Positions 1 through 64,000 are shown, numbered from the stretch's first letter. The stretch is DNA of 64,000 nucleotides from Iphione sp. A-MEVVRFRX5 (GCA_976226885.1 OZ320323.1:1550001-1614000), one strand, 5' to 3'. Translations and numbers: made by a program. The notes: a model not told the origin generated them from the letters alone.

Positions 1-323
1 TTAACGTCAAAATAACATTATTTTTAGGTTCCTAAGTTCAGCAAAATGCTTTTTGCCAAGTGGGAACCTACTTGTCCACTCTTGTATATCAATAATTGTC
101 TTTTTCACCCCAAGTATTGCATCCTACCACTGTCAGCAGGTAGACCTTACCCTGTACATTATATAATTCAACTGCATTTACAATGTTTAAAGGGTCACAT
201 GATGCACCAAGGCATTGGCAAAGTACTCTGCTTTGGTGTATCATGATGACAAATGAACATGAAGCCTTGAGACCTCATGCTGCCCTTAAAGGTATATACA
301 GGATTATATCAATGCTATCTTAC

Positions 324-452
324 AATATGAACAGAATACGACCTTGCCTCTGCGTACTGGAGAAGGAAGATCCCACAGTCGTATGAGTTGGACTGTTGTT
401 GGCACTTTGGGAGACTGCCCTTGAAGGTATCGCCCACTCTACCTGCAAATAC
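324..452 (-). pseudogene. SENP6/7-like catalytic exon, fourth copy, with the same 43-bp deletion; partner exon lies outside the window
   Basis: FKGSLPKCQQQSNSYDCGIFLLQYAEA on the minus strand. Confidence 0.8.
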
Positions 453-1806
453 CTGTTAGAGATGAAAAGACTTGTAAAATCAATTCATTTCCCATGAGGT
501 TGCTAGTACTAGTTATCATACTACTTACGTGACTAACACCATGAAAGAAACCATCAAACACTTGACTTACTTCCACAGTATTTGAAAAACCATTCCTCTT
601 CTCTTCTCATCTCTGTGTGAGTCGAATATGAGGATGTATGGTCTGAAAGGTAAAGTTGGTTTGTTTCACAAACTGGTTTTGACTCTTAATTACATTTGAA
701 GTGTTTCAACAAAGTCACATGACAGTATGGTCTAATACAAACTTGCTGTTTTATGCCTCTTTTCTTGGACTCCTTCTCAGTAGGGTCTTGGATGAGCACT
801 GGCTGCCCCTCCCCTGTTTGGCCTTCAAGTGTCTGGTTTCAGGTGTCCCTGAAAATGGGCTAGCCAGCAGTCCAATAAATATAAGTCGTGATGATCCAGA
901 AATGGTGCTGGCCAATTGACATCTTCCTTACTGTCCTGGTGCGAGCTGCACCATTCCCGATATATCTGCATGGCCCATTTACTGGCATGTTGTTTGTTTG
1001 GAGGAATTTGTTTCTGTATTTGCTCTTTGAGCTGCTGGCATAACAGGTTCATGTAGCTCCATTGTTCCCCCCACCTCAACGTACTGTCCCCACCCTTGAG
1101 GGTGTGGATGCTTTGCTGCCTCCCTCCCCAGGGGGGGTGCCTGACAACATAAAGGCCATCTCATCCCCAAACAAGTTGACTAGTACAGACTGGACCTCCA
1201 CTTCTTGGGAGAGTACCGAGGGCACTCCTCCACTCCTTTGCAAGATTGTCTTCATCACTCAAGGCATCAAGGGTTGGTGACAGGCTTGGTGTTGATAGCT
1301 GGGAAGCCTGCTTAGTCAGCTGCATGGTTGAAGCCATGCAAGTTGATGTTTGCTGGAGAGATCTCTCTCCTTCTTCCCCTTAGGGGTCTGCTTCCTCTTT
1401 GGTGGCACCCTCTTGCCTTTCTTGGGTGGTGAGCAAGCCATGGAGGTGCTAAGACGGGGCCCCCTCTCGTGTTCCACAGTGGAGCTGTCCTGAGGGTCAT
1501 CCCCCCTCTTGCCTGTTTTGGTGCTGGTCTCTCCTCTGCCCCTCCACTGCCCTCGAACTCGAGCTGCTGATGCAGACCCTGCAGGGGCCACTCCCTTTTG
1601 CTCCTCTTCCTTGCAGCTTGTTGAGGCTATCTTAACATCCCCTTCCTCTTCTTGTTCCCTCAGGGAGGGTCCTTGGGCCACACGCGGAGGATCTTTGACC
1701 CGCTGTCCTTATAGAACTCGTAGTAGGACTGTCTAACCTTCTTGAGGAGCTTCTTCAAGCCCCCCTCTGCCAGATGCAGCTTGGTATCCAGGTGCCTCTG
1801 AACATC

Positions 1807-2472
1807 TCAAGTCTTGGTTTGGTTTGTTATTGATGCCAATTCCAGTATGAATGCCTTCAGCTGCTGATGCTTGTTTTGGACCGGATTTTCTGGAAACCAG
1901 TTCTCTAGGGCATTCATCAGAATCCTGTAGTCCTGGATTGGATTCTGAAATGGGGAAAATGGAGTTATGATATGGGATGGCCAATACACTATTGAAACCC
2001 ACTTAGCTGAAAATGTCATTTTAACGTCAAAATAACATTATTTTTAGGTTCCTAAGTTCAGCAAAATGCTTTTTGCCAAGTGGGAACCTACTTGTCCACT
2101 CTTGTATATCAATAATTGTCTTTTTCACCCCAAGTATTGCATCCTACCACTGTCATCAGGCAGACCTTACCCTGTACATTATATAATTCCACTGCATTTA
2201 CAATGTTTAAAGGGTCACATGATGCACCAAGGCATTGGCAAAGTACTTTGCATTGGTGCATCAGGATGACAAATGAACATGAAGCCTTGAGACCTCATGC
2301 TGCCTTTAAAGGTATATATAGGATTATATCAATGCTATCTTACAATATGAACAGAATAGGACCTTGTCTCTGCGTACTGGAGAAGGAAGATCCCACAGTC
2401 GTATGAGTTGGACTGTTGTTGGCACTTTGGGAGACTGCCCTTGAAGGTATCGCCCACTCTACCTGCAAATAC
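1807..2472 (-). pseudogene. SENP6/7-like exon pair, third copy (2472-2344, 1944-1807), frameshifted
   Basis: 43-bp deletion between GAT microhomologies in the catalytic exon (GGGCGAT/ACCTTC) shifts the frame ahead of QQSNSYDCG. Confidence 0.82.
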
Positions 2473-3835
2473 CTGTTAGAGATGAAAAGACTTGTAAAAT
2501 CAATTCATTTCCCATGAGGTTGCTAGTACTAGTTATCATACTACTTACGTGACTAACACCATGAAAGAAACCATCAAATACTTGACTTACTTCCACAGTA
2601 TTTGAAAAACCATTCCTCTTCTCTTCTCATCTCTGTGTGAGTCGAATATGAGGATGTATGGTCTGAAAGGTAAAGTTGGTTTGTTTCACAAACTGGTTTT
2701 GACTCTTAATTACATTTGAAGTGTTTCAACAAAGTCACATGACAGTATGGTCTAATACAAACTTGCTGTTTTATGCCTCTTTTCTTGGACTCCTTCTCAG
2801 TAGGGTCTTGGATGAGCACTGGCTGCCCCTCCCCTGTTTGGCCTTCAAGTGTCTGGTTTCAGGTGTCCCTGAAAATGGGCTAGCCAGCAGTCCAATAAAT
2901 ATAAGTCGTGATGATCCAGAAATGGTGCTGGCCAATTGACATCTTCCTTACTGTCCTGGTGCGAGCTGCACCATTCCCGATATATCTGCATGGCCCATTT
3001 ACTGGCATGTTGTTTGTTTGGAGGAATTTGTTTCTGTATTCGCTCTTTGAGCTGCTGGCATGACAGGTTCATGTAGCTCCATTGTTCCCCCCATCTCAAC
3101 GTACTGTCCCCACCCTTGAGGGTGTGGATGCTTTGCTGCCTCCCTCCCCGGGGGGGGGGGGGGGGGTGCCTGACAACATAAAGGCCATCTCATCCCCAAA
3201 CAAGTTGACTAGTACAGACTGGACCTCCACTTCTTGGGAGAGTACCGAGGGCACTCCTCCACTCCTTTGCAAGATTGTCTTCATCACTCAAGGCATCAAG
3301 GGTTGGTGACAGGCTTGGTGTTGATAGCTGGGAAGCCTGCTTAGTCAGCTGCATGGTTGAAGCCATGCAAGTTGATGTTTGCTGGAGAGATCTCTCTCCT
3401 TCTTCCCCTTAGGGGTCTGCTTCCTCTTTGGTGGCACCCTCTTGCCTTTCTTGGGTGGTGAGCAAGCCATGGAGGTGCTAAGACGGGGCCCCCTCTCGTG
3501 TTCCACAGTGGAGCTGTCCTGAGGGTCATCCCCCCTCTTGCCTGTTTTGGTGCTGGTCTCTCCTCTGCCCTTCCACTGCCCTCGAACTCAAGCTGCTGAT
3601 GCAGACCCTGCAGGGGCCACTCCCTTTTGCTCCTCTTCCTTGCAGCTTGTTGAGGCTATCTTAACATCCCCTTCCTCTTCTTGTTCCCTCAGGGAGGGTC
3701 CTTGGGCCACACGCGGAGGATCTTTGACCCGCTGTCCTTATAGAACTCGTAGTAGGACTGTCTAACCTTCTTGAGGAGCTTCTTCAAGCCCCCCTCTGCC
3801 AGATGCAGCTTAGTATCCAGGTGCCTCTGAACATC

Positions 3836-4532
3836 TCAAGTCTTGGTTTGGTTTGTTATTGATGCCAATTCCAGTATGAATGCCTTCAGCTGCTGATGCT
3901 TGTTTTGGACCGGCTTTTCTGGAAACCAGTTCTCTAGGGCATTCATCAGAATCCTGTAGTCCTGGATTGGATTCTGAAATGGGGAAAATGGATGGCCAAT
4001 ACACTATTGAAACCCACTTAGCTGAAAATGTCATTTTAACGTCAAAATAACATTATTTTTAGGTTCCTAAGTTCAGCAAAATGCTTTTTGCCAAGTGGGA
4101 ACCTACTTGTCCACTCTTGTATATCAATAATTGTCTTTTTCACCCCAAGTATTGCATCCTACCACTGTCAGCAGGCAGACCTGTACATTATATAATTCAA
4201 CTGCATTTACGATGTTTAAAGGGTCACATGATGCACCAAGGCATTGGCAAAGTACTCTGCATTGGTGCATCAGGATGACAAATGAACATGAAGCCTTGAG
4301 ACCTCATGCTGCCCTTAGCATTGATATAATCTATATAGGATTATATCAATGCTATCTTACAATATGAACAGAATAGGACCTTGTCTCTACGTACTGGAGA
4401 AGGAAGATCCCACAGTCGTATGAGTTGGGCTGTTGTTGGCACTTTGGGAGACTGCCCTTGAAGGTATCAGAGTTGAACACCCTAGCACCACACTTTTCTT
4501 TCCATTTGATTGCCCACTCTACCTGCAAATAC
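3836..4532 (-). pseudogene. SENP6/7-like exon pair, second copy (4532-4361, 3973-3836), open frame
   Basis: Same exons and splice sites, offset by 2164 bp from the 6000-6696 copy. Confidence 0.85.
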
Positions 4533-4859
4533 CTGTTAGAGATGAAGAGACTTGTAAAATCAATTCATTTCCCATGAGGTTGCTAGTACTAGTTATCATA
4601 CTACTTACGTGACTAACACCATGAAAGAAACCATCAAATACTTGACTTACTTCCACAGTATTTGAAAAACCATTCCTCTTCTCTTCTCATCTCTGTGTGA
4701 GTCGAATATGAGGATGTATGGTCTGAAAGGTAAAGTTGGTTTGTTTCACAAACTGGTTTTGACTCTTAATTACATTTGAAGTGTTTCAACAAAGTCACAT
4801 GACAGTATGGTCTAATACAAACTTGCTGTTTTATGCCTCTTTTCTTGGACTCCTTCTCA

Positions 4860-5110
4860 GTAGGGTCTTGGATGAGCACTGGCTGCCCCTCCCCTGTTTG
4901 GCCTTCGAGTGTCTGGTTTCAGGTGTCCCTGAAAATGGGCTAGCCAGCAGTCCAATAAATATAAGTCGTGATGATCCAGAAATGGTGCTGGCCAATTGAC
5001 ATCTTCCTTACTGTCCTGGTGCGAGCTGCACCATTCCCGATATATCTGCATGGCTCATTTACTGGCATGTTGTTTGTTTGGAGGAATTTGTTTCTGTATT
5101 CGCTCTTTGA
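4860..5110 (-). pseudogene. Crypton/KCTD1/ZMYM-type (tyrosine recombinase-derived) N-terminal domain fragment in each array unit (also ~840-1030 and ~2860-3050)
   Basis: QKQIPPNKQHASKWAMQIYREWC...LLDCWLAHF...DTRRPN resembles the IPxNTxxxTxWAxxxFxxW...LDxWLxxF..ETRRxDG pattern. No catalytic recombinase core follows. Confidence 0.45.
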
Positions 5111-5999
5111 GCTGCTGGCATGACAGGTTCATGTAGCTCCATTATTCCCCCCACCTCAAAGTACTGGATCTCCTTTGCCCGAGGTGGCTCTGGCTTTGAT
5201 GCAGGCTGAGGTGGGCTGTTCTCCTCCTTGCTGGAGGCTGGCAGGGCCTCCGCTATTGTCTCCTGCTCTGTCCCCACCCTTGAGGGTGTGGATGCTTTGC
5301 TGCCTCCCTCCCCGGGGGGGGGGGGGGTGCCTGACAACATAAAGGCCATCTCATCCCCAAACAAGTTGACTAGTACAGACTGGACCTCCACTTCTTGGGA
5401 GAGTACCGAGGGCACTCCTCCACTCCTTTGCAAGATTGTCTTCATCACTCAAGGCATCAAGGGTTGGTGACAGGCTTGGTGTTGATAGCTGGGAAGCCTG
5501 CTTAGTCAGCTGCATGGTTGAAGCCATGCAAGTTGATGTTTGCTGGAGAGATCTCTCTCCTTCTTCCCCTTAGGGGTCTGCTTCCTCTTTGGTGGCACCC
5601 TCTTGCCTTTCTTGGGTGGTGAGCAAGCCATGGAGGTGCTAAGACGGGGCCCCCTCTCGTGTTCCACAGTGGAGCTGTCCTGAGGGTCATCCCCCCTCTT
5701 GCCTGTTTTGGTGCTGGTCTCTCCTCTGCCCTTCCACTGCCCTCGAACTCAAGCTGCTGATGCAGACCCTGCAGGGGCCACTCCCTTTTGCTCCTCTTCC
5801 TTGCAGCTTGTTGAGGCTCTCATCTTAACATCCCCTTCCTCTTCTTGTTCCCTCAGGGAGGGTCCTTGGGCCACACGCGGAGGATCTTTGACCCGCTGTC
5901 CTTATAGAACTCGTAGTAGGACTGTCTAACCTTCTTGAGGAGCTTCTTCAAGCCCCCCTCTGCCAGATGCAGCTTAGTATCCAGGTGCCTCTGAACATC

Positions 6000-6696
6000 T
6001 CAAGTCTTGGTTTGGTTTGTTATTGATGCCAATTCCAGTATGAATGCCTTCAGCTGCTGATGCTTGTTTTGGACCGGCTTTTCTGGAAACCAGTTCTCTA
6101 GGGCATTCATCAGAATCCTGTAGTCCTGGATTGGATTCTGAAATGGGGAAAATGGATGGCCAATACACTATTGAAACCCACTTAGCTGAAAATGTCATTT
6201 TAACGTCAAAATAACATTATTTTTAGGTTCCTAAGTTCAGCAAAATGCTTTTTGCCAAGTGGGAACCTACTTGTCCACTCTTGTATATCAATAATTGTCT
6301 TTTTCACCCCAAGTATTGCATCCTACCACTGTCAGCAGGCAGACCTGTACATTATATAATTCAACTGCATTTACAATGTTTAAAGGGTCACATGATGCAC
6401 CAAGGCATTGGCAAAGTACTCTGCATTGGTGCATCAGGATGACAAATGAACATGAAGCCTTGAGACCTCATGCTGCCCTTAGCATTGATATAATCTATAT
6501 AGGATTATATCAATGCTATCTTACAATATGAACAGAATAGGACCTTGTCTCTACGTACTGGAGAAGGAAGATCCCACAGTCGTATGAGTTGGGCTGTTGT
6601 TGGCACTTTGGGAGACTGCCCTTGAAGGTATCAGAGTTGAATACCCTAGCACCACACTTTTCTTTCCATTTGATCGCCCACTCTACTTGCAAATAC
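6000..6696 (-). pseudogene. SENP6/7-like (Ulp1, peptidase C48) SUMO protease, last two exons (6696-6525, 6137-6000), open frame
   Basis: ctaacag|G TAT TTG gives YLQVEWAIKWKEKCGARVFNSDTFKGSLPKCQQQPNSYDCGIFLLQYVET, with the Ulp1 Q-x-N-x-x-DCG catalytic Cys motif. A GTAAGA donor joins in phase 0 to tttcag|NPIQDYRILMNALENWFPEKPVQNKHQQLKAFILELAS...stop, resembling the SENP6/7 C-terminus (EYLEVEW...PQQNNFSDCG..LQYVESFFENPI...NWF). No upstream exons seen. Confidence 0.85.
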
Positions 6697-7139
6697 CTGT
6701 TAGAGATGAAGAGACTTGTAAAATCAATTCATTTCCCATGAGGTTGATGTGGATCTGTAATAGCTGTTGCTTTTTTTTGCTGACAAAGTACAATCCAGAC
6801 TTATCGAGGCAAGCGGGGCAAATATTTGTCATTAACTTAGCTAGTGCTAATTATCATACTACTTATGTGACTAACACAATTAAAGAAACCATCAAATACT
6901 TAACTTAATTCCAAAATATTTGAAAAACCATTCCTCTTCTCTTCTCATCTCTGTGTGAGGCAAATATGAGGATGTATGGTCTGAAAGGTAAAGTTGGTTT
7001 GTACATTTGAAGTGTTTCAACAAAGTCACATGAGAGCATGGTCTAATACAAACTTACTGTTTCATGCCTCTTTCCTTGGACTCCTTCTTGAAATGGAGTT
7101 AACCTGTCATGCCAGCAGCTCAAACAGCGAATACAGAAA

Positions 7140-7560
7140 CACATTGTAGCAATTTACCTCATCAAATCAGTAGTTGACCCTAGAAATCAACCGATTAAGC
7201 ACATCCTGGTTACATCCACTATCATTTATCACAGCCGCCCCCCATTCAACCGCATGTTGTATTTAAACATATTAACTGTGTAAATAGTAGTTGAATAGTA
7301 GTGTGGTATGTGTTGCAGTTTTTGTTATGGTCTGAAGTTACATTCATCCAGTACATTGAAAAAGTCATTAAAAAATTCATCCTCGCCTTCCCTTCTTAGT
7401 GTTACAACCTGTCTTTTTGTCAAGTTACAGATACCCCCAGATCCACCTGATCTGCTATTGCAGTATGTTCAGTTGTGCTCACAAGCCTTTGTAAGTCATA
7501 CCCAGGGAATATGTTTACTAATATGTTTATTCCCTCTTGGAGATGTCTCCCATGCAGGAC
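7140..7560 (-). pseudogene. SGNH hydrolase module remnant (LINE-associated)
   Basis: QEGINILVNIFPGYDLQRLVSTTEHTAIADQVD matches the 12.0-12.7 and 32.1-32.8 kb copies; DNA is similar to 12030-12440. Confidence 0.7.
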
Positions 7561-7765
7561 TGTCCTTTTGGGCTCACTGGAAGTACACTCTCCATACTGG
7601 ATGACTAAAAAATACACCAAAATTCACATTCTTGTTTAGTTGAAACTTCTCACATTCTTGTTTAGTTGAAATTTCTCTAAAGGTGTACATTCTATGATAT
7701 ATGGTCTCCTTTGGGATCATCAATTGCATTTATTCCAGTTATTTGGTCCAACTCAGGGTCACTAT

Positions 7766-10204
7766 CCCCTTGCTGACTGCCAAAATGAAGGTTTTGGAAT
7801 TAGTAATTGTTGCTTTATATATCATCTTTAGCTGCAGGGTGAAATACAGGAGATACTTTGTAATGTTGTATTTCAAACATTCCATACCCTCCTTTCATAA
7901 TATCCCATATTAGCTCTCTTTTTCACAAGAAACTTCATATATTCAGGTGAACTAAAAGCAGTCTAGTTTGATACATTTATTTTATTTTATTCCTTCTTCA
8001 ACCAGTTTCCCTTTCCTTATGTTCCAGTTAATACTATCCTACAGTATATTGCATATCATATATATCTGGAACAATACATGAGTAATGGTGATAGATATTA
8101 ATTATGACAATAAATTTTATTGTGCCTTAGTGGTACATTTCTACCCATAAAATCATATTATTCATTGGATAAACATTTTTGGGTATGGCGCCTGAGCTAC
8201 TCTGGATGTCTTCAAGCTCGTTCTTATAAATGGATTTTTTTATCAGTCTAAAAATTGCCAAAAAATAATTTGTGAAAAAAACTCTTTTTAAAACAGAACA
8301 GGTCAGGACCAGAAAACAAAAGACGAGGGAATGATAGTTTTAGTTCAACAATTTCAAACAGCATAAGCTAAAACAGTATGTATACGTTACCCTGTAACTG
8401 GTAGGATGTAGGTGGGTTGATACTGTCGCCATGTTAGACGGTCATGGAAATCTTCCATATCGCGATGTGCAAGAGAGATGTCTACCTCACCTGGTGTAGG
8501 ACAGAAATTCAGGCCTTTGTCCAGGAGACTCATTTCCGTCAATGAAAGGTCTGATAAATTACAGTAGTTTTGCATTCTACCTCAGTACTTTCTTTAAGTC
8601 TATCACCAAATGAATGAGGTCCTCATCTGAATGGGGGCTATGATTATTATTGACATTGTTAATAGCATGATGAGTGGAGGTCGCAGTCTTGACAAGGTGA
8701 GTATCCATAATACTATCCAGGATGACACATGCAAGACCTTGTTCAAACAGCTCACACTTCGGGGTCACATTCACACAAGAGTGAAGAATTTATTCTCTAA
8801 AGCCAGGAATTTAGACAGAAAAGACCTACTCACAGCAACTCCAATAACGGAGAAGGAAATAATCCCCTTTGTGATTGAATTCAATCTGTACCATCATAGG
8901 ACACACAAAATCATCAATGATGCATTATCGTTAATCCCAGAATCACCCACAAACAAAAAATTCAGAAAGTACAAATGGATGGTCACACACCGAAGAACGG
9001 CGAATCTGATAGACCTGCTAACCTCATCATCCCATCCCTGCCAACCACGAAAATGCAGGAGCAATTGTTGCATGAGGGTACCATGCAACCATTGCGAACA
9101 AGTAGTATGCACCAACTCCATTACCTCAACATCCAGTCATGAAACACATCACATCAAATCACAAAAAATAGAAATAAAGCCTACTCATTAAACAATTTCT
9201 GACATTGGGTTCTGATTGATTAATACTTTGAGAAGATTTCATCTATGCCTGGTTGTTGTGAATGGTCTGTATGAGGGCCCATTCCTGAGCTGAGAGGCCC
9301 TCTGGCTGCTGTGTTTAGGTCTCCCAGCTCTGGATGGACTGATACTGCGGCCATGGGCGTTTGATCTCCTGGTGCCACGGGGAGTTTGAAGCAGCAGGTT
9401 GTGCGCTGCATTCATGACAGGTTGTGTAGGCTCTGTTTGTTCTTCCTCTGTCTCATCTTGTTCAGATCTTGGTGAGATTTTAGCGACCTTGTACAAATTT
9501 AGCCACTGCTGGTCGCTCAGTTGGTGCTTTTTGAGGAAGTCTTTTCTTTCCCTCAGGTCTCTTCACCAGAGTGGCCTTGCTGTCGCTAATCAGGGATGAC
9601 ATTGTCTCAAAAGCATCTCTCAGGAGGGTAGGTTTATCAGCCGTTAGTTTGCCAGTGTCTCCAAAACTGTGGTGCTGTCAGTGTTTGTGGTGCCAGCCTT
9701 CTTCAGTAGGTAATCCGTTAGGATGCAGATGTTTCTCTTGGCTGAGGATTTACATTCCTCAACTAAGTTGTGGATGACCTCTTCACACTCATGGGCATAA
9801 GTCGGTACAGGGGCCAGGCCATAAGCCTCGTTGATGAGGTGGCAGAGCCAGTCAGCCCTAACATTGGCCTTCATAGAGGCCAATAGATTTTTTTACTTTC
9901 CTTCCACAGAGTGTGGGCAAATCGGGTTAGTTTGTCCGGTTAACATGTGTGACAAAAATACAATGAGTCTCTGGAAAGTGTTCTTATCTGTCACTTATGA
10001 TGTTGTGATGCTGTGCCACACCTCAGCCCTCAATCTTCTTCTGGTACATTCTCCCCAAGTCCTTGCCATCAGCCTCTCTGTTTGATATTTCTTAGGACTT
10101 GTATATTTTTCATGGACCTAGGATTAATGTTACATTCTGAAGTGCCTATAGGCTTACCTGCTAAAATTCGTGAATAAACATATGGCCAGTCAGCAAGGGG
10201 TTAA
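7766..10204. mobile_element. piggyBac-like non-autonomous element (MITE) hosting a Penelope-like insertion
   Basis: 14-bp perfect inverted repeats CCCCTTGCTGACTG (7766-7779) and CAGTCAGCAAGGGG (10187-10200) followed by TTAA. The left flank is CTAT, not TTAA. Confidence 0.5.
8387..10080 (-). mobile_element. Penelope-like element remnant: N-terminal region on minus strand, with an inverted C-terminal piece (8696-9160) on plus
   Basis: Minus: NLSDLSLTEMSLLDKGLNFCPTP is the typical Penelope ORF start of the conserved region. Plus: IPFVIEFN...HRRTANLIDLLTSS...C..C..C..C is the RT-to-GIY-YIG linker. 9644-9883 resembles 43068-43463. Confidence 0.7.
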
Positions 10205-10393
10205 GGTACGTTGTGTAGTTAAAGAGATGTTCTAAGTGAGGTGAAATTGTTTATAAAATTCTACACACCTTGGTCCTCAATTTTCTCTCAAGTGTTCTTC
10301 CCAGATTCCCAGCCATCTCTCTCAGATGCACGGGATTTCTAGCAGATGTCTCCCATATAGGACTGTCCTTCTAGGCTTACTGGAAATACACTC

Positions 10394-10779
10394 ATCTTTA
10401 GCTGCAGAGTGAAATATAGGAGATACTTTGTAATGTTCTATTTCAAACATTTCATACCCTCCTTTCATAATACTCCATATTAGCTTCCTTTTTCGCAAGA
10501 AACTTCATATATTCAGGTGACCTAAAAGCAGTCTAGTTTGAGACATTTATTTTGTTTTTTTCCTTCTTCATACTGGTTTCCCTTTCCTTATTGTGCAGTT
10601 CATACTATCCTACAGTATATTGCATATAATATATATCTGGAACAATGCACATGACGAGTAATGGTGATAGAATATTAATTATGACAAATTTTATTGTGCC
10701 TTGGTGGTAAATTTCTACCCATAAAATCATATGATATTATTCATTGGGTAGACATTTTTGGGTAAGACGCCTGAGCTAC
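10394..10779. repeat. Diverged direct copy of 7824-8199 (AT-rich, non-coding)
   Basis: atctttagctgcag(g/a)gtgaaata...cgcctgagctac is shared by both places. Confidence 0.85.
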
Positions 10780-10889
10780 CCTAGACTCTGGAAAAGGTTC
10801 TCATCTATTAATTACCCTCACAATGCCCTGATCTTTCTATTTCTCTGTACTTCCACCCTCCTCCTCATTTTTAGATCTTCCTTCCATAC

Positions 10890-11500
10890 TTATGATAAAA
10901 AGTAAAAGAATGTCTTAAATATTTCCACCAATATTCTCATGTCTTTTTGGGTCAGGTGACATCCATCATCTAGATCATACATTCGTATTGACATCTGCCC
11001 TGATGATCTGTGATGAGTAAGGTGTCTTCCATTCAAAGAATTTATCTCGTGTATTTTTTTATTGACTCTTGTTATGATGTGATCTAGTCTGTGCTGATTC
11101 TGGCCACTGCCATTTATTGCAGCACCTTGGTTTAGGCTCATATTATTTGAACATGTTCACAAAGTAGATGGTACAGAAATAATGAGTTTTTGTTGCAGGC
11201 AAACATTGCAGTCATTCAGGGTGTTCATGAACTCCTCCATCAAGTCCTCCTCTCTTTCTTTACATAAGGTAACGTGTGCAATAGTCTCCCTTGGCATGAG
11301 GTGTTATTTATCTTATTTTTTTACTGGCATACACAAGGGTAGAAATAACCTTTTGGGTTTTTTCTCATGGAACATCACCGACCCACTCGCAAGAATACTC
11401 ACTTCAACCAGGAGTAAATCAGTAGTTATATATAGGGCCCAGACAGAGTGTGCTGAAATATAGTAAGCACCAAGTAGTATGGATCTCCTGGACTAAGTAT
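10890..11500 (-). pseudogene. SGNH hydrolase module, degenerate
   Basis: ...FKYNMSLNQGAAING...HLTHHRSSGQMSIRMYDLDDGCHLT, containing the block V D-G-C-H motif. Confidence 0.75.
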
Positions 11501-11591
11501 CTCATGGCCTTGAGTAAACATTGCTGTGTGCGTTTAGGCAGAACCAGTTCAGCTAGCCATCTGTGAAGTGATCACATCTTTGGGACTAAAA

Positions 11592-11697
11592 TCAAGTCTT
11601 GGTTGGGTTTCTTGCTGATGGATTGGCCAATTTCAATATCAGTGCTTTGAGCTGCTTTGACCCGTTCATTGGAATGCTGTAGTCCTGGATTGGAGTT
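11592..11697 (-). pseudogene. Diverged copy of the SENP6/7-like terminal exon
   Basis: TPIQDYSIPMNGSKQLKALILKLANPSARNPTKT* aligns by eye with the array exon and ends in the same TKT-stop. Confidence 0.65.
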
Positions 11698-11872
11698 CCA
11701 GGAAAAATATCTGTACTCAAATGATGGCACATTGCCCCTACCTTTCTATCATCACATGGATCAAACAAACCTAATAGTAATCCTTATTATACATTGATTT
11801 TCCTCTCATACCCTCTTGAATTGAATGATTCAGTTTAATCTAAGTAGTACTATTGTCACTTGTCTAAAGTTC

Positions 11873-12690
11873 CTAATGGGCTCCTAGATGCTCAAAGAAT
11901 GTTATTAATACCTTTACCACAATCCTCAGCCCTCTCACAGTTGGGTGACGCATCCTCTAAGTCATGCAGTCTTTCTGATGTCCTACCAGAGGCTCGTCAG
12001 TGTGTCAGATAACCCATCCTAGGTGTGGTTCTACAATTGTAGTGATTTACCTCATGAATTCAGTAGTTGACCCTAGAAATCAACCAATTAAGCACATAAT
12101 GGTTACATCCACTATCATTTATCACAGCCCCCCCATTCAATCGCGTGTTGTATTTAAACATTAACTGTGTAAATGGTTGAAAAGTAGTGTGGTATGTGTT
12201 GCAATTTTGTAGTCTGAAGTTACATTCATCCAGTACATTGAAAAAGTCATTAACATTCATCCTCGCCTTCCCTTCTTAGTGTTATAACCTCTTTCTTTGT
12301 CAAGTTACAGATACCCCCAATAATTATGACCCTTTCCACCTGATCTGCTATTGTAGTACGTTCAATTTAGGTCATAACCAGGGAATATGTTTACCGATAT
12401 GTTTATTCTCTCTTGTAGATGTCTCCCATGCAGCACTGTCCTTTTGGGCTATGTGCGTAATGGTCCCCCTCTATGATAACCACCTCCTTCTTCATCAGGT
12501 TACAGATGCCGCCAAGGATAACTACTCCTTCTACCTGATTTGAGATGGTGCTCTGCTCTAGTACCTTGGTTAACTGGTGCAAGTCATATATCCCAGGAAG
12601 ACATTAACTTGGATGTTAATTACCTATTTGCCATAGTCTCTGTTCCAGTCCCTTCCCTCTGGAACTTGTAAACATTATGTACATTTTAAT
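11873..12690 (-). pseudogene. SGNH hydrolase module, degenerate
   Basis: MYIMFTSSRGKGLEQRL, GVIIIGG, FKYNTRLNGG, HPTVRGLRIVVKVL; multiple stops and frameshifts. Confidence 0.75.
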
Positions 12691-15132
12691 ACGATGCAGT
12701 TGTGAAGTACAGGTATAGTGTTTTGTCTTATGCTCTGCGTTGCCCAGCTGCTGTTCAACACTTGCCCCTGCTTTCTGGCTCTGTAGACTCTTGGGTTTGG
12801 TCATGTTGTTTCCCTGCTCACTTTTCCTTGTTCCCGATAATGTCCTCCTATAATAGCAATATTACATGTACATAAGAGCAGAGCGTAAATCATCATCTAC
12901 AGTCATGCAATATTCCACTTTGTGTACGTCCATTATACTAGAATCAAATCATTCTATTACTTGTATTATCCGCTAATGGTACTTGTCAATTCTGCCTTTT
13001 CTCAATGTATTAATTCTGCAATATATGTCCTATTTATCTGTGTTGAATCATATGAATCTGATATATGAAATATATACATCTGTCATTATTCCTTGTGGCT
13101 CTCTTGTCTTATACTGTATATTATTCCTACTTCAATAAGATTCCCTTTAACATTGAAAGATAAAATTCATTTCCAAGTCAATCATTAAGTCTTTAAATTC
13201 TGATATCCTACTTATTCTTCCATGATGTCTCCCTGCTGCTGCAGCCCCGTTGGGTCCTATAATCCTGGGTCTTGTTGTCTGGTTGTTCAGTTGGTTAACC
13301 AGCAGGGTTCTTGAGAGCAGTAAGCTGTCCAGGTGTGTTGTGTCTTGCCTGATTCATATACGATCCTGAATTCATTCCAATCGCAAAGGTCTTTCTGTGG
13401 AGTCATTAACCACTCCTATCAACTTGTCCACAGCACAGTGTCAGTCCTGGTTGTGGCACCTTCTAGTTGTAGTATTCGCTACCAATATCTCATATCTGTG
13501 GAAATAAGTACATAGTGGAGATAATTATATTTATTGCAGTTTCTTAGCTTGTTACTTATATCACATTACATGCATGTCATTGCGATACTCATTGCTCTCA
13601 TGACAGTTACTTACAAATATCGGTTTTTCTCTAGAACCGAAGGCACTTGTATATTATAATATCAAGGACTGGAATGAGCTAGATGCTATTTTCAGAGTGA
13701 TCAAGGATATGTCTGTATTCAGAGAATGTGCAAAATGTTTGTCACTTAAAAACCATCAATATTGATTCTGTGACATGTATTATTAAATTAACATATGATC
13801 AAGTCACAAAACCAATTTATATAAAATGACAAGAGTGTGTAGGTAATCAAAAGGAAAACAGCATATCTGACTTCTCTCAATGTCATGCCTTAACTCTATG
13901 AGCTGTAATGATGCAAACAGCTAATCATCTGAACTTATTAACAATGCCCTCATGGGGTGACAGTTGGATGAATAAAATCTATTTCAATTCAATTCAGTAC
14001 CTCCTTCATAACCTCCTCTTTGATCGTATCCCAGTGACCTGTTGGCTTGATAGTTTTTAAATTGATTGAAAACTGCATATATTTTCTACCAAAAAGAATA
14101 CAAAGGAAAACACATAAAAAACATTGCCCTACTTTCACCCCTGTGTGTCTAGCAGAATTTAGGGTTGTAAACTTACTGGTGACGTCTTGGCCTCCCTGGT
14201 AGGTTGTTGTGATCGCCAAAGGCACTTCTTTTTTTATTATTATTATTCAACTGAAATACCAACCATTTGGATCGTTTGATCCAGTTTGTTGGCGGTCAGG
14301 TCTAATACAACAACAAGAGATGATCATTTCATTTCTATCTAATTCACTTGGTTAGTAGATAGATGCATAGATAGATGTTTGTGTAATATGGAAGATACAA
14401 TACTAAATGTTCCTACAACTAGAGTACATAAAGGTCTTTGTCAGATTTTTTAAAAATTGATGTTGCGAATCTATTTATGGAATCCTTTCATTCTCATTCT
14501 TTCATATCAAATACAGGTAACCTTTTATGTACCATTTGAACTTGATACAACACTTTTCAGTTCTTAGGTCTTTTGGTATCTTATTCCAAAGACTCAGGCC
14601 GGCATAGTATGCTGGGGTCTTAAATCTCTCCCACCTTGGCTTTATTAGTTTGACCCGTGGTCCCTTTCTGCCTATCGGTCTTTTCACTTGATAAAGCCTA
14701 TCCTCGTTTATGGTTGCTTTGTGGGCAATGCTCAAGAATGTTGCTGTCTGTTTACATTGAACGTTTTCACCATCTCCAGCCTCTTTATACAATTTTGTAC
14801 ACAGCAGCTATATGTAAGTACTGGCAGAATAAACACCTTTAGCACTTTAAGGCTTGTTGCCATGGTCATGTACGCCCTCGTTCTGCGTAACATATATTCT
14901 TGTGCCTGATCTTACTGACAACCATATTGCAATGCTCATCATAGGCTAGCCTGTCGTCTATCATTGTGCCTAAGTAGTTATACTTCCTGCACTGCACTAG
15001 AAGCTTTACACCCCCATGGAAGTCTCCTTTCATCCCTCTCTTATTGCTAAATAACATATATTTCGATTTAGTTACATTCAGTAACAATCTGTTCCCCTCG
15101 CACCATATTTGCACTTTTTCCAAGTCCCTATT

Positions 15133-18100
15133 TATCAACAACAACACACAGCCTGTCTTAAAATATTTTAATAGGAATAAACCTTTTGGCGTTACTACTC
15201 TGGGATGGTATCCCCAGGATCATACACACTCTCATATAATCTAACAGAGTATGATGAGAGCTGGAAGGCCCCTAACTGTCTAACAATAGTGAGCTATGCT
15301 AACTATTGAGAATGGCCAAATAGGCCAGAAGCAGATCACAGATATGTGAAATGTTTAGCCGCAGTGTAAGACCTCAGGGCTTCTTAGGTGTACACCAGGA
15401 ATGAAGAGGTAGTGGACCATGTTCCTTGGGCTCGTATTTCTTGTTCAGTTGCCCCCATGGCCTGCTAGAGAGTTGCTCCTCCTCTTCGGAAGCTGTGAAG
15501 TGAGAAGCGAGTGCTGTCCAGACCCAGCTCCTGAAGAACAACCTTTAGTGCCTGGGCAACAGCATCAACTGTAAAAGACTGGTTAGAGCCCAGGGGCCTG
15601 AACAAGGGCTGGCTCTGATCCTGAGTAGGATCCACCCGGATAAGCCTTTTAAGGGCCTTAAGGGGACATACAATTTCTTGGCTGTAGGGCAATCTATTGT
15701 TTTGGACCATTTGACCCGTATCTCACAATATTTTTCTGAAATTACTACATCACTTTATGTCAGGTGTTTACAGGGGTCAAAGCTGGCCCCTGCCTTTGGA
15801 AACAAGTTTGACTGAAGAAGAAGACTGAAAAACAGAAAAGGAAACATTGCCTTTAGAGGCAAACCAAGCACAGGGTCTTTATCCGATAAAGATACAATGT
15901 CGACGAGCATTTCAAGTGTGATTGGGTCTTTTCTATCAACAGTGTGAGTAGAAGTCAACTGACTTGAGGGCTGCCTTAACCCTGTCATGGTACAATATAT
16001 GGTCGTGAATACCCAAGCGGGCAAAGTAAAAACGCATGGCTGATATGTGCTGAGAAACAACCGCTGGGGTGAAGTAGGCTGCTAAATACTCTATAAACAC
16101 TAATACATCATCAAGGTACATCGTCTCATAGTCAACACCATAGTGGAGACAAAAACCTAAAGCCAGTGCCATCATCCTGTGCCTAGCCTTATGCATACTG
16201 GTTTTTGACGTTGTGCTACCCTCGTTGCTAGGGAATGTAGGCGAGGATCTGAAGATTCAAGAATTTATAATCTTATTAACCACGTTGTGATGGATACTAA
16301 TGGTTTTACATGACGGATTCTTAGAGAGAAATTGTGCTACTAAGGCCTCGTATTTTGGGGCTGAGTCGTATTTGGACATAGCATCCACATACACCATCTG
16401 AGCACCAGGCCCATGAACAAACTTAATAGTCAAGTTAAATGATGCTTGATTATCACAATAGAGAACAATAGTTAGATCTCTGATGGCCAACAGGGGCCAT
16501 TGAGATAACTGCCATAGCGACATTCGGGGCCTCAAGCTGAGTAATGTTCATTGTACTCATACATGGTAAAAGAGGTAAAGCATATTATTTGTGGGAAAAA
16601 TAAGTGCCAAGACCAACAAGAGATGCATCACAGTATATTGTATCATCACTATAGTCATAACATGGGAAATAGGCTGTGCCTGAAAAAGGAACCATTACAG
16701 GTCTTTCTTAAACTCTTTGAGTAACAGTTATGTGGTTTTTATTTTGCGCAATGTCATACCTATATTGGTCCAGGATCCTTGAGACAAACAATCTCGCTGG
16801 GTGAACACACCTGGCAATATAATTAATTAGGCCCAAGAGTTGCTGTATCTTTCTCGGGGTACACCTCTGTCTATAGACCATATCCAACAATTTTTTAAGC
16901 TTTTCTCTTGGGATTATCATCTTTTCATTAACTAAATCAAAGGCCACCCCAAGCCATTTAGTAGACTTGATGGGGCCAACTGTCTTATCTGTAGCTACCA
17001 AGAGGCCTAGCTGTTTAATCACATCAAGAACCATGGTGAATGCTTTGTCAGAAAGGTTACTCTCCATTACAAAAATATAATTGTCTAAGTAAACCAGAGC
17101 TGACATGTGAGGAATTCGAGTTAAGCAATAGTCATTTACCCTTGTTGATATGTTCTGCAAATAGGCTGATGAATGCCTAGTACCAAATGGCAAGCTGATA
17201 TCAAAATAGTAAGAGCCACCATGCTTCATTACTAAGAAAGACCAGTCAAGGGGATCTGACTTAAATTGGCGATATGCTCTACTCAAATCCAATGCAAACA
17301 CTACTGGATCCCTGTACCTCCGAATAATATGTATTAAATCATATGATGAGGGTAATGAAATTGCCAAAGGATAATCAAAATATGTGCCATGACTGACATG
17401 AGCGTTCACAAGGTTGGCTGAGAGGTCAGCTATTATTCTATGTGAGTCAAGTGACTTCGGCCTGGACATGAGCGGGCTCTGCACATACCTTGGGCGAAAG
17501 GGTGGATCAATGAAGGGGCCAGCAATAGCATTAAACTGTAACTCTTTGGCCATATATGCATCAACATGACTTAAATAGTTGAGGGCGGATGAATAATTTT
17601 AAATCTCTGGCCTAGTTAAGGGAGGACCTTCATAGCCTAAAGGGAATCCATATTGTAAAGCTTCATACAAGAAAAGATCAAAACTAGACTCAAATTGAAA
17701 TATTTTAGCGAACGCTAGAATGTCTTAATGTGTTGGAAGGGGAAGTCTAGCTTCCCTATGATAAAAATAACATGTAGATTTCATAGCCTGGTAAATGTGG
17801 CGCAGTGTCGAAGGGGCACGTGTGGTGATATCTGGCCATTGTAGCAGCCTCATCACGGTATTACAGTCGAAATCTGGAAAAGGTGCCCTCCGATGGGTGC
17901 AAGGTCTCTGGAACCTGCACATCCAGGAAGGATCGTTCCTGGGGGCAGCAGGGGCTACTGCCAATCATCCTGCTTCTGCACTGGGGTTGTGGGTCAGGTT
18001 TTCGTTCGTCTGGCTTGCCCAGGATGTGTTTCTTCATTCAGCATTGGTCTGGTCTGTAGTTGAAGAGCTTGCTGTTCACGTGGTAACAAATGGGGCAGCA

Positions 18101-19007
18101 ATGTATTAATTCAAACGTTTCAGATTTAGGGTCATGTTTTTTATCACACTTGGAATTGACCCATGTGGGACAGACAACTGTCTTTAACTTCACTGTTGTG
18201 GACACTTCCTGCTTAGTGGACTGCAAATAAGCACGCATTTTGGCCTGTTGGCTGAGGTGAATATTGTCCCATGTAAATGTATTATTGGCAAACGAATGCC
18301 ATAGCTCACTAACCCAGTCTGCTAATGGCGGCCAAGGAGTGGCCACGTGCTTCTGTGCTACTTTACATACATGCCTAGAGAAGATGGGAGCTCCTTGTCA
18401 TATGCCATATGTAACACTGCAGCAACATATTGTGGAAAAGACATATTAGTAATATCTTTGGTAACTGATGGAGCAAACCTGATATAAGAAACAGGGGAAA
18501 TAGGTTTGTTTTTACCTTTCACCGAGAGTGAGGAGGGATATATGGCTGCTGCCAAACGCTCGGCCAATTCCCCTGCTTCTGTGCGCAGCTGGCTGGGGGA
18601 GGGTTCCTCGTCATTGTCGGACTGGTCTGCTTCGTTGTCGGACTTGGGAGTGCTCTAGTCGGTTGAAGTTGATGGGCCCGGTACCAATGACCGGTCAACC
18701 GTGTCCTTCCTAGCCTTGGACTTGGACCTCGTAGTTACACCTTTGCCAGCCTCAGTTTGTTCCTCTAGCTTGGTTAACCTCTGCAAGACTTTTTCGAGAC
18801 TGGCTGTTACTACTCCAAGTTTCTTCTGAGTGTCATTGTCCATGGTGAATAACAAGTATAAGCACGTGTTGTGAGTAGACCGAGGTAACGACTCTCGCCC
18901 ACCAGCTGCACGCAAAAGGACTGGGCCGGCCCATGTGGCCACTTACATAGGTACACTGAACTGCCATCTGGTGGGTCAATAATGCACTATTGCAGTCGCA
19001 GTAGTAT
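15133..19007 (-). mobile_element. Ngaro/DIRS-class tyrosine-recombinase retrotransposon, degenerate (gag ~18942-18038, RT/RNaseH ~17990-16257, YR 16196-~15350)
   Basis: gag zinc finger CPTWVNSKCDKKH..HCCPIC; RT LDLSRAYRQ, LPFG, YLDN; RNase H LYCDN; YR LLQSNL and HSFRRGGAT; many frameshifts. No second A repeat found. Confidence 0.92.
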
Positions 19008-22000
19008 TACCATTGTGGTGACGCAGTCACTCCAGGTGTTTGCTCGGACCACCAAAGCAGAATTGTCAGCATATAAATACATGTTTCCTGAATATTTCTC
19101 TGTTATTAGGTCATTTATGTAAATAACAAAAAGCAGTGGTCCGAGCAAACGTCCTTGTGGCACGCCCCAAGTGATCTCGTGCTCAATTGAAGTACTGTTT
19201 CCTAGCACTACTCTTTGATTTCTTCCTGGAAGATAATCTGTTCGCCACGGTAACCAACATCCAAGGCCCATTTTGTTAACCTTTTCTAGAATAATACTAT
19301 GTCGAAGGCTTTCAAAAAATCTAGGTATATTACTCCTACTTGCTTTCCATCATTTATGCCTTCGAATACGTCATTGGATAGACTCACAATGGCCATGTTG
19401 GTTGATTTACCAGCCCTAAACCAAACTGATGGGCTTGCAGCAAGCTAGCACTCTTCCAGGTATTCATATATGTGGTTGCATACTACCCGTTCCATTACTT
19501 TTGTGGCACATGGTAGTAAGCTTACGGGCCTGTAATTACCTGGTTGCGATTTATTACCCCTTTATACAATATGTTTCCAAATTGAAGGTACCTTTCCTTG
19601 CATGATTGAAACGTTTATTACGTGATGCAGTTACTTACTAAAGTGTTTATAGCATGTTTCATCAGCCAAGTTGGAATATTATCCATGCCTGATGATTTTG
19701 CACTGTTGATCTTCTTAACTGCTGCTATAACACTCTGCATTGAAACATGTGGGAGGGGAATGTTTATGTCTACTTTACCTAATTGCTCGCATATATATGC
19801 CCCTATATTCACGAAGTACGAATTGGCTATCTCTGTTTGTTCTACTTTAATTCTGCCCAGCTCCAGGTTATCAATAACCAAGTCGTCTCGTTTGCCCTGT
19901 ATCATACCGTTGACTATTCTCCTGTACATTTTAGGGTCTGAGCTGTATCAGCTTCTTTAAATATCTACATGACTCTTCTATTATTATCCTGTTTGTTTGC
20001 GCACCTTCTTTTGGGCTTCCCAAGAGTCTCTGGAGCCGCTTAGCGATGCTTCCTCAGTATGGGCTTACTGTTTTTAGAGCTCTTTTTACCCTCCCTCCTA
20101 TCCAGTTCTCAAAATCCTGTTTCCCTTCCCTCACTTTAACTCTTCTCAAAGGGGCATATCTATCAAATGTTCTTACTATTATTTCTTCAGTTAGGGATGC
20201 TAGTTCATCTACATCTTGACTTTCCATGAAGTCAGTCCAGTCTGAGTTGATTAGTGTTGCACCAAATACCTTTTGATCGAAATTCCTATAGTCGCTGGTA
20301 TTCCTTAATTTTGCAGGGCCCCTATTTGTTGCTAGTTCTAGGACACCACTAATGAAAATATGGTCGATGATGCCTTTCTTTCGTACCCTTATTTCCCTAC
20401 TAATCCAACCTCTCTGAAACCACAGGTCTATTAAGCTATGTCTCTAGTCTATTTCACGGGTGTATGTAGTCACCATCTACTTCAAACCGAAACCCTCCAT
20501 TATATCACATAACCCTTTTGTGTGAGTGGCATTCTTATTGGACACATCAATATTAAAATCCCCTAACATCAATAACCCACACTTCGGGCTTATTTTGCTT
20601 GTCGCTTTCTAATTCCTTTAGTCCAGCTTTAATGTAACCCTCCCCCCCCGGCGGTCGATAAACTCCTATCATATGTGCAACCTTGCCTACAGCCCGAACT
20701 GTTACATGTAAATATTCTATATTTTCTCTGGTACTCCTTGTCGTCATACCTTATCTCCAGTATATTACGACACCCCCCACCTTTCTGCCGCTCTGTCTGT
20801 CTGCTCTGGCATGGTCATATCTATCCAGTCTGATTAAGTCATCTACTCTTCTTTCGTGTAGCCAGGTTTCTGTCACTACGAAGATATCATAACTATCCGT
20901 TATAAGGTCCCATATAATTTCCAGTTTCCGTAGAAGGCTTCTTACATTTAGGGCTCCTATTTTTATTGATTTACACATGGTTTTCCTCTAAATGCATTAC
21001 CATCTTCCTATGTTCACTAATAGATTGCAGCACCAATTCTATCAATAGTGTATTGTTATTTTTCAATTGTTTTTGGTACCATACACTATGAATTATGTAA
21101 TGTGTGTTAGTTAAGAATTGAAATAACGCGTCTATTGATATTGTGATCTTTCGGTTCCAATATGTAGTACTGTTCATTCTCCACCTTGCGTTTGTCACCC
21201 TTTTAGTTTTTTTGTCTCCTGACACCAGAACCAGAGTCGCCTGTTCAATGAATGCGTCGATGGGTAATGTAACTTACCCTGGGTGTTCTCCTCCCATTTA
21301 AATAGTTTATCTGATGTATGCGTTGATTACAATCAATCTAAGACGTCATAAAGACGCCTCACCAGCTCATTCTCAGTGTTCTCCCTTAAACTTTACATAT
21401 GCATAATAAATCCCCCTTTTCCGTTATCACGTCAGGGTATCGCACATCAGGGATGGACCTTTCTTCAGTGTTACACGTGGCTCTGTCCTCTTCCCGTTGA
21501 CCAGCTTCCGATTACTTCCTCCAGCCTATTCCCGCTTGTGTCAGTGCTGTTGTAATAACAAGATCGATTTTTCAGTATCAGTAGGTTATTTCTAAAAAAT
21601 TATATCAATAGATAGCACCCAATAAGATCAGTAGTATCTCTCCACTGCCAGTACTAAAAACTTCAGCTTAGAGCTGATCCCTCTATCTGGATGTGGTCAA
21701 TAGTTTGACAGGGGATCCAATCGATCCCATTAATTACGCTGTATACTTCATGGCAACATTTTAGGTGGAAGGTATTAGTATATCTGTTTACATCTTTGTC
21801 ATTCTCTCAATTGGTATTTGCTTGAAGTGTACCAATGTAGGGCTTATCATACAAATTATGAATCTTTCGATTCAGCTACTACTTACTGTCTGCCTCCCCC
21901 GAGCTTGTTACCAGTCATCCACCGGCTAATGTCCTTACTATAGTGGAGTCTCCTGTTAACAAAAAACGGGTGATAATTAGTAACAAGTAAAAGGAACAGT

Positions 22001-22046
22001 CACCATTATTTACAGGTTATGTCTCCATGTCACTATCTGCCCCTGA

Positions 22047-22260
22047 CTACGACCCACTGTTGGCTTGGGCTTGCAAGTCAGTTCTTACCTCCATTGATAG
22101 CCGACCTAATACGTTCTGGCCTACATACGTTCCTTTCCTTCCTATCAGGTGGTTTAGTGACATGTTAGCCCCCCAGTAGTTTGATTTGTTAGCACACACA
22201 ATTTGCCTGTCACCAGTCATGCAGCCAGTTCAAGGTTACTCAAGAACTTTGCTGTTAGCA
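22047..22260 (-). pseudogene. NADAR (YbiA-like) domain C-terminal fragment; missed by the ORF track
   Basis: Hand translation: AKFLSNLELAA/TGDRQIVCANKSNYWGANMSLNHLIGRKGTYVGQNVLGRLSMEVRTDL, matching the AKF..N..L...TG...L....WG....G.N.LG..L.E.R NADAR pattern. Confidence 0.8.
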
Positions 22261-22262
22261 CG

Positions 22263-22856
22263 TCATGTCCTTTTTTGTGTCCCAGTCATTTCCAGGTCAT
22301 ACAGCCTAACTGTGGTTCTACCAGATGAACGCCTATATGTTAGGTGACCAGCATGGGAAGTTGGCCTACCATTTTGGTGATTAACATCTTGTATGCATTG
22401 ATTTACTCTATTGATTGCTCTATTTAAAATTAACTGGTTTTGACTGCTACCATTTACTAAGTTCCCAACATTTAACATGAGATTGTATTTGAACATTTTC
22501 ACTGAGAAAATTGTAGGTATGTAGTAGGGGATAGCACCCAACTTAACTTGCATTCTCAGATTACAGTCATCTAGTATGTTGTAGAAGTCATCAACTAGGT
22601 TGTTTTCATTATCCCTCCTGAGAGTAACATGAGCATAAAAGTGCCCATCCCTTGATACAACTTTCTTTGTGAGGCTACATATTCCTCCTAGTATTATGAC
22701 TCCCTCCACCTGGTTTGAGAAGGTGGATTTCTCCACTGTGCTGACAATTCTGCCTTAGTCATAACCCGGGAATACATTTACCTGTTCATTAACACCTTTC
22801 TGCCGCAGCCTTTGCTAGAGGCCCTAGCCCCTAGAATTGGCAAACATCACATACTT
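22263..22856 (-). pseudogene. SGNH hydrolase module (tandem copy 2, truncated at the C-terminus)
   Basis: FANSRG, VFPGYD, GVIILGGICSLTKK; near-identical to 23411-24017. Confidence 0.82.
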
Positions 22857-23410
22857 TCTCGCTGTGTTGGGCCATCACAATTCAAGATGGTCACTTATCT
22901 GAGCACTTTCTCTGCCTGTTCCTGTCACAACAGCTGCCTTGCTTCCTGGCCTCACGATGACTGCACCCCAATCTGTATTGTATTCAGGGATTGTGTGTAG
23001 TGTCCTCCTGCACAACCAATAGTGACCGGACCTTAGGCTCTGCTGTCACTGCTATCCCTATCAACAGGAATGGATGACAATCTTTATATGCTACCATCAT
23101 AGAACTGCTGCTTACTTTTTCCACATTCTTTTTTTTTGCACATTGAATATGATGGATCAATTCTTTTCATGCCTAAGTAGATTATGAGTAACAGGCACAT
23201 TTCAGCTTATTGTCCTATACCCTTCTAACTGTATGATTCTATAATGGGTTCTATGCAGCAAGAACTACTTCTATTCTTGGACTACCTTTAGAATCATATG
23301 ATTCTGGTATGTAGGGGGATAAGGTAAATGTAACTTATCGTAGCTTTTTCTTGTAAATGCAGTATGCTGCTTGTACTAGACAATCCTCTGGTTTGATATC
23401 AGTGTTCCTC

Positions 23411-24017
23411 TCACACAGTTTCAGGACAAAGACCTAATATTTTCCATCCTTTCACAGATAAATGACAGCCATCTTCCAGGTCATAGAATCTAACTGTGGT
23501 TCTACCAGATGAATGCCTATGTGTTAGGTAACCTGCATGAGAAGTTGGCCTACCATTTTGGTAATTGATTGATTGCTCTATTTAAAATTAACTGGTTTTG
23601 ACTGCTACTGTTTACTAAATTCCCACCATTTAACTTGAGATTGTATTTGAACATTTTCACTGAGAAAATTGTAGATATGTAGTAGGGGATAGCACCCAAC
23701 TTAACTTGCATTCTCAGGTTACAGTCATCTAGTATGTTGTAGAAGTCATCAACTAGGTTGTCTTCATTATCCTTCCTGAGAGTGACATGAGCATAAAAGT
23801 GCCCATCCCTCAATACAACTTTCTTCTTTGTGAGGCTACATATTCCTCCTAGTATTATGACTCCCTCCACCTGGTTTGAGAAGGTGGATTTCTCCACTGT
23901 GCTGACAATTCTGCCTAAGTCATAACCCAGGAATACATTTACCTGTACATTGACACCTTTCTGCCACAGTCTTTGCTCGAGGCCCTAGCCCCTAGAATTG
24001 GCAAACATCACATACTT
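23411..24017 (-). pseudogene. SGNH hydrolase module (tandem copy 1)
   Basis: FANSRG, GVIILGGICS, LEDGCHLSVKG; stops and a deletion are present. Confidence 0.82.
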
Positions 24018-24348
24018 TCTTGCTGTGTTGGGCCATTACAATTCAAGATGGTCACTTATCTGAGCACTTTCTCTGCCTGTTCCTGTCACAACAGCTACCT
24101 TGCTTCCTGGCCTCACATTGACTGCACCCTGATCTGTATTGTTCATGGATTGTGTGTAGTGTGCTACTTCAATTCTTGGACTACCTTTAGAATCATATGA
24201 TTCTGATATACAGATAGGGCTTATACGGCAGGGGTCGCTGCGGTATATTATTATCGACACTAGGGCGACAGGGTCAGCGTGTCAGACCACCTGAAGCGGC
24301 CGGGGAGTAAACACGTAAGGGTCCTACTGACGTCCGAAATATACGAAA

Positions 24349-25200
24349 ATGGCCACATTAGAGGATGTGGTTAAGGCCATAAGGGAACAAACAACTACCA
24401 CCAAAGAGGTGAACACACGTTTGAAGAGCTTGGACGAAAAAATGGACGCTCTCCAACATATAACCGTTCCACAAATGCAAACGAGGTCTGCGACCAAGAA
24501 GGGTACCGGTGCTGGTCAGAAGGTGACGGTCAGCAGTGAGGACCCCCCTCCCCCAGAGTCACTGAGGGAAGAAGGAGCCGGTAGCTTCGAAAAAGTACTG
24601 GCCGCTATGTACCCGGACATAGTGGCAAAAGGTAAGAAGAAGGTCTCCCCAGCTAATTATGCCACATTCGAGGACAGTTCAAAGAAAGAAATAGCTAACA
24701 TGACAATGAATCAGTATGTGGTAGCTATTTTTGACATGCTTGAGGATGACCAGTCTAACCTGCAAGTAGACACTACAGTAATGCTTGACCATGTTAAAGA
24801 AGTAATACAGGAGGAGGAAAGCATTGCATGGGAGCCGATTAGGAACTGGGTTAATAAAGTCTGGGACTTAGTGAACACTGGTTCCTTATCTTGGACTGAC
24901 ACCAGCAAGGTACGAGACCACAAGCAGCGTTTCATAAATGCATACATGAATGGTAGGACCAAGGTGGCAGAAGCAGGTGAAGAGACTGTCATTTGCCACA
25001 AATGGCTCAAAGGAGCGTGCAAATCAGACTCTAGTCATGTGCATACTACTATGACTCTATTACATGCTTGCCCTGTATGCTATTATGTGATGCAGAAAAC
25101 CTTGGACCACAAGCCAGAGGTGTGTCGAGTGAGGAAGCGATGCAACCAGAGGCAAGACAAGTCGGCAAAAGACACAACGAAGAAGCAGCAGGACGACTAG
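24349..25200 (+). CDS. Ngaro gag-like ORF1 (283 aa)
   Basis: N-terminal coiled coil; C-terminal CHKWLKGACKSDSSH..HACPVC zinc finger; homologous to the 18038-18942 pieces. Confidence 0.9.
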   Translation: MATLEDVVKAIREQTTTTKEVNTRLKSLDEKMDALQHITVPQMQTRSATKKGTGAGQKVTVSSEDPPPPESLREEGAGSFEKVLAAMYPDIVAKGKKKVSPANYATFEDSSKKEIANMTMNQYVVAIFDMLEDDQSNLQVDTTVMLDHVKEVIQEEESIAWEPIRNWVNKVWDLVNTGSLSWTDTSKVRDHKQRFINAYMNGRTKVAEAGEETVICHKWLKGACKSDSSHVHTTMTLLHACPVCYYVMQKTLDHKPEVCRVRKRCNQRQDKSAKDTTKKQQDD

Positions 25201-27029
25201 AAGGGCAGAATGATCTGCCCCATCTTCCCCCCTATTTTAATGAAATTGACTGTGATATTTATGATTGTGATGACTTGCCGCATTACATTGCAGAGACACC
25301 GAATTATTCGTGCATGTTGTATTATAAAACAAAAATGTGGCCTGTGCCCTTAGCATGTTGCCCAAATCATGATAAAGAAGTGTATGAAAAGGTTAAAAGC
25401 ACAGGCTTGCCTAATTCACAAGAAGCGAGAATTCTTTTAAGAAATTCTATACATATCCCTGCTTGGGAACATTTTCTAAGTAATGAAGATTTTAGGGACA
25501 ATTTTCTCATATCTATGCTGAAATACGGTTTTCCATTGGGGATCGAAGGTCTACCAACACCGGATCTGCCAATGGAGAATTATGTCTCAGCTCAGAGGTA
25601 CCAGGGTTGCCTCGATGACTATGTACAAAAAGAACTTTCATATTCAGCCATCCAAGGCCCATTCGAGGCCCCACCCTTCTCTCCTTGGTTTATTATGAGT
25701 CCCATATTGACAAGACCAAAGAATACCCCGGGGGAGCGCAGAGTCATAATTGATCTTTCAGCAAATGGGGTAAATGACTTGATTCCAAAGAATAGGTACT
25801 TTCAAGTTCCAGTCAAAATTAGACTGCCAGTCATTGAGAATTTGGCTACTGAGATTGCAAATTCTCATACTAGGGTCCTTATATGGTCGATTGATTTACA
25901 GAGAGCATATCGTAATTTCTTAGTGGACCCGTTAGATTGGCCATTGTTGGGCTTCAAGGTACAAGATAAATACTATTATGATAAGGCCCTCCCGTTTGGG
26001 ACAAGACACTCATCAACATTCTTGCAAATGATCTCAGATAGATTAGTAGAATATTTTGAGTCCAAATTTTCACAGCTGAAGGTCTTTGCATATTTAGACG
26101 ATTTTGTTTTCCTCCATCCTGACAATGTACATCTAGAGGAGGCTGCACAAGGGGTATACGAGGCCTTCTCCTGGCTGGGGCTCCCTCTCTCTGAGGCAAA
26201 ATGCACATGGCCCTGCCGAAAGATAGTCTGGCTAGGGGTGACTTTTGACTTAGAGAAGGGACAATATTCTGTTCCCCCTCATAAAATTCATGATACATTG
26301 AGCCTTATACGTTCAATTGTCCAGAGAAGAAATATTACGATTTTGATGTTACAAAAGCTCTTGGGCTCCTTGAACTTTATTGCTAAATGTTGTCCTCCAG
26401 CCCGCCTATTCGTTGGACGGATGCTACAGGAGTATAGGGATACAATTAAAGAGGACAGGCAAAGGATTAGAATTACTAATGAGGTAGAATCTGATCTAAG
26501 ATGGTTTCTACGCTTCCTGCCCAAGTATAATGGTATACAATTCCTCAGTACAAAAAAGCATCAAGCGTCAATATTTTGTGACGCTTGCCTAGAAGGGATG
26601 GGCATGCACTCAGAGTTAGGATATTATGCCATAGATACTCCCTCATCGTGTAGGGACTTACATATTTCCCAGATAGAAGGATTAAATGTAGCAGTTGCAC
26701 TCCTCTTCCTTAAGGATAGATTACCAAAGCATACAAAGATCTATGTCTACTGTGACAACATAGCGGCGATTTCTATCTTTCAATCAGGGAGGGGTAGAGA
26801 TCAAGTTCTCTTAAAAGCAGCAAGGGCAATATGGTATGTAGCTGCAGATAGGGATATCACCTTCAGGTTTTTTCATGTCCCCGGATCGGAGATGATCCTC
26901 GCAGACGCCCTCTCGAGAATTAAGAAGGCCCCGAAGTATAAGGCAATAGCCAAGCAACAATTGGCCTCTAAAAATGTCCAGAGATTATATCCAAAACACA
27001 CCGACGTTAATAAAATCCTCATGTTTTAA
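25068..27029 (+). CDS. Ngaro reverse transcriptase-RNase H (653 aa, overlaps gag)
   Basis: IDLQRAYRN, LPFG, YLDDF; RNase H FCDAC, EGLN, YCDN, LADALSR; uninterrupted frame. Confidence 0.95.
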   Translation: MPCMLLCDAENLGPQARGVSSEEAMQPEARQVGKRHNEEAAGRLEGQNDLPHLPPYFNEIDCDIYDCDDLPHYIAETPNYSCMLYYKTKMWPVPLACCPNHDKEVYEKVKSTGLPNSQEARILLRNSIHIPAWEHFLSNEDFRDNFLISMLKYGFPLGIEGLPTPDLPMENYVSAQRYQGCLDDYVQKELSYSAIQGPFEAPPFSPWFIMSPILTRPKNTPGERRVIIDLSANGVNDLIPKNRYFQVPVKIRLPVIENLATEIANSHTRVLIWSIDLQRAYRNFLVDPLDWPLLGFKVQDKYYYDKALPFGTRHSSTFLQMISDRLVEYFESKFSQLKVFAYLDDFVFLHPDNVHLEEAAQGVYEAFSWLGLPLSEAKCTWPCRKIVWLGVTFDLEKGQYSVPPHKIHDTLSLIRSIVQRRNITILMLQKLLGSLNFIAKCCPPARLFVGRMLQEYRDTIKEDRQRIRITNEVESDLRWFLRFLPKYNGIQFLSTKKHQASIFCDACLEGMGMHSELGYYAIDTPSSCRDLHISQIEGLNVAVALLFLKDRLPKHTKIYVYCDNIAAISIFQSGRGRDQVLLKAARAIWYVAADRDITFRFFHVPGSEMILADALSRIKKAPKYKAIAKQQLASKNVQRLYPKHTDVNKILMF

Positions 27030-27121
27030 TTACAGATCCGGGTCTCGAAATGTTAGCGTGACAGGCGACAATAAGACAGACTCAGAGCGTCACCCCAGCA
27101 TCTCTCAAGGCAAGGCATAGG

Positions 27122-28009
27122 ATGCTCCTGCTAGCAGCAGGTTTTGCTTCATTCTATGGATATGAATTCCCTGTGATGCCACTGGACGCAATTCTGATAT
27201 TCATAGAATATTTAGCATCAAAATTCCAATCCCCGTCAGTGATTGATCAGCATGTTTCAGCTCTCCGAACATGCTTACAGTTGCTAGACGCAGATCAAAC
27301 AGCCATTAACCACATACGGGTTAAAAATGCAGTCAGGGCTATACACAAGACAACGTCCCATGTCATAGATGCTAAGAAGCCAATAACTATTGAATATATG
27401 GAGGGGTTGGTAGATATGATGCTCTCCCAAGGCCCACTGGCTAGAGTTTTAAAGGCAGCCTTTTTATTTTTGTATTTCTCGTTATTGAGACAATCGAATT
27501 TATTCCCCAGATCAAGGCTGGATTATGACCCAAGTAAGCACTTGCAGGACCGGGATGTCGAAATTTTAGGCCAGTATGCTAGGATTAACATAAAGTGGTC
27601 GAAAACGATAAGAAAGGAGTCTCCACAGGAGATTTTCATCCCAAGATTACAGAATCACTTATGCCCTGTGACGGCGTTAGAAGAGATGAGAGAAAGCCAG
27701 AAAAGCTATGATAGGAAACTTGCCCTTTTCAGGGATCCCATGACAGGTGCCCCTCTGACTGCCACAAGAATGTCGACGATTCTGAAAGTGATCAATAAGG
27801 AATTGGGGTATCACCAAGACCAGTTTACCCTTCACAGTTTTAGAAGGGGGGGGGCCACCCTCCTTCAAAAGGCAGGGGCTACCCCCCAGGAAGTGCAGGC
27901 GCAGGGTACCTGGGCCTCACATTCTAGTATGTTGAAGTATACGTCTAGACTAGTCGACTCAATGAAGGCAGCTGATAGGCTCTGGGGGATCCTGAACAAG
28001 CAAGCGTAA
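27122..28009 (+). CDS. Ngaro tyrosine recombinase (295 aa; frame extends up to 27035 through one TGA)
   Basis: LRQSNL (catalytic Arg), KWSKT, HSFRRGGAT, QGTWAS..MLKY (Trp, Tyr). Confidence 0.95.
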   Translation: MLLLAAGFASFYGYEFPVMPLDAILIFIEYLASKFQSPSVIDQHVSALRTCLQLLDADQTAINHIRVKNAVRAIHKTTSHVIDAKKPITIEYMEGLVDMMLSQGPLARVLKAAFLFLYFSLLRQSNLFPRSRLDYDPSKHLQDRDVEILGQYARINIKWSKTIRKESPQEIFIPRLQNHLCPVTALEEMRESQKSYDRKLALFRDPMTGAPLTATRMSTILKVINKELGYHQDQFTLHSFRRGGATLLQKAGATPQEVQAQGTWASHSSMLKYTSRLVDSMKAADRLWGILNKQA

Positions 28010-29287
28010 TGAGAAAGGGGCTTGGCGGTTCTACTCATAGTTGAATATCTTGTACTTGTATTATACTATTTGTCTTGTTTTATGTGCATGTCAAATTATT
28101 GAAATGATTCTGATGATGTATTGAAGGGGCATGTATGCCTCAACACTGTTTCTCCATTATAGTACAATGGGTAGCAGACAGCAGAGAATAATAACCTGCT
28201 GTGTTTACAAGCCAAAAAACTCCAATTTATTATATTTTATGTACTATTTTATATTGTCATTAAATATTATTATATGTATGCGGCTTCAGTTGTCTGTATG
28301 TCGATAGGGCTTATACGGCAGGGGTCGCTGCGGTATATTATTATCGACACTAGGGCGACAGGGTCAGCGTGTCAGACCACCTGAAGCGGCCGGGGAGTAA
28401 GATTTCACCCACCCACCATCACCCTAGGAGGAATCAGGATCAAGGATCATCGAGAGACTCTATATTACTCCCCAACGCTTTGACTCATGATTGGACATTT
28501 CGAATGTTAGTTGTGCATTGGGCGGTTCTACTCATAGTTGAATATCTTGTACTTGTATTATACTATTTGTCTTGTTTTATGTGCATGTCAAATTATTGAA
28601 ATGATTCTGATGATGTATTGAAGGGGCATGTATGCCTCAACACTGTTTCTCCATTATAGTACAATGGGTAGCAGACAGCAGAGAATAATAACCTGCTGTG
28701 TTTACAAGCCAAAAAACTCCAATTTATTATATTTTATGTACTATTTTATATTGTCATTAAATATTATTATATGTATGCGGCTTCAGTTGTCTGTATGTCG
28801 ATAAGAGATGAAATGACAGGCTATGGGTTATTCCTATTCATTATACCACATTAAGCTATATTAATATGTATAGAGATACTTTACCAGAGTTATGTGTAGT
28901 ACATTGAACGTTATGTATCAGGACCCTCGAGTTACATCACAGTGCCTGTAAGAGAAATTATATTACCAATTTTAGCTGATAGTTTGTGGTAGCATAAGGT
29001 TTCATTCCATTGCTTCTTCCTCACCTCCACCAGTTGCCCCCCCCTCCCCGGGCTAGAACTTCCCTCTTCTCCGTCCGTAACCTGCCCATGTTGTTCAGAC
29101 CACGATATACCCCCTTCTTGGTGAGTAAATAGTTCATTGAGGTGTCTGCCCCCCAGTAAACACATAATGTGCGATGCCCAGTTATTACACACAAATGAAG
29201 ATGATATATGAGCGCTAAAGATACACTGCCTCATATATACCTTTTCACAATTTGTGGTCTGGTATATATTACCAGTGATCACTCCCC

Positions 29288-29946
29288 TTACCCTACCATG
29301 AAGTGTCTGATAAACTTCTCCAGAAGTAATACCAATTTAGTCTTCCCTTCTCTGTTAAAGTGACAACCGTCTTCCCACAATTTGTAGGAGACAGCCCTGT
29401 CACCCCTCCTCCTTCGGTAAGTTAGAATACCAACTCTTGGGTTGGTCTGTTATTACGAAAACTGATATCTGTTATCACATGATTCACCCCTCTGAGTACC
29501 TCATTTACAGCTCTTTGTGTAAATGTACTCCTATTCAAATCCTTCCCTCGATTTAGGTACAGATTGTATTTCACCACATTGATACCGGGTATTGTTCCAA
29601 TATAAAAAGGTATTGGACCTAGCTGCTTGTACAACCTATAGTTTATATCATGCAAGGTATCAATCAAGTTGTCCCTCACAGTGGATACATTCTCACCTCG
29701 CAACTCAATTTTGGCATATTACCCTGATATTGTGTCCCATTTCAAAACCTTCCTTGTATAATCACATATGCCTCCTAATATGATAACACCATTAATCACA
29801 TTCATGTTAATAGTTACATTCCCAAGCTCCCTAGTTAGCCGGTCCAATCCCTCCCCCGGTATCATCAGTACAGTTGCATGTACATCAATATCTGCCAACA
29901 TAGGTTCCAACGTGGCTCCTCGTGAGTCTGTTACAAATAGAAACAT
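29288..29946 (-). pseudogene. SGNH hydrolase ORF downstream of ORF1-NADAR
   Basis: FVTDSRG (block I), IPGEG (block II), LGGICD (block III), WEDGCH (block V); frameshifted. Confidence 0.88.
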
Positions 29947-30349
29947 TCTTACATATAAGGTAAGTAGTTATAGTCTCTTATCTTTCTCCCTGATTATGCA
30001 GTCTGACTCGTGTGTTACTTCAACAATGATGTTGTTACACCGACTTATCCCGTGCCGATTCCAGGTTGTCTCCTCTGTTCTTGCTTCTCACCTTTGGTAG
30101 ACCCTTATCCACCAATATCCGTACCTGTCTATTTACAAAACTATTATTTAGGTCAGTACATGTATATTGTTTGTAGACATTAAATACATAATACTTTCAG
30201 ATAAGACAAATATTAAAGCTCAACATTGTTAGCATTCTGGTTGTTAGCCATTTGTCGGGAGTCCAATTGCCCCATTAAGACCATATACATAAACTCTCTC
30301 GAGGTCAAAACCCCACTACGTATTCGTCTGTTTTAGGAGTTATTACTCC

Positions 30350-31868
30350 TACTAAATCCTCGAGCAATTGCTCCCAGTAATTCATCCCTTGTAAGATTCA
30401 GTCTGCATCCACTGCCATTTCCTTGGGTGCCAGCTCTGTCCTAATTTCCATTATTTCATATCAGCTGCAGCTCCCCAGTAGTGTGATTTCATTGCCGCCA
30501 CCAGCGTGGCGTTCCCTGTTGATAGTTCCTCCCTCAACTGGCCGTGCTGATTAAATTTTGCTTGCAAACTATCCAGCATCAGGTCGTCACGTATCTCCTC
30601 CCAGCCATGTGGGTCTGGTACCCGCTTTTCAATGGATATCACTGTCACCGGATCGACCTCCTCCAATGTCTCCCGTGCCTGTTCCTTGCAGTTCGCCAGT
30701 TCAGCCCTCTTCTTCTGAAAACAGTGTTCAGCAGGTAGACTTCCTTTTCATAGCTTATTGGTGAATGATACAGGTTGTTCAACGTTGCAGTAGGTCCTTG
30801 GAATACAACACGGTCATTCTGCAAAATCTGCCTCGCTTTCGATAAGTGTAGCTCAGGTGGCAGTGATCCCAGGTCTTTCACTCCATATGAGCGGTCATCG
30901 ACGTAGAATTTAGTACCTGCTACATATGCTTTCTTCTCCTGAGATCTAGCTAGGCTGCAAATTGCTCGCAAGTCTGCCACCTCCTTTCTCTGCTCTAAGA
31001 GTTAGATCTTTATTAATCCATATGCCCGTATCCTTCAGCACTTTCTTGTTCTTCATCACAATTCGTTTGTCTTCTTCTCTCACAAATTTGACAACCACAT
31101 CCTGGACCCCACCCGATGAAGGTCTGTTGATCCGGTAGCATACATCTATATCTCTGATATGGATATCTGGATGCACATTATCAAGCGAAGCCACTACTTT
31201 TGCTGAGAGCTCTTCATTCACTGTTTCTTCCACCCCACTCATTATAATCGTGTTGTTCCTGGCTTGTCTATCTAATCTTCTATGATTGCTTTACATTTCC
31301 TCATTTTCTTTCCCCATCCTTTTAGTCTCTCCTGCCAATGAAGCCATTTTTTATGCGCAAGGCCTTGTTCTCAAGTCCTGTACACTTTTCTTTAGTTCGT
31401 CAATCTCCTCCTCTCTTTCTTTCCACACTGCCTGCATTCCTTTTATACCTTCATTTCCCATCTGTAGTTGCTTCTCTATCTTCGCCATTTGCTCTCCTAT
31501 AGCTGTCACCCTCGTATCATTTCTTGCCACTATTGTCAATATTGTCTCGGTCATTGTCCTGATACTCCATATCATTGCAAATTGACTTTGATACTGGTGA
31601 GGAACCTACTATTTTCCTCTTACCCCTTCTCTTTTTTGGAGGGTTTTCATCCTCCTCCTCTGCATTACCCTCTGTCATCCTTGCGATTTTCATGCACCAC
31701 CTGGGGGTCTTCAGCCTTGTTCAACGTATCTAGGATATCTTGGATTGTTTCCTCATATCCTCCCGTTGCCCCTTCATCTTGTTCCACTTTTTCATACTCC
31801 CCTCCTCCCTTTGCTATGTTGTTATCAGTCTCTCCTTCCCTTCTCTCATTACACACTTGGCCTTCCAT
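30350..31868 (-). pseudogene. LINE ORF1 (acidic N-terminus, coiled coil, RRM, CTD) fused to a NADAR domain (30806-~30350); no ORF2 follows
   Basis: RRNNTIIMSGVEE..YRI..DVVVKFV..GIWINKDLT; then DLRAICSLAR..FYVDDRSY; then VFQG..NNLY..AEHCFQ..W..QAKFNQHGQLREE.STGNATLVAAMKSHYWG; several frameshifts. Confidence 0.85.
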
Positions 31869-32099
31869 AGCTTGGGGAGTCCAAAATAAGTATATTTATC
31901 GGTCGGGTCAATCTCTATTGCGATCTTGATCCCAGTACCTATTATTAGACTATCATTACCATAGACTGTACTAATAATAGCATTCACCAGCACCTTGATT
32001 CCTTACTTTCCATTCAGTCACTTTTACATACCGTTGGAATCCCATGATTTATTTGACATTCAGTATATGATGGTATTCCAGTACATCCTCCACTCTTGC

Positions 32100-32763
32100 T
32101 GAAATGTGAATGTCCCGATCCTTTTGTTCAAATCTCCTGGGAAACAACTTGTAACTTGTTTTTTTTTCAGTGGAGCATTCACCGGTTACGTGCACCTACC
32201 GCAGCGCCATTTTTTTAATTGATTACTGGAATCGCTGTATGTAGTGAGGTTAAGCCAGTTGAACGTGGTCATAAGATGACATATGTGATGCCTCACTCCC
32301 TTCCTACAAGTGTCTGATGACCAGCAATCCAGAAAAAAGTACACAATAATGAGATGTTGATGGCATATTATAATTGGGATTATGAGGAGAAACCCCAACA
32401 ATCCCATGAAAATAAATGTTGCGGTCATGGACCACTTTCACGTAACTTTCAAGTTACAGATACCCCCAATAATTATGACCCCTTTCACCTGATCCGCTAT
32501 TGCAGTCCTTTCAATTGTCTTGCCCAAATAATTATGACCCCTTTCACCTGATCCGCTATTGCAGTCCTTTCAATTGTCCTTACAAGACTTTGTAAGTCAT
32601 ATCCAGGGTATACGTTTACTAATACGTTTATTCCCTCTTGCTGCAACCATTGTTCCAGCCCCCTCCCCCTTGAGCTAGCGAATATGATAATACATTTTGA
32701 TGTCAATAATGTAGGGGGATAAGGTAACTTATCGTATGTGGTATGCTCTTTGGGACCAGACAA
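32100..32763 (-). pseudogene. SGNH hydrolase module with an internal ~60-bp tandem duplication (32470-32580)
   Basis: IFASSRGRGLEQWL..VYPGYDL..DQVKGVIII; aattatgacccctttcacctgatccgctattgcagtcctttcaattgtc occurs twice. Confidence 0.75.
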
Positions 32764-33020
32764 ACCTCCGAGGGTTTGATAGTGTTCCTCTCACAGTGTT
32801 GGTAATGGCTTGACTGTAAATAAAGTTCATGATCAAACACTCATAAATACATAGTCACATTTAGTCTTACGCTTCACCACTACATCTCTTATTGATGCTA
32901 ATAAATGGTCTTAAAAGAATATTGTATGATGGTGGTGGTGGTGGTGGCAGTGGCGGTAATTTTACACACAACAGCTGAAATTTTCCTCACTACAACTGTA
33001 GAGGTGGAAAATAATTTAGT

Positions 33021-33095
33021 CTTTCTCTCTCTCTCTTTCTCTCTATCTCCTCTCTATCTCTCTTCTCTATCTCTCTCTCTCTCTCCCTCCTCTCT
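33021..33095. repeat. Imperfect (CT)n microsatellite
   Basis: Direct reading. Confidence 0.9.
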
Positions 33096-33390
33096 ACCCC
33101 TCTTTGATCAATATGTACACACAAATACCATCCCGACTCGTGCGGGGTGATTATTTTTAAAAATAAACACCCTGCACCCATATACGTACTACTACGTATT
33201 ATGATGTGGGAGAAACAATTACTGGCTGGGGGTGTTAGCGCTAAACATCAGCGTGGCTTTTTGACAGGGCCGTTCAGGCCAGGAGACCAGGTGACTTCAA
33301 CTGGGCCGCCTACCAAGTGGTAACGTTGTGATACGTTTTCGGCCGGGGAGGTGCGGCAAATGAAGCTACAGACGTGTTACAGACAAGCTC

Positions 33391-34442
33391 TCAACATGCC
33401 CTGATTATTTTTAATCTTGCTTTCCAGTCCTCTGGTTGATGGGCTGTGCGTGGGGGGCCTGAGTCCGCGTCGTGATGCGGACCTTTACGGTTGATGCTAT
33501 TGGGCCCTGATCTTTGGGGTTGGGATTTAATGGACTGAACTAGCCTCGAGCGAAAGTCTGACTGTCCTGTAAATGGATCAGTCCCCCTCCTCAATAGTTG
33601 TCTGTATGTACGGTCGGGGCATTGTATACTTGTTGGGGGTCATTTCCTGCCTGGGTGGTGGGTGATGTGGTTGGGTTTGGCGCTAATTGATTGGACACCA
33701 GGGTAGTGCTTACAGGTCGTGTATAGCCCTTTTGGGGTTTGGCTATCACTACAGTTGTGTTCATGGGCTCTTTGGAGCTTTGGGTTGATGGGCTGACAGA
33801 GTGGTCGGATCCCCGTTGGTCTGGTTTCCGCCTCTTTTTGGGCTTTTGGCGCCTTTGGGGTCTGGGAGTGGGTGTTTGGCTCTCACTCATTTTCAAAACT
33901 CCTTTTAGTGTGTTGGGAGTTGAGGCTAATGTTTGAAGATTCTTCAAGGTCTCATTATCATTATCAATGGAAGAAGATGAATTGATGGATGATAAGTTAA
34001 ATAGTGATTGACTACTTCTAGGGGACCAATACAGGTCCAAAGTGGACTGACGTCCTTCGGCTATAAAACTTTTAAAAGAGTTGCTACTTACCTTGGCTCC
34101 CACCTGGTTGTTGGGCTGAGGCGGAGGCGGTGGTGGTACTGATGGTCGGGGAGTACCTGGTTGTCTACACTGGTTGATGTGGCCCTGAGGTACATTCATC
34201 ATCCGGTGGACTGGGTTGTGGGGTGGTGGTCCGTCTGGTAACCAGCTTGGGCCTGGTACTGGGTCAGTCGCCACTTGTCTGGAAGAGCCAGCAGCGACAG
34301 CTGCGATTGTCCGTGTTCCCATCGGGGCTGGCGGACCATGCATGGGGGGTATAGCGGCCCCGGCCGAGCTAGCGGTGGTGGCCGGTCGTATCCTGTTAAT
34401 TGAAAAACATATCAATACATATAGATTATAACTACATACCAT
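33391..34442 (-). other. Pro/Ser-rich low-complexity ORF pair of unknown origin, possibly a retroelement N-terminal region
   Basis: 283-aa plus 67-aa disordered ORFs with no recognisable domain; composition like 9239-9496 and 42682-42879. Confidence 0.35.
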
Positions 34443-34805
34443 GCAGTTTCACAACAGTGTACCATCAGTATACGTTATCACATATTCTAAGGTACCGGGC
34501 CATGCTGGATAATGTCACCATTGGGCATAAGTGCCCCTCATATACAGACTCTGGGTATAGGCTATCATCTATTTTCAAGAGACCGTTCATACCAATTGTT
34601 GTGGGTAACCTTTACAGTTTCAGTTTTACAGACCTGCCTGTACTTTAAGTTCTGTGTTTTAATCTTTCTTCCGTTACATTCCCTCTTTGTCGAGAGTGTT
34701 TGAGATTAAGAAGTCTAGGATTGAAATGATAACATATATATTGACATCATCTACTTCATTTACTCGTGGTCCTCTTTCAAGGACTATATATTCTCAGCAT
34801 ATATA

Positions 34806-37800
34806 TTTTTTTTTTTTTTTGTAAACTGAATTTTTGCCATCCTAGATCAATCGATCTATTTACAGGCAATCAGGTCCTTGTTCTTATGTCTCCATTAAGA
34901 AATTTATCTTACACTTCAAACAGAATGATGCATACATTTCTCATACTACATGCGAGCATGTATTGTTTCAGTATATACACATTCATAGAAGAAACTTATG
35001 AGATGGTATGAAACAAGAGCATATGGTAATGATGTTACGTTTGATTGGTGATATAAGTACAAATTCCTTTCATCTCAATATCATTAATGAAAATTTATGA
35101 CAGCTTCATGGTACCCTGAAGTTTTCAGCTTCATACCTACTCCACATATACACTTTAAACTCCTTTTTGGTCCCAATGTCCTTTAGATGTTGTGGTAAAT
35201 TATTCCAAGCTATCTTGCCCTTATATGACCAGCACTCTCTGTATAACTCTTTCTTGATTTTAGGTAATCGTACCTGTTTCCCTCTTCTCCCTTTATTCTG
35301 TACTATACACTTCCCTAGAGTATTTCACTGTGCATTCTCTCAAGAGTTCTTCATTCCCTCAAATATACAATAGGAAGTATTTCATTTTTCTTCCTGTAAT
35401 CCTTTACCGCCTCGCCATTACATAGTTTGTGCAATTTTCGATCCATTATTTTTACTATATTTGTTTTAATAACTGGTAGGGCATTTGTCAGAACTGGTTC
35501 AATCAGTGTTCTAATCACACGTATGGCAACAGTTGAAGTAATATAATTTCAGAACTTTCGCATCATGTACATTTTGTAGCTAATGCTTTTTACCATTTTG
35601 GAAAGATGAGCTTTAAAATTCAGATTATCATCCAGACACACCCCTAGGTAGTTATAGATAGAAATTTGGCTCATGATCTCATTGTTCAACCATAGTTGCT
35701 TCCCCTTATTTTACGCTTTGGTGTACACAACATATATTTACTCTTACTCACGTCTAGTAGCATTCTATTATTTTTACACCACTTGTCAACATTGTTCAAA
35801 GATTTTTGCATTTTGTCAAGTGCCTGGTCCCATGTTGTTCCCTCACTCATCAGCACTGTATCATCTGCATAAAGTAAGATATTTCCAGCATTAACAACCT
35901 TAGGAAGGTCATTGATATAGGTGAGGAACAACATGGGACCCAGCAGGCTCCCCTGTGGAACTCCACATTTTATCTGCCTACTGTTTGAAATACAATTATT
36001 AACCCTGACATATTGTTTTCTATTTCTTAAGTACTCCTTTACAAGGCTTGCCATGGGGCCCCCACATTCCCTGTAGACTTTGTTTATCAAAATACTATGG
36101 TCTATCGAGTCGAAAGCCTTAGCAAAATCCAGATATGTAACTACAACCTTATGATTCTCATTCATGTTCTCATTGATGTACTTTGTAAGCTCACATACAG
36201 CATCATCAGTACATTTGACAGCTCGGAAACCAAATTGTTTTTCATAGAGTGTTTTCCTCTCCTCCAAAGTTTTGACTAATTCAACATATAATACCTTTTC
36301 TAGCACCTTGGCCCCAATAGGAAGAACACTTATCGGTCTATAGTTGGATACTATGTTTTTATCCCCCCCTTTCCAAACTGGGGTAACACATGCACATTTC
36401 CACTTATCCGGGATAGTTCTTTTCTCAATTATTGCCTCAATAAGTGCATACAAGTATACAAAGCTGTGGTCCATTGCCCTTTTCATACATTTACTGTTGA
36501 TATCTATCATTTCTGAGCTCTTACTTACATTTATCTTCTCAATGGCCTTCTTCAATGATGCCCTAGTCAAGTTTATTCCCCGTGGTACACCCTCCCATGG
36601 CACTTGCTTCTCCTTGTTTTTAACCTCCAATTTAGCTTGTACCCTCTCCCCCCCATTGACAAAGAAGTCATTTATCTCTTCCCCCACATCTTTACCAGTT
36701 AGCATCACCCCCTCTTTTTGACTGTCCCCTTGTCTTAAAGTGTATTATCTCGTCTACAGTTAACCAAAACTTTCGGGGATTGTTTATATTTTCTTCAAAT
36801 AATTTACAATAATGCTCCTTTCTTGCCATTCTAGTTGAATATTTATATTGTGATTTCACGATCTTTAATTTAACCCAGTTTTCGAGTTTATTGCTTTGCT
36901 TATATTCTTTTAAGGCTTCATTCATAGCTAATCTCTTCTGAACCACATCGTACTGATCTAGCCAACTACTCACCCTGCATAGGGGATTTCTTCGTTTCTT
37001 TGGTGCTATATTGTCTAGGGCATTAATGATGTTGTTTTCCCACCTCTCACACATAGTATCTATCGATACTTCTTCAGTGATATTCTCCCAGTGTTGCTGT
37101 AGGATCTGTTCCTTAAAGTGCATATCATCTAACTTATGTAGACTTCTTACCCACACTTTCGGTAGTTTACATATTCTCTGTTTATATCATTGTTCAGCTG
37201 TGACCATAAAGTGGTCACTTAGTAGACATGTATCAACATTCAGCTTGGTTTTTTCTGTTACACTTTCAAACCACACATCCAAAATACTTGATGAAGTTTT
37301 AGTCACAAATGTCGGCTGGGATACTTTGTTTATTAATCCATGAGATAAACAGAGTTCATTTATTTTGCTCCGCATTTTACTTGGTTTTGACATGTCAATG
37401 TTAAGATCTCCTGTCAGTATTAATTCCTCATTATCCTTTACGGATTGCAGCTTAGTCTTTAACATATCTAAAAAGATATCAAAGTTCCCCCCAGGTGGTC
37501 TGTACACACATATAACAAGCTTTCGGTGGTTTATTCGGGCACTATACTGAAATATCAGATGCTCATAGTTTTGGTTACTTCCCTGAGACAGTGTTTCCAA
37601 CATAAAATCTTCAGTAACATATGTTAATATCCCACCACCCTTTTTTGAACCTAACCTGTCTTGTCTGTGTATGTTAAAACCTGTCCAAGCTATCACTTGG
37701 TTTGGAATTATAGGCTTCAACCACGACCCTGTGATAATTACAATGCTATACTTTGTCCCCAGATATTTCTTAATTTCTTCCTGTTTTTTCATGTAACTGC

Positions 37801-38859
37801 GAACATTGAGAACACTAAATGTAATTTTTACAGCTGCCATTATTGGCATGTGAGTATTGCATCCAAGCTCAGGGTAACCGTATAGACTCTACAGTTTAAT
37901 GAATTGATGATACAATATGCTGGCGTGTCCATCACATGATGGACAAATGGGATCTCGTACATAGCTAAGTATGTACTTCCCATCAGTATGGCGCATGCAA
38001 GTAACAAGCATGCTATCGCAGGCTCTTCATTTTATTCCTCCCTGTGTCTCTCTATCAAGAGACAATAAACTTAGGGTTATTGTTTGTACCAGAATACTAC
38101 AAACTTGAGCTAACTTTTCTCGGAGGCATCACGCATTATTCTCAGTTCTCTCTCTACTCTTTATCAAGAGTGTTTTAGGGCTTTTGCATATTATCGGATG
38201 ATCAAGTTTCATGATAGATGCCTAAATGCCCTACGGTTAAGAATTTCCTTATTATCTCTCCTAACTCCTCAACTCCTTTTGAGTTTGGGTGGCATCCATC
38301 GTACAATGTCTTGTACTTAACCACATCCCATCTGTTTGCTCTTTTATGAGTTAGACTCCCTGCTCTGCATGTACTCCTTCCATTTTGGAAGTTTAAGTGT
38401 GTGATATACTCATTGATATGCCAGATGCTGTTATCTAGGATGAACTGCCTTCGACTGATACCATTCATGTTTTGGCCTTGATTATGAAAGATATTGGCCT
38501 TTATTAGGTTAGCACCTAAAATTGTACTAAAGTAGTATGGTATGTCCAATAGGGCTGATTTCAAATAATGGTTGGCATTGTCAAACACACTCATTACTCG
38601 GTTTATTGTTGCACTCATATCTGCTGTTTGCAAATCAATGAACGTATAATATTTACCATTTACAAATTTCCTTGTTTTCTTGGTGATATCACATATTCCC
38701 AGGATTATTATACCCTCTGTATCGTAAAATGTATTTTCAACAACCTCATGTGCCAGTTGTTCAATCGTATAACCAGGAAAAACAAACGGTCACCTCATGA
38801 CTCGAATACTCTCTATTGAGACCTCTCCCTCTTGAGTCACTGTATATATAGTACATCAT
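34806..38859 (-). mobile_element. CR1/L2-group LINE (element C): SGNH ORF 38859-38202, ORF2 APE-RT 37849-~35115
   Basis: SGNH YSDSRG, VFPGY, LGICD, YDGCHP (one frameshift); APE LNVRS, YRPPGG, TGDLN, SDHF; RT GVPQGSLLGP, YADD; A-run at 34806-34819 is a possible tail. Confidence 0.92.
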
Positions 38860-39149
38860 ACATCCGTCAATTTATCAGTCTCTCAGTTACTGTCAATTAG
38901 TATTATATGTTGTACTTCCCTTTCTTGTGCTGAGTTCTTCTTGCTGTTCTGGTATTGGCCACTGCAGTTGTAAGTTAATGGCAAGTTGTAAGTAGTCGGC
39001 CACTTCCACTGGCGTTACTTCTCGAGTACTCGACCCCCGCATCAAATGCCACTGTTAACTTCTCCACTACGTAGGCAACCATTGCTTGCTGTCAGCGGCT
39101 TTCTGCCCTTCATCTCACAATGCTTGCTCTGCAGGCCTGTACGAATATA

Positions 39150-39322
39150 GGACCCCATACTCTGCTATCAAGCTGTTAAGGTTCCTTCCTCCTGAGTCTG
39201 AGATTAGATAATACATATTAAGGTTTCTCTTAGCTTTCTGCACTGCAACCTGCTTCTCCAGATATCTGTTCAGCACGGACCAGATTTGGAATCAGGATCG
39301 CAGCTGTTTCTCATGCCTCCTC
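39150..39322. repeat. ~173-bp direct copy of 39953-40125 (SGNH 5' end)
   Basis: ggaccccatactct...ctcatgcctcctc occurs in both places with a few mismatches. Confidence 0.9.
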
Positions 39323-39361
39323 AGTAGCCTATCGGCTACATTGTTATGAACATTATTTACA

Positions 39362-40019
39362 TCATTCATGCGACCCAGAAATATGATCTACAAACTTTTT
39401 CAGAAGTTCTACAAGTTTCCTTTTCCCAGTATGGCCTTGGTAGCATCCATCCCATAGCTCATTGTACCTGACTTCATCCCGTCCTCCCATCCTCTTGTGT
39501 GTCATTGTCCCAACTCATGGTGTGCTTCTGCCATTGGTATAGTTCTAATTAGTTATATATTCGTTCACATGCCATATTGCATTACTCAGTATGTACTGCT
39601 TCCTACTTAGGTCGTCCATATACAACCCATTATTCAAGTGAATATTATATTTGATCAGATTCATTCCAAAGATCGTTGCAAAATAGAATTCCTTGTCAGG
39701 AATTGCTGAACGCAACAGAGCATTACTCTCATAGTAGTATTCAGGACCCGGTTTACAAGGTCAGACATGTTATCCTCCTTGAGGTCTATCCATGTCCTCC
39801 ATACACCACCTCTCCAGCCTACTTTCTTCTCAGTGAAGTTGCAGATACCTGCCATTATTATCAAACCCTCAACATTGTCTGGGAATACATCGCCTTGTAT
39901 CACATCGGCATATCTTGCACATTGAAACCAGGGTAGTTCCTTGTTACAAGTGGGACCCCATACTCTACTATCAAGCTGTTAAGGTTCCTTCCTCGAGAAT
40001 CTGAGATTAGATAATACAT
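39362..40019 (-). pseudogene. SGNH hydrolase ORF, degenerate
   Basis: YLISDSRGRNL, NYPGF, MAGICN, WDGCY (block V His changed to Tyr). Confidence 0.85.
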
Positions 40020-41029
40020 ATTAAGGTTTCTCTTAGCTTTCTGCACTGCAACCTGCTTCTCCAGATGTCTGTTCAGCATGGACCAGATTTGGAATCAGGA
40101 TCTCAGCTGTTTCTCATGCCTCCTCGGTAACCTTTCAGTTGCCCGTTCTCATATGCGATGCAGCACTTCAGCCTGTACCAAAATATCAAGTCTTAGTGTG
40201 CAAGTATAGAGGATTTACTATTCAAGTATATGCTATCACATACTCTCATCATACATTTGTAAGTACCATAGCATTTAGTATATCTGTACGATATCTCATA
40301 CTTTGTACTATTGCAGAGTAATTAGCAACTGATCATGTATGCTATCCCATACTAAAGGTATCAATATTACCCCCACACTCACAAGAGACCATAGGCAACA
40401 CACTCTGTTAATTACAGGTTTCAAAGGTGGTCCGTTATCGGACTCTTATTCTTTACAAATACGAATACGATTATTTTTATTGAGCCTCTCTGTAATAGAG
40501 TTTCCATGGTTCAATGACAGAAAAAAACAGGTGCTGACAAGATTTGTCTCAGAGTAATACAGCTCATGAATGCTAAGTGAAGTTTGCTGATATAGGTGCA
40601 TTCTTATGAGATAAATAGAGGTAGATACACTGTTGTTCATCAGACTAAGTTATGATGTGAAATTGCTGTATCGAGACACAGACAAGAGTCATATTAAGTC
40701 GTTGCATATACTCAATCAACTTTGGCTTAGTGATAGTTGAGCACTATTGCATATAATGATTGCTGACAGTGGAAGGCACTTACAATGATGTGTTTAATAT
40801 GCAAGTATTCACCTTCAGTTTAGACACAGTACTTACAACCGAATCAGTGTCTACACAGACACAGAGAGTTAAGATTGATTGATTTACCCGCACATGGTAG
40901 ATGTTAAGTAGCTATCGAGCAGATTACATTAGGGCTACATCAATGTCGGCAACAGTAGTCTCGGTAAAGTTGCTGTCCTGTCGGGTTTGGCTTGAACATC
41001 AGTCCTCCCGTCAGAGAACTTCATAAGAC

Positions 41030-42635
41030 TTATACAAAGTTCAGAGCATCAGACTTTGGCAGATTGGTCAGCGCCTTGAGCCCGTCAGGAAGAGTGTCCA
41101 GGTCGCAATGCCTCTGTAAGCGAGACTCCTTGCGAAGGAATTCTTCCAAGGTCTAGCAGTGAGACCTCTGGAACTTACACCTTTTCTGGTTTTGGTAGTT
41201 CTTGCAGGTTCAAGGCAGCCAATCTGCATCAGCCTATGGATAGCCTTAAATCCATGTAGGTTGACAAGGCTGTCCACCCTATCCATTGTCAACATGTTCA
41301 TCAGTCTTCTGGCACTTAGGAACTCACCCGTCTGTATTGACAGGCACGCACAGTGGTTGACATGCACCTGAAGTTCATACAGAGCAGACTGTTTCAACCC
41401 ATAATAAAGTACAGCCTGGTGGTGTAAATGGCTGGTGTCAGTCAGACACTCAGTGGGAGCAGCCGTTTGGTTCTGCTTATACTTATGGTCGAGGCCCACA
41501 TCCTCTGTTTTAGCTGCTGTAAGCTCTCCTTGAAGCCAAGACAAGCGTCAACTCTGTAGCCCAGCAATGTCAGGCACGTGGCGGAGTCAGGTTGATGCCG
41601 AGGTCAATCCCCTTGGCCTTGGCAAGTGGCATGCACTGGCATTTACCCTTGCTCAAAATAAAGCCATTCCGATGACACCAGGATGCCACCTTAGTTGCCT
41701 GCTAAGCGATCAATCTCAGCTGGAGTAAGTCTCTTGCATGACATATCACTGTCAGGTCATCAGAGTAAAGGGTCCCGGTGGCATTCTGTGGAAGTGATTT
41801 GATAATTCCGTCCACAGCTATGTTGAATGCCACCGGGCCCAAGACAGAGCCTTGGGGTACCCCATATTCCAGATTCCCAAGTCCAGATGAGCCATTGCCA
41901 CAGCATACAAATTGCTGCCGATCTTCAAAGTATCCGCATAGCTGGCGAAGAACTGTCACACTAGCACCATAAGACCTCAGTTTAGACATGATCAGCACAT
42001 GCTGGACTAAGTCAAAAGCTTGTTTTAGGTCATACACCAATATACAGCAGTACTGTCCTTCGTTTAGTCTTTCCAAGGCCTTAATGGTGATTGTTGATAT
42101 CGCAGTTTCTGTGCTGCGACCCGGTGAGAAGCCATGTTGTGACTTCTCAATGACCCCTCTGTGGTACAGGTGCGGCATCATGGCAGATGTGAAACAAGTC
42201 TCCCAGATCTTGCCCGGCAAGATCGAGACTGGTCTATAATTGGCCAGGTCCATTGGGTCGTTCCTTTTGAAGATTGGCGTCATCTGTGCTATTTTCCAAG
42301 CTGACGGGTAGATGGCAGTGTCCCGGATCATCTGAAAGATCCAGCAGAGAAAGTCCAGACAACCGTGCTATTTTCCAAGCTGTGTCCCGGATCATCTGAA
42401 AGATCCAGCAGAGAAAGTCCAGACAACCAAGCAAGATGCCTTTCATCAAATGTGCTGCAACACCATCCACTCCAGAAGCTTTGTTCTGGTTGACTTCTAA
42501 GACAAGTGGTCTTAGATCCAGAGGGGTAGGAACACCTAAACTGAACTTTTTGTCAGCCCAGCTGGATCTCTTTCCTTCAGAGAGGGGGACATTAGGGACC
42601 AGGGCAGACACCGAGTCTACAAAGTAGCTGTGTTC
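41030..42635 (-). mobile_element. 5'-truncated CR1/L2-type LINE ORF2 (RT domain) with an internal ~60-bp duplication at ~42320-42430
   Basis: KASGVDG, WKIAQMTPIFK, NYRPVSIL, QHGF, DLKQAFD, GVPQGSVLGP, YSDD. Confidence 0.92.
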
Positions 42636-42681
42636 TGTATGCCGTGGGACGTTGTTGTCCCTGGGTGCGTGGGACCCGTGG

Positions 42682-43463
42682 CTAGGAGGGGTACTGAAAA
42701 CCCGTTAGTCGTCTGTACTGGGCGCATGACAGGTCTCGGGAGATGGGACCAGCCAACTCTGGTGGTATGGCGACTTGCAGCCTAGCAAAGGGCTGGGCGT
42801 ATGGCGGGTTTCCCTGGTGGGGCAGAGCTGGCCACTCATTGGCATCCTTGGGAGGTGGAGGGGCTCCCTGGGGTGCCATTTCCTGCCTCGGTGGTTGGTT
42901 CTGGTGGGCTTGTTAGGTTGGGGTATTCAGGACGGGGCCTTGGGTTGGGTGGCCTATTTTGGTCTCCTCGGGGGGGAGGGGGGGGGGTCTGGGATAGTGC
43001 TGACCATACAGTGAAACATATTACCGTCCGGCTGGCAATGGGTCAGGAATTCAGTTCGGCGTTCTAGTTACCCCTGGAGGGTGCCCCTTTCCCTGTTTAC
43101 CTGGTCAATGATATGTTCTTTAGAGAATTCAAAGAAGGGGCACCCTGCCTCTTCTAACATAACTCCTATAGTATCAAGAACGCGGACCGCATCCTTGCGA
43201 TCACTGGTGGTGCGACGAATGAGGCCCATGGCGATTGAGTGCTGGACCCCGAAGGCGGAGCTCCTGTGATCATAGTTGATGTCGCGTGCGGTGTCGACAT
43301 CACTGGTGGCATACGGTGGGAGTGATTCTGCGCCGTAACTCCACGGCGTCAGCAGATCCAAGTTATTGAGCGCAAGGAGCCAGTGCACTCGCGTTTCCGC
43401 CTTGGCGCAGTTAACGAGCTGGTTTCTGACCTTTTTCCAAAGGTCTTCAGTGAACGGTGGCAT
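42682..43463 (-). mobile_element. Probable Penelope-like element N-terminal region plus Pro-rich segment
   Basis: LVNCAKAETRVHWLLALNN..YG..PPY resembles LLASMKANVRADWLCHLINEAYG..PTY (9644-9883), which lies in the Penelope remnant. Confidence 0.4.
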
Positions 43464-43524
43464 TGGTATCCTCCCTTCTGGTGCCTGGGCTCCCGCCTGG
43501 CTGTTGTACTTTATTCATACCACA

Positions 43525-46500
43525 ATTTTCAATTTCAATTTCAATGCTTTTATTCACCTCTCACAGTATTGTATAGAATACAGAATAGATCTCCCCGTGA
43601 ACAGTCGACTGAAAATTGAATGAATGACAAGGAAATAGTGCATGTTAGGCAAGCATTAATTGTACTTTTAGTTACAAGCCTTAGGACTGATACATACTCC
43701 TATAGTGTTATCAAAACGATATAACGAGAATATATAAACATACATTTACAATATTGCCATTGGGTTGGTAGACCATCTGGCCTATGCTTAACCCTGTTTG
43801 TGTCCTTGCACATGCTTGGGAATCTTTCACACCATTCCCGACTGGTTACAACAAAACTTTCCTGGCATAAGATATCCTTTGACTCAAAACTTGTTGCAGC
43901 ACCTACCCCTGGTTGGGAGCACATCATTTCATTTTTGTACCTTTTTCAACTTTGATTAAGCATACATACAATATTTTGAGTTATGAATAATTGTCCCTTT
44001 AACATAGGTCTTGAATACCTTTAGAGGCAATGTTGCCTTCCGGGGTATTCTCAATGCATTCCAGGCTTTGGTACCTCGATTCCAGAAAGAGTTAGCATAC
44101 AACCAGTGCTTTGGCCTCGTGACTACTAAGTTATCTGCCAGGCTGTTTCTAGATACCCTCATATGTTTCTTGTGCTGGCAGGCTCCTATTAAGTTCAGTT
44201 TGTGGATCAGCATCAGTAGTTGATGTTGCCCCCGCTCAGAAACTCTCTGCATTGATGCCCGTTTTCTCAGTGAGGTTGCGGACACTCTAGCCTTTGTGCT
44301 GCCTAGCAATACCATCTTGAGAGCATGGTTGAGTTCTATCTGCAAGCTGTCAAGTACCTTTTTGCTGGCATTAAACATGAATGGCAGCCCGTAGTCAAGG
44401 TTGGGAAGAATGAATGCCTTAAACAACAGCTGTCTGTCCTTAAAGTCAACATATTTGATAACCTTGGACAGTCCATAAGCCCTCGATCTGATTTCTTTTT
44501 TGTCACCTCCACCATTTGCCTCCAGTTGAGTTTGGCATCTATGGTGTAACCTAAGAAGTTGCATACATCGACTTTTCTTATATGATCACCTTCGAGCTGT
44601 AAGTCCAGTTCAAATGCATCTGCCTTCCCGAAGCCAATGTAATTGGTCTTCTTTACATTTATCGTCAGGCCGTTCCGGGTGGCCCAACCTACCACATCTT
44701 TTACTCCCCTTTGTAATTTTAGACGGAGAGCCATCATGTTGCTGGCTTCGCTGTAAATAGTTAGGTCATCAGTGTACAAAATACACTGGGTTATTGCTAA
44801 GTTTTGGGGGAGGGTATTCACAACAACAGAAAACAACAGGGGACCAATATGGCTCCCCTGTGGAACACCTTGACGGACAGCTAATGGCTTAGAGTCGACC
44901 CCATTACACCTTACAAATTGTTGTCGGTTACATAGATAGGATCTCATCCATGAAAGGGCTTTATTACCTACGCCTGCTTGTTTCAAACTTTGTATAATTA
45001 GGGAGTGGTTTATGACATCAAAAGCTTTCGATAGGTCGAAACACACTCCTGCCACATACCTACCACTGTCAATTGATGTATACACATCTCGGAGCAGGAC
45101 TGACACAGCAGTTGCTGTACCACGGTATCTCCTAAAACCATGCTGCTCATTACAAAAAAAACCTGAACATTCCAGATAATCAGTCATTTGCTTGTGAACC
45201 AATTTTTCAACTATTTTTCCCATTTGCGGTAAAATTGATACAGGTCGGTAATTGACTTTATCTGATTTTGAACCCTTTTTGTGCAGCGGTTTAACTCGAG
45301 ATTTTTTCCATTCATCAAGGAAAACCCCTTTCATAAGTAGTTCATTCACAATACCAAGGACAAATTCTGATGCGATCAACAGTGAATCTCTCAGTAACTG
45401 CATCGGCACAGTGTCCATCCCACTCGGTTTTGTTGGCTTCACTTCCCTGATTGCTTTTACAAAGTCTAAATGAGAAACTGTTTTGATGTCCCAGGATGAT
45501 GCCTCATTTGCTTCAGTTAGTACCACATGGGTTGTGAGATTCTCTGCCTGGGTGATGAAAAACTCATGCAGCAAGTCTGGTGCTTCACTTGTATCTACCT
45601 GTATACCTGCCTCGACCAGATTTATCTCTGTACTCATAGTGTTGCGAGAGAGAAGACTGGTGTTAATGCAACTCCAGTACTCTCGAGGAGTTCTGCAGCT
45701 CCTTAGCATAGTACAGAAGTATCTCTTCTTGGCCTTTTTTACCAATCTTCGTACCATGTACTTGAAATAATTTGCAATTCTTAGATCATCTACCTGGCCA
45801 TCTGCACGATACTGTTTTAAAAAGTAGTCCCTGTTTTTGACTGTCTCGCGTATTTCATCCGGCATCCACACATTATGACTCTTTTTACGTTTATATTTCC
45901 TGGGGCATAGTGTTTCACTTGCCTCTTCTAAGACAGTCTGGAATTGTTTCCACTTGTCTTCTGCATTGTCTTGTGAAGTGTCCTTGCGGTCCAGGATATT
46001 CTCGTTTAAGATATCTTCAAGAGCCCCCCAGCTATAATTTTTCCAGTTTCTCCCCCAGTAACCATCAGTAGCTGTGCGGTTTCGGGCTTTTTTGTCATTA
46101 AGAAAGACCAGGGCATGATCACTAATATTTAACTCAACAGTTCCTGAGCTGGTGATCGTCCCTATATTTGAGAATATTAGATCAAGTACGGCCCTATTAG
46201 TTTTATGTATGATGGTTGGAGACTTGATGAACTGAGTTAGCTTAAACTTTGAACTCATTTTCTGGATAATATCCCGTCTATTGCTCGCTTTACCCCAATC
46301 TACATTGAAGTCACCACCCAGTACAGTTTCTGTGATCCCTTTCCTTTTGAACTTGCTGAGAGTCGTTTCCAGATATTTCACTAGGGCCTCAATGTCTCCA
46401 CCTGATGGAAAGTACAGAATACTGAAAGCTAAAGGTTTTCTAAATTTAGATCTAAAATTGTACCAATTTGGACATTCAATTCATACCGCAAGCGAGGATT

Positions 46501-48204
46501 TATGGTGTTTAACAGTTTGCCATATATCGGTAGAAAAAGCACCTTATGTGTACCCGGGACATGAAGATTGTGTGATATTTCGTCAAAGTAATTCCAGATG
46601 TCATAATCAAGTGCTAAGTATGTTTCATATACCAAGTTGTTGTTATTCCCATCATTTACGACCAGTGAGTGGATCCTGGTGTGAAATATTGAGAGTTCAT
46701 AGTCAGGACTTGGTACCATAGGCATCATGTTTGTGATGTCTTCTACTGTAATCCCGTAGGTCGATACTATAGTGCACGGACACAGGTTGTCAAATCTGGC
46801 CCTGAGTCCATGTCCAATTGCCAGGCCCCGGTCATCTGTGATGAGCTGTATACGCGGCCACATCCCTATAGGAAATACAGTTTATTTACTACTTTGAACA
46901 CAACTGATGGGTGTTACTCTTGCTCGTCTAAGAATATTAGATCAAGTACGGCCCTACTAGTTTTATGTATGATGGTTGGAGACTTGATGAACTGAGTTAG
47001 CTTAAACTTTGAACTCATTTCTGGAAAATATCCCGTCTATTGCTCACTTTACCCCAATCTACATTGAAGTCACCACCCAGAGCAGTTTCTGTGATCCCTT
47101 TCCTTTTGAACTTGCTGAGAGTCGTTTCCAGATATTTCACTAGGGCCTCAATGTCTCCACCTGGTGGAAAGTACAGAACACCGAAAGCTAAAGGTTTTCG
47201 AAATTTAGATCTTAGTATCAACCACATTGCCTCGATATTGTCATTTACAATATTGTGATCTGGACATTTCTCAGCTACTACTCCCTTTTCTGTATATATC
47301 AATAGACCCCCCCCCCTTAAATCTTTTTGAGCCCTGATCTATCTTGCCTGTATATAGAGTATCCATCTTGGTTTAGATAAGCACTCGGTAATGTAGTACG
47401 TAGCCATGTTTCTACTATCCCACACACTTGCGGTTTGTGATCTCTTAAGAACCAACTTATGTCGTCAATTTTTGGCAATATACTTCTTATGTTCCAGAAC
47501 ACGAATGTCCTCCCCTTCATGATGACAAAGGTCATTTAGCACATTAATTTTAGATTGATTAAGAAAGTTTATCAATGATATTAACATATAGTTATCATTT
47601 TGAAAGTAAGAGAACTTCCCCTTGATATTGACGACAATCCTAAAAAGTGCCTATTTTATGATTCATGTACATATATGACAGAATTAAGCAAACAATCGGT
47701 ACCTTTTATTATGACAGTTTTCTGATTCACAGCCTGGTATAGTTTGATCCGAACATACGCCTGATCAAGATGTTATGCCGTAGCAGAGAGAAATCCACTT
47801 TTACACATGAGCATCATAGTTCAAAATCATTGATGATAAACCTTTCTACTTCGGTTTTCCACATTTCTTGTACTAGCGGAACAACTCCCATGTTCTCACA
47901 GATTAACTCTGGGCGAAATATAGCATTGTTGTCATGCCATTCATGAATTGGGTAACATGTGTCAGGAGTGGGCAGACTATTTTGTTCATTCATAGTTGCG
48001 CATACATTGTTAAATGTACCAATTTGGACATTCAATTCATACTGCAAGCGACTATTTATGGTGTTTAACCGTTTGCCATATATCGGTAGAAAAAGCACCT
48101 TATGTGTACCCGGGACATGAAGATTGTGTGATATTTCGTCAAAGTAATTCCACATGTCATAATCAAGCGCTAAGTATGTTTCATATACCAAGTTGTTGTT
48201 ATTC
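43525..48204 (-). mobile_element. CR1/L2-group LINE (element B), 3' part: SGNH end (48204-47814), APE (47535-46935), duplicated SGNH/APE block, APE-RT (46452-43956), (TTGAAA)n tail
   Basis: WNIRS, VETWL, GGDFN, SDHAL, GVPQGSHIGP, YTDD; AATAAAA followed by ATTGAAATTGAAATTGAAA at 43555-43525. Confidence 0.92.
46455..46930 (-). repeat. Duplicate of 55383-55852 (SGNH 5' part), wedged between two copies of an APE segment (46177-46452 and 46935-47212)
   Basis: Near-identical DNA; both junctions can be read directly. Confidence 0.9.
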
Positions 48205-48743
48205 TTTTTTTTTTTTTTTTATACGTTTGTTTATTTCTGGAATTGGGATAGGCCTTGAGGCCTTACATTTCCAGGCACAACTGAAAGGTTCGACAAGATT
48301 CAGTTACGATGAATCAATAGACACATACACAGTTCATTCCAGGTTGCTAGACGTAGGGTTCTCAGATGAAAGACCACAACGATGCTTTGGATGGCATCTT
48401 GACGAAATGGGTAAGTAATTCAGCAATTTGTGGGGATGTAATAGTAGTGCCAGTGGGTGGTCAGTGGAATAGAGTATGACCAGAAGATGGCTTAATGAGT
48501 GTGATTGCGTGAGCAGAGCTAGATGGTTGCGATTGATGGAGATATGAGCAGATGTGGTGAATATTGCACGATGCCCGTGATAACTCTTCGTTGTTAGAGA
48601 TTTTCAAAAAAGTTATAGGCCTCATGGTGGGTGATGGAATGGAGGGGAACAGATTCCAGTGAGAGGAGTAGTTACAAGTTAGAAGTTTGAAGTTAGAAGG
48701 TCGGGCTACCGTCATGATCGTTATCTGGATATATTTGCGAGCC

Positions 48744-51686
48744 TTAGTGAACCCTCCAATTCTCTTTCATCATTTTCTCAAACATGAGCTTTTTTAGTTT
48801 CGTCTTAGCCGTATTCAGCGACTTCACATTTGGAGGACCACCAGTGGACTTTACAGCTAATGGAAGGGTGTTCCATAAACGGACCTTATTGTACATTGGA
48901 GAGTATTTTATTACTTTTCGTTGTACCCGTACGTTTTTAATGCACTGATTTTTTTGGCTTCTTGTTTCCCTCAATGTCTCTGTTCTAGACTCATCCGGCA
49001 TGTCGTGGATTCTATTGCCAGATTGATTGAATTCCTTTATGGCCATTAATCCTACATAGTAATCGATTCTTAAAGGATACGGAAGAAGTTTTAGTTTCAA
49101 ATAGAGACACTCCATTGGGCTTGTCCAGTCATGGTAGCAGAGTCTTATCAGTCGTTCTAAGAGATTTTGAATATTCCTAAACCCGCATGCTTTCTTGTTT
49201 TGTAGCAATTGACAACCTTGTTCAGAATACGGGATAATGACGGTTTTGAAAATTTGAACTGCTGTTCCAATACTCACCATAGGCCGTGTTATTTTAAATA
49301 ATGTACTCAGTGGCTTTAGTGAGTTCAAGATCTTTCTTATTTGGTCATGCATCGTTAGGTGTTCGTCTAAGTATACTCGTAGATACTTTACACATTTTTG
49401 TCTTTTTATTCCTAACTTTGTTTCTAGGTTTTTGGTTGCTATATATGGCAATTTGTTATGAGGGTTGGAGAAGATGATTAGTTCAGACTTGCTTGCATTG
49501 ATTCTCAGATTGTTTGTAGCACACCAGTCCTGTAGAGTGTTCAGTCCAAGCGTTAATTTGTTAAACAAGTCTTCTACGTCGGTACCAGTCATCACTAGCG
49601 TCGTGTCGTCAGCGTATAGTTGACACTCCTTATCTTTAAAAAGCATTAGTGAATCATTAATATATAACAGAAAAAGCAGGGGCCCCAAGATGCTTCCTTG
49701 GGGTACCCCGGCTTTCACTTCACTTGGGTTTGATATGACTCCATTTAATTTAGTTCGTTGTTTTCTGCCGGATAAATAGTCCTTAATCCAACGGTAATAA
49801 TTACCTAGTCCAAAATTATTTATTTTTTCTAGGATAATACTGTGTTGAATACTATCGAAAGCCTTGGCATAATCGATCAGTAGGACACCAGTCAATTTTT
49901 TCATATTAAAATTTGTATAGACCGTGTCAACCAAGTTTACAATTGCATCGGTTGTTGACTTGCCTTGGCGAAAGCCGAATTGTAATGGATGCAACATCTG
50001 GTTTTGTTCTAGATATAAATAAATCCTCTTATGCACTACCCGTTCAATTACTTTGGAAAAACAAGGAAGAATTGTTATTGGTCTATAGTTTGCCGGGTTT
50101 TTTCGATCTCCCTTCTTAAAGAGTGGTGTCACAATTCCTTCTTTCCAGTCCTTTGGTACAGTTCCCTCTTTAAGTGAACAATTGATTAGCCTGGATACAT
50201 GATCAACTAAGAAAAGTAGTATTTCTTTTAGTATTGGCATAGAACACCATGGCACCCCAGAGGGCTTGCCTATGTCAAAAGCACCTACTATTTCTTTAAT
50301 TTCCTCACTAGAAACAGATGCAACCGATAGGTGATGAGGCAGGTCTGTATTGGTACTTTTAACGTCAACTTTGTGATCAAGGGATTCGGTTTTGTTACTG
50401 GTGGTTCCTTTGTTTGGAAATAAGCCAATGTTCGCAAAAAAGGTATTCATATAATCAGCCGACTCTATATCATTGAGAGCATTACCTTGGGTATCGTTCA
50501 GTTGGATATTCGGTTGAGACAGTTCCTTGGTCCTAAATACTCCTTTTAACATCTTCCAATACTTGTTAGGATTAGAACGGTTTTCGTCCAAATATGATTT
50601 ATAGTAGTTATTTTTGTTTTTACGAATTTGCTGCTTAACCATATTGCTAAATCTCTTGGCCCTCGAGATGTCGCTGGGGATTTTTGTTCTGAGTGATTTT
50701 CTAAATAAATGGTGCTTCTCATTTATTAGTGTCAAAAGTTCACTGGTTAACCAAGGAGCTGTGTATTCCTTACTGCGAACTGGGTGAAGAGGGCTGTAAA
50801 TGTCTAGGGACTGGATAATGACATTTTTTAGTTCCTCCCATAGATATATTGGGTCGCATGAAGAGAAATAATTGGCCCAATTGTATCTGGATAAATATGC
50901 TAAAACATCACCACGTATTTGGGCATTCCATTTTCTAAGCATATGGCGTTTGAACTTGAATTTAAGAGGTTTTGTTAAATTAATAGCCATTTCAATGGCA
51001 TGATGGTCACTTAGATTTAACTGTCAGATACGATATGATATTTCTAGTAAAGTGTTGGCATAGATGTGATCGATTGTGGTTGAAGTTGATTTTGTTTGAC
51101 GAGTTGGTACACCAACTAATTGTGTATAGGAGAATTCCCCTAAGAGAAAAAGAAGATTATTTATAGTCCTGTCACCAGTCGAAGTCCAGTTAATATTTAT
51201 GTCTCCAACGAGTACCATATTAAAGATATTGCTTTTATCTATGTACTCAAATGAGTTACGCAGATGTATAAGGAAGTCATCAGTATTTCCGCTCGGTGGT
51301 CTATAAATTATTCCTAAGTTGATTTTGTCTCCAATCAATAGCTGTAACCATAGCATTTCCACTACACTACTGTTCACATTCAGATGAGAAAGTTCCTGCT
51401 CATCAACTATGATTGCTTGCCTGACATATACGCAGATACCACCCCCTTTCTTAGGTTGATTTTTTCTCGTGCTTACCCATGTACGATCTTGCCTAATTAA
51501 GTAGTAGCCTGGTATATGCATGCTAGCTGTTAATATATTGCCATGGAGCCATGTTTCAACCAGAAAGATAAGGTCAAAATGTTGTTTGTGAACTATAGCT
51601 TGGAACTCTGATAGTTTTCCCACTAAGCTACGGATATTCACGTAAAGTATTCGAAGAGTCGCTTTATATTTGTCGCTACTAGACAT
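48744..51686 (-). CDS. Element A ORF2: AP endonuclease (51686-51024) plus RT (50990-48744), one frameshift
   Basis: VNIRSL, VETWL, YRPPSG, GDIN, TIDH, SDHH; NYRPITIL, QFGF, DYAKAFD, GVPQGSILGP, YADD, WNTLP. Confidence 0.95.
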
Positions 51687-52303
51687 TATAAGATGACATA
51701 CCCGACCATTAAGACCTTATGTGCTAGGAATTTGCAAATCGCATCAGTAATAGGGAGAAAGAGGAAATGGAACAAATGCAATGACTTAAGTGATGATTTT
51801 GATAAAGATAAAGATTGGAAAAACAGAGCCATATCATATATAAGCTGATAAGGCTCGAGAAGGATAGTTAGATACGGACGAGAAATGTTAATGGCCGTCA
51901 TTGGTTTGTGATAGAGAGAATAGGGCATTGGGGAGGGGGGGGGGCGGAGGCATGGTATAGCATTACAATAGTTACGGTTTAATAAAAATTTTAAACTAGA
52001 CTGCTGAAGAGTTACCACGAACACGAATGAATGGCACAGTTCAAACGAACAAACATTTTAATTCAGAATGATAATAAGTACGTTCTATCTATTAGAGAAT
52101 ACATACTTTATGCAAGGGAAATCTATAATATATAATAATATCAAGTTCTGGCTCCGAGATGCATGCCAAGATAATTGTACTGTTCCATGAAGATCAACAT
52201 GGTACTGAAGAGCTTTTATATCGGTACTGTATGAACTTCGGTATCAAAAAATGCATATGAGTGCTTAGTGTAATATAAACAGTTCAGTGTAATATAAACA
52301 GTC

Positions 52304-52993
52304 TCATATTGAGCATTTAGTCAAAAATTTGACTAATTCTCGCGTCCTTTCCCAGCGCCACTCGTCCTTGAGGTGACAACCATCCCTCGTCTTGTAGAAA
52401 CGGTGATGATAGTGCTTGTTGTTCCTGCTGTGAACCACACTGCCGACCCATGGGGTCGACATATCACGCTTGGCGTTCATAGCAGTAATATCTGCGTTCA
52501 GACGAATGATCGCATCATTTAGAAGAGACTGTCGTGAGTCGTTTACGTCTGGATTAATGTCAGTATTTCCCAGATGGGAATTATACTGGCTCAGGTTTGG
52601 AGCGGTGAAGGTGCAGAATGCAAATTTGCTGTCCTCAAAGCGCTTCTTCAGAGTTGTCTCTGCTTTTGCCAATTGCCATCGTACGTGATAATATAATTCA
52701 TCAAATGACTCATCAGCCAACTCAATTTGGCGGATGGAACTACCATTGGCTAGTCGCACATTGTAGATCATCCTTGTCAAGTCGTTTGTACCCGCGAGGA
52801 CCATGACAAGGGCAGGTTCCGCTCTGTAGTCAAAGTACACAGCTTTGTCAACGACTTCAAGTAATTTATAACCAGGGTAGAAGTGGACGTTTACAAAGTA
52901 GTCTTCCTTCCAGAGGTCGTAGCCAATGCCACGACCATTGGAGTCGGCAAATAAGAAAACATTGCTGTGCAGATCACAAACTTCTCTATTCAT
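52304..52993 (-). CDS. Element A free-standing SGNH/GDSL-type hydrolase (likely start 52993, 7 nt after the NADAR stop)
   Basis: FADSNG (block I Ser), YPG (block II), AGTND (block III), DGCH (block V): complete catalytic set, intact frame. Confidence 0.9.
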   Translation of the reverse strand: MNREVCDLHSNVFLFADSNGRGIGYDLWKEDYFVNVHFYPGYKLLEVVDKAVYFDYRAEPALVMVLAGTNDLTRMIYNVRLANGSSIRQIELADESFDELYYHVRWQLAKAETTLKKRFEDSKFAFCTFTAPNLSQYNSHLGNTDINPDVNDSRQSLLNDAIIRLNADITAMNAKRDMSTPWVGSVVHSRNNKHYHHRFYKTRDGCHLKDEWRWERTRELVKFLTKCSI

Positions 52994-53000
52994 TTTTGTA

Positions 53001-53609
53001 TTAGAGTCTTGCAGAATGTGTGTTGTCTGGTCTTGGTTGTGCTCGCAAATGTGAGCGCAGTTCAATTAACAGGAGACCCAATTGGTTTTTGCCATTGTAT
53101 GTGCCGGATTGGATTAGATGGGAGCAGAATGGGGCACCCGCCCCCCAGAAACTATCGTTACTGGCCTCGATTAACATGGACTCGCCGGTGTCAAGTAGTT
53201 TGGATTTTAGGGTGTCATTCTGAGTGATCTTTGCTTCGATTAGTTCCTTCATACAGGTTACACGGTCTGCTTCCCATGCTTCATCCATTAGAATTTGCTT
53301 TGTTCTAGCCTTCGCTTTGAATGGGTCATTCAGTAGTAACAACTCGTTAACCAGATTGTTCAGACCCACGCGCTTTGCCTTTGCCACGGCAAAAGCTTGT
53401 TCAATGCTAGTAAAGGCCATTCTTTCCCAAACAAAGCTACATGTGTATGTATTAGAAAGAGGATGATGTTTCCCGTTAAAGGCTAGCATGGTGTTCGATT
53501 TCTGCTCCGATGCCTTTTCTAGGGAGTATTCACTTGGCAGTTTATGCAGGTTATGGGCAGTGTATGATTGCCCATTTATTGTTAGCTTGTCATTTTCTAG
53601 TTTAGCCAT
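53001..53609 (-). CDS. Element A ORF1 C-terminus: CTD plus NADAR (YbiA-like) domain
   Basis: AFNG..HPLSN.Y..F..IEQAF..AKA..W...M..LIEAKITQN..LKSKLLDTG..LIEASNDSFWGAG..GKNQLGLLLIELR is a canonical NADAR signature with Glu and Asp before WG. Confidence 0.92.
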   Translation of the reverse strand: MAKLENDKLTINGQSYTAHNLHKLPSEYSLEKASEQKSNTMLAFNGKHHPLSNTYTCSFVWERMAFTSIEQAFAVAKAKRVGLNNLVNELLLLNDPFKAKARTKQILMDEAWEADRVTCMKELIEAKITQNDTLKSKLLDTGESMLIEASNDSFWGAGAPFCSHLIQSGTYNGKNQLGLLLIELRSHLRAQPRPDNTHSARL

Positions 53610-55060
53610 AGCACCACAAGCGCGGGCACAGTCCTTAATTCACTGCGCTTGGACCTATCATCGAAGGATAGATCATCATTTATCCAGATGCCAGGATGTT
53701 GTTTTAGTTTTGTTTTATTTCTTAGAATCTCATTTTTCCACGATATCTTTAGAAAACTTACTAGAACATCTCTGTGTTTACCAGGGCGTTTTTGACCTAG
53801 CCGGATGCATTGGTCCAGTTCGTAGGGTTGCATAGATGGACATAACAACTGAGTAATGCTTAGGACTTTGGACATTGTAGTGACAGGAGTTTCAAGCTCA
53901 TCTTCGAAAATGCCCGATATGATCACATTGTGTTTGCGAAGGATTCGGTCATGTTTTTTGTTGTCATTCTCAAGATGAGATACTGTCTCTTTTGTAATAT
54001 TTTGTTCACATCTTAGGTTCCCTTGCTCACCTTTCAACGCAGCTATTTCTGCCTTTAATTGGGCGACCTCGTCCTTACATGCGCACGACTGGGCTTTTTT
54101 AGTTAGTTCATTGTCAACCAATTCCTTTAGGGCGTTGATTTCTTTTGCATTAGTGGAGGCCTGTGATCTTATCTCCTCGACTAATTTTGTTGTTTTGTCA
54201 CTGTTTTTATTTATTGCTTTTGTCCACTCAGCTACCTCTTGAGCAAGTTTCTCGTTTTTGGCCGTGTTTGCATTGATTGATTGGGTCATTATTGTAAGGA
54301 TAGCTGCTATGGTACTAATGTCTTGAATGAGGTTATGCAAGTTGTTGACCCCATATGACAATTGACCTTGATTTAGATTCGGCAATGGGCTGGGCGTAAT
54401 CGATGTACCCGTCGTACCTGTACATTGTAAATTTCTTGATGCTACTACTTGAGTAACGTCATCAGTAAACTCAACCTGCTTGACGATATTATCATTGACA
54501 GTTTCATTCTGTTCATCCTTGTTTTTCTTGCTATGCTCTGGCAATGATGGGGAGTCACCTTTACGTTTACCACTTGCCAATATCTCAAATGAGTTACCGG
54601 CATTGCCTAGAGTTTTCAATAAATGATTTTCAGTTATGCGTTTGAGAGAGTCAGGTGTCGTTACTGGGTTAAGTCGATTGCTGTCTGGAGTTACCATGAT
54701 TTTTTCCGTTTCTGCGTCAACCTGCGAGCGAACAATTTCGATGCTATCGTTGGGGCTATCTTCAGATACTCTAGTTGGTAGATTATCACTAGGTTCTGGT
54801 GTTTTGGGCTTGTCTGTACTGTCAGACATGGTGTTATTTTGTGTTACTGTAGTGACAGTTTGACTAGCTGCTGGCACATTTCCTGCCTTTGTAACAATAT
54901 TGATACTGTTAATTTTAAAGTGAAGCGAGTCTTCAGAGGGAAGTTTTACTTTCTCAATATTTATGCTGTCGTTGACCATGGGTGCTAAGTGAGTGTCTAA
55001 AATTAGATCAGTCAGCGGCACCGGTTGTCCTACTGCACGTTCACCCATATTGTCGCTCAC
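53597..55060 (-). CDS. Element A ORF1 N-terminal 487 aa: disordered region, long coiled coil, RRM, start of CTD
   Basis: Heptads EVAQLKAEIAALKGEQ; RKHNVIISGI..IRLG..RDVLVSF..GIWINDDL is the L1-ORF1p/transposase_22-type RRM; frameshift at ELRTV leads into the NADAR frame. Confidence 0.9.
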   Translation of the reverse strand: MSDNMGERAVGQPVPLTDLILDTHLAPMVNDSINIEKVKLPSEDSLHFKINSINIVTKAGNVPAASQTVTTVTQNNTMSDSTDKPKTPEPSDNLPTRVSEDSPNDSIEIVRSQVDAETEKIMVTPDSNRLNPVTTPDSLKRITENHLLKTLGNAGNSFEILASGKRKGDSPSLPEHSKKNKDEQNETVNDNIVKQVEFTDDVTQVVASRNLQCTGTTGTSITPSPLPNLNQGQLSYGVNNLHNLIQDISTIAAILTIMTQSINANTAKNEKLAQEVAEWTKAINKNSDKTTKLVEEIRSQASTNAKEINALKELVDNELTKKAQSCACKDEVAQLKAEIAALKGEQGNLRCEQNITKETVSHLENDNKKHDRILRKHNVIISGIFEDELETPVTTMSKVLSITQLLCPSMQPYELDQCIRLGQKRPGKHRDVLVSFLKISWKNEILRNKTKLKQHPGIWINDDLSFDDRSKRSELRTVPALVVLWLN

Positions 55061-55277
55061 GCCACTAGCCGTCAGAAGAAAACTTAAATTTACTCAAATG
55101 AGAAAACACAAGACAGCCAAAAAACCTCTGTAGTATGTTCTTAAATAAGAATCATCTACTTACAAATTCCGTTTGCTCAGTTTGGTCACCTTACTTCCAT
55201 ATAAAGTCGACACGTTCGCCTCCGCCCCCGATAGCACGTCCTTACTCACCAGCGACCATACTCTCAAGAGAGAAATA

Positions 55278-55572
55278 TGGGCGAAATATAGCATTGTTGT
55301 CATGCCATTCATGAATTGGGTAACATGTGTCAGGAGTGGGCAGACCGTTTTGTTCATTCATAGCTGCGCATACATTGTTAAATGTACCAATTTGGACATT
55401 CAATTCATACTGCAAGTGAGGATTTATGGTGTTTAACCGTTTGCCATATATCGGTAGAAAAAGCACCTTATGTGTACCCGGGACATGAAGATTGTGTGAT
55501 ATTTTGTCAAAGTAATTCCACATGTCATAATCAAGCGCTAAGTATGTTTCATATACCAAGTTGTTGTTATTC
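55278..55572. repeat. 295-bp direct repeat flanking element A (partner at 47910-48204)
   Basis: tgggcgaaatatagc...gttgttgttattc at both ends, same length, a handful of substitutions. Confidence 0.93.
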
Positions 55573-55786
55573 CCATCATTTACGACCAGTGAGTGGATCC
55601 CTGTGTGAAATATTGTGAGTTCATAGTCAGGACTTGGTACCATAGGCATCATGTTTGTGATGTCTTCTACTGTAATCCCGTAGGTCGATACTATAGTGCA
55701 CGGACACAGATTGTCAAATCTGGCCCTGAGTCCATGTCCAATTGCCAGGCCCGGTCATCTGTGATGAGCTGTATACGCGGCCACAT
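55278..55786 (-). pseudogene. Element B SGNH-like ORF, 5' part (continues at 48204-47814); catalytic motifs altered
   Basis: LITDDR(G) at block I, HTGIHS at block III, ENMGVVP in place of DGCH; position equivalent to the SGNH ORF of element A. Confidence 0.7.
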
Positions 55787-55938
55787 CCCTATAGGAAATA
55801 CAGTTTATTTACTACTTTGAACACAACTGATGGGTGTTACTCTTGCTCGTCCAGGGTCATTGCCTTGTACTCATAACATGAAGAATGTCAGGCAAGTAGA
55901 TACACACTACAACATGTTTACAAATATGTATCACATTG

Positions 55939-56431
55939 TTATGCAACAATTATCGGATCAGAACTTTTGTTTCCACGCAGATCGTTGCGTACGTTACACA
56001 GTGCTTTACCAGTCATGTTCCTCCCAACATAATCCCCTTTGCTCAGTTCTTTGTCGAAGAGTCGAGTAGCACAACCAAAGAACTTATCCAATGACCCCTT
56101 CAAAATAGTTTTTTTTACCTGTTTTCAAAAGAACGTCCAAAAGGTCTGGATGTTGGGTAAACTTCGCTCTGTGTATGTCGTACAGACACTTAGTTTCTTC
56201 ACCCGACCACTCCTCTGTAGAGGTTATCGACTCACCAAGTTGTCTAGCCTTGTGTGGACAGACTGCACTCCGGATTTCCCTAGTGAGTTCGTCGTTACCT
56301 ATAGCCTGCGCCCGGGCACATTGAAAGGCGTGCTCCACCGTGGGGTACTTGTTTCCATTGTATTCCACCTCCACGTTGTTTGTACTATCACTTTTTGATA
56401 CAATAATTCCGCTACGATAGTATGCTATCAC
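55939..56431 (-). pseudogene. NADAR domain (element B, proximal copy), one frameshift
   Basis: YNGNKYPTVEHAFQCARA..KARQLG..W..HRAKFTQHPDLLDVLLKTG..FEG/SLDKFFG..GRNMTGKALCNVRNDL. Confidence 0.9.
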
Positions 56432-56778
56432 ATACTTTTTAGTCCAACATTCACATTACACCATCATGCTTAAAGTTGGCCCCTTCAATAGTATAATACC
56501 CACTGACATCTAATATCATGTGGTCTCACAAGGAAAATTACATATATAGTGTCTCTTATTACAAATACTAAGTTTTGTACATACCCTTACTCACACCATA
56601 TTTACCGTCTCTCCTGGTACTCAGGGGGGACTCGCTTGCACCAGATCTGAAATGAACCCATATATTTACATAGTCTCTAATTCCCCAAAGCCCGTCTTAT
56701 CTATAAACCCCATACCACCTTCAATATTCTATCGCATATTTTATTGAAGCAAGTAGGTAAATTTCATAGAGCCTCCAG

Positions 56779-57256
56779 TCAATTTATGTCTGCTGCTTCT
56801 GCCTCCTCGTCCTCCTCCTCATTGGGGAATAGATCGTCCCTCAGCTCAGTTAGTGAGCGGCCTAGCATGTTTTTCCCCTTGAAATATGATCCTTTTTTAA
56901 CGAAGTGACCAAACCCGCTCGCCACTCCCCAATACGTTGATTTACTTGCAGATATTAACTCTCGTCTTTCCGTTTTGCCTAGTGCATCCTTCAAGTTTGG
57001 CAGGCCAGTAAATTTTGCCATTAGGATGTCTGTCATTATGCCTATTCGGGCTTTGTCCCAGTGCTGCCTACCTGTACCCTCTTGCCGATCGCTGTCAGTT
57101 CCTCGGGGTCTGTAGTGGCTAATATCTCAGTCTTAGCCCTCTCGTCTTCTGCATGGACTGCTCTCTCCAATTGGAAAGCCTTTTCACGACCGTTCCTTTG
57201 TATGTGAAGGCAGAAATATACAGGTTGCTAAAACTTGCCTCCGTTCCTTGAAATAC
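56779..57256 (-). pseudogene. NADAR domain (distal copy), frameshifted
   Basis: VFQG..FSNLY..F.YKG; HWDKARIGIMTDILMAKF..L..T..ELISASKSTYWG..FKGKNMLGRSLTELR. Confidence 0.85.
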
Positions 57257-57477
57257 TACTATGATTCGATACTGAACAACAGTCAGTATGGAATTGTTGA
57301 TGTCAGCTACCACCACTCTGTTGACCGATCACGACCCCCACTCATCTCCCTATGTTATCCTCAGCTCTAAAGCATACATTATGCACAGATACACAGACAT
57401 ATTCATAACTGGTCGTCAAATTGTCTCATAGATTATAAACTCTCCTTGCCATTATTCCATTGGGAAATACGATCATA

Positions 57478-57995
57478 AGAATCAGAATCAGCATCTTTTT
57501 ATTTAACCATCTTTGCAACGATACAAAGTTCTCCTGGTCAAACACAAAGAAAAATGAATGTTGCAAGTACAAGTGTGCTAGAGTAGGGAAATAAGATGAA
57601 ATACGCGTTTACAGTTACAGATCTCCATCATTGAAAACAGGTTGATCACTTCAGCATGAATTTGTCCTCGGATTAGTGCTAGTATAATGTGACTTTCAGA
57701 AGGGAATATATAAGATTTTTAGGTGGCAGGTGGCCATATTTCCAAGTGTAGCTCTAGATTTATATTTGGAGATGGAAATAAAAATCTTGAAATCTTGAAA
57801 TCTTATAACCCATGGCAACACAGTCATAGTTACTGGCCCCAACAGACAGAAACTGGTACCCAAAGTGTTTGCAGCAATTCTTCGTTCATAAAGACTTTTC
57901 CGGTCTTAGGGAGCTAGCACCAGTGGGGAACTGAAACCCAGACCTTTGGCCAGAGAGGCCAACATGTAACCATCTGAGCTAAAGGGAAACCCCAC
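57478..57995 (-). mobile_element. Probable tRNA-derived SINE
   Basis: A-box-like TAGCTCAGATGG (57981-57970), degenerate B-box GGTTTCAGTTCC (57938-57927), 3' AATAAAAA plus (TGATTC)n tail at ~57500-57478. Confidence 0.5.
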
Positions 57996-58585
57996 TAGCC
58001 AAGGGCTAGAGGTTGACCCAGAGTTCCCCAGGGTAATCCCATATATATGAGCATGATGCACTACACCTTAAGTAGCACCATTTACACGTCAATCATCCCT
58101 CCTGGCGAATACACACCTTGAGACGGGCCTACCAAACTGTGAGATGGTACTCAACAAGTTGTAACATGAGAAATATGAGTTCAGCTTTCACATCCAGCTA
58201 TGCCACATTTAAACATAACATGTGCTCGTACAATCGGAATAGTTCAAGTGGCCGTACCTACTTCACATCAGTATATCTCCGTTGGTCACCTCTGAGTTAT
58301 TAATGGATATTTCCTTTCTACCCAACACCTCGTATAAATGGCTATCTCACAATGCCACGTAATAAAACACGCTGTTCGCAATACGCAAGGAGTACTTCCC
58401 ACCAACTGCAGTAAGAGCCACATCTTGGGCAAAAACGCCTGCTCATGTCGAGTTACCAGTTGTAATGCACAAATCAGTGATGAGTACACGCTTTAAGGCT
58501 GTCAGATGCCTGTGTCTTAGGCCCCATTCAAGCGTTAAGCGATGTACCATATGGACTCCATCATAAACCTCTAGCATGACCCCAG

Positions 58586-59382
58586 GTGGCAATAACCATG
58601 TCAATTACTGCATATGTACCACATGTGAAGCAAAACCCCAAATTTTATACTACTTTGTATTCCATTGTGGCAGGTCCACTATTGGAGCTATGTGCAGGTC
58701 AGCTCCTCACTCTGTCGTCAGGCCATCTGCAGCTACGGGAGGGCCTGCAAATCGCCCCAGAGGGTTCCTCTACAGCCTCAGCCACCAGGGCGGGCCTGGC
58801 GGCAGAGGCGGAAGGGCGGCGGCGCGTAGAGAGGAGGCTGGACGATTTCGAGCAGCGGATGGAGGCAAGGTTCAGTGCCTTCGAGGAGACGGTGATGCGC
58901 AGACTCGACGACATGTCCAGACGGTTGGATGAGTTTTCTGGCCTGCAGCAAGACCAGACTGAACTTGTGACTCGACCCATGGAGTCACTGGTCCATCTGG
59001 CGGTCGAAAGGGTGTCATCGTTGGAGTCCAAGAGCACGGCGAGTGCCAACGTCATTGACACCACTGTGCGTCAGGTCTGGGAGGCGATTGGGCACTTCCG
59101 TGAGAACATGGCGCTGCTCAGCAATCAGGTGGCAGCTCTGTCGGTGAGAGGTGGCCGAGCCCGGGGGGGGGGGGGGCTAGGGGGCAAGGTGGTACGGAAC
59201 CAGCGGTGAGCGGTAGTGCTGTGACCCCCGGAGGTGCGAGCCCGGTGCCCCCTTCATCAGCGGGAAGAGCAGCACCTGGAAGGGCAGCACCCAGAAGAGC
59301 CACCAGCCGTGGGGTGGCCAATGCCCCCACTAGTCCTGGGGGGGCGAGTCCGCAGGCCTCAGGTAGAGGGACACAGCAGTGA
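58586..59382 (+). other. GC-rich coiled-coil ORF of unknown function; Ala/Pro/Gly tail to 59382 beyond a G-run frameshift
   Basis: RRLDDFEQRMEARFSAFEETVMRRLDDMSRRLDEF heptads; no domain recognised. Confidence 0.45.
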
Positions 59383-59639
59383 AAAGTGAACATTGTCTTT
59401 TTTTTCCCTTTATGCCGTACTAAATATGTCTTTTTTTTTTTTTTTTAGGAAAAGCCGGAAAAAGTACGCCAATAAAGATACCATGGTCACATTTTCAATT
59501 TCACCTTTCATTATTATTCCAGATGTCGAATTTGATGAGATACCACTAGCAATATATGTACATTCTTAACACTGACTCCTGGTTCTTAAAGACAAGAATA
59601 AAATAATATTGAATGGTAATTTTTTTACATGCAAAGACG

Positions 59640-59960
59640 ATTCCTACCAACTAAGTAAATTCTTAACACTATGGCCTGAAATGCAGAGGGAAAACGATTA
59701 ATAAGCTGAAGCTGAAACTAAGTAATGGCATGTATTGTAATCAGTACAGACGAATCCTATCAACTACGAAAATTCTTAACACTATGGCCTGAAATGCAGA
59801 GGGAAAACGATTAAAAAGCTGAAGCTGAAACTAACTAATGGCATGTATTTTAATAAGTACAGCCGAATCCCACCAACTACGAAAATTCTTAACACTATGG
59901 CCTGAAATGCAGAGGGAAAATGATTAATAAGCTGAAGCTGAACCAATGGAACAAAGTCAA
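59640..59960. repeat. 113-bp minisatellite, 3 copies plus a degenerate fourth near 60120
   Basis: aaattcttaacactatggcctgaaatgcagagggaaaa starts at 59657, 59770 and 59883. Confidence 0.92.
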
Positions 59961-60189
59961 TAGCTAACAACTACAAAAATAAGCGGATAAACGGTTAATG
60001 GGTAAAACAGATATTCGGACGTGCGGATAATCTTGGGGAAAAAATTCAACCAAAAAATGAATACATGTACATCGCTGAGTAATATGTGAACAAGTTAATA
60101 CGATTCCTAACAACTACAAAAATTCTTGGCGCTATGTGTCCTGTAATGCAAGGTGGAAAATTATGAGTGAATGTTATATTCTGAAAATA

Positions 60190-60523
60190 TTGACATATTG
60201 AACACTGTACACATTTATACACTACAGCCAACAAGAAAGACCTCGACTGTGCAGTTGTGAAGACCCGCTGGCGCTCTCTCCATGATGAGTACATGAAGAA
60301 AAGAAAGGACGGGATAACAAAAAGTGGCCAGGCTACAGCAAAATTCAAGAAATGGCGATTCTATGTCAACATGAAATTCCTGGAACCGTTCGTGCAGGAG
60401 AGGGAATGTGAATCGAACTTCTCCTTTGATGAGGAGGAATGACAAAGAGGACTCCCAGCCAACCCAGGAACTCGAGGCGTCCAGTCAGATGGATGATGGC
60501 AGCATTCTGGAACCAACACCAGG
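60190..60523 (+). pseudogene. MADF/Myb-SANT-like Harbinger accessory protein exon
   Basis: KTRWRSLHDEYMKKRK..SGQA..KWRFYVNMKFLEP is a MADF C-terminal signature; acidic tail and possible GTTAGT donor at 60524. Confidence 0.8.
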
Positions 60524-60533
60524 GTTAGTATAC

Positions 60534-63291
60534 TTAGTCCTCATCCTCTGACTCCTCGTATCCCAGCTCTCGAGCATTGCTCAAGTGCCAAGGCAGGGGT
60601 GCAACATGGGTGAAGTATTTGGCATACGCGTCTCTCACTGCAATTCCGTCTCGTCGCATTCGATGGGCGGTGGGTCTGGTGTCCCTGAAAATGTTGGTTT
60701 CCCGTCTAGCTGTGTCGCGTACCAACTTGATCTTGGCCGGGGTGGTATGGGCCTGAATCATGTTGTGGAGAATACAACACACATGTACAACCATGGTAAG
60801 CATATGAGGATCGAGGCAGATGCTGGTGTGGAACATCCTCCATCTCACTGCCAGGATGCCAAACATGGACTCGACCATACGTCGGGCTCTGGACAGCCTC
60901 TTGTTGAAGATGGTCTTGTGTCGGGCGTTCGATTTTCCAGGGAAGGGTCGCATCAGGTTAGGAGATAGGGGGAAGGCCTCATCGCCGACGAAGATGAAGG
61001 GCAGAGGCCCCAGATGATCAGCACCCGGTAGAACTGTTGGTGGTGGTAGATTCAGGGCGCCAGCATTCAATGCCTTACCAAATGAGCACCGGCCAAAAAT
61101 TCCAGCATCACTGTTCTTTCCATAACTGCGAGTAGGTAGCTGGAATCAAGAGAGATGCAATATTAGAGGTTATTGTGTAATAATCAATCAGGCAAATATC
61201 CATGTACATATCAGAAATAAGGTCGGGCAAACGGATAATCGGAACAACGGAGAGTCGGAAAATTGATAATCGGTAAAACAGATAATTGAGATGTAAATTA
61301 TTATGGCACTCACACTTGTAATTGTAGAATAGAGATCCAGACCATTTGGGGCAAAACATCTTTATGTGTTTGCCATCCACTGCACCTAGGCATGTTGGGT
61401 AGTCCCAGCTCTCGCCGAAGTTGGCTGCGACATTCCTCCATTCTTCTGCGGTGGAAGGCATTTTCATGTAATCATCATGCAATTCCTTGTTAATGGCGGT
61501 TGCCACCTCACGGATGATCCTGTGAACTGTAGTACGGCCAAGCCGGTACTGCAGTGCGAGGCTCTTTTGAGATTCTCCAGTCGCTGCATACCTGTGACAA
61601 AGACATTACACACACTTATTGCGATGTCACCACACAAGACGAGGAGGTTGTCGAGATAGAGCGCAAAGCTAAAGACACTACACGACAACCTGTAGGTGTG
61701 AAAAAACAAAGGGTCAGTAAAAAGGTCTCTGCTGGTGTCGTTGAGGTGAGGAACCTCAATGAGAAAGCTGGCACCTTCAATGATCATATGGCGATGGCCG
61801 TAAAGTGTCTGGAGAAGGTGACGCACAGCCCTGGACGAAGGGGCGACTTCCTCGGCCTTACAATTGGAGTGCGCCAAACTGGTGAAGGAATGGCGCAATC
61901 CAAAGTGGCGCCCCTGGGTACAAATTGTGGAAGATGCACAAGATCTACATCTGCTCGAGAGGGACATGTTCCTGCACAGAGTGAGGAATGAACTTTTCGA
62001 ACTGAGATACCATAACAGGCCATCAACAAGCACACCTACCACGCATGTTTCCCAGTATCCAGCAACACCCACAACCACCCAACATGTCACTCCAAACAAC
62101 AGAGTGCAGAAGCGACTAATAAATGATGAACCCTCTGAATATGGGCATACTCAGAGCGTCCCTGAAGCTGGGGGGTTCACCGAGCTGCTCGGTCAGGCCA
62201 ACAACATTGTGAATAATGTATACGGCAAACAGTACTATTGAATGGAATCATACCACCAGAACAAGCAAGTTTTTTGATAGGAGTGTTTACAAAGAAATTC
62301 TGTAGTAATATTTCTGTGGTACATATAGAGGTGATGTGACTAATTTTCTTTTTTCCAGCCGACAACCTTTAGTACATTCAATTTGGACTCATATTGTTTA
62401 CTTGTATTCTAGCCTGTCAATCGGATCAATAAAAATTTCATTCTTGAATGCTACTTTGTCAAACTGCACAATAAATAGGGCATACCAGTGTAAAACAATA
62501 GCAACAATGCTTACAAATATGCATCAGTGCCATTATTAACGGTTAAACAAGGAAAACGGATGTTCGGTAATTATTGCACAAAAGGCCCGAATTTACATTT
62601 GGAATATCTCAACCAAGTTACAGATAATCGGTTGAACGGATGTTCGGTAAATATTTGGCAAACGCACAAAATTACATTTTGGAATAAAACAACACAGTTA
62701 TCAAGGTAAGCGGAGAAACGGTTAATCGGTAAAACGGATGTTCAGACGTACGGATAATCAGAGAATAAAAATTTTAAAAAAAATTATTAAAAAAAAAGGA
62801 ATACAGACCTGAGAAATATGGCTATTCTCAACACAGTAATCAAGACAAGCGGAGAAACGGTTAATCGGTAAAACGGATGTTCGGATGAACTGATAAATGG
62901 AGGAAAAAAAAAAAAAATTAATAACGAAAATGAATACATACCTGAGAAATATGGCTACTCTCTCTTTAGGGCAAATGATGTGTCTGTTCCGCGGCCTCCT
63001 CTTCAGGTACGGTGTCAATCGGTGAACGACCTTGTTGAACTGGGGAATGGTCAGGCGAAAGTAGCCTCTAAAGGCCTCATTCCAGTGAAGAAAATCTTGA
63101 ATCAAGGTATGGAAAGCCCCCAAGATGTTCCGCTTCTCGATGATGGGGTCTTGCCAGTACTGATGTTTCCTCTTTTCGTTAGCAACTTCTTCCACTGTTT
63201 TCATGACAGTTGGACTGTAAAACAAGGTGTACGCTTGTTCGAAAGCCTGGAATATCACAGACGTAAGGACCAACTCCTGTGGAGTCAACAT
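60534..63291 (-). pseudogene. Harbinger transposase (HARBI1-like), exons 63291-62942, 61591-61314, 61139-60534
   Basis: FRGYFRL..KERVAIFLR|YAATGESQ..CLGAVDGKHI..NYK|..SDAGIF..VGDEAFP..FN.RLSRARRMVESMFG; GT-AG introns; a deletion after NYKSTYS removes the IVLxAxxD segment and shifts the frame. Confidence 0.92.
61640..62241 (+). pseudogene. Probable 3' exon of the accessory gene (BESS-like helix), inside transposase intron 1
   Basis: Lys-rich linker then LHLLERDMFLHRVRNELFELRY and a Ser/Thr/Pro tail; one frameshift. Confidence 0.55.
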
Positions 63292-64000
63292 CGTGACGGA
63301 GATACGGATAATTGGGCCAAAAAACGTCCGAAGAGGGTGAATTCTTCTGTCAAAGTGGTGGTTGGCGCTAAAATTTGGCGGGTTTATAAACATCCATTAC
63401 TAGGGACTGCGTCACTTCCGTGGGAGTCCCCGGGGTTTCCCCAAGTGCAAACGCACTCAAACGCACGGACGCTACCGCATGTAAGGAACACCCCTGTGCG
63501 GCGGTCTGCAGCAGTGTACGGAGAAAAGGTGCAAAAACCAATTAGCACCCCGTCGATGCGTTTACCGCACTGAAACTCACACGCATACCAAAGCATGTCG
63601 CCGCATGTATGGAAACCGGGCCTAAGTGGAGGATTATCCCCCTAACTTAGTTTTCCCTGATCGTCATCTAGAGTAGTTGGATGTCTAGCAACTCACGTAA
63701 GCACCTCTCTCTGCAGAAAACATATCCCCAATTACAAATTTCCACTCAGAGTTCCACCAGATCTTCAGCTTGGACTTTGGGTTTTCCATCAAGGCATTCC
63801 ACGCTCCTAACACTTTGTATCTTAGTGACCCCATGAATTTCGTCTGCTTAGAACGAGGCAATGAATCCTACGTGATGCACCACGCCGGGTGTTAGTAGTC
63901 CTCTTCCAGGGCAGTAGTCTCAGCTTCTGCACCACTGTCAGACCTTTCCTCTCAATGCAGTTGTCCACTTTCTCAATGCCCAAGTGCGAATGCAGTTGCT

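What the first reader, a model, noticed from the sequence alone, without database searches (positions are those of the whole stretch)
48205..55277. Three-ORF LINE carrying an ORF1p-fused NADAR (ADP-ribose N-glycosidase) domain and a separate SGNH esterase
Seen: one poly(A)-tailed unit encodes coiled coil-RRM-CTD-NADAR, then (TAA-TACAAAA-ATG) an SGNH ORF with intact Ser and DxxH motifs, then APE-RT; the NADAR keeps E-x3-D-x2-WG. Established: esterase domains occur in CR1/L2 ORF1p, usually fused to it; NADAR/YbiA enzymes hydrolyse N-glycosidic bonds, including removing ADP-ribose from guanine in DNA (DarT1 antitoxin), and animals have guanine ADP-ribosyltransferases (pierisin, clam CARP-1). I know of no description of NADAR as a LINE ORF1 domain, but could not search. 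Inference: the RNP brings its own de-ADP-ribosylase to protect RNA or the TPRT cDNA from host ADP-ribosylation, a retrotransposon counter-defence.
Basis: partly seen in the sequence, partly recalled or inferred. Interest (0 to 1): 0.9.

Follow-up and report, generated by a model that had tools for sequence, protein, structure and literature searches.

The report
Three-gene LINE carrying NADAR and esterase
This is a slightly decayed full-length copy of a very abundant invertebrate jumping gene (LINE) that has three genes: its L1-like RNA-binding protein ends in a NADAR enzyme (which removes ADP-ribose from DNA/RNA bases), and a separate small esterase gene sits before the copying enzyme. The design is real and conserved, but why it carries these enzymes is untested.

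Summary
Window 48205-55277 (minus strand) is one LINE insertion with a poly(A) tail and an unusually long 295-bp target-site duplication. It encodes three units:
- an L1-type ORF1 (coiled coil, RRM, CTD) followed by a NADAR domain (Pfam E=1.4e-24);
- a free-standing 229-aa SGNH esterase ORF;
- APE-RT.

This copy is damaged. A frameshift near 53640 separates ORF1 from NADAR, and a copy-specific TGA at 51026-51024 interrupts ORF2. Intact copies of two sister families elsewhere in the genome show the true design: ORF1-NADAR as one 695-700-aa protein, a separate esterase ORF, then a 963-969-aa ORF2.

The genome holds thousands of NADAR and esterase candidates of this kind. At least 143 public protein clusters share the ORF1-NADAR fusion. 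NADAR active-site residues are almost invariant, and both extra modules are under purifying selection.

A 2025 paper (PMC12477816) notes YbiA-type NADAR domains in ORF1 of oyster LINEs. I found no description of the three-ORF layout. The counter-defence idea remains an untested inference, and I found no candidate host ADP-ribosyltransferase. The scan has already flagged the same design on other DNA of this genome (23 notes).

The parts
55278..55572 (.). Upstream copy of the 295-bp target-site duplication. It is part of a tandem repeat with a period of about 1553 bp.
   Evidence: 97.6% identical to 47910-48204 and abuts the LINE 5' end. In the uninterrupted array (L035) this segment occurs once per unit.
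55049..55277 (-). 5' UTR of the element
   Evidence: Lies between the TSD boundary and the first ATG of ORF1 at 55048.
53597..55048 (-). ORF1, L1-type: disordered N-terminus, long coiled coil, RRM and CTD. In this copy a frameshift near 53650-53620 makes it end prematurely at the stop 53599-53597.
   Evidence: ORF listed. The family profile A2 hits human L1 ORF1p 2ykp/2yko at E=3e-14. The AF2 model of the L031 orthologue has pLDDT 91, and Foldseek matches 2yko with TM 0.69. Frameshift located.
53001..53639 (-). NADAR domain (YbiA type), including the TAA stop at 53003-53001. In intact relatives it is the C-terminal domain of ORF1p.
   Evidence: Pfam PF08719 E=1.4e-24. PDB matches YbiA 2b3w and P. 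nicotianae NADAR 8bau. The catalytic E, K, E, D and W positions are present.
52304..52993 (-). Free-standing SGNH (GDSL) esterase ORF, 229 aa, intact
   Evidence: S/G/N/H blocks are invariant in 7 copies from two organisms. VIA-align gives Z 10.7 to GDSL hydrolases. The best PDB profile hit is the ZfL2-1 LINE esterase 4c1b at E=0.02. Pfam is below threshold, E=0.024.
51717..52303 (-). Non-coding AT-rich spacer between the esterase ORF and ORF2
   Evidence: No nucleotide or translated similarity between the spacers of four elements. Spacer length is 500-1300 nt.
48744..51716 (-). ORF2: APE endonuclease, then reverse transcriptase and a C-terminal domain. It is interrupted by one TGA at 51026-51024.
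   Evidence: Pfam Exo_endo_phos E=3.8e-10 and RVT_1 E=3.8e-39. The stop is CGA in the sibling copy. The intact homologues are 963-969 aa.
48221..48743 (-). 3' UTR. It includes a 45-nt motif (48274-48230) that is conserved across divergent families and ends in AATAAA.
   Evidence: 23 invariant columns in 13 elements. A two-helix fold is possible, but covariation is not significant.
48205..48220 (-). Poly(A) tail (16 A)
   Evidence: Read directly from the sequence.
47910..48204 (.). Downstream copy of the 295-bp target-site duplication

Best explanation
Window 48205-55277(-) is a full-length, mildly decayed insertion of an APE-type non-LTR retrotransposon from a large, old, tricistronic lineage.

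Shown:
- ORF1p is an L1-type coiled-coil/RRM/CTD RNA-binding protein whose C-terminus is a YbiA-type NADAR domain with a complete active site.
- A second, separately translated small ORF encodes an SGNH esterase related to the esterases of CR1/L2 ORF1 proteins.
- ORF2 is APE-RT.
- The element inserted by target-primed reverse transcription: it has a poly(A) tail and a TSD, and its sibling lies at a different site.

Inferred:
- The NADAR is an active N-glycosidase, carried on the element's RNP by ORF1p. It acts on nucleic acid in that RNP, most plausibly removing ADP-ribose from guanine or cytosine bases of the LINE RNA or nascent cDNA.
- The esterase acts like the ZfL2-1 esterase, in lipid or membrane-linked RNP handling.
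- The esterase ORF is reached by termination-reinitiation. The gaps between stop and start are 7, 12, 55 and 99 nt, or an ATGA overlap.
For: Anatomy and boundaries.

Intact relatives with the same order:
- L031 has ORF1-NADAR of 700 aa, an esterase ORF of 229 aa and an ORF2 of 969 aa.
- L033 and L037, with 695-, 255- and 963-aa open frames, show the same order.

Abundance in this genome:
- 4416 NADAR candidates; all 150 scored have E<1e-23, mostly in 450-700-aa open frames.
- 2341 esterase candidates; the 150 scored are 25-74% identical, nearly all in 226-315-aa open frames, so the esterase is always a separate ORF.
- 14 NADAR/esterase pairs, 46-153 nt apart, occur in both top lists.

Outside this genome:
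- 143 representative proteins at E<=1e-30 align in one stretch across RRM/CTD plus NADAR.
- Three-ORF copies occur in run ERR14368249.
- Two-ORF copies without an esterase occur in ERZ26222911.

Folds: for ORF1-NADAR; for the esterase.

Active site and co-inheritance:
- Among 71 fusion proteins the catalytic positions are E 71/71, K or R 66/71, W 71/71 and E 70/71. They were mapped on 8bau residues E43, K50 and E125.
- Pairwise identities in RRM-CTD and in NADAR correlate at r=0.65, with 0 of 2000 permutations reaching that value.

Selection: pN is about 0.23 against pS of 0.85-0.93 for NADAR, the esterase and the ORF1 core alike.
Against: - No enzyme activity, substrate or expression was tested. 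No sequencing run was listed for this stretch.
- The esterase does not reach Pfam's threshold, and its C-terminal third, which holds the DGCH block, is poorly modelled.
- This copy cannot make the fusion protein or a full ORF2. Its own subfamily has only one other copy, which is truncated.
- No pierisin/toxin-type ADP-ribosyltransferase was found in the genome with two Pfam models, so the proposed substrate has no known source here.
- Related lineages do without the esterase, so it is not essential to the design.
Confidence: 0.7

Rival explanations
1. The NADAR domain works in RNA processing or metabolism of the element's own transcript, for example on NAD-derived or ADP-ribose-linked RNA ends or other N-glycosidic adducts. 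It is not countering a host defence.
For: This is the role proposed for NADAR in RNA viruses and suggested for the oyster and Ectocarpus retroelements in PMC12477816. Invertebrate nidoviruses insert NADAR next to RNA-modifying domains such as methyltransferases. No host base-ADP-ribosyltransferase was found here.
Against: The only demonstrated nucleic-acid activities of NADARs, including YbiA-type and animal ones, are removal of ADP-ribose from guanine and cytosine bases. No RNA-end activity is documented in the papers I read.
Confidence: 0.2
2. The NADAR and esterase modules are evolutionary baggage: captured host genes that the element carries without needing them, or that are catalytically dead in practice.
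For: Related elements lack the esterase altogether. The literature reports that L2 retrotransposition does not depend on esterase activity (citing Kajikawa 2012).
Against: Synonymous sites are saturated while pN is only about 0.23 in both modules, the same as in the ORF1 core. Catalytic residues are invariant or nearly so across 71 fusion proteins and 7 esterases. The LINE NADARs are only 28-31% identical to the genome's cellular NADAR but 43-64% identical to each other. This points to an old acquisition that has been maintained.
Confidence: 0.07
3. The three-ORF appearance is an artefact: the esterase is really part of one ORF1 polyprotein, produced by stop-codon readthrough or a sequencing or mutational stop.
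For: In L031 and L033 the esterase is in the same frame as ORF1-NADAR, separated by a single TAG and 12 nt.
Against: In the window copy and in L042 the two ORFs are in different frames (a 7-nt spacer and an ATGA overlap). L037 has two stops between them. Nearly all of 150 genomic esterase hits sit in open frames of only 226-315 aa.
Confidence: 0.03

Closest known systems
Crassostrea gigas LINE families in Repbase (filed as Tx1) whose ORF1 holds a YbiA-type NADAR domain, noted in PMC12477816
   Same: A NADAR domain sits inside the ORF1 protein of an invertebrate LINE. The authors also suggest a role on the RNA intermediate.
   Different: That paper gives one passing paragraph and mentions neither a separate esterase ORF nor an L1-type RRM/CTD core. 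The RT here is no closer to L1 than to R2, which does not fit a Tx1/L1-group element. I could not compare sequences with the Repbase entries.
Esterase-type ORF1p of CR1/L2 LINEs (ZfL2-1, PDB 4c1b; Kapitonov & Jurka 2003; Schneider et al. 2013)
   Same: An SGNH esterase with an intact triad is encoded upstream of APE-RT. 4c1b is the best PDB profile hit of the esterase ORF. The structural neighbours (TAP, PAF-AH) are the same ones reported for ZfL2-1.
   Different: In CR1/L2 the esterase is fused to a coiled coil and IS the ORF1p, a class that lacks RNA-binding domains. Here it is a free-standing second ORF behind an L1-type RNA-binding ORF1p. This element ends in poly(A), which among CR1-group elements is reported only for Zenon.
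Human/mouse LINE-1 ORF1p (PDB 2yko, 2ykp, 2ldy, 2w7a)
   Same: Coiled coil, RRM and CTD occur in the same order. Profile E=3e-14 and Foldseek TM 0.69.
   Different: L1 ORF1p ends after the CTD, whereas here a 160-aa NADAR enzyme follows. Pfam Transposase_22 is not detected in this copy and is detected in only 1 of 71 relatives.
Ectocarpus Gypsy LTR retrotransposons with NADAR at the N-terminus of Pol (PMC12477816)
   Same: A retroelement independently carries a YbiA-type NADAR.
   Different: A different element class (LTR), a different position (Pol rather than the Gag/ORF1 analogue), and an apparently bacterial origin.
NADAR and macrodomain insertions in invertebrate nidovirus polyproteins (PMC11848433, PMC12377751)
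   Same: RNA-based genetic parasites of invertebrates, including oysters, repeatedly acquire ADP-ribose-processing domains.
   Different: These are viral replicase polyproteins, not a chaperone protein of a genomic retrotransposon. Their function is also unknown.
DarTG1 toxin-antitoxin NADAR (Schuller et al. 2023)
   Same: The same fold and the conserved E and K that bind the distal ribose and the phosphates. Eukaryotic and YbiA-type NADARs also remove ADP-ribose from guanine and cytosine.
   Different: The antitoxin clade uses an aspartate in place of the YbiA-family glutamate. The LINE domain has the glutamate (YbiA type), and there is no partner transferase gene in the element.

Membership tests
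APE-type non-LTR retrotransposon (LINE) | ORF2 with an N-terminal apurinic-like endonuclease followed by a reverse transcriptase | tested here: met
   Exo_endo_phos E=3.8e-10 and RVT_1 E=3.8e-39. Intact 963-969-aa ORF2s in L031 and L037.
APE-type non-LTR retrotransposon (LINE) | Insertion signature: 3' poly(A) or tail, target-site duplication, 5'-truncated siblings at other sites | tested here: met
   A 16-nt poly(A) after AATAAA. A 295-bp TSD. The sibling copy is 5'-truncated inside NADAR and has a different 3' flank.
L1-type (type II) ORF1p | Coiled coil, then RRM, then CTD | tested here: met
   Profile against PDB: 2ykp/2yko E=3e-14, 2ldy 2e-8, 2w7a 3.5e-6. AF2 pLDDT 91 with a helix at 14-148 followed by alpha/beta domains. 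Foldseek matches 2yko with TM 0.69 and rmsd 3.2.
L1-type (type II) ORF1p | Match to Pfam Transposase_22 (PF02994) | tested here: inconclusive
   No hit for the window ORF1 at E<=0.1. 1 of 71 relatives hits at E=7e-6.
NADAR superfamily, YbiA family (PF08719) | Pfam match above the gathering score | tested here: met
   87.6 bits against a 35.1-bit cut-off for the window copy. 71 of 71 relatives match.
NADAR superfamily, YbiA family (PF08719) | Active-site residues: Glu and Lys of the E-x6-K motif (E43 and K50 in P. nicotianae) and the YbiA-family Glu (E125) before D-x2-WG | tested here: met
   The window has 'SIEQAFAVAK' and 'IEASNDSFWGAG'. Alignment to 8bau and 2b3w; residue roles; conservation counts.
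NADAR superfamily, YbiA family (PF08719) | N-glycosidase / de-ADP-ribosylase activity | not testable with these tools
   Needs a biochemical assay.
DarT1-associated (BC4488-type) NADAR antitoxins | Catalytic Asp replacing the YbiA Glu, and an adjacent DarT1 gene | tested here: not met
   The Glu is retained in 70 of 71 relatives (definition). The element has no transferase ORF.
SGNH/GDSL hydrolases | Four conserved blocks with Ser, Gly, Asn and Asp-x-x-His | tested here: met
   DS.G, G, G.N and DG.H are invariant in 7 sequences from two organisms.
SGNH/GDSL hydrolases | Pfam GDSL family match above the gathering score | tested here: not met
   Lipase_GDSL 15.2 bits against 23.6. The best relative gives Lipase_GDSL_2 22.8 bits against 32.9.
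SGNH/GDSL hydrolases | Flavodoxin-like SGNH fold | tested here: met
   AF2 pLDDT 69. The top 50 Foldseek hits are all SGNH hydrolases. VIA-align gives Z 10.7, with 95 chains at Z>=8. The C-terminal 50 residues are not modelled with confidence.
Retrotransposon esterases of CR1/L2 ORF1p | Specific sequence relationship to the ZfL2-1/CR1 esterase | tested here: inconclusive
   4c1b is the top hit among 177,635 PDB sequences, but only at E=0.02 and 17.6 bits.
L1/Tx1 group of LINEs | RT clearly closer to L1-group RTs than to other clades | tested here: not met
   The RT region scores 4.6e-14 to R2 and 8e-14 to human L1 ORF2p, so it is equidistant.
L1/Tx1 group of LINEs | Sequence-specific insertion (a hallmark of Tx1; from my own knowledge) | tested here: not met
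   The two copies of this subfamily have unrelated flanks.
CR1 group of LINEs (CR1, L2, Daphne, Crack, Zenon...) | Placement in an RT phylogeny with Repbase/Dfam references | not testable with these tools
   No labelled reference RTs were available. The esterase link and a C-terminal '...FSP...WN.MP.EIK' motif recall CR1/L2. The motif rests on my memory only.

The most novel reading that the evidence does not exclude
The NADAR on ORF1p is a retrotransposon counter-defence. In this reading, lophotrochozoan hosts (molluscs, annelids) would mark foreign or retroelement RNA/cDNA bases with ADP-ribose using a transferase that has not been recognised. These LINEs, like the NADAR- and macrodomain-bearing nidoviruses of the same hosts, would carry the eraser on their RNP. 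That would reveal a new branch of animal nucleic-acid immunity.
Probability: 0.2. Interest if true: 0.9.

Novelty: new variant of a known kind. Interest (0 to 1): 0.55.

Why it matters
LINE ORF1 proteins are thought of as RNA chaperones or, in CR1/L2, as esterases. This lineage combines both classes in one element and adds a nucleic-acid de-ADP-ribosylase domain to the chaperone.

The design is kept under selection in thousands of copies and in several invertebrate assemblies. That makes it a tractable system for two questions:
- whether base ADP-ribosylation of RNA or DNA exists as a regulatory or defensive mark in animals;
- what the long-puzzling LINE esterase does when it is uncoupled from ORF1p.

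For genome annotation, it explains thousands of stray 'NADAR' and 'GDSL-like' gene models in mollusc and annelid assemblies as transposon genes.

Tried and rejected
- Chance capture in one copy: rejected.
- Single polyprotein by readthrough: rejected, because the frames differ between families.
- A fourth coding region or conserved element between the esterase and ORF2: none. The spacers share no similarity.
- Word-index protein searches (search for homologous proteins):
  - the NADAR region gave only 2 hits;
  - ORF2 gave nothing above 30% identity and no useful names;
  - the esterase ORF gave nothing.
- Exact look-up of the intact proteins and of the cellular NADAR, to name the organism: not in the collection.
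- Atlas search of ORF2 for a clade name: uninformative.
- APE domain against PDB sequences: no hit.
- Expression: no sequencing run was listed.
- Host ADP-ribosyltransferases: PF01375 and PF03496 found nothing in the genome. The controls did not ring either, so this is inconclusive.
- 3' motif as a structured RNA: 97% of cells can pair, but only one pair covaries, which is not above the shuffled controls. I report it as a conserved sequence, not a proven structure.
Only a weak ORF1 tblastn match at 31587-30997 was seen. Left unresolved.

Full report
**What is there**

On the minus strand of window 48205-55277 lies one 7073-nt unit. Read 5' to 3' it contains:
- a 5' UTR of about 230 nt;
- an ORF1 frame, 55093-53600, with its first ATG at 55048;
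- a NADAR frame, 53639-53004;
- TAA, a 7-nt spacer and an ATG at 52993 that opens a 229-aa ORF ending at 52304;
- a 587-nt spacer;
- an APE-RT frame, 51716-48747;
- a 3' UTR with AATAAA and a 16-nt poly(A) at 48220-48205.

Pfam confirms three of the domains: NADAR (E=1.4e-24), Exo_endo_phos (3.8e-10) and RVT_1 (3.8e-39). The small ORF gets only a sub-threshold GDSL hit (E=0.024).

**Boundaries**

The 295 nt directly upstream of the 5' end (55572-55278) recur directly after the poly(A) (48204-47910) at 97.6% identity. The flanks belong to a tandem repeat of about 1553-bp period, which is also present 70 kb away (L035). In that array the duplicated segment occurs once per unit and runs straight into the downstream sequence. 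The duplication is therefore tied to the insertion: it is an unusually long target-site duplication.

The only close relative (98%) lies at C26:2.32-2.33 Mb. It is 5'-truncated inside NADAR, interrupted by another LINE, and has an unrelated 3' flank. It is thus an independent retrotransposition event.

**State of this copy**

ORF1 and NADAR are in different frames. The shift lies at about 53650-53620, between residues that align with one continuous stretch in the L031 protein. ORF2 has one TGA at 51026-51024, where the sibling has CGA. The esterase ORF is intact. I built no consensus and repaired no frame; natural intact relatives answered the frame question.

**Intact relatives show the design**

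Sister families at 40-66% protein identity carry the same order without lesions.
- L031 (C11) has a 700-aa ORF1-NADAR protein, a TAG plus 12 nt, a 229-aa esterase ORF, a 757-nt spacer and a 969-aa ORF2.
- L033 (C1) is the same except for a broken ORF2.
- L037 (C4) has open frames of 695, 255 and 963 aa.

Genome-wide scans give the scale.
- The Pfam NADAR model finds 4416 first-look candidates. All 150 that were scored have E<1e-23, and most lie in 450-700-aa open frames.
- The esterase query finds 2341 candidates. The 150 scored are 25-74% identical to the query and almost all lie in 226-315-aa open frames.
- The esterase is therefore a separate gene throughout the lineage. Fourteen NADAR/esterase pairs, 46-153 nt apart, appear in both truncated lists.
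- The best NADAR hit (176 bits, C22) is a single-exon cellular NADAR. It is only 28-31% identical to the LINE domains, which are 43-64% identical to each other.

**Outside this genome**

A full HMMER scan of 1.84 billion representatives with the 700-aa protein gives 143 hits at E<=1e-30. Nearly all are 300-780 aa long and align in one stretch across RRM/CTD plus NADAR.

Genomic context was read for six of them.
- In run ERR14368249, two contigs show ORF1-NADAR followed by an SGNH-like ORF and then APE. One junction is an ATGA overlap. A third contig ends within the start of an SGNH-like ORF.
- In assembly ERZ26222911, two families have ORF1-NADAR followed directly by ORF2, with no esterase and a poly(A) tail.

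ESM-Atlas look-alikes are molluscan and annelid where taxa are recorded. The top representative is a 4240-aa Haliotis rufescens protein with seven NADAR repeats. I could not name the host organism of the window.

**Domain identities**

- ORF1-NADAR. A profile of 71 fusion proteins hits NADAR structures (8bau 1e-34, 2b3w 2e-28) and human L1 ORF1p (2ykp/2yko 3e-14; also 2ldy, 2w7a, 6fia). The AF2 model of L031 residues 240-700 has pLDDT 91. It shows a 135-residue helix, then RRM, CTD and NADAR. Foldseek returns 8bau, 2b3w and the L1 ORF1p trimer (TM 0.69-0.73).
- NADAR active site. In P. nicotianae NADAR, E43, K50 and E125 (plus D130 and W133) bind ADP-ribose, and mutants at the equivalent positions of E. 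coli C7 NADAR lose guanine de-ADP-ribosylation. The equivalent residues are present in the window copy. Across the 71 proteins they are E 71/71, K or R 66/71, E 70/71, D 54/71 and W 67/71. The glutamate marks the YbiA family, not the DarT1-antitoxin clade.
- Esterase. The S, G, N and D-x-x-H blocks are invariant in seven sequences from two organisms. The AF2 model (pLDDT 69) matches only SGNH hydrolases, with VIA Z up to 10.7. The best PDB profile hit is the ZfL2-1 LINE esterase 4c1b, weakly (E=0.02).

**Selection and history**

Between the window copy and L031, synonymous sites are saturated (pS 0.85-0.93). Non-synonymous divergence is 0.21-0.23 in NADAR, in the esterase and in the ORF1 core alike. 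Pairwise identities in RRM-CTD and in NADAR are correlated (r=0.65; 0 of 2000 permutations). This fits one old fusion inherited together rather than repeated captures.

**Clade**

- The RT is equidistant from human L1 ORF2p and R2 proteins (about 1e-13 each).
- No conserved Cys/His knuckle is visible at the ORF2 C-terminus.
- The two copies of this subfamily are not site-specific.

These points argue against the L1/Tx1 group, under which the oyster relatives are filed in Repbase according to PMC12477816. The esterase link and a C-terminal motif recall the CR1/L2 group. However, poly(A) tails are reported there only for Zenon. Without reference RTs the clade stays open.

**How it probably works**

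Shown: the coding capacity, the insertion signature, the conservation and the intact active sites.

Inferred:
- ORF1p coats the LINE RNA as L1 ORF1p does, so it holds the NADAR enzyme on the RNP.
- The documented nucleic-acid activity of NADARs, including YbiA-type and sponge enzymes, is removal of ADP-ribose from guanine and cytosine in DNA and RNA. The most economical reading is that it cleans such adducts from the element's RNA or cDNA.
Two transferase Pfam scans were empty and inconclusive.
- The short or overlapping junctions suggest that the esterase ORF is reached by termination-reinitiation. How ORF2 is reached across a non-conserved 0.5-1.3-kb spacer is open.

**Novelty**

Full-text searches link NADAR/YbiA with retrotransposons in one paper only. 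That paper already notes NADAR in oyster LINE ORF1s and in Ectocarpus Gypsy elements. Esterases in LINE ORF1s have been known since 2003, and free-standing GDSL ORFs are known in rotifer LTR elements. Invertebrate nidoviruses also carry NADAR.

I did not find three things described:
- the tricistronic layout;
- the L1-type chaperone with a C-terminal NADAR;
- the scale of the lineage.

This scan has flagged the same design 23 times in this genome, so this window adds one decayed copy with clean ends rather than a first sighting.

Noticed in passing
window 47910-48204 and 55278-55572: The target-site duplication is 295 bp, far longer than the usual 5-20 bp of APE-type LINEs. Its two copies differ at 7 positions (2.4%), similar to the 2.3% between this copy and its sibling.
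   Followed up: partly
window 46171-48204 and 55278-55900; L035 1-4400 (C26:1676000-1680400): The LINE sits in a tandem repeat of about 1553-bp period that is itself built from fragments of an older LINE (APE pieces at 46166-47505). One unit in the window carries a deletion of about 790 bp.
   Followed up: partly
window 48230-48274 (-); also L008, L013-L017, L021-L025, L029: A 45-nt 3'-terminal motif (CTGGA..TGTAAGGCC-loop-GGCCT..TCCAG..AATAAA) is nearly invariant in 13 elements whose coding DNA is only about 65% identical. It can form two nested helices, but covariation is not significant. It may be the RT recognition site. Many short genomic hits match only this tail, which suggests very short truncated copies or SINEs.
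   Followed up: partly
window 56084-56431 (-) and 56779-57316 (-): Two decayed NADAR fragments lie just upstream of the element (Pfam E=7e-17 and 6e-11). They are 25-37% identical to LINE NADARs and stand in the wrong order for a single gene. They are remnants of other NADAR-bearing elements.
   Followed up: partly
window 22062-22217 (-): Another short NADAR-like fragment (tblastn E=1e-6) lies near an RT remnant at 19005-19621.
   Followed up: no
L038 2276-2911 (-) = G000:C22:27636275-27636910: An apparently single-exon cellular NADAR gene (212 aa). It is the best Pfam NADAR hit in the genome (176 bits) and is only 28-31% identical to the LINE domains.
   Followed up: partly
P0070 (Haliotis rufescens XP_048255699.1): A 4240-aa abalone protein model contains seven NADAR stretches in a repeat of about 642 aa. 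P0100 (1580 aa) and P0172 (2914 aa) also hold several NADARs. These could be a host multi-NADAR protein or a gene model that joins transposon ORFs.
   Followed up: no
L039-L041 and L043 (ENA ERZ26222911): Two-ORF relatives: ORF1-NADAR (428-438 aa) followed after about 370-400 nt by ORF2 (964-1042 aa), with no esterase. One family is present as at least three places encoding the same ORF1-NADAR protein with the same gene layout, which suggests recent activity in that organism.
   Followed up: partly
window 35707-39730 (-) and 41630-45952 (-): Further LINE remnants (RT, APE and weak esterase-like matches at 38235-38780 and 39395-39730) show that the window is a nest of related and unrelated LINEs.
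   Followed up: no
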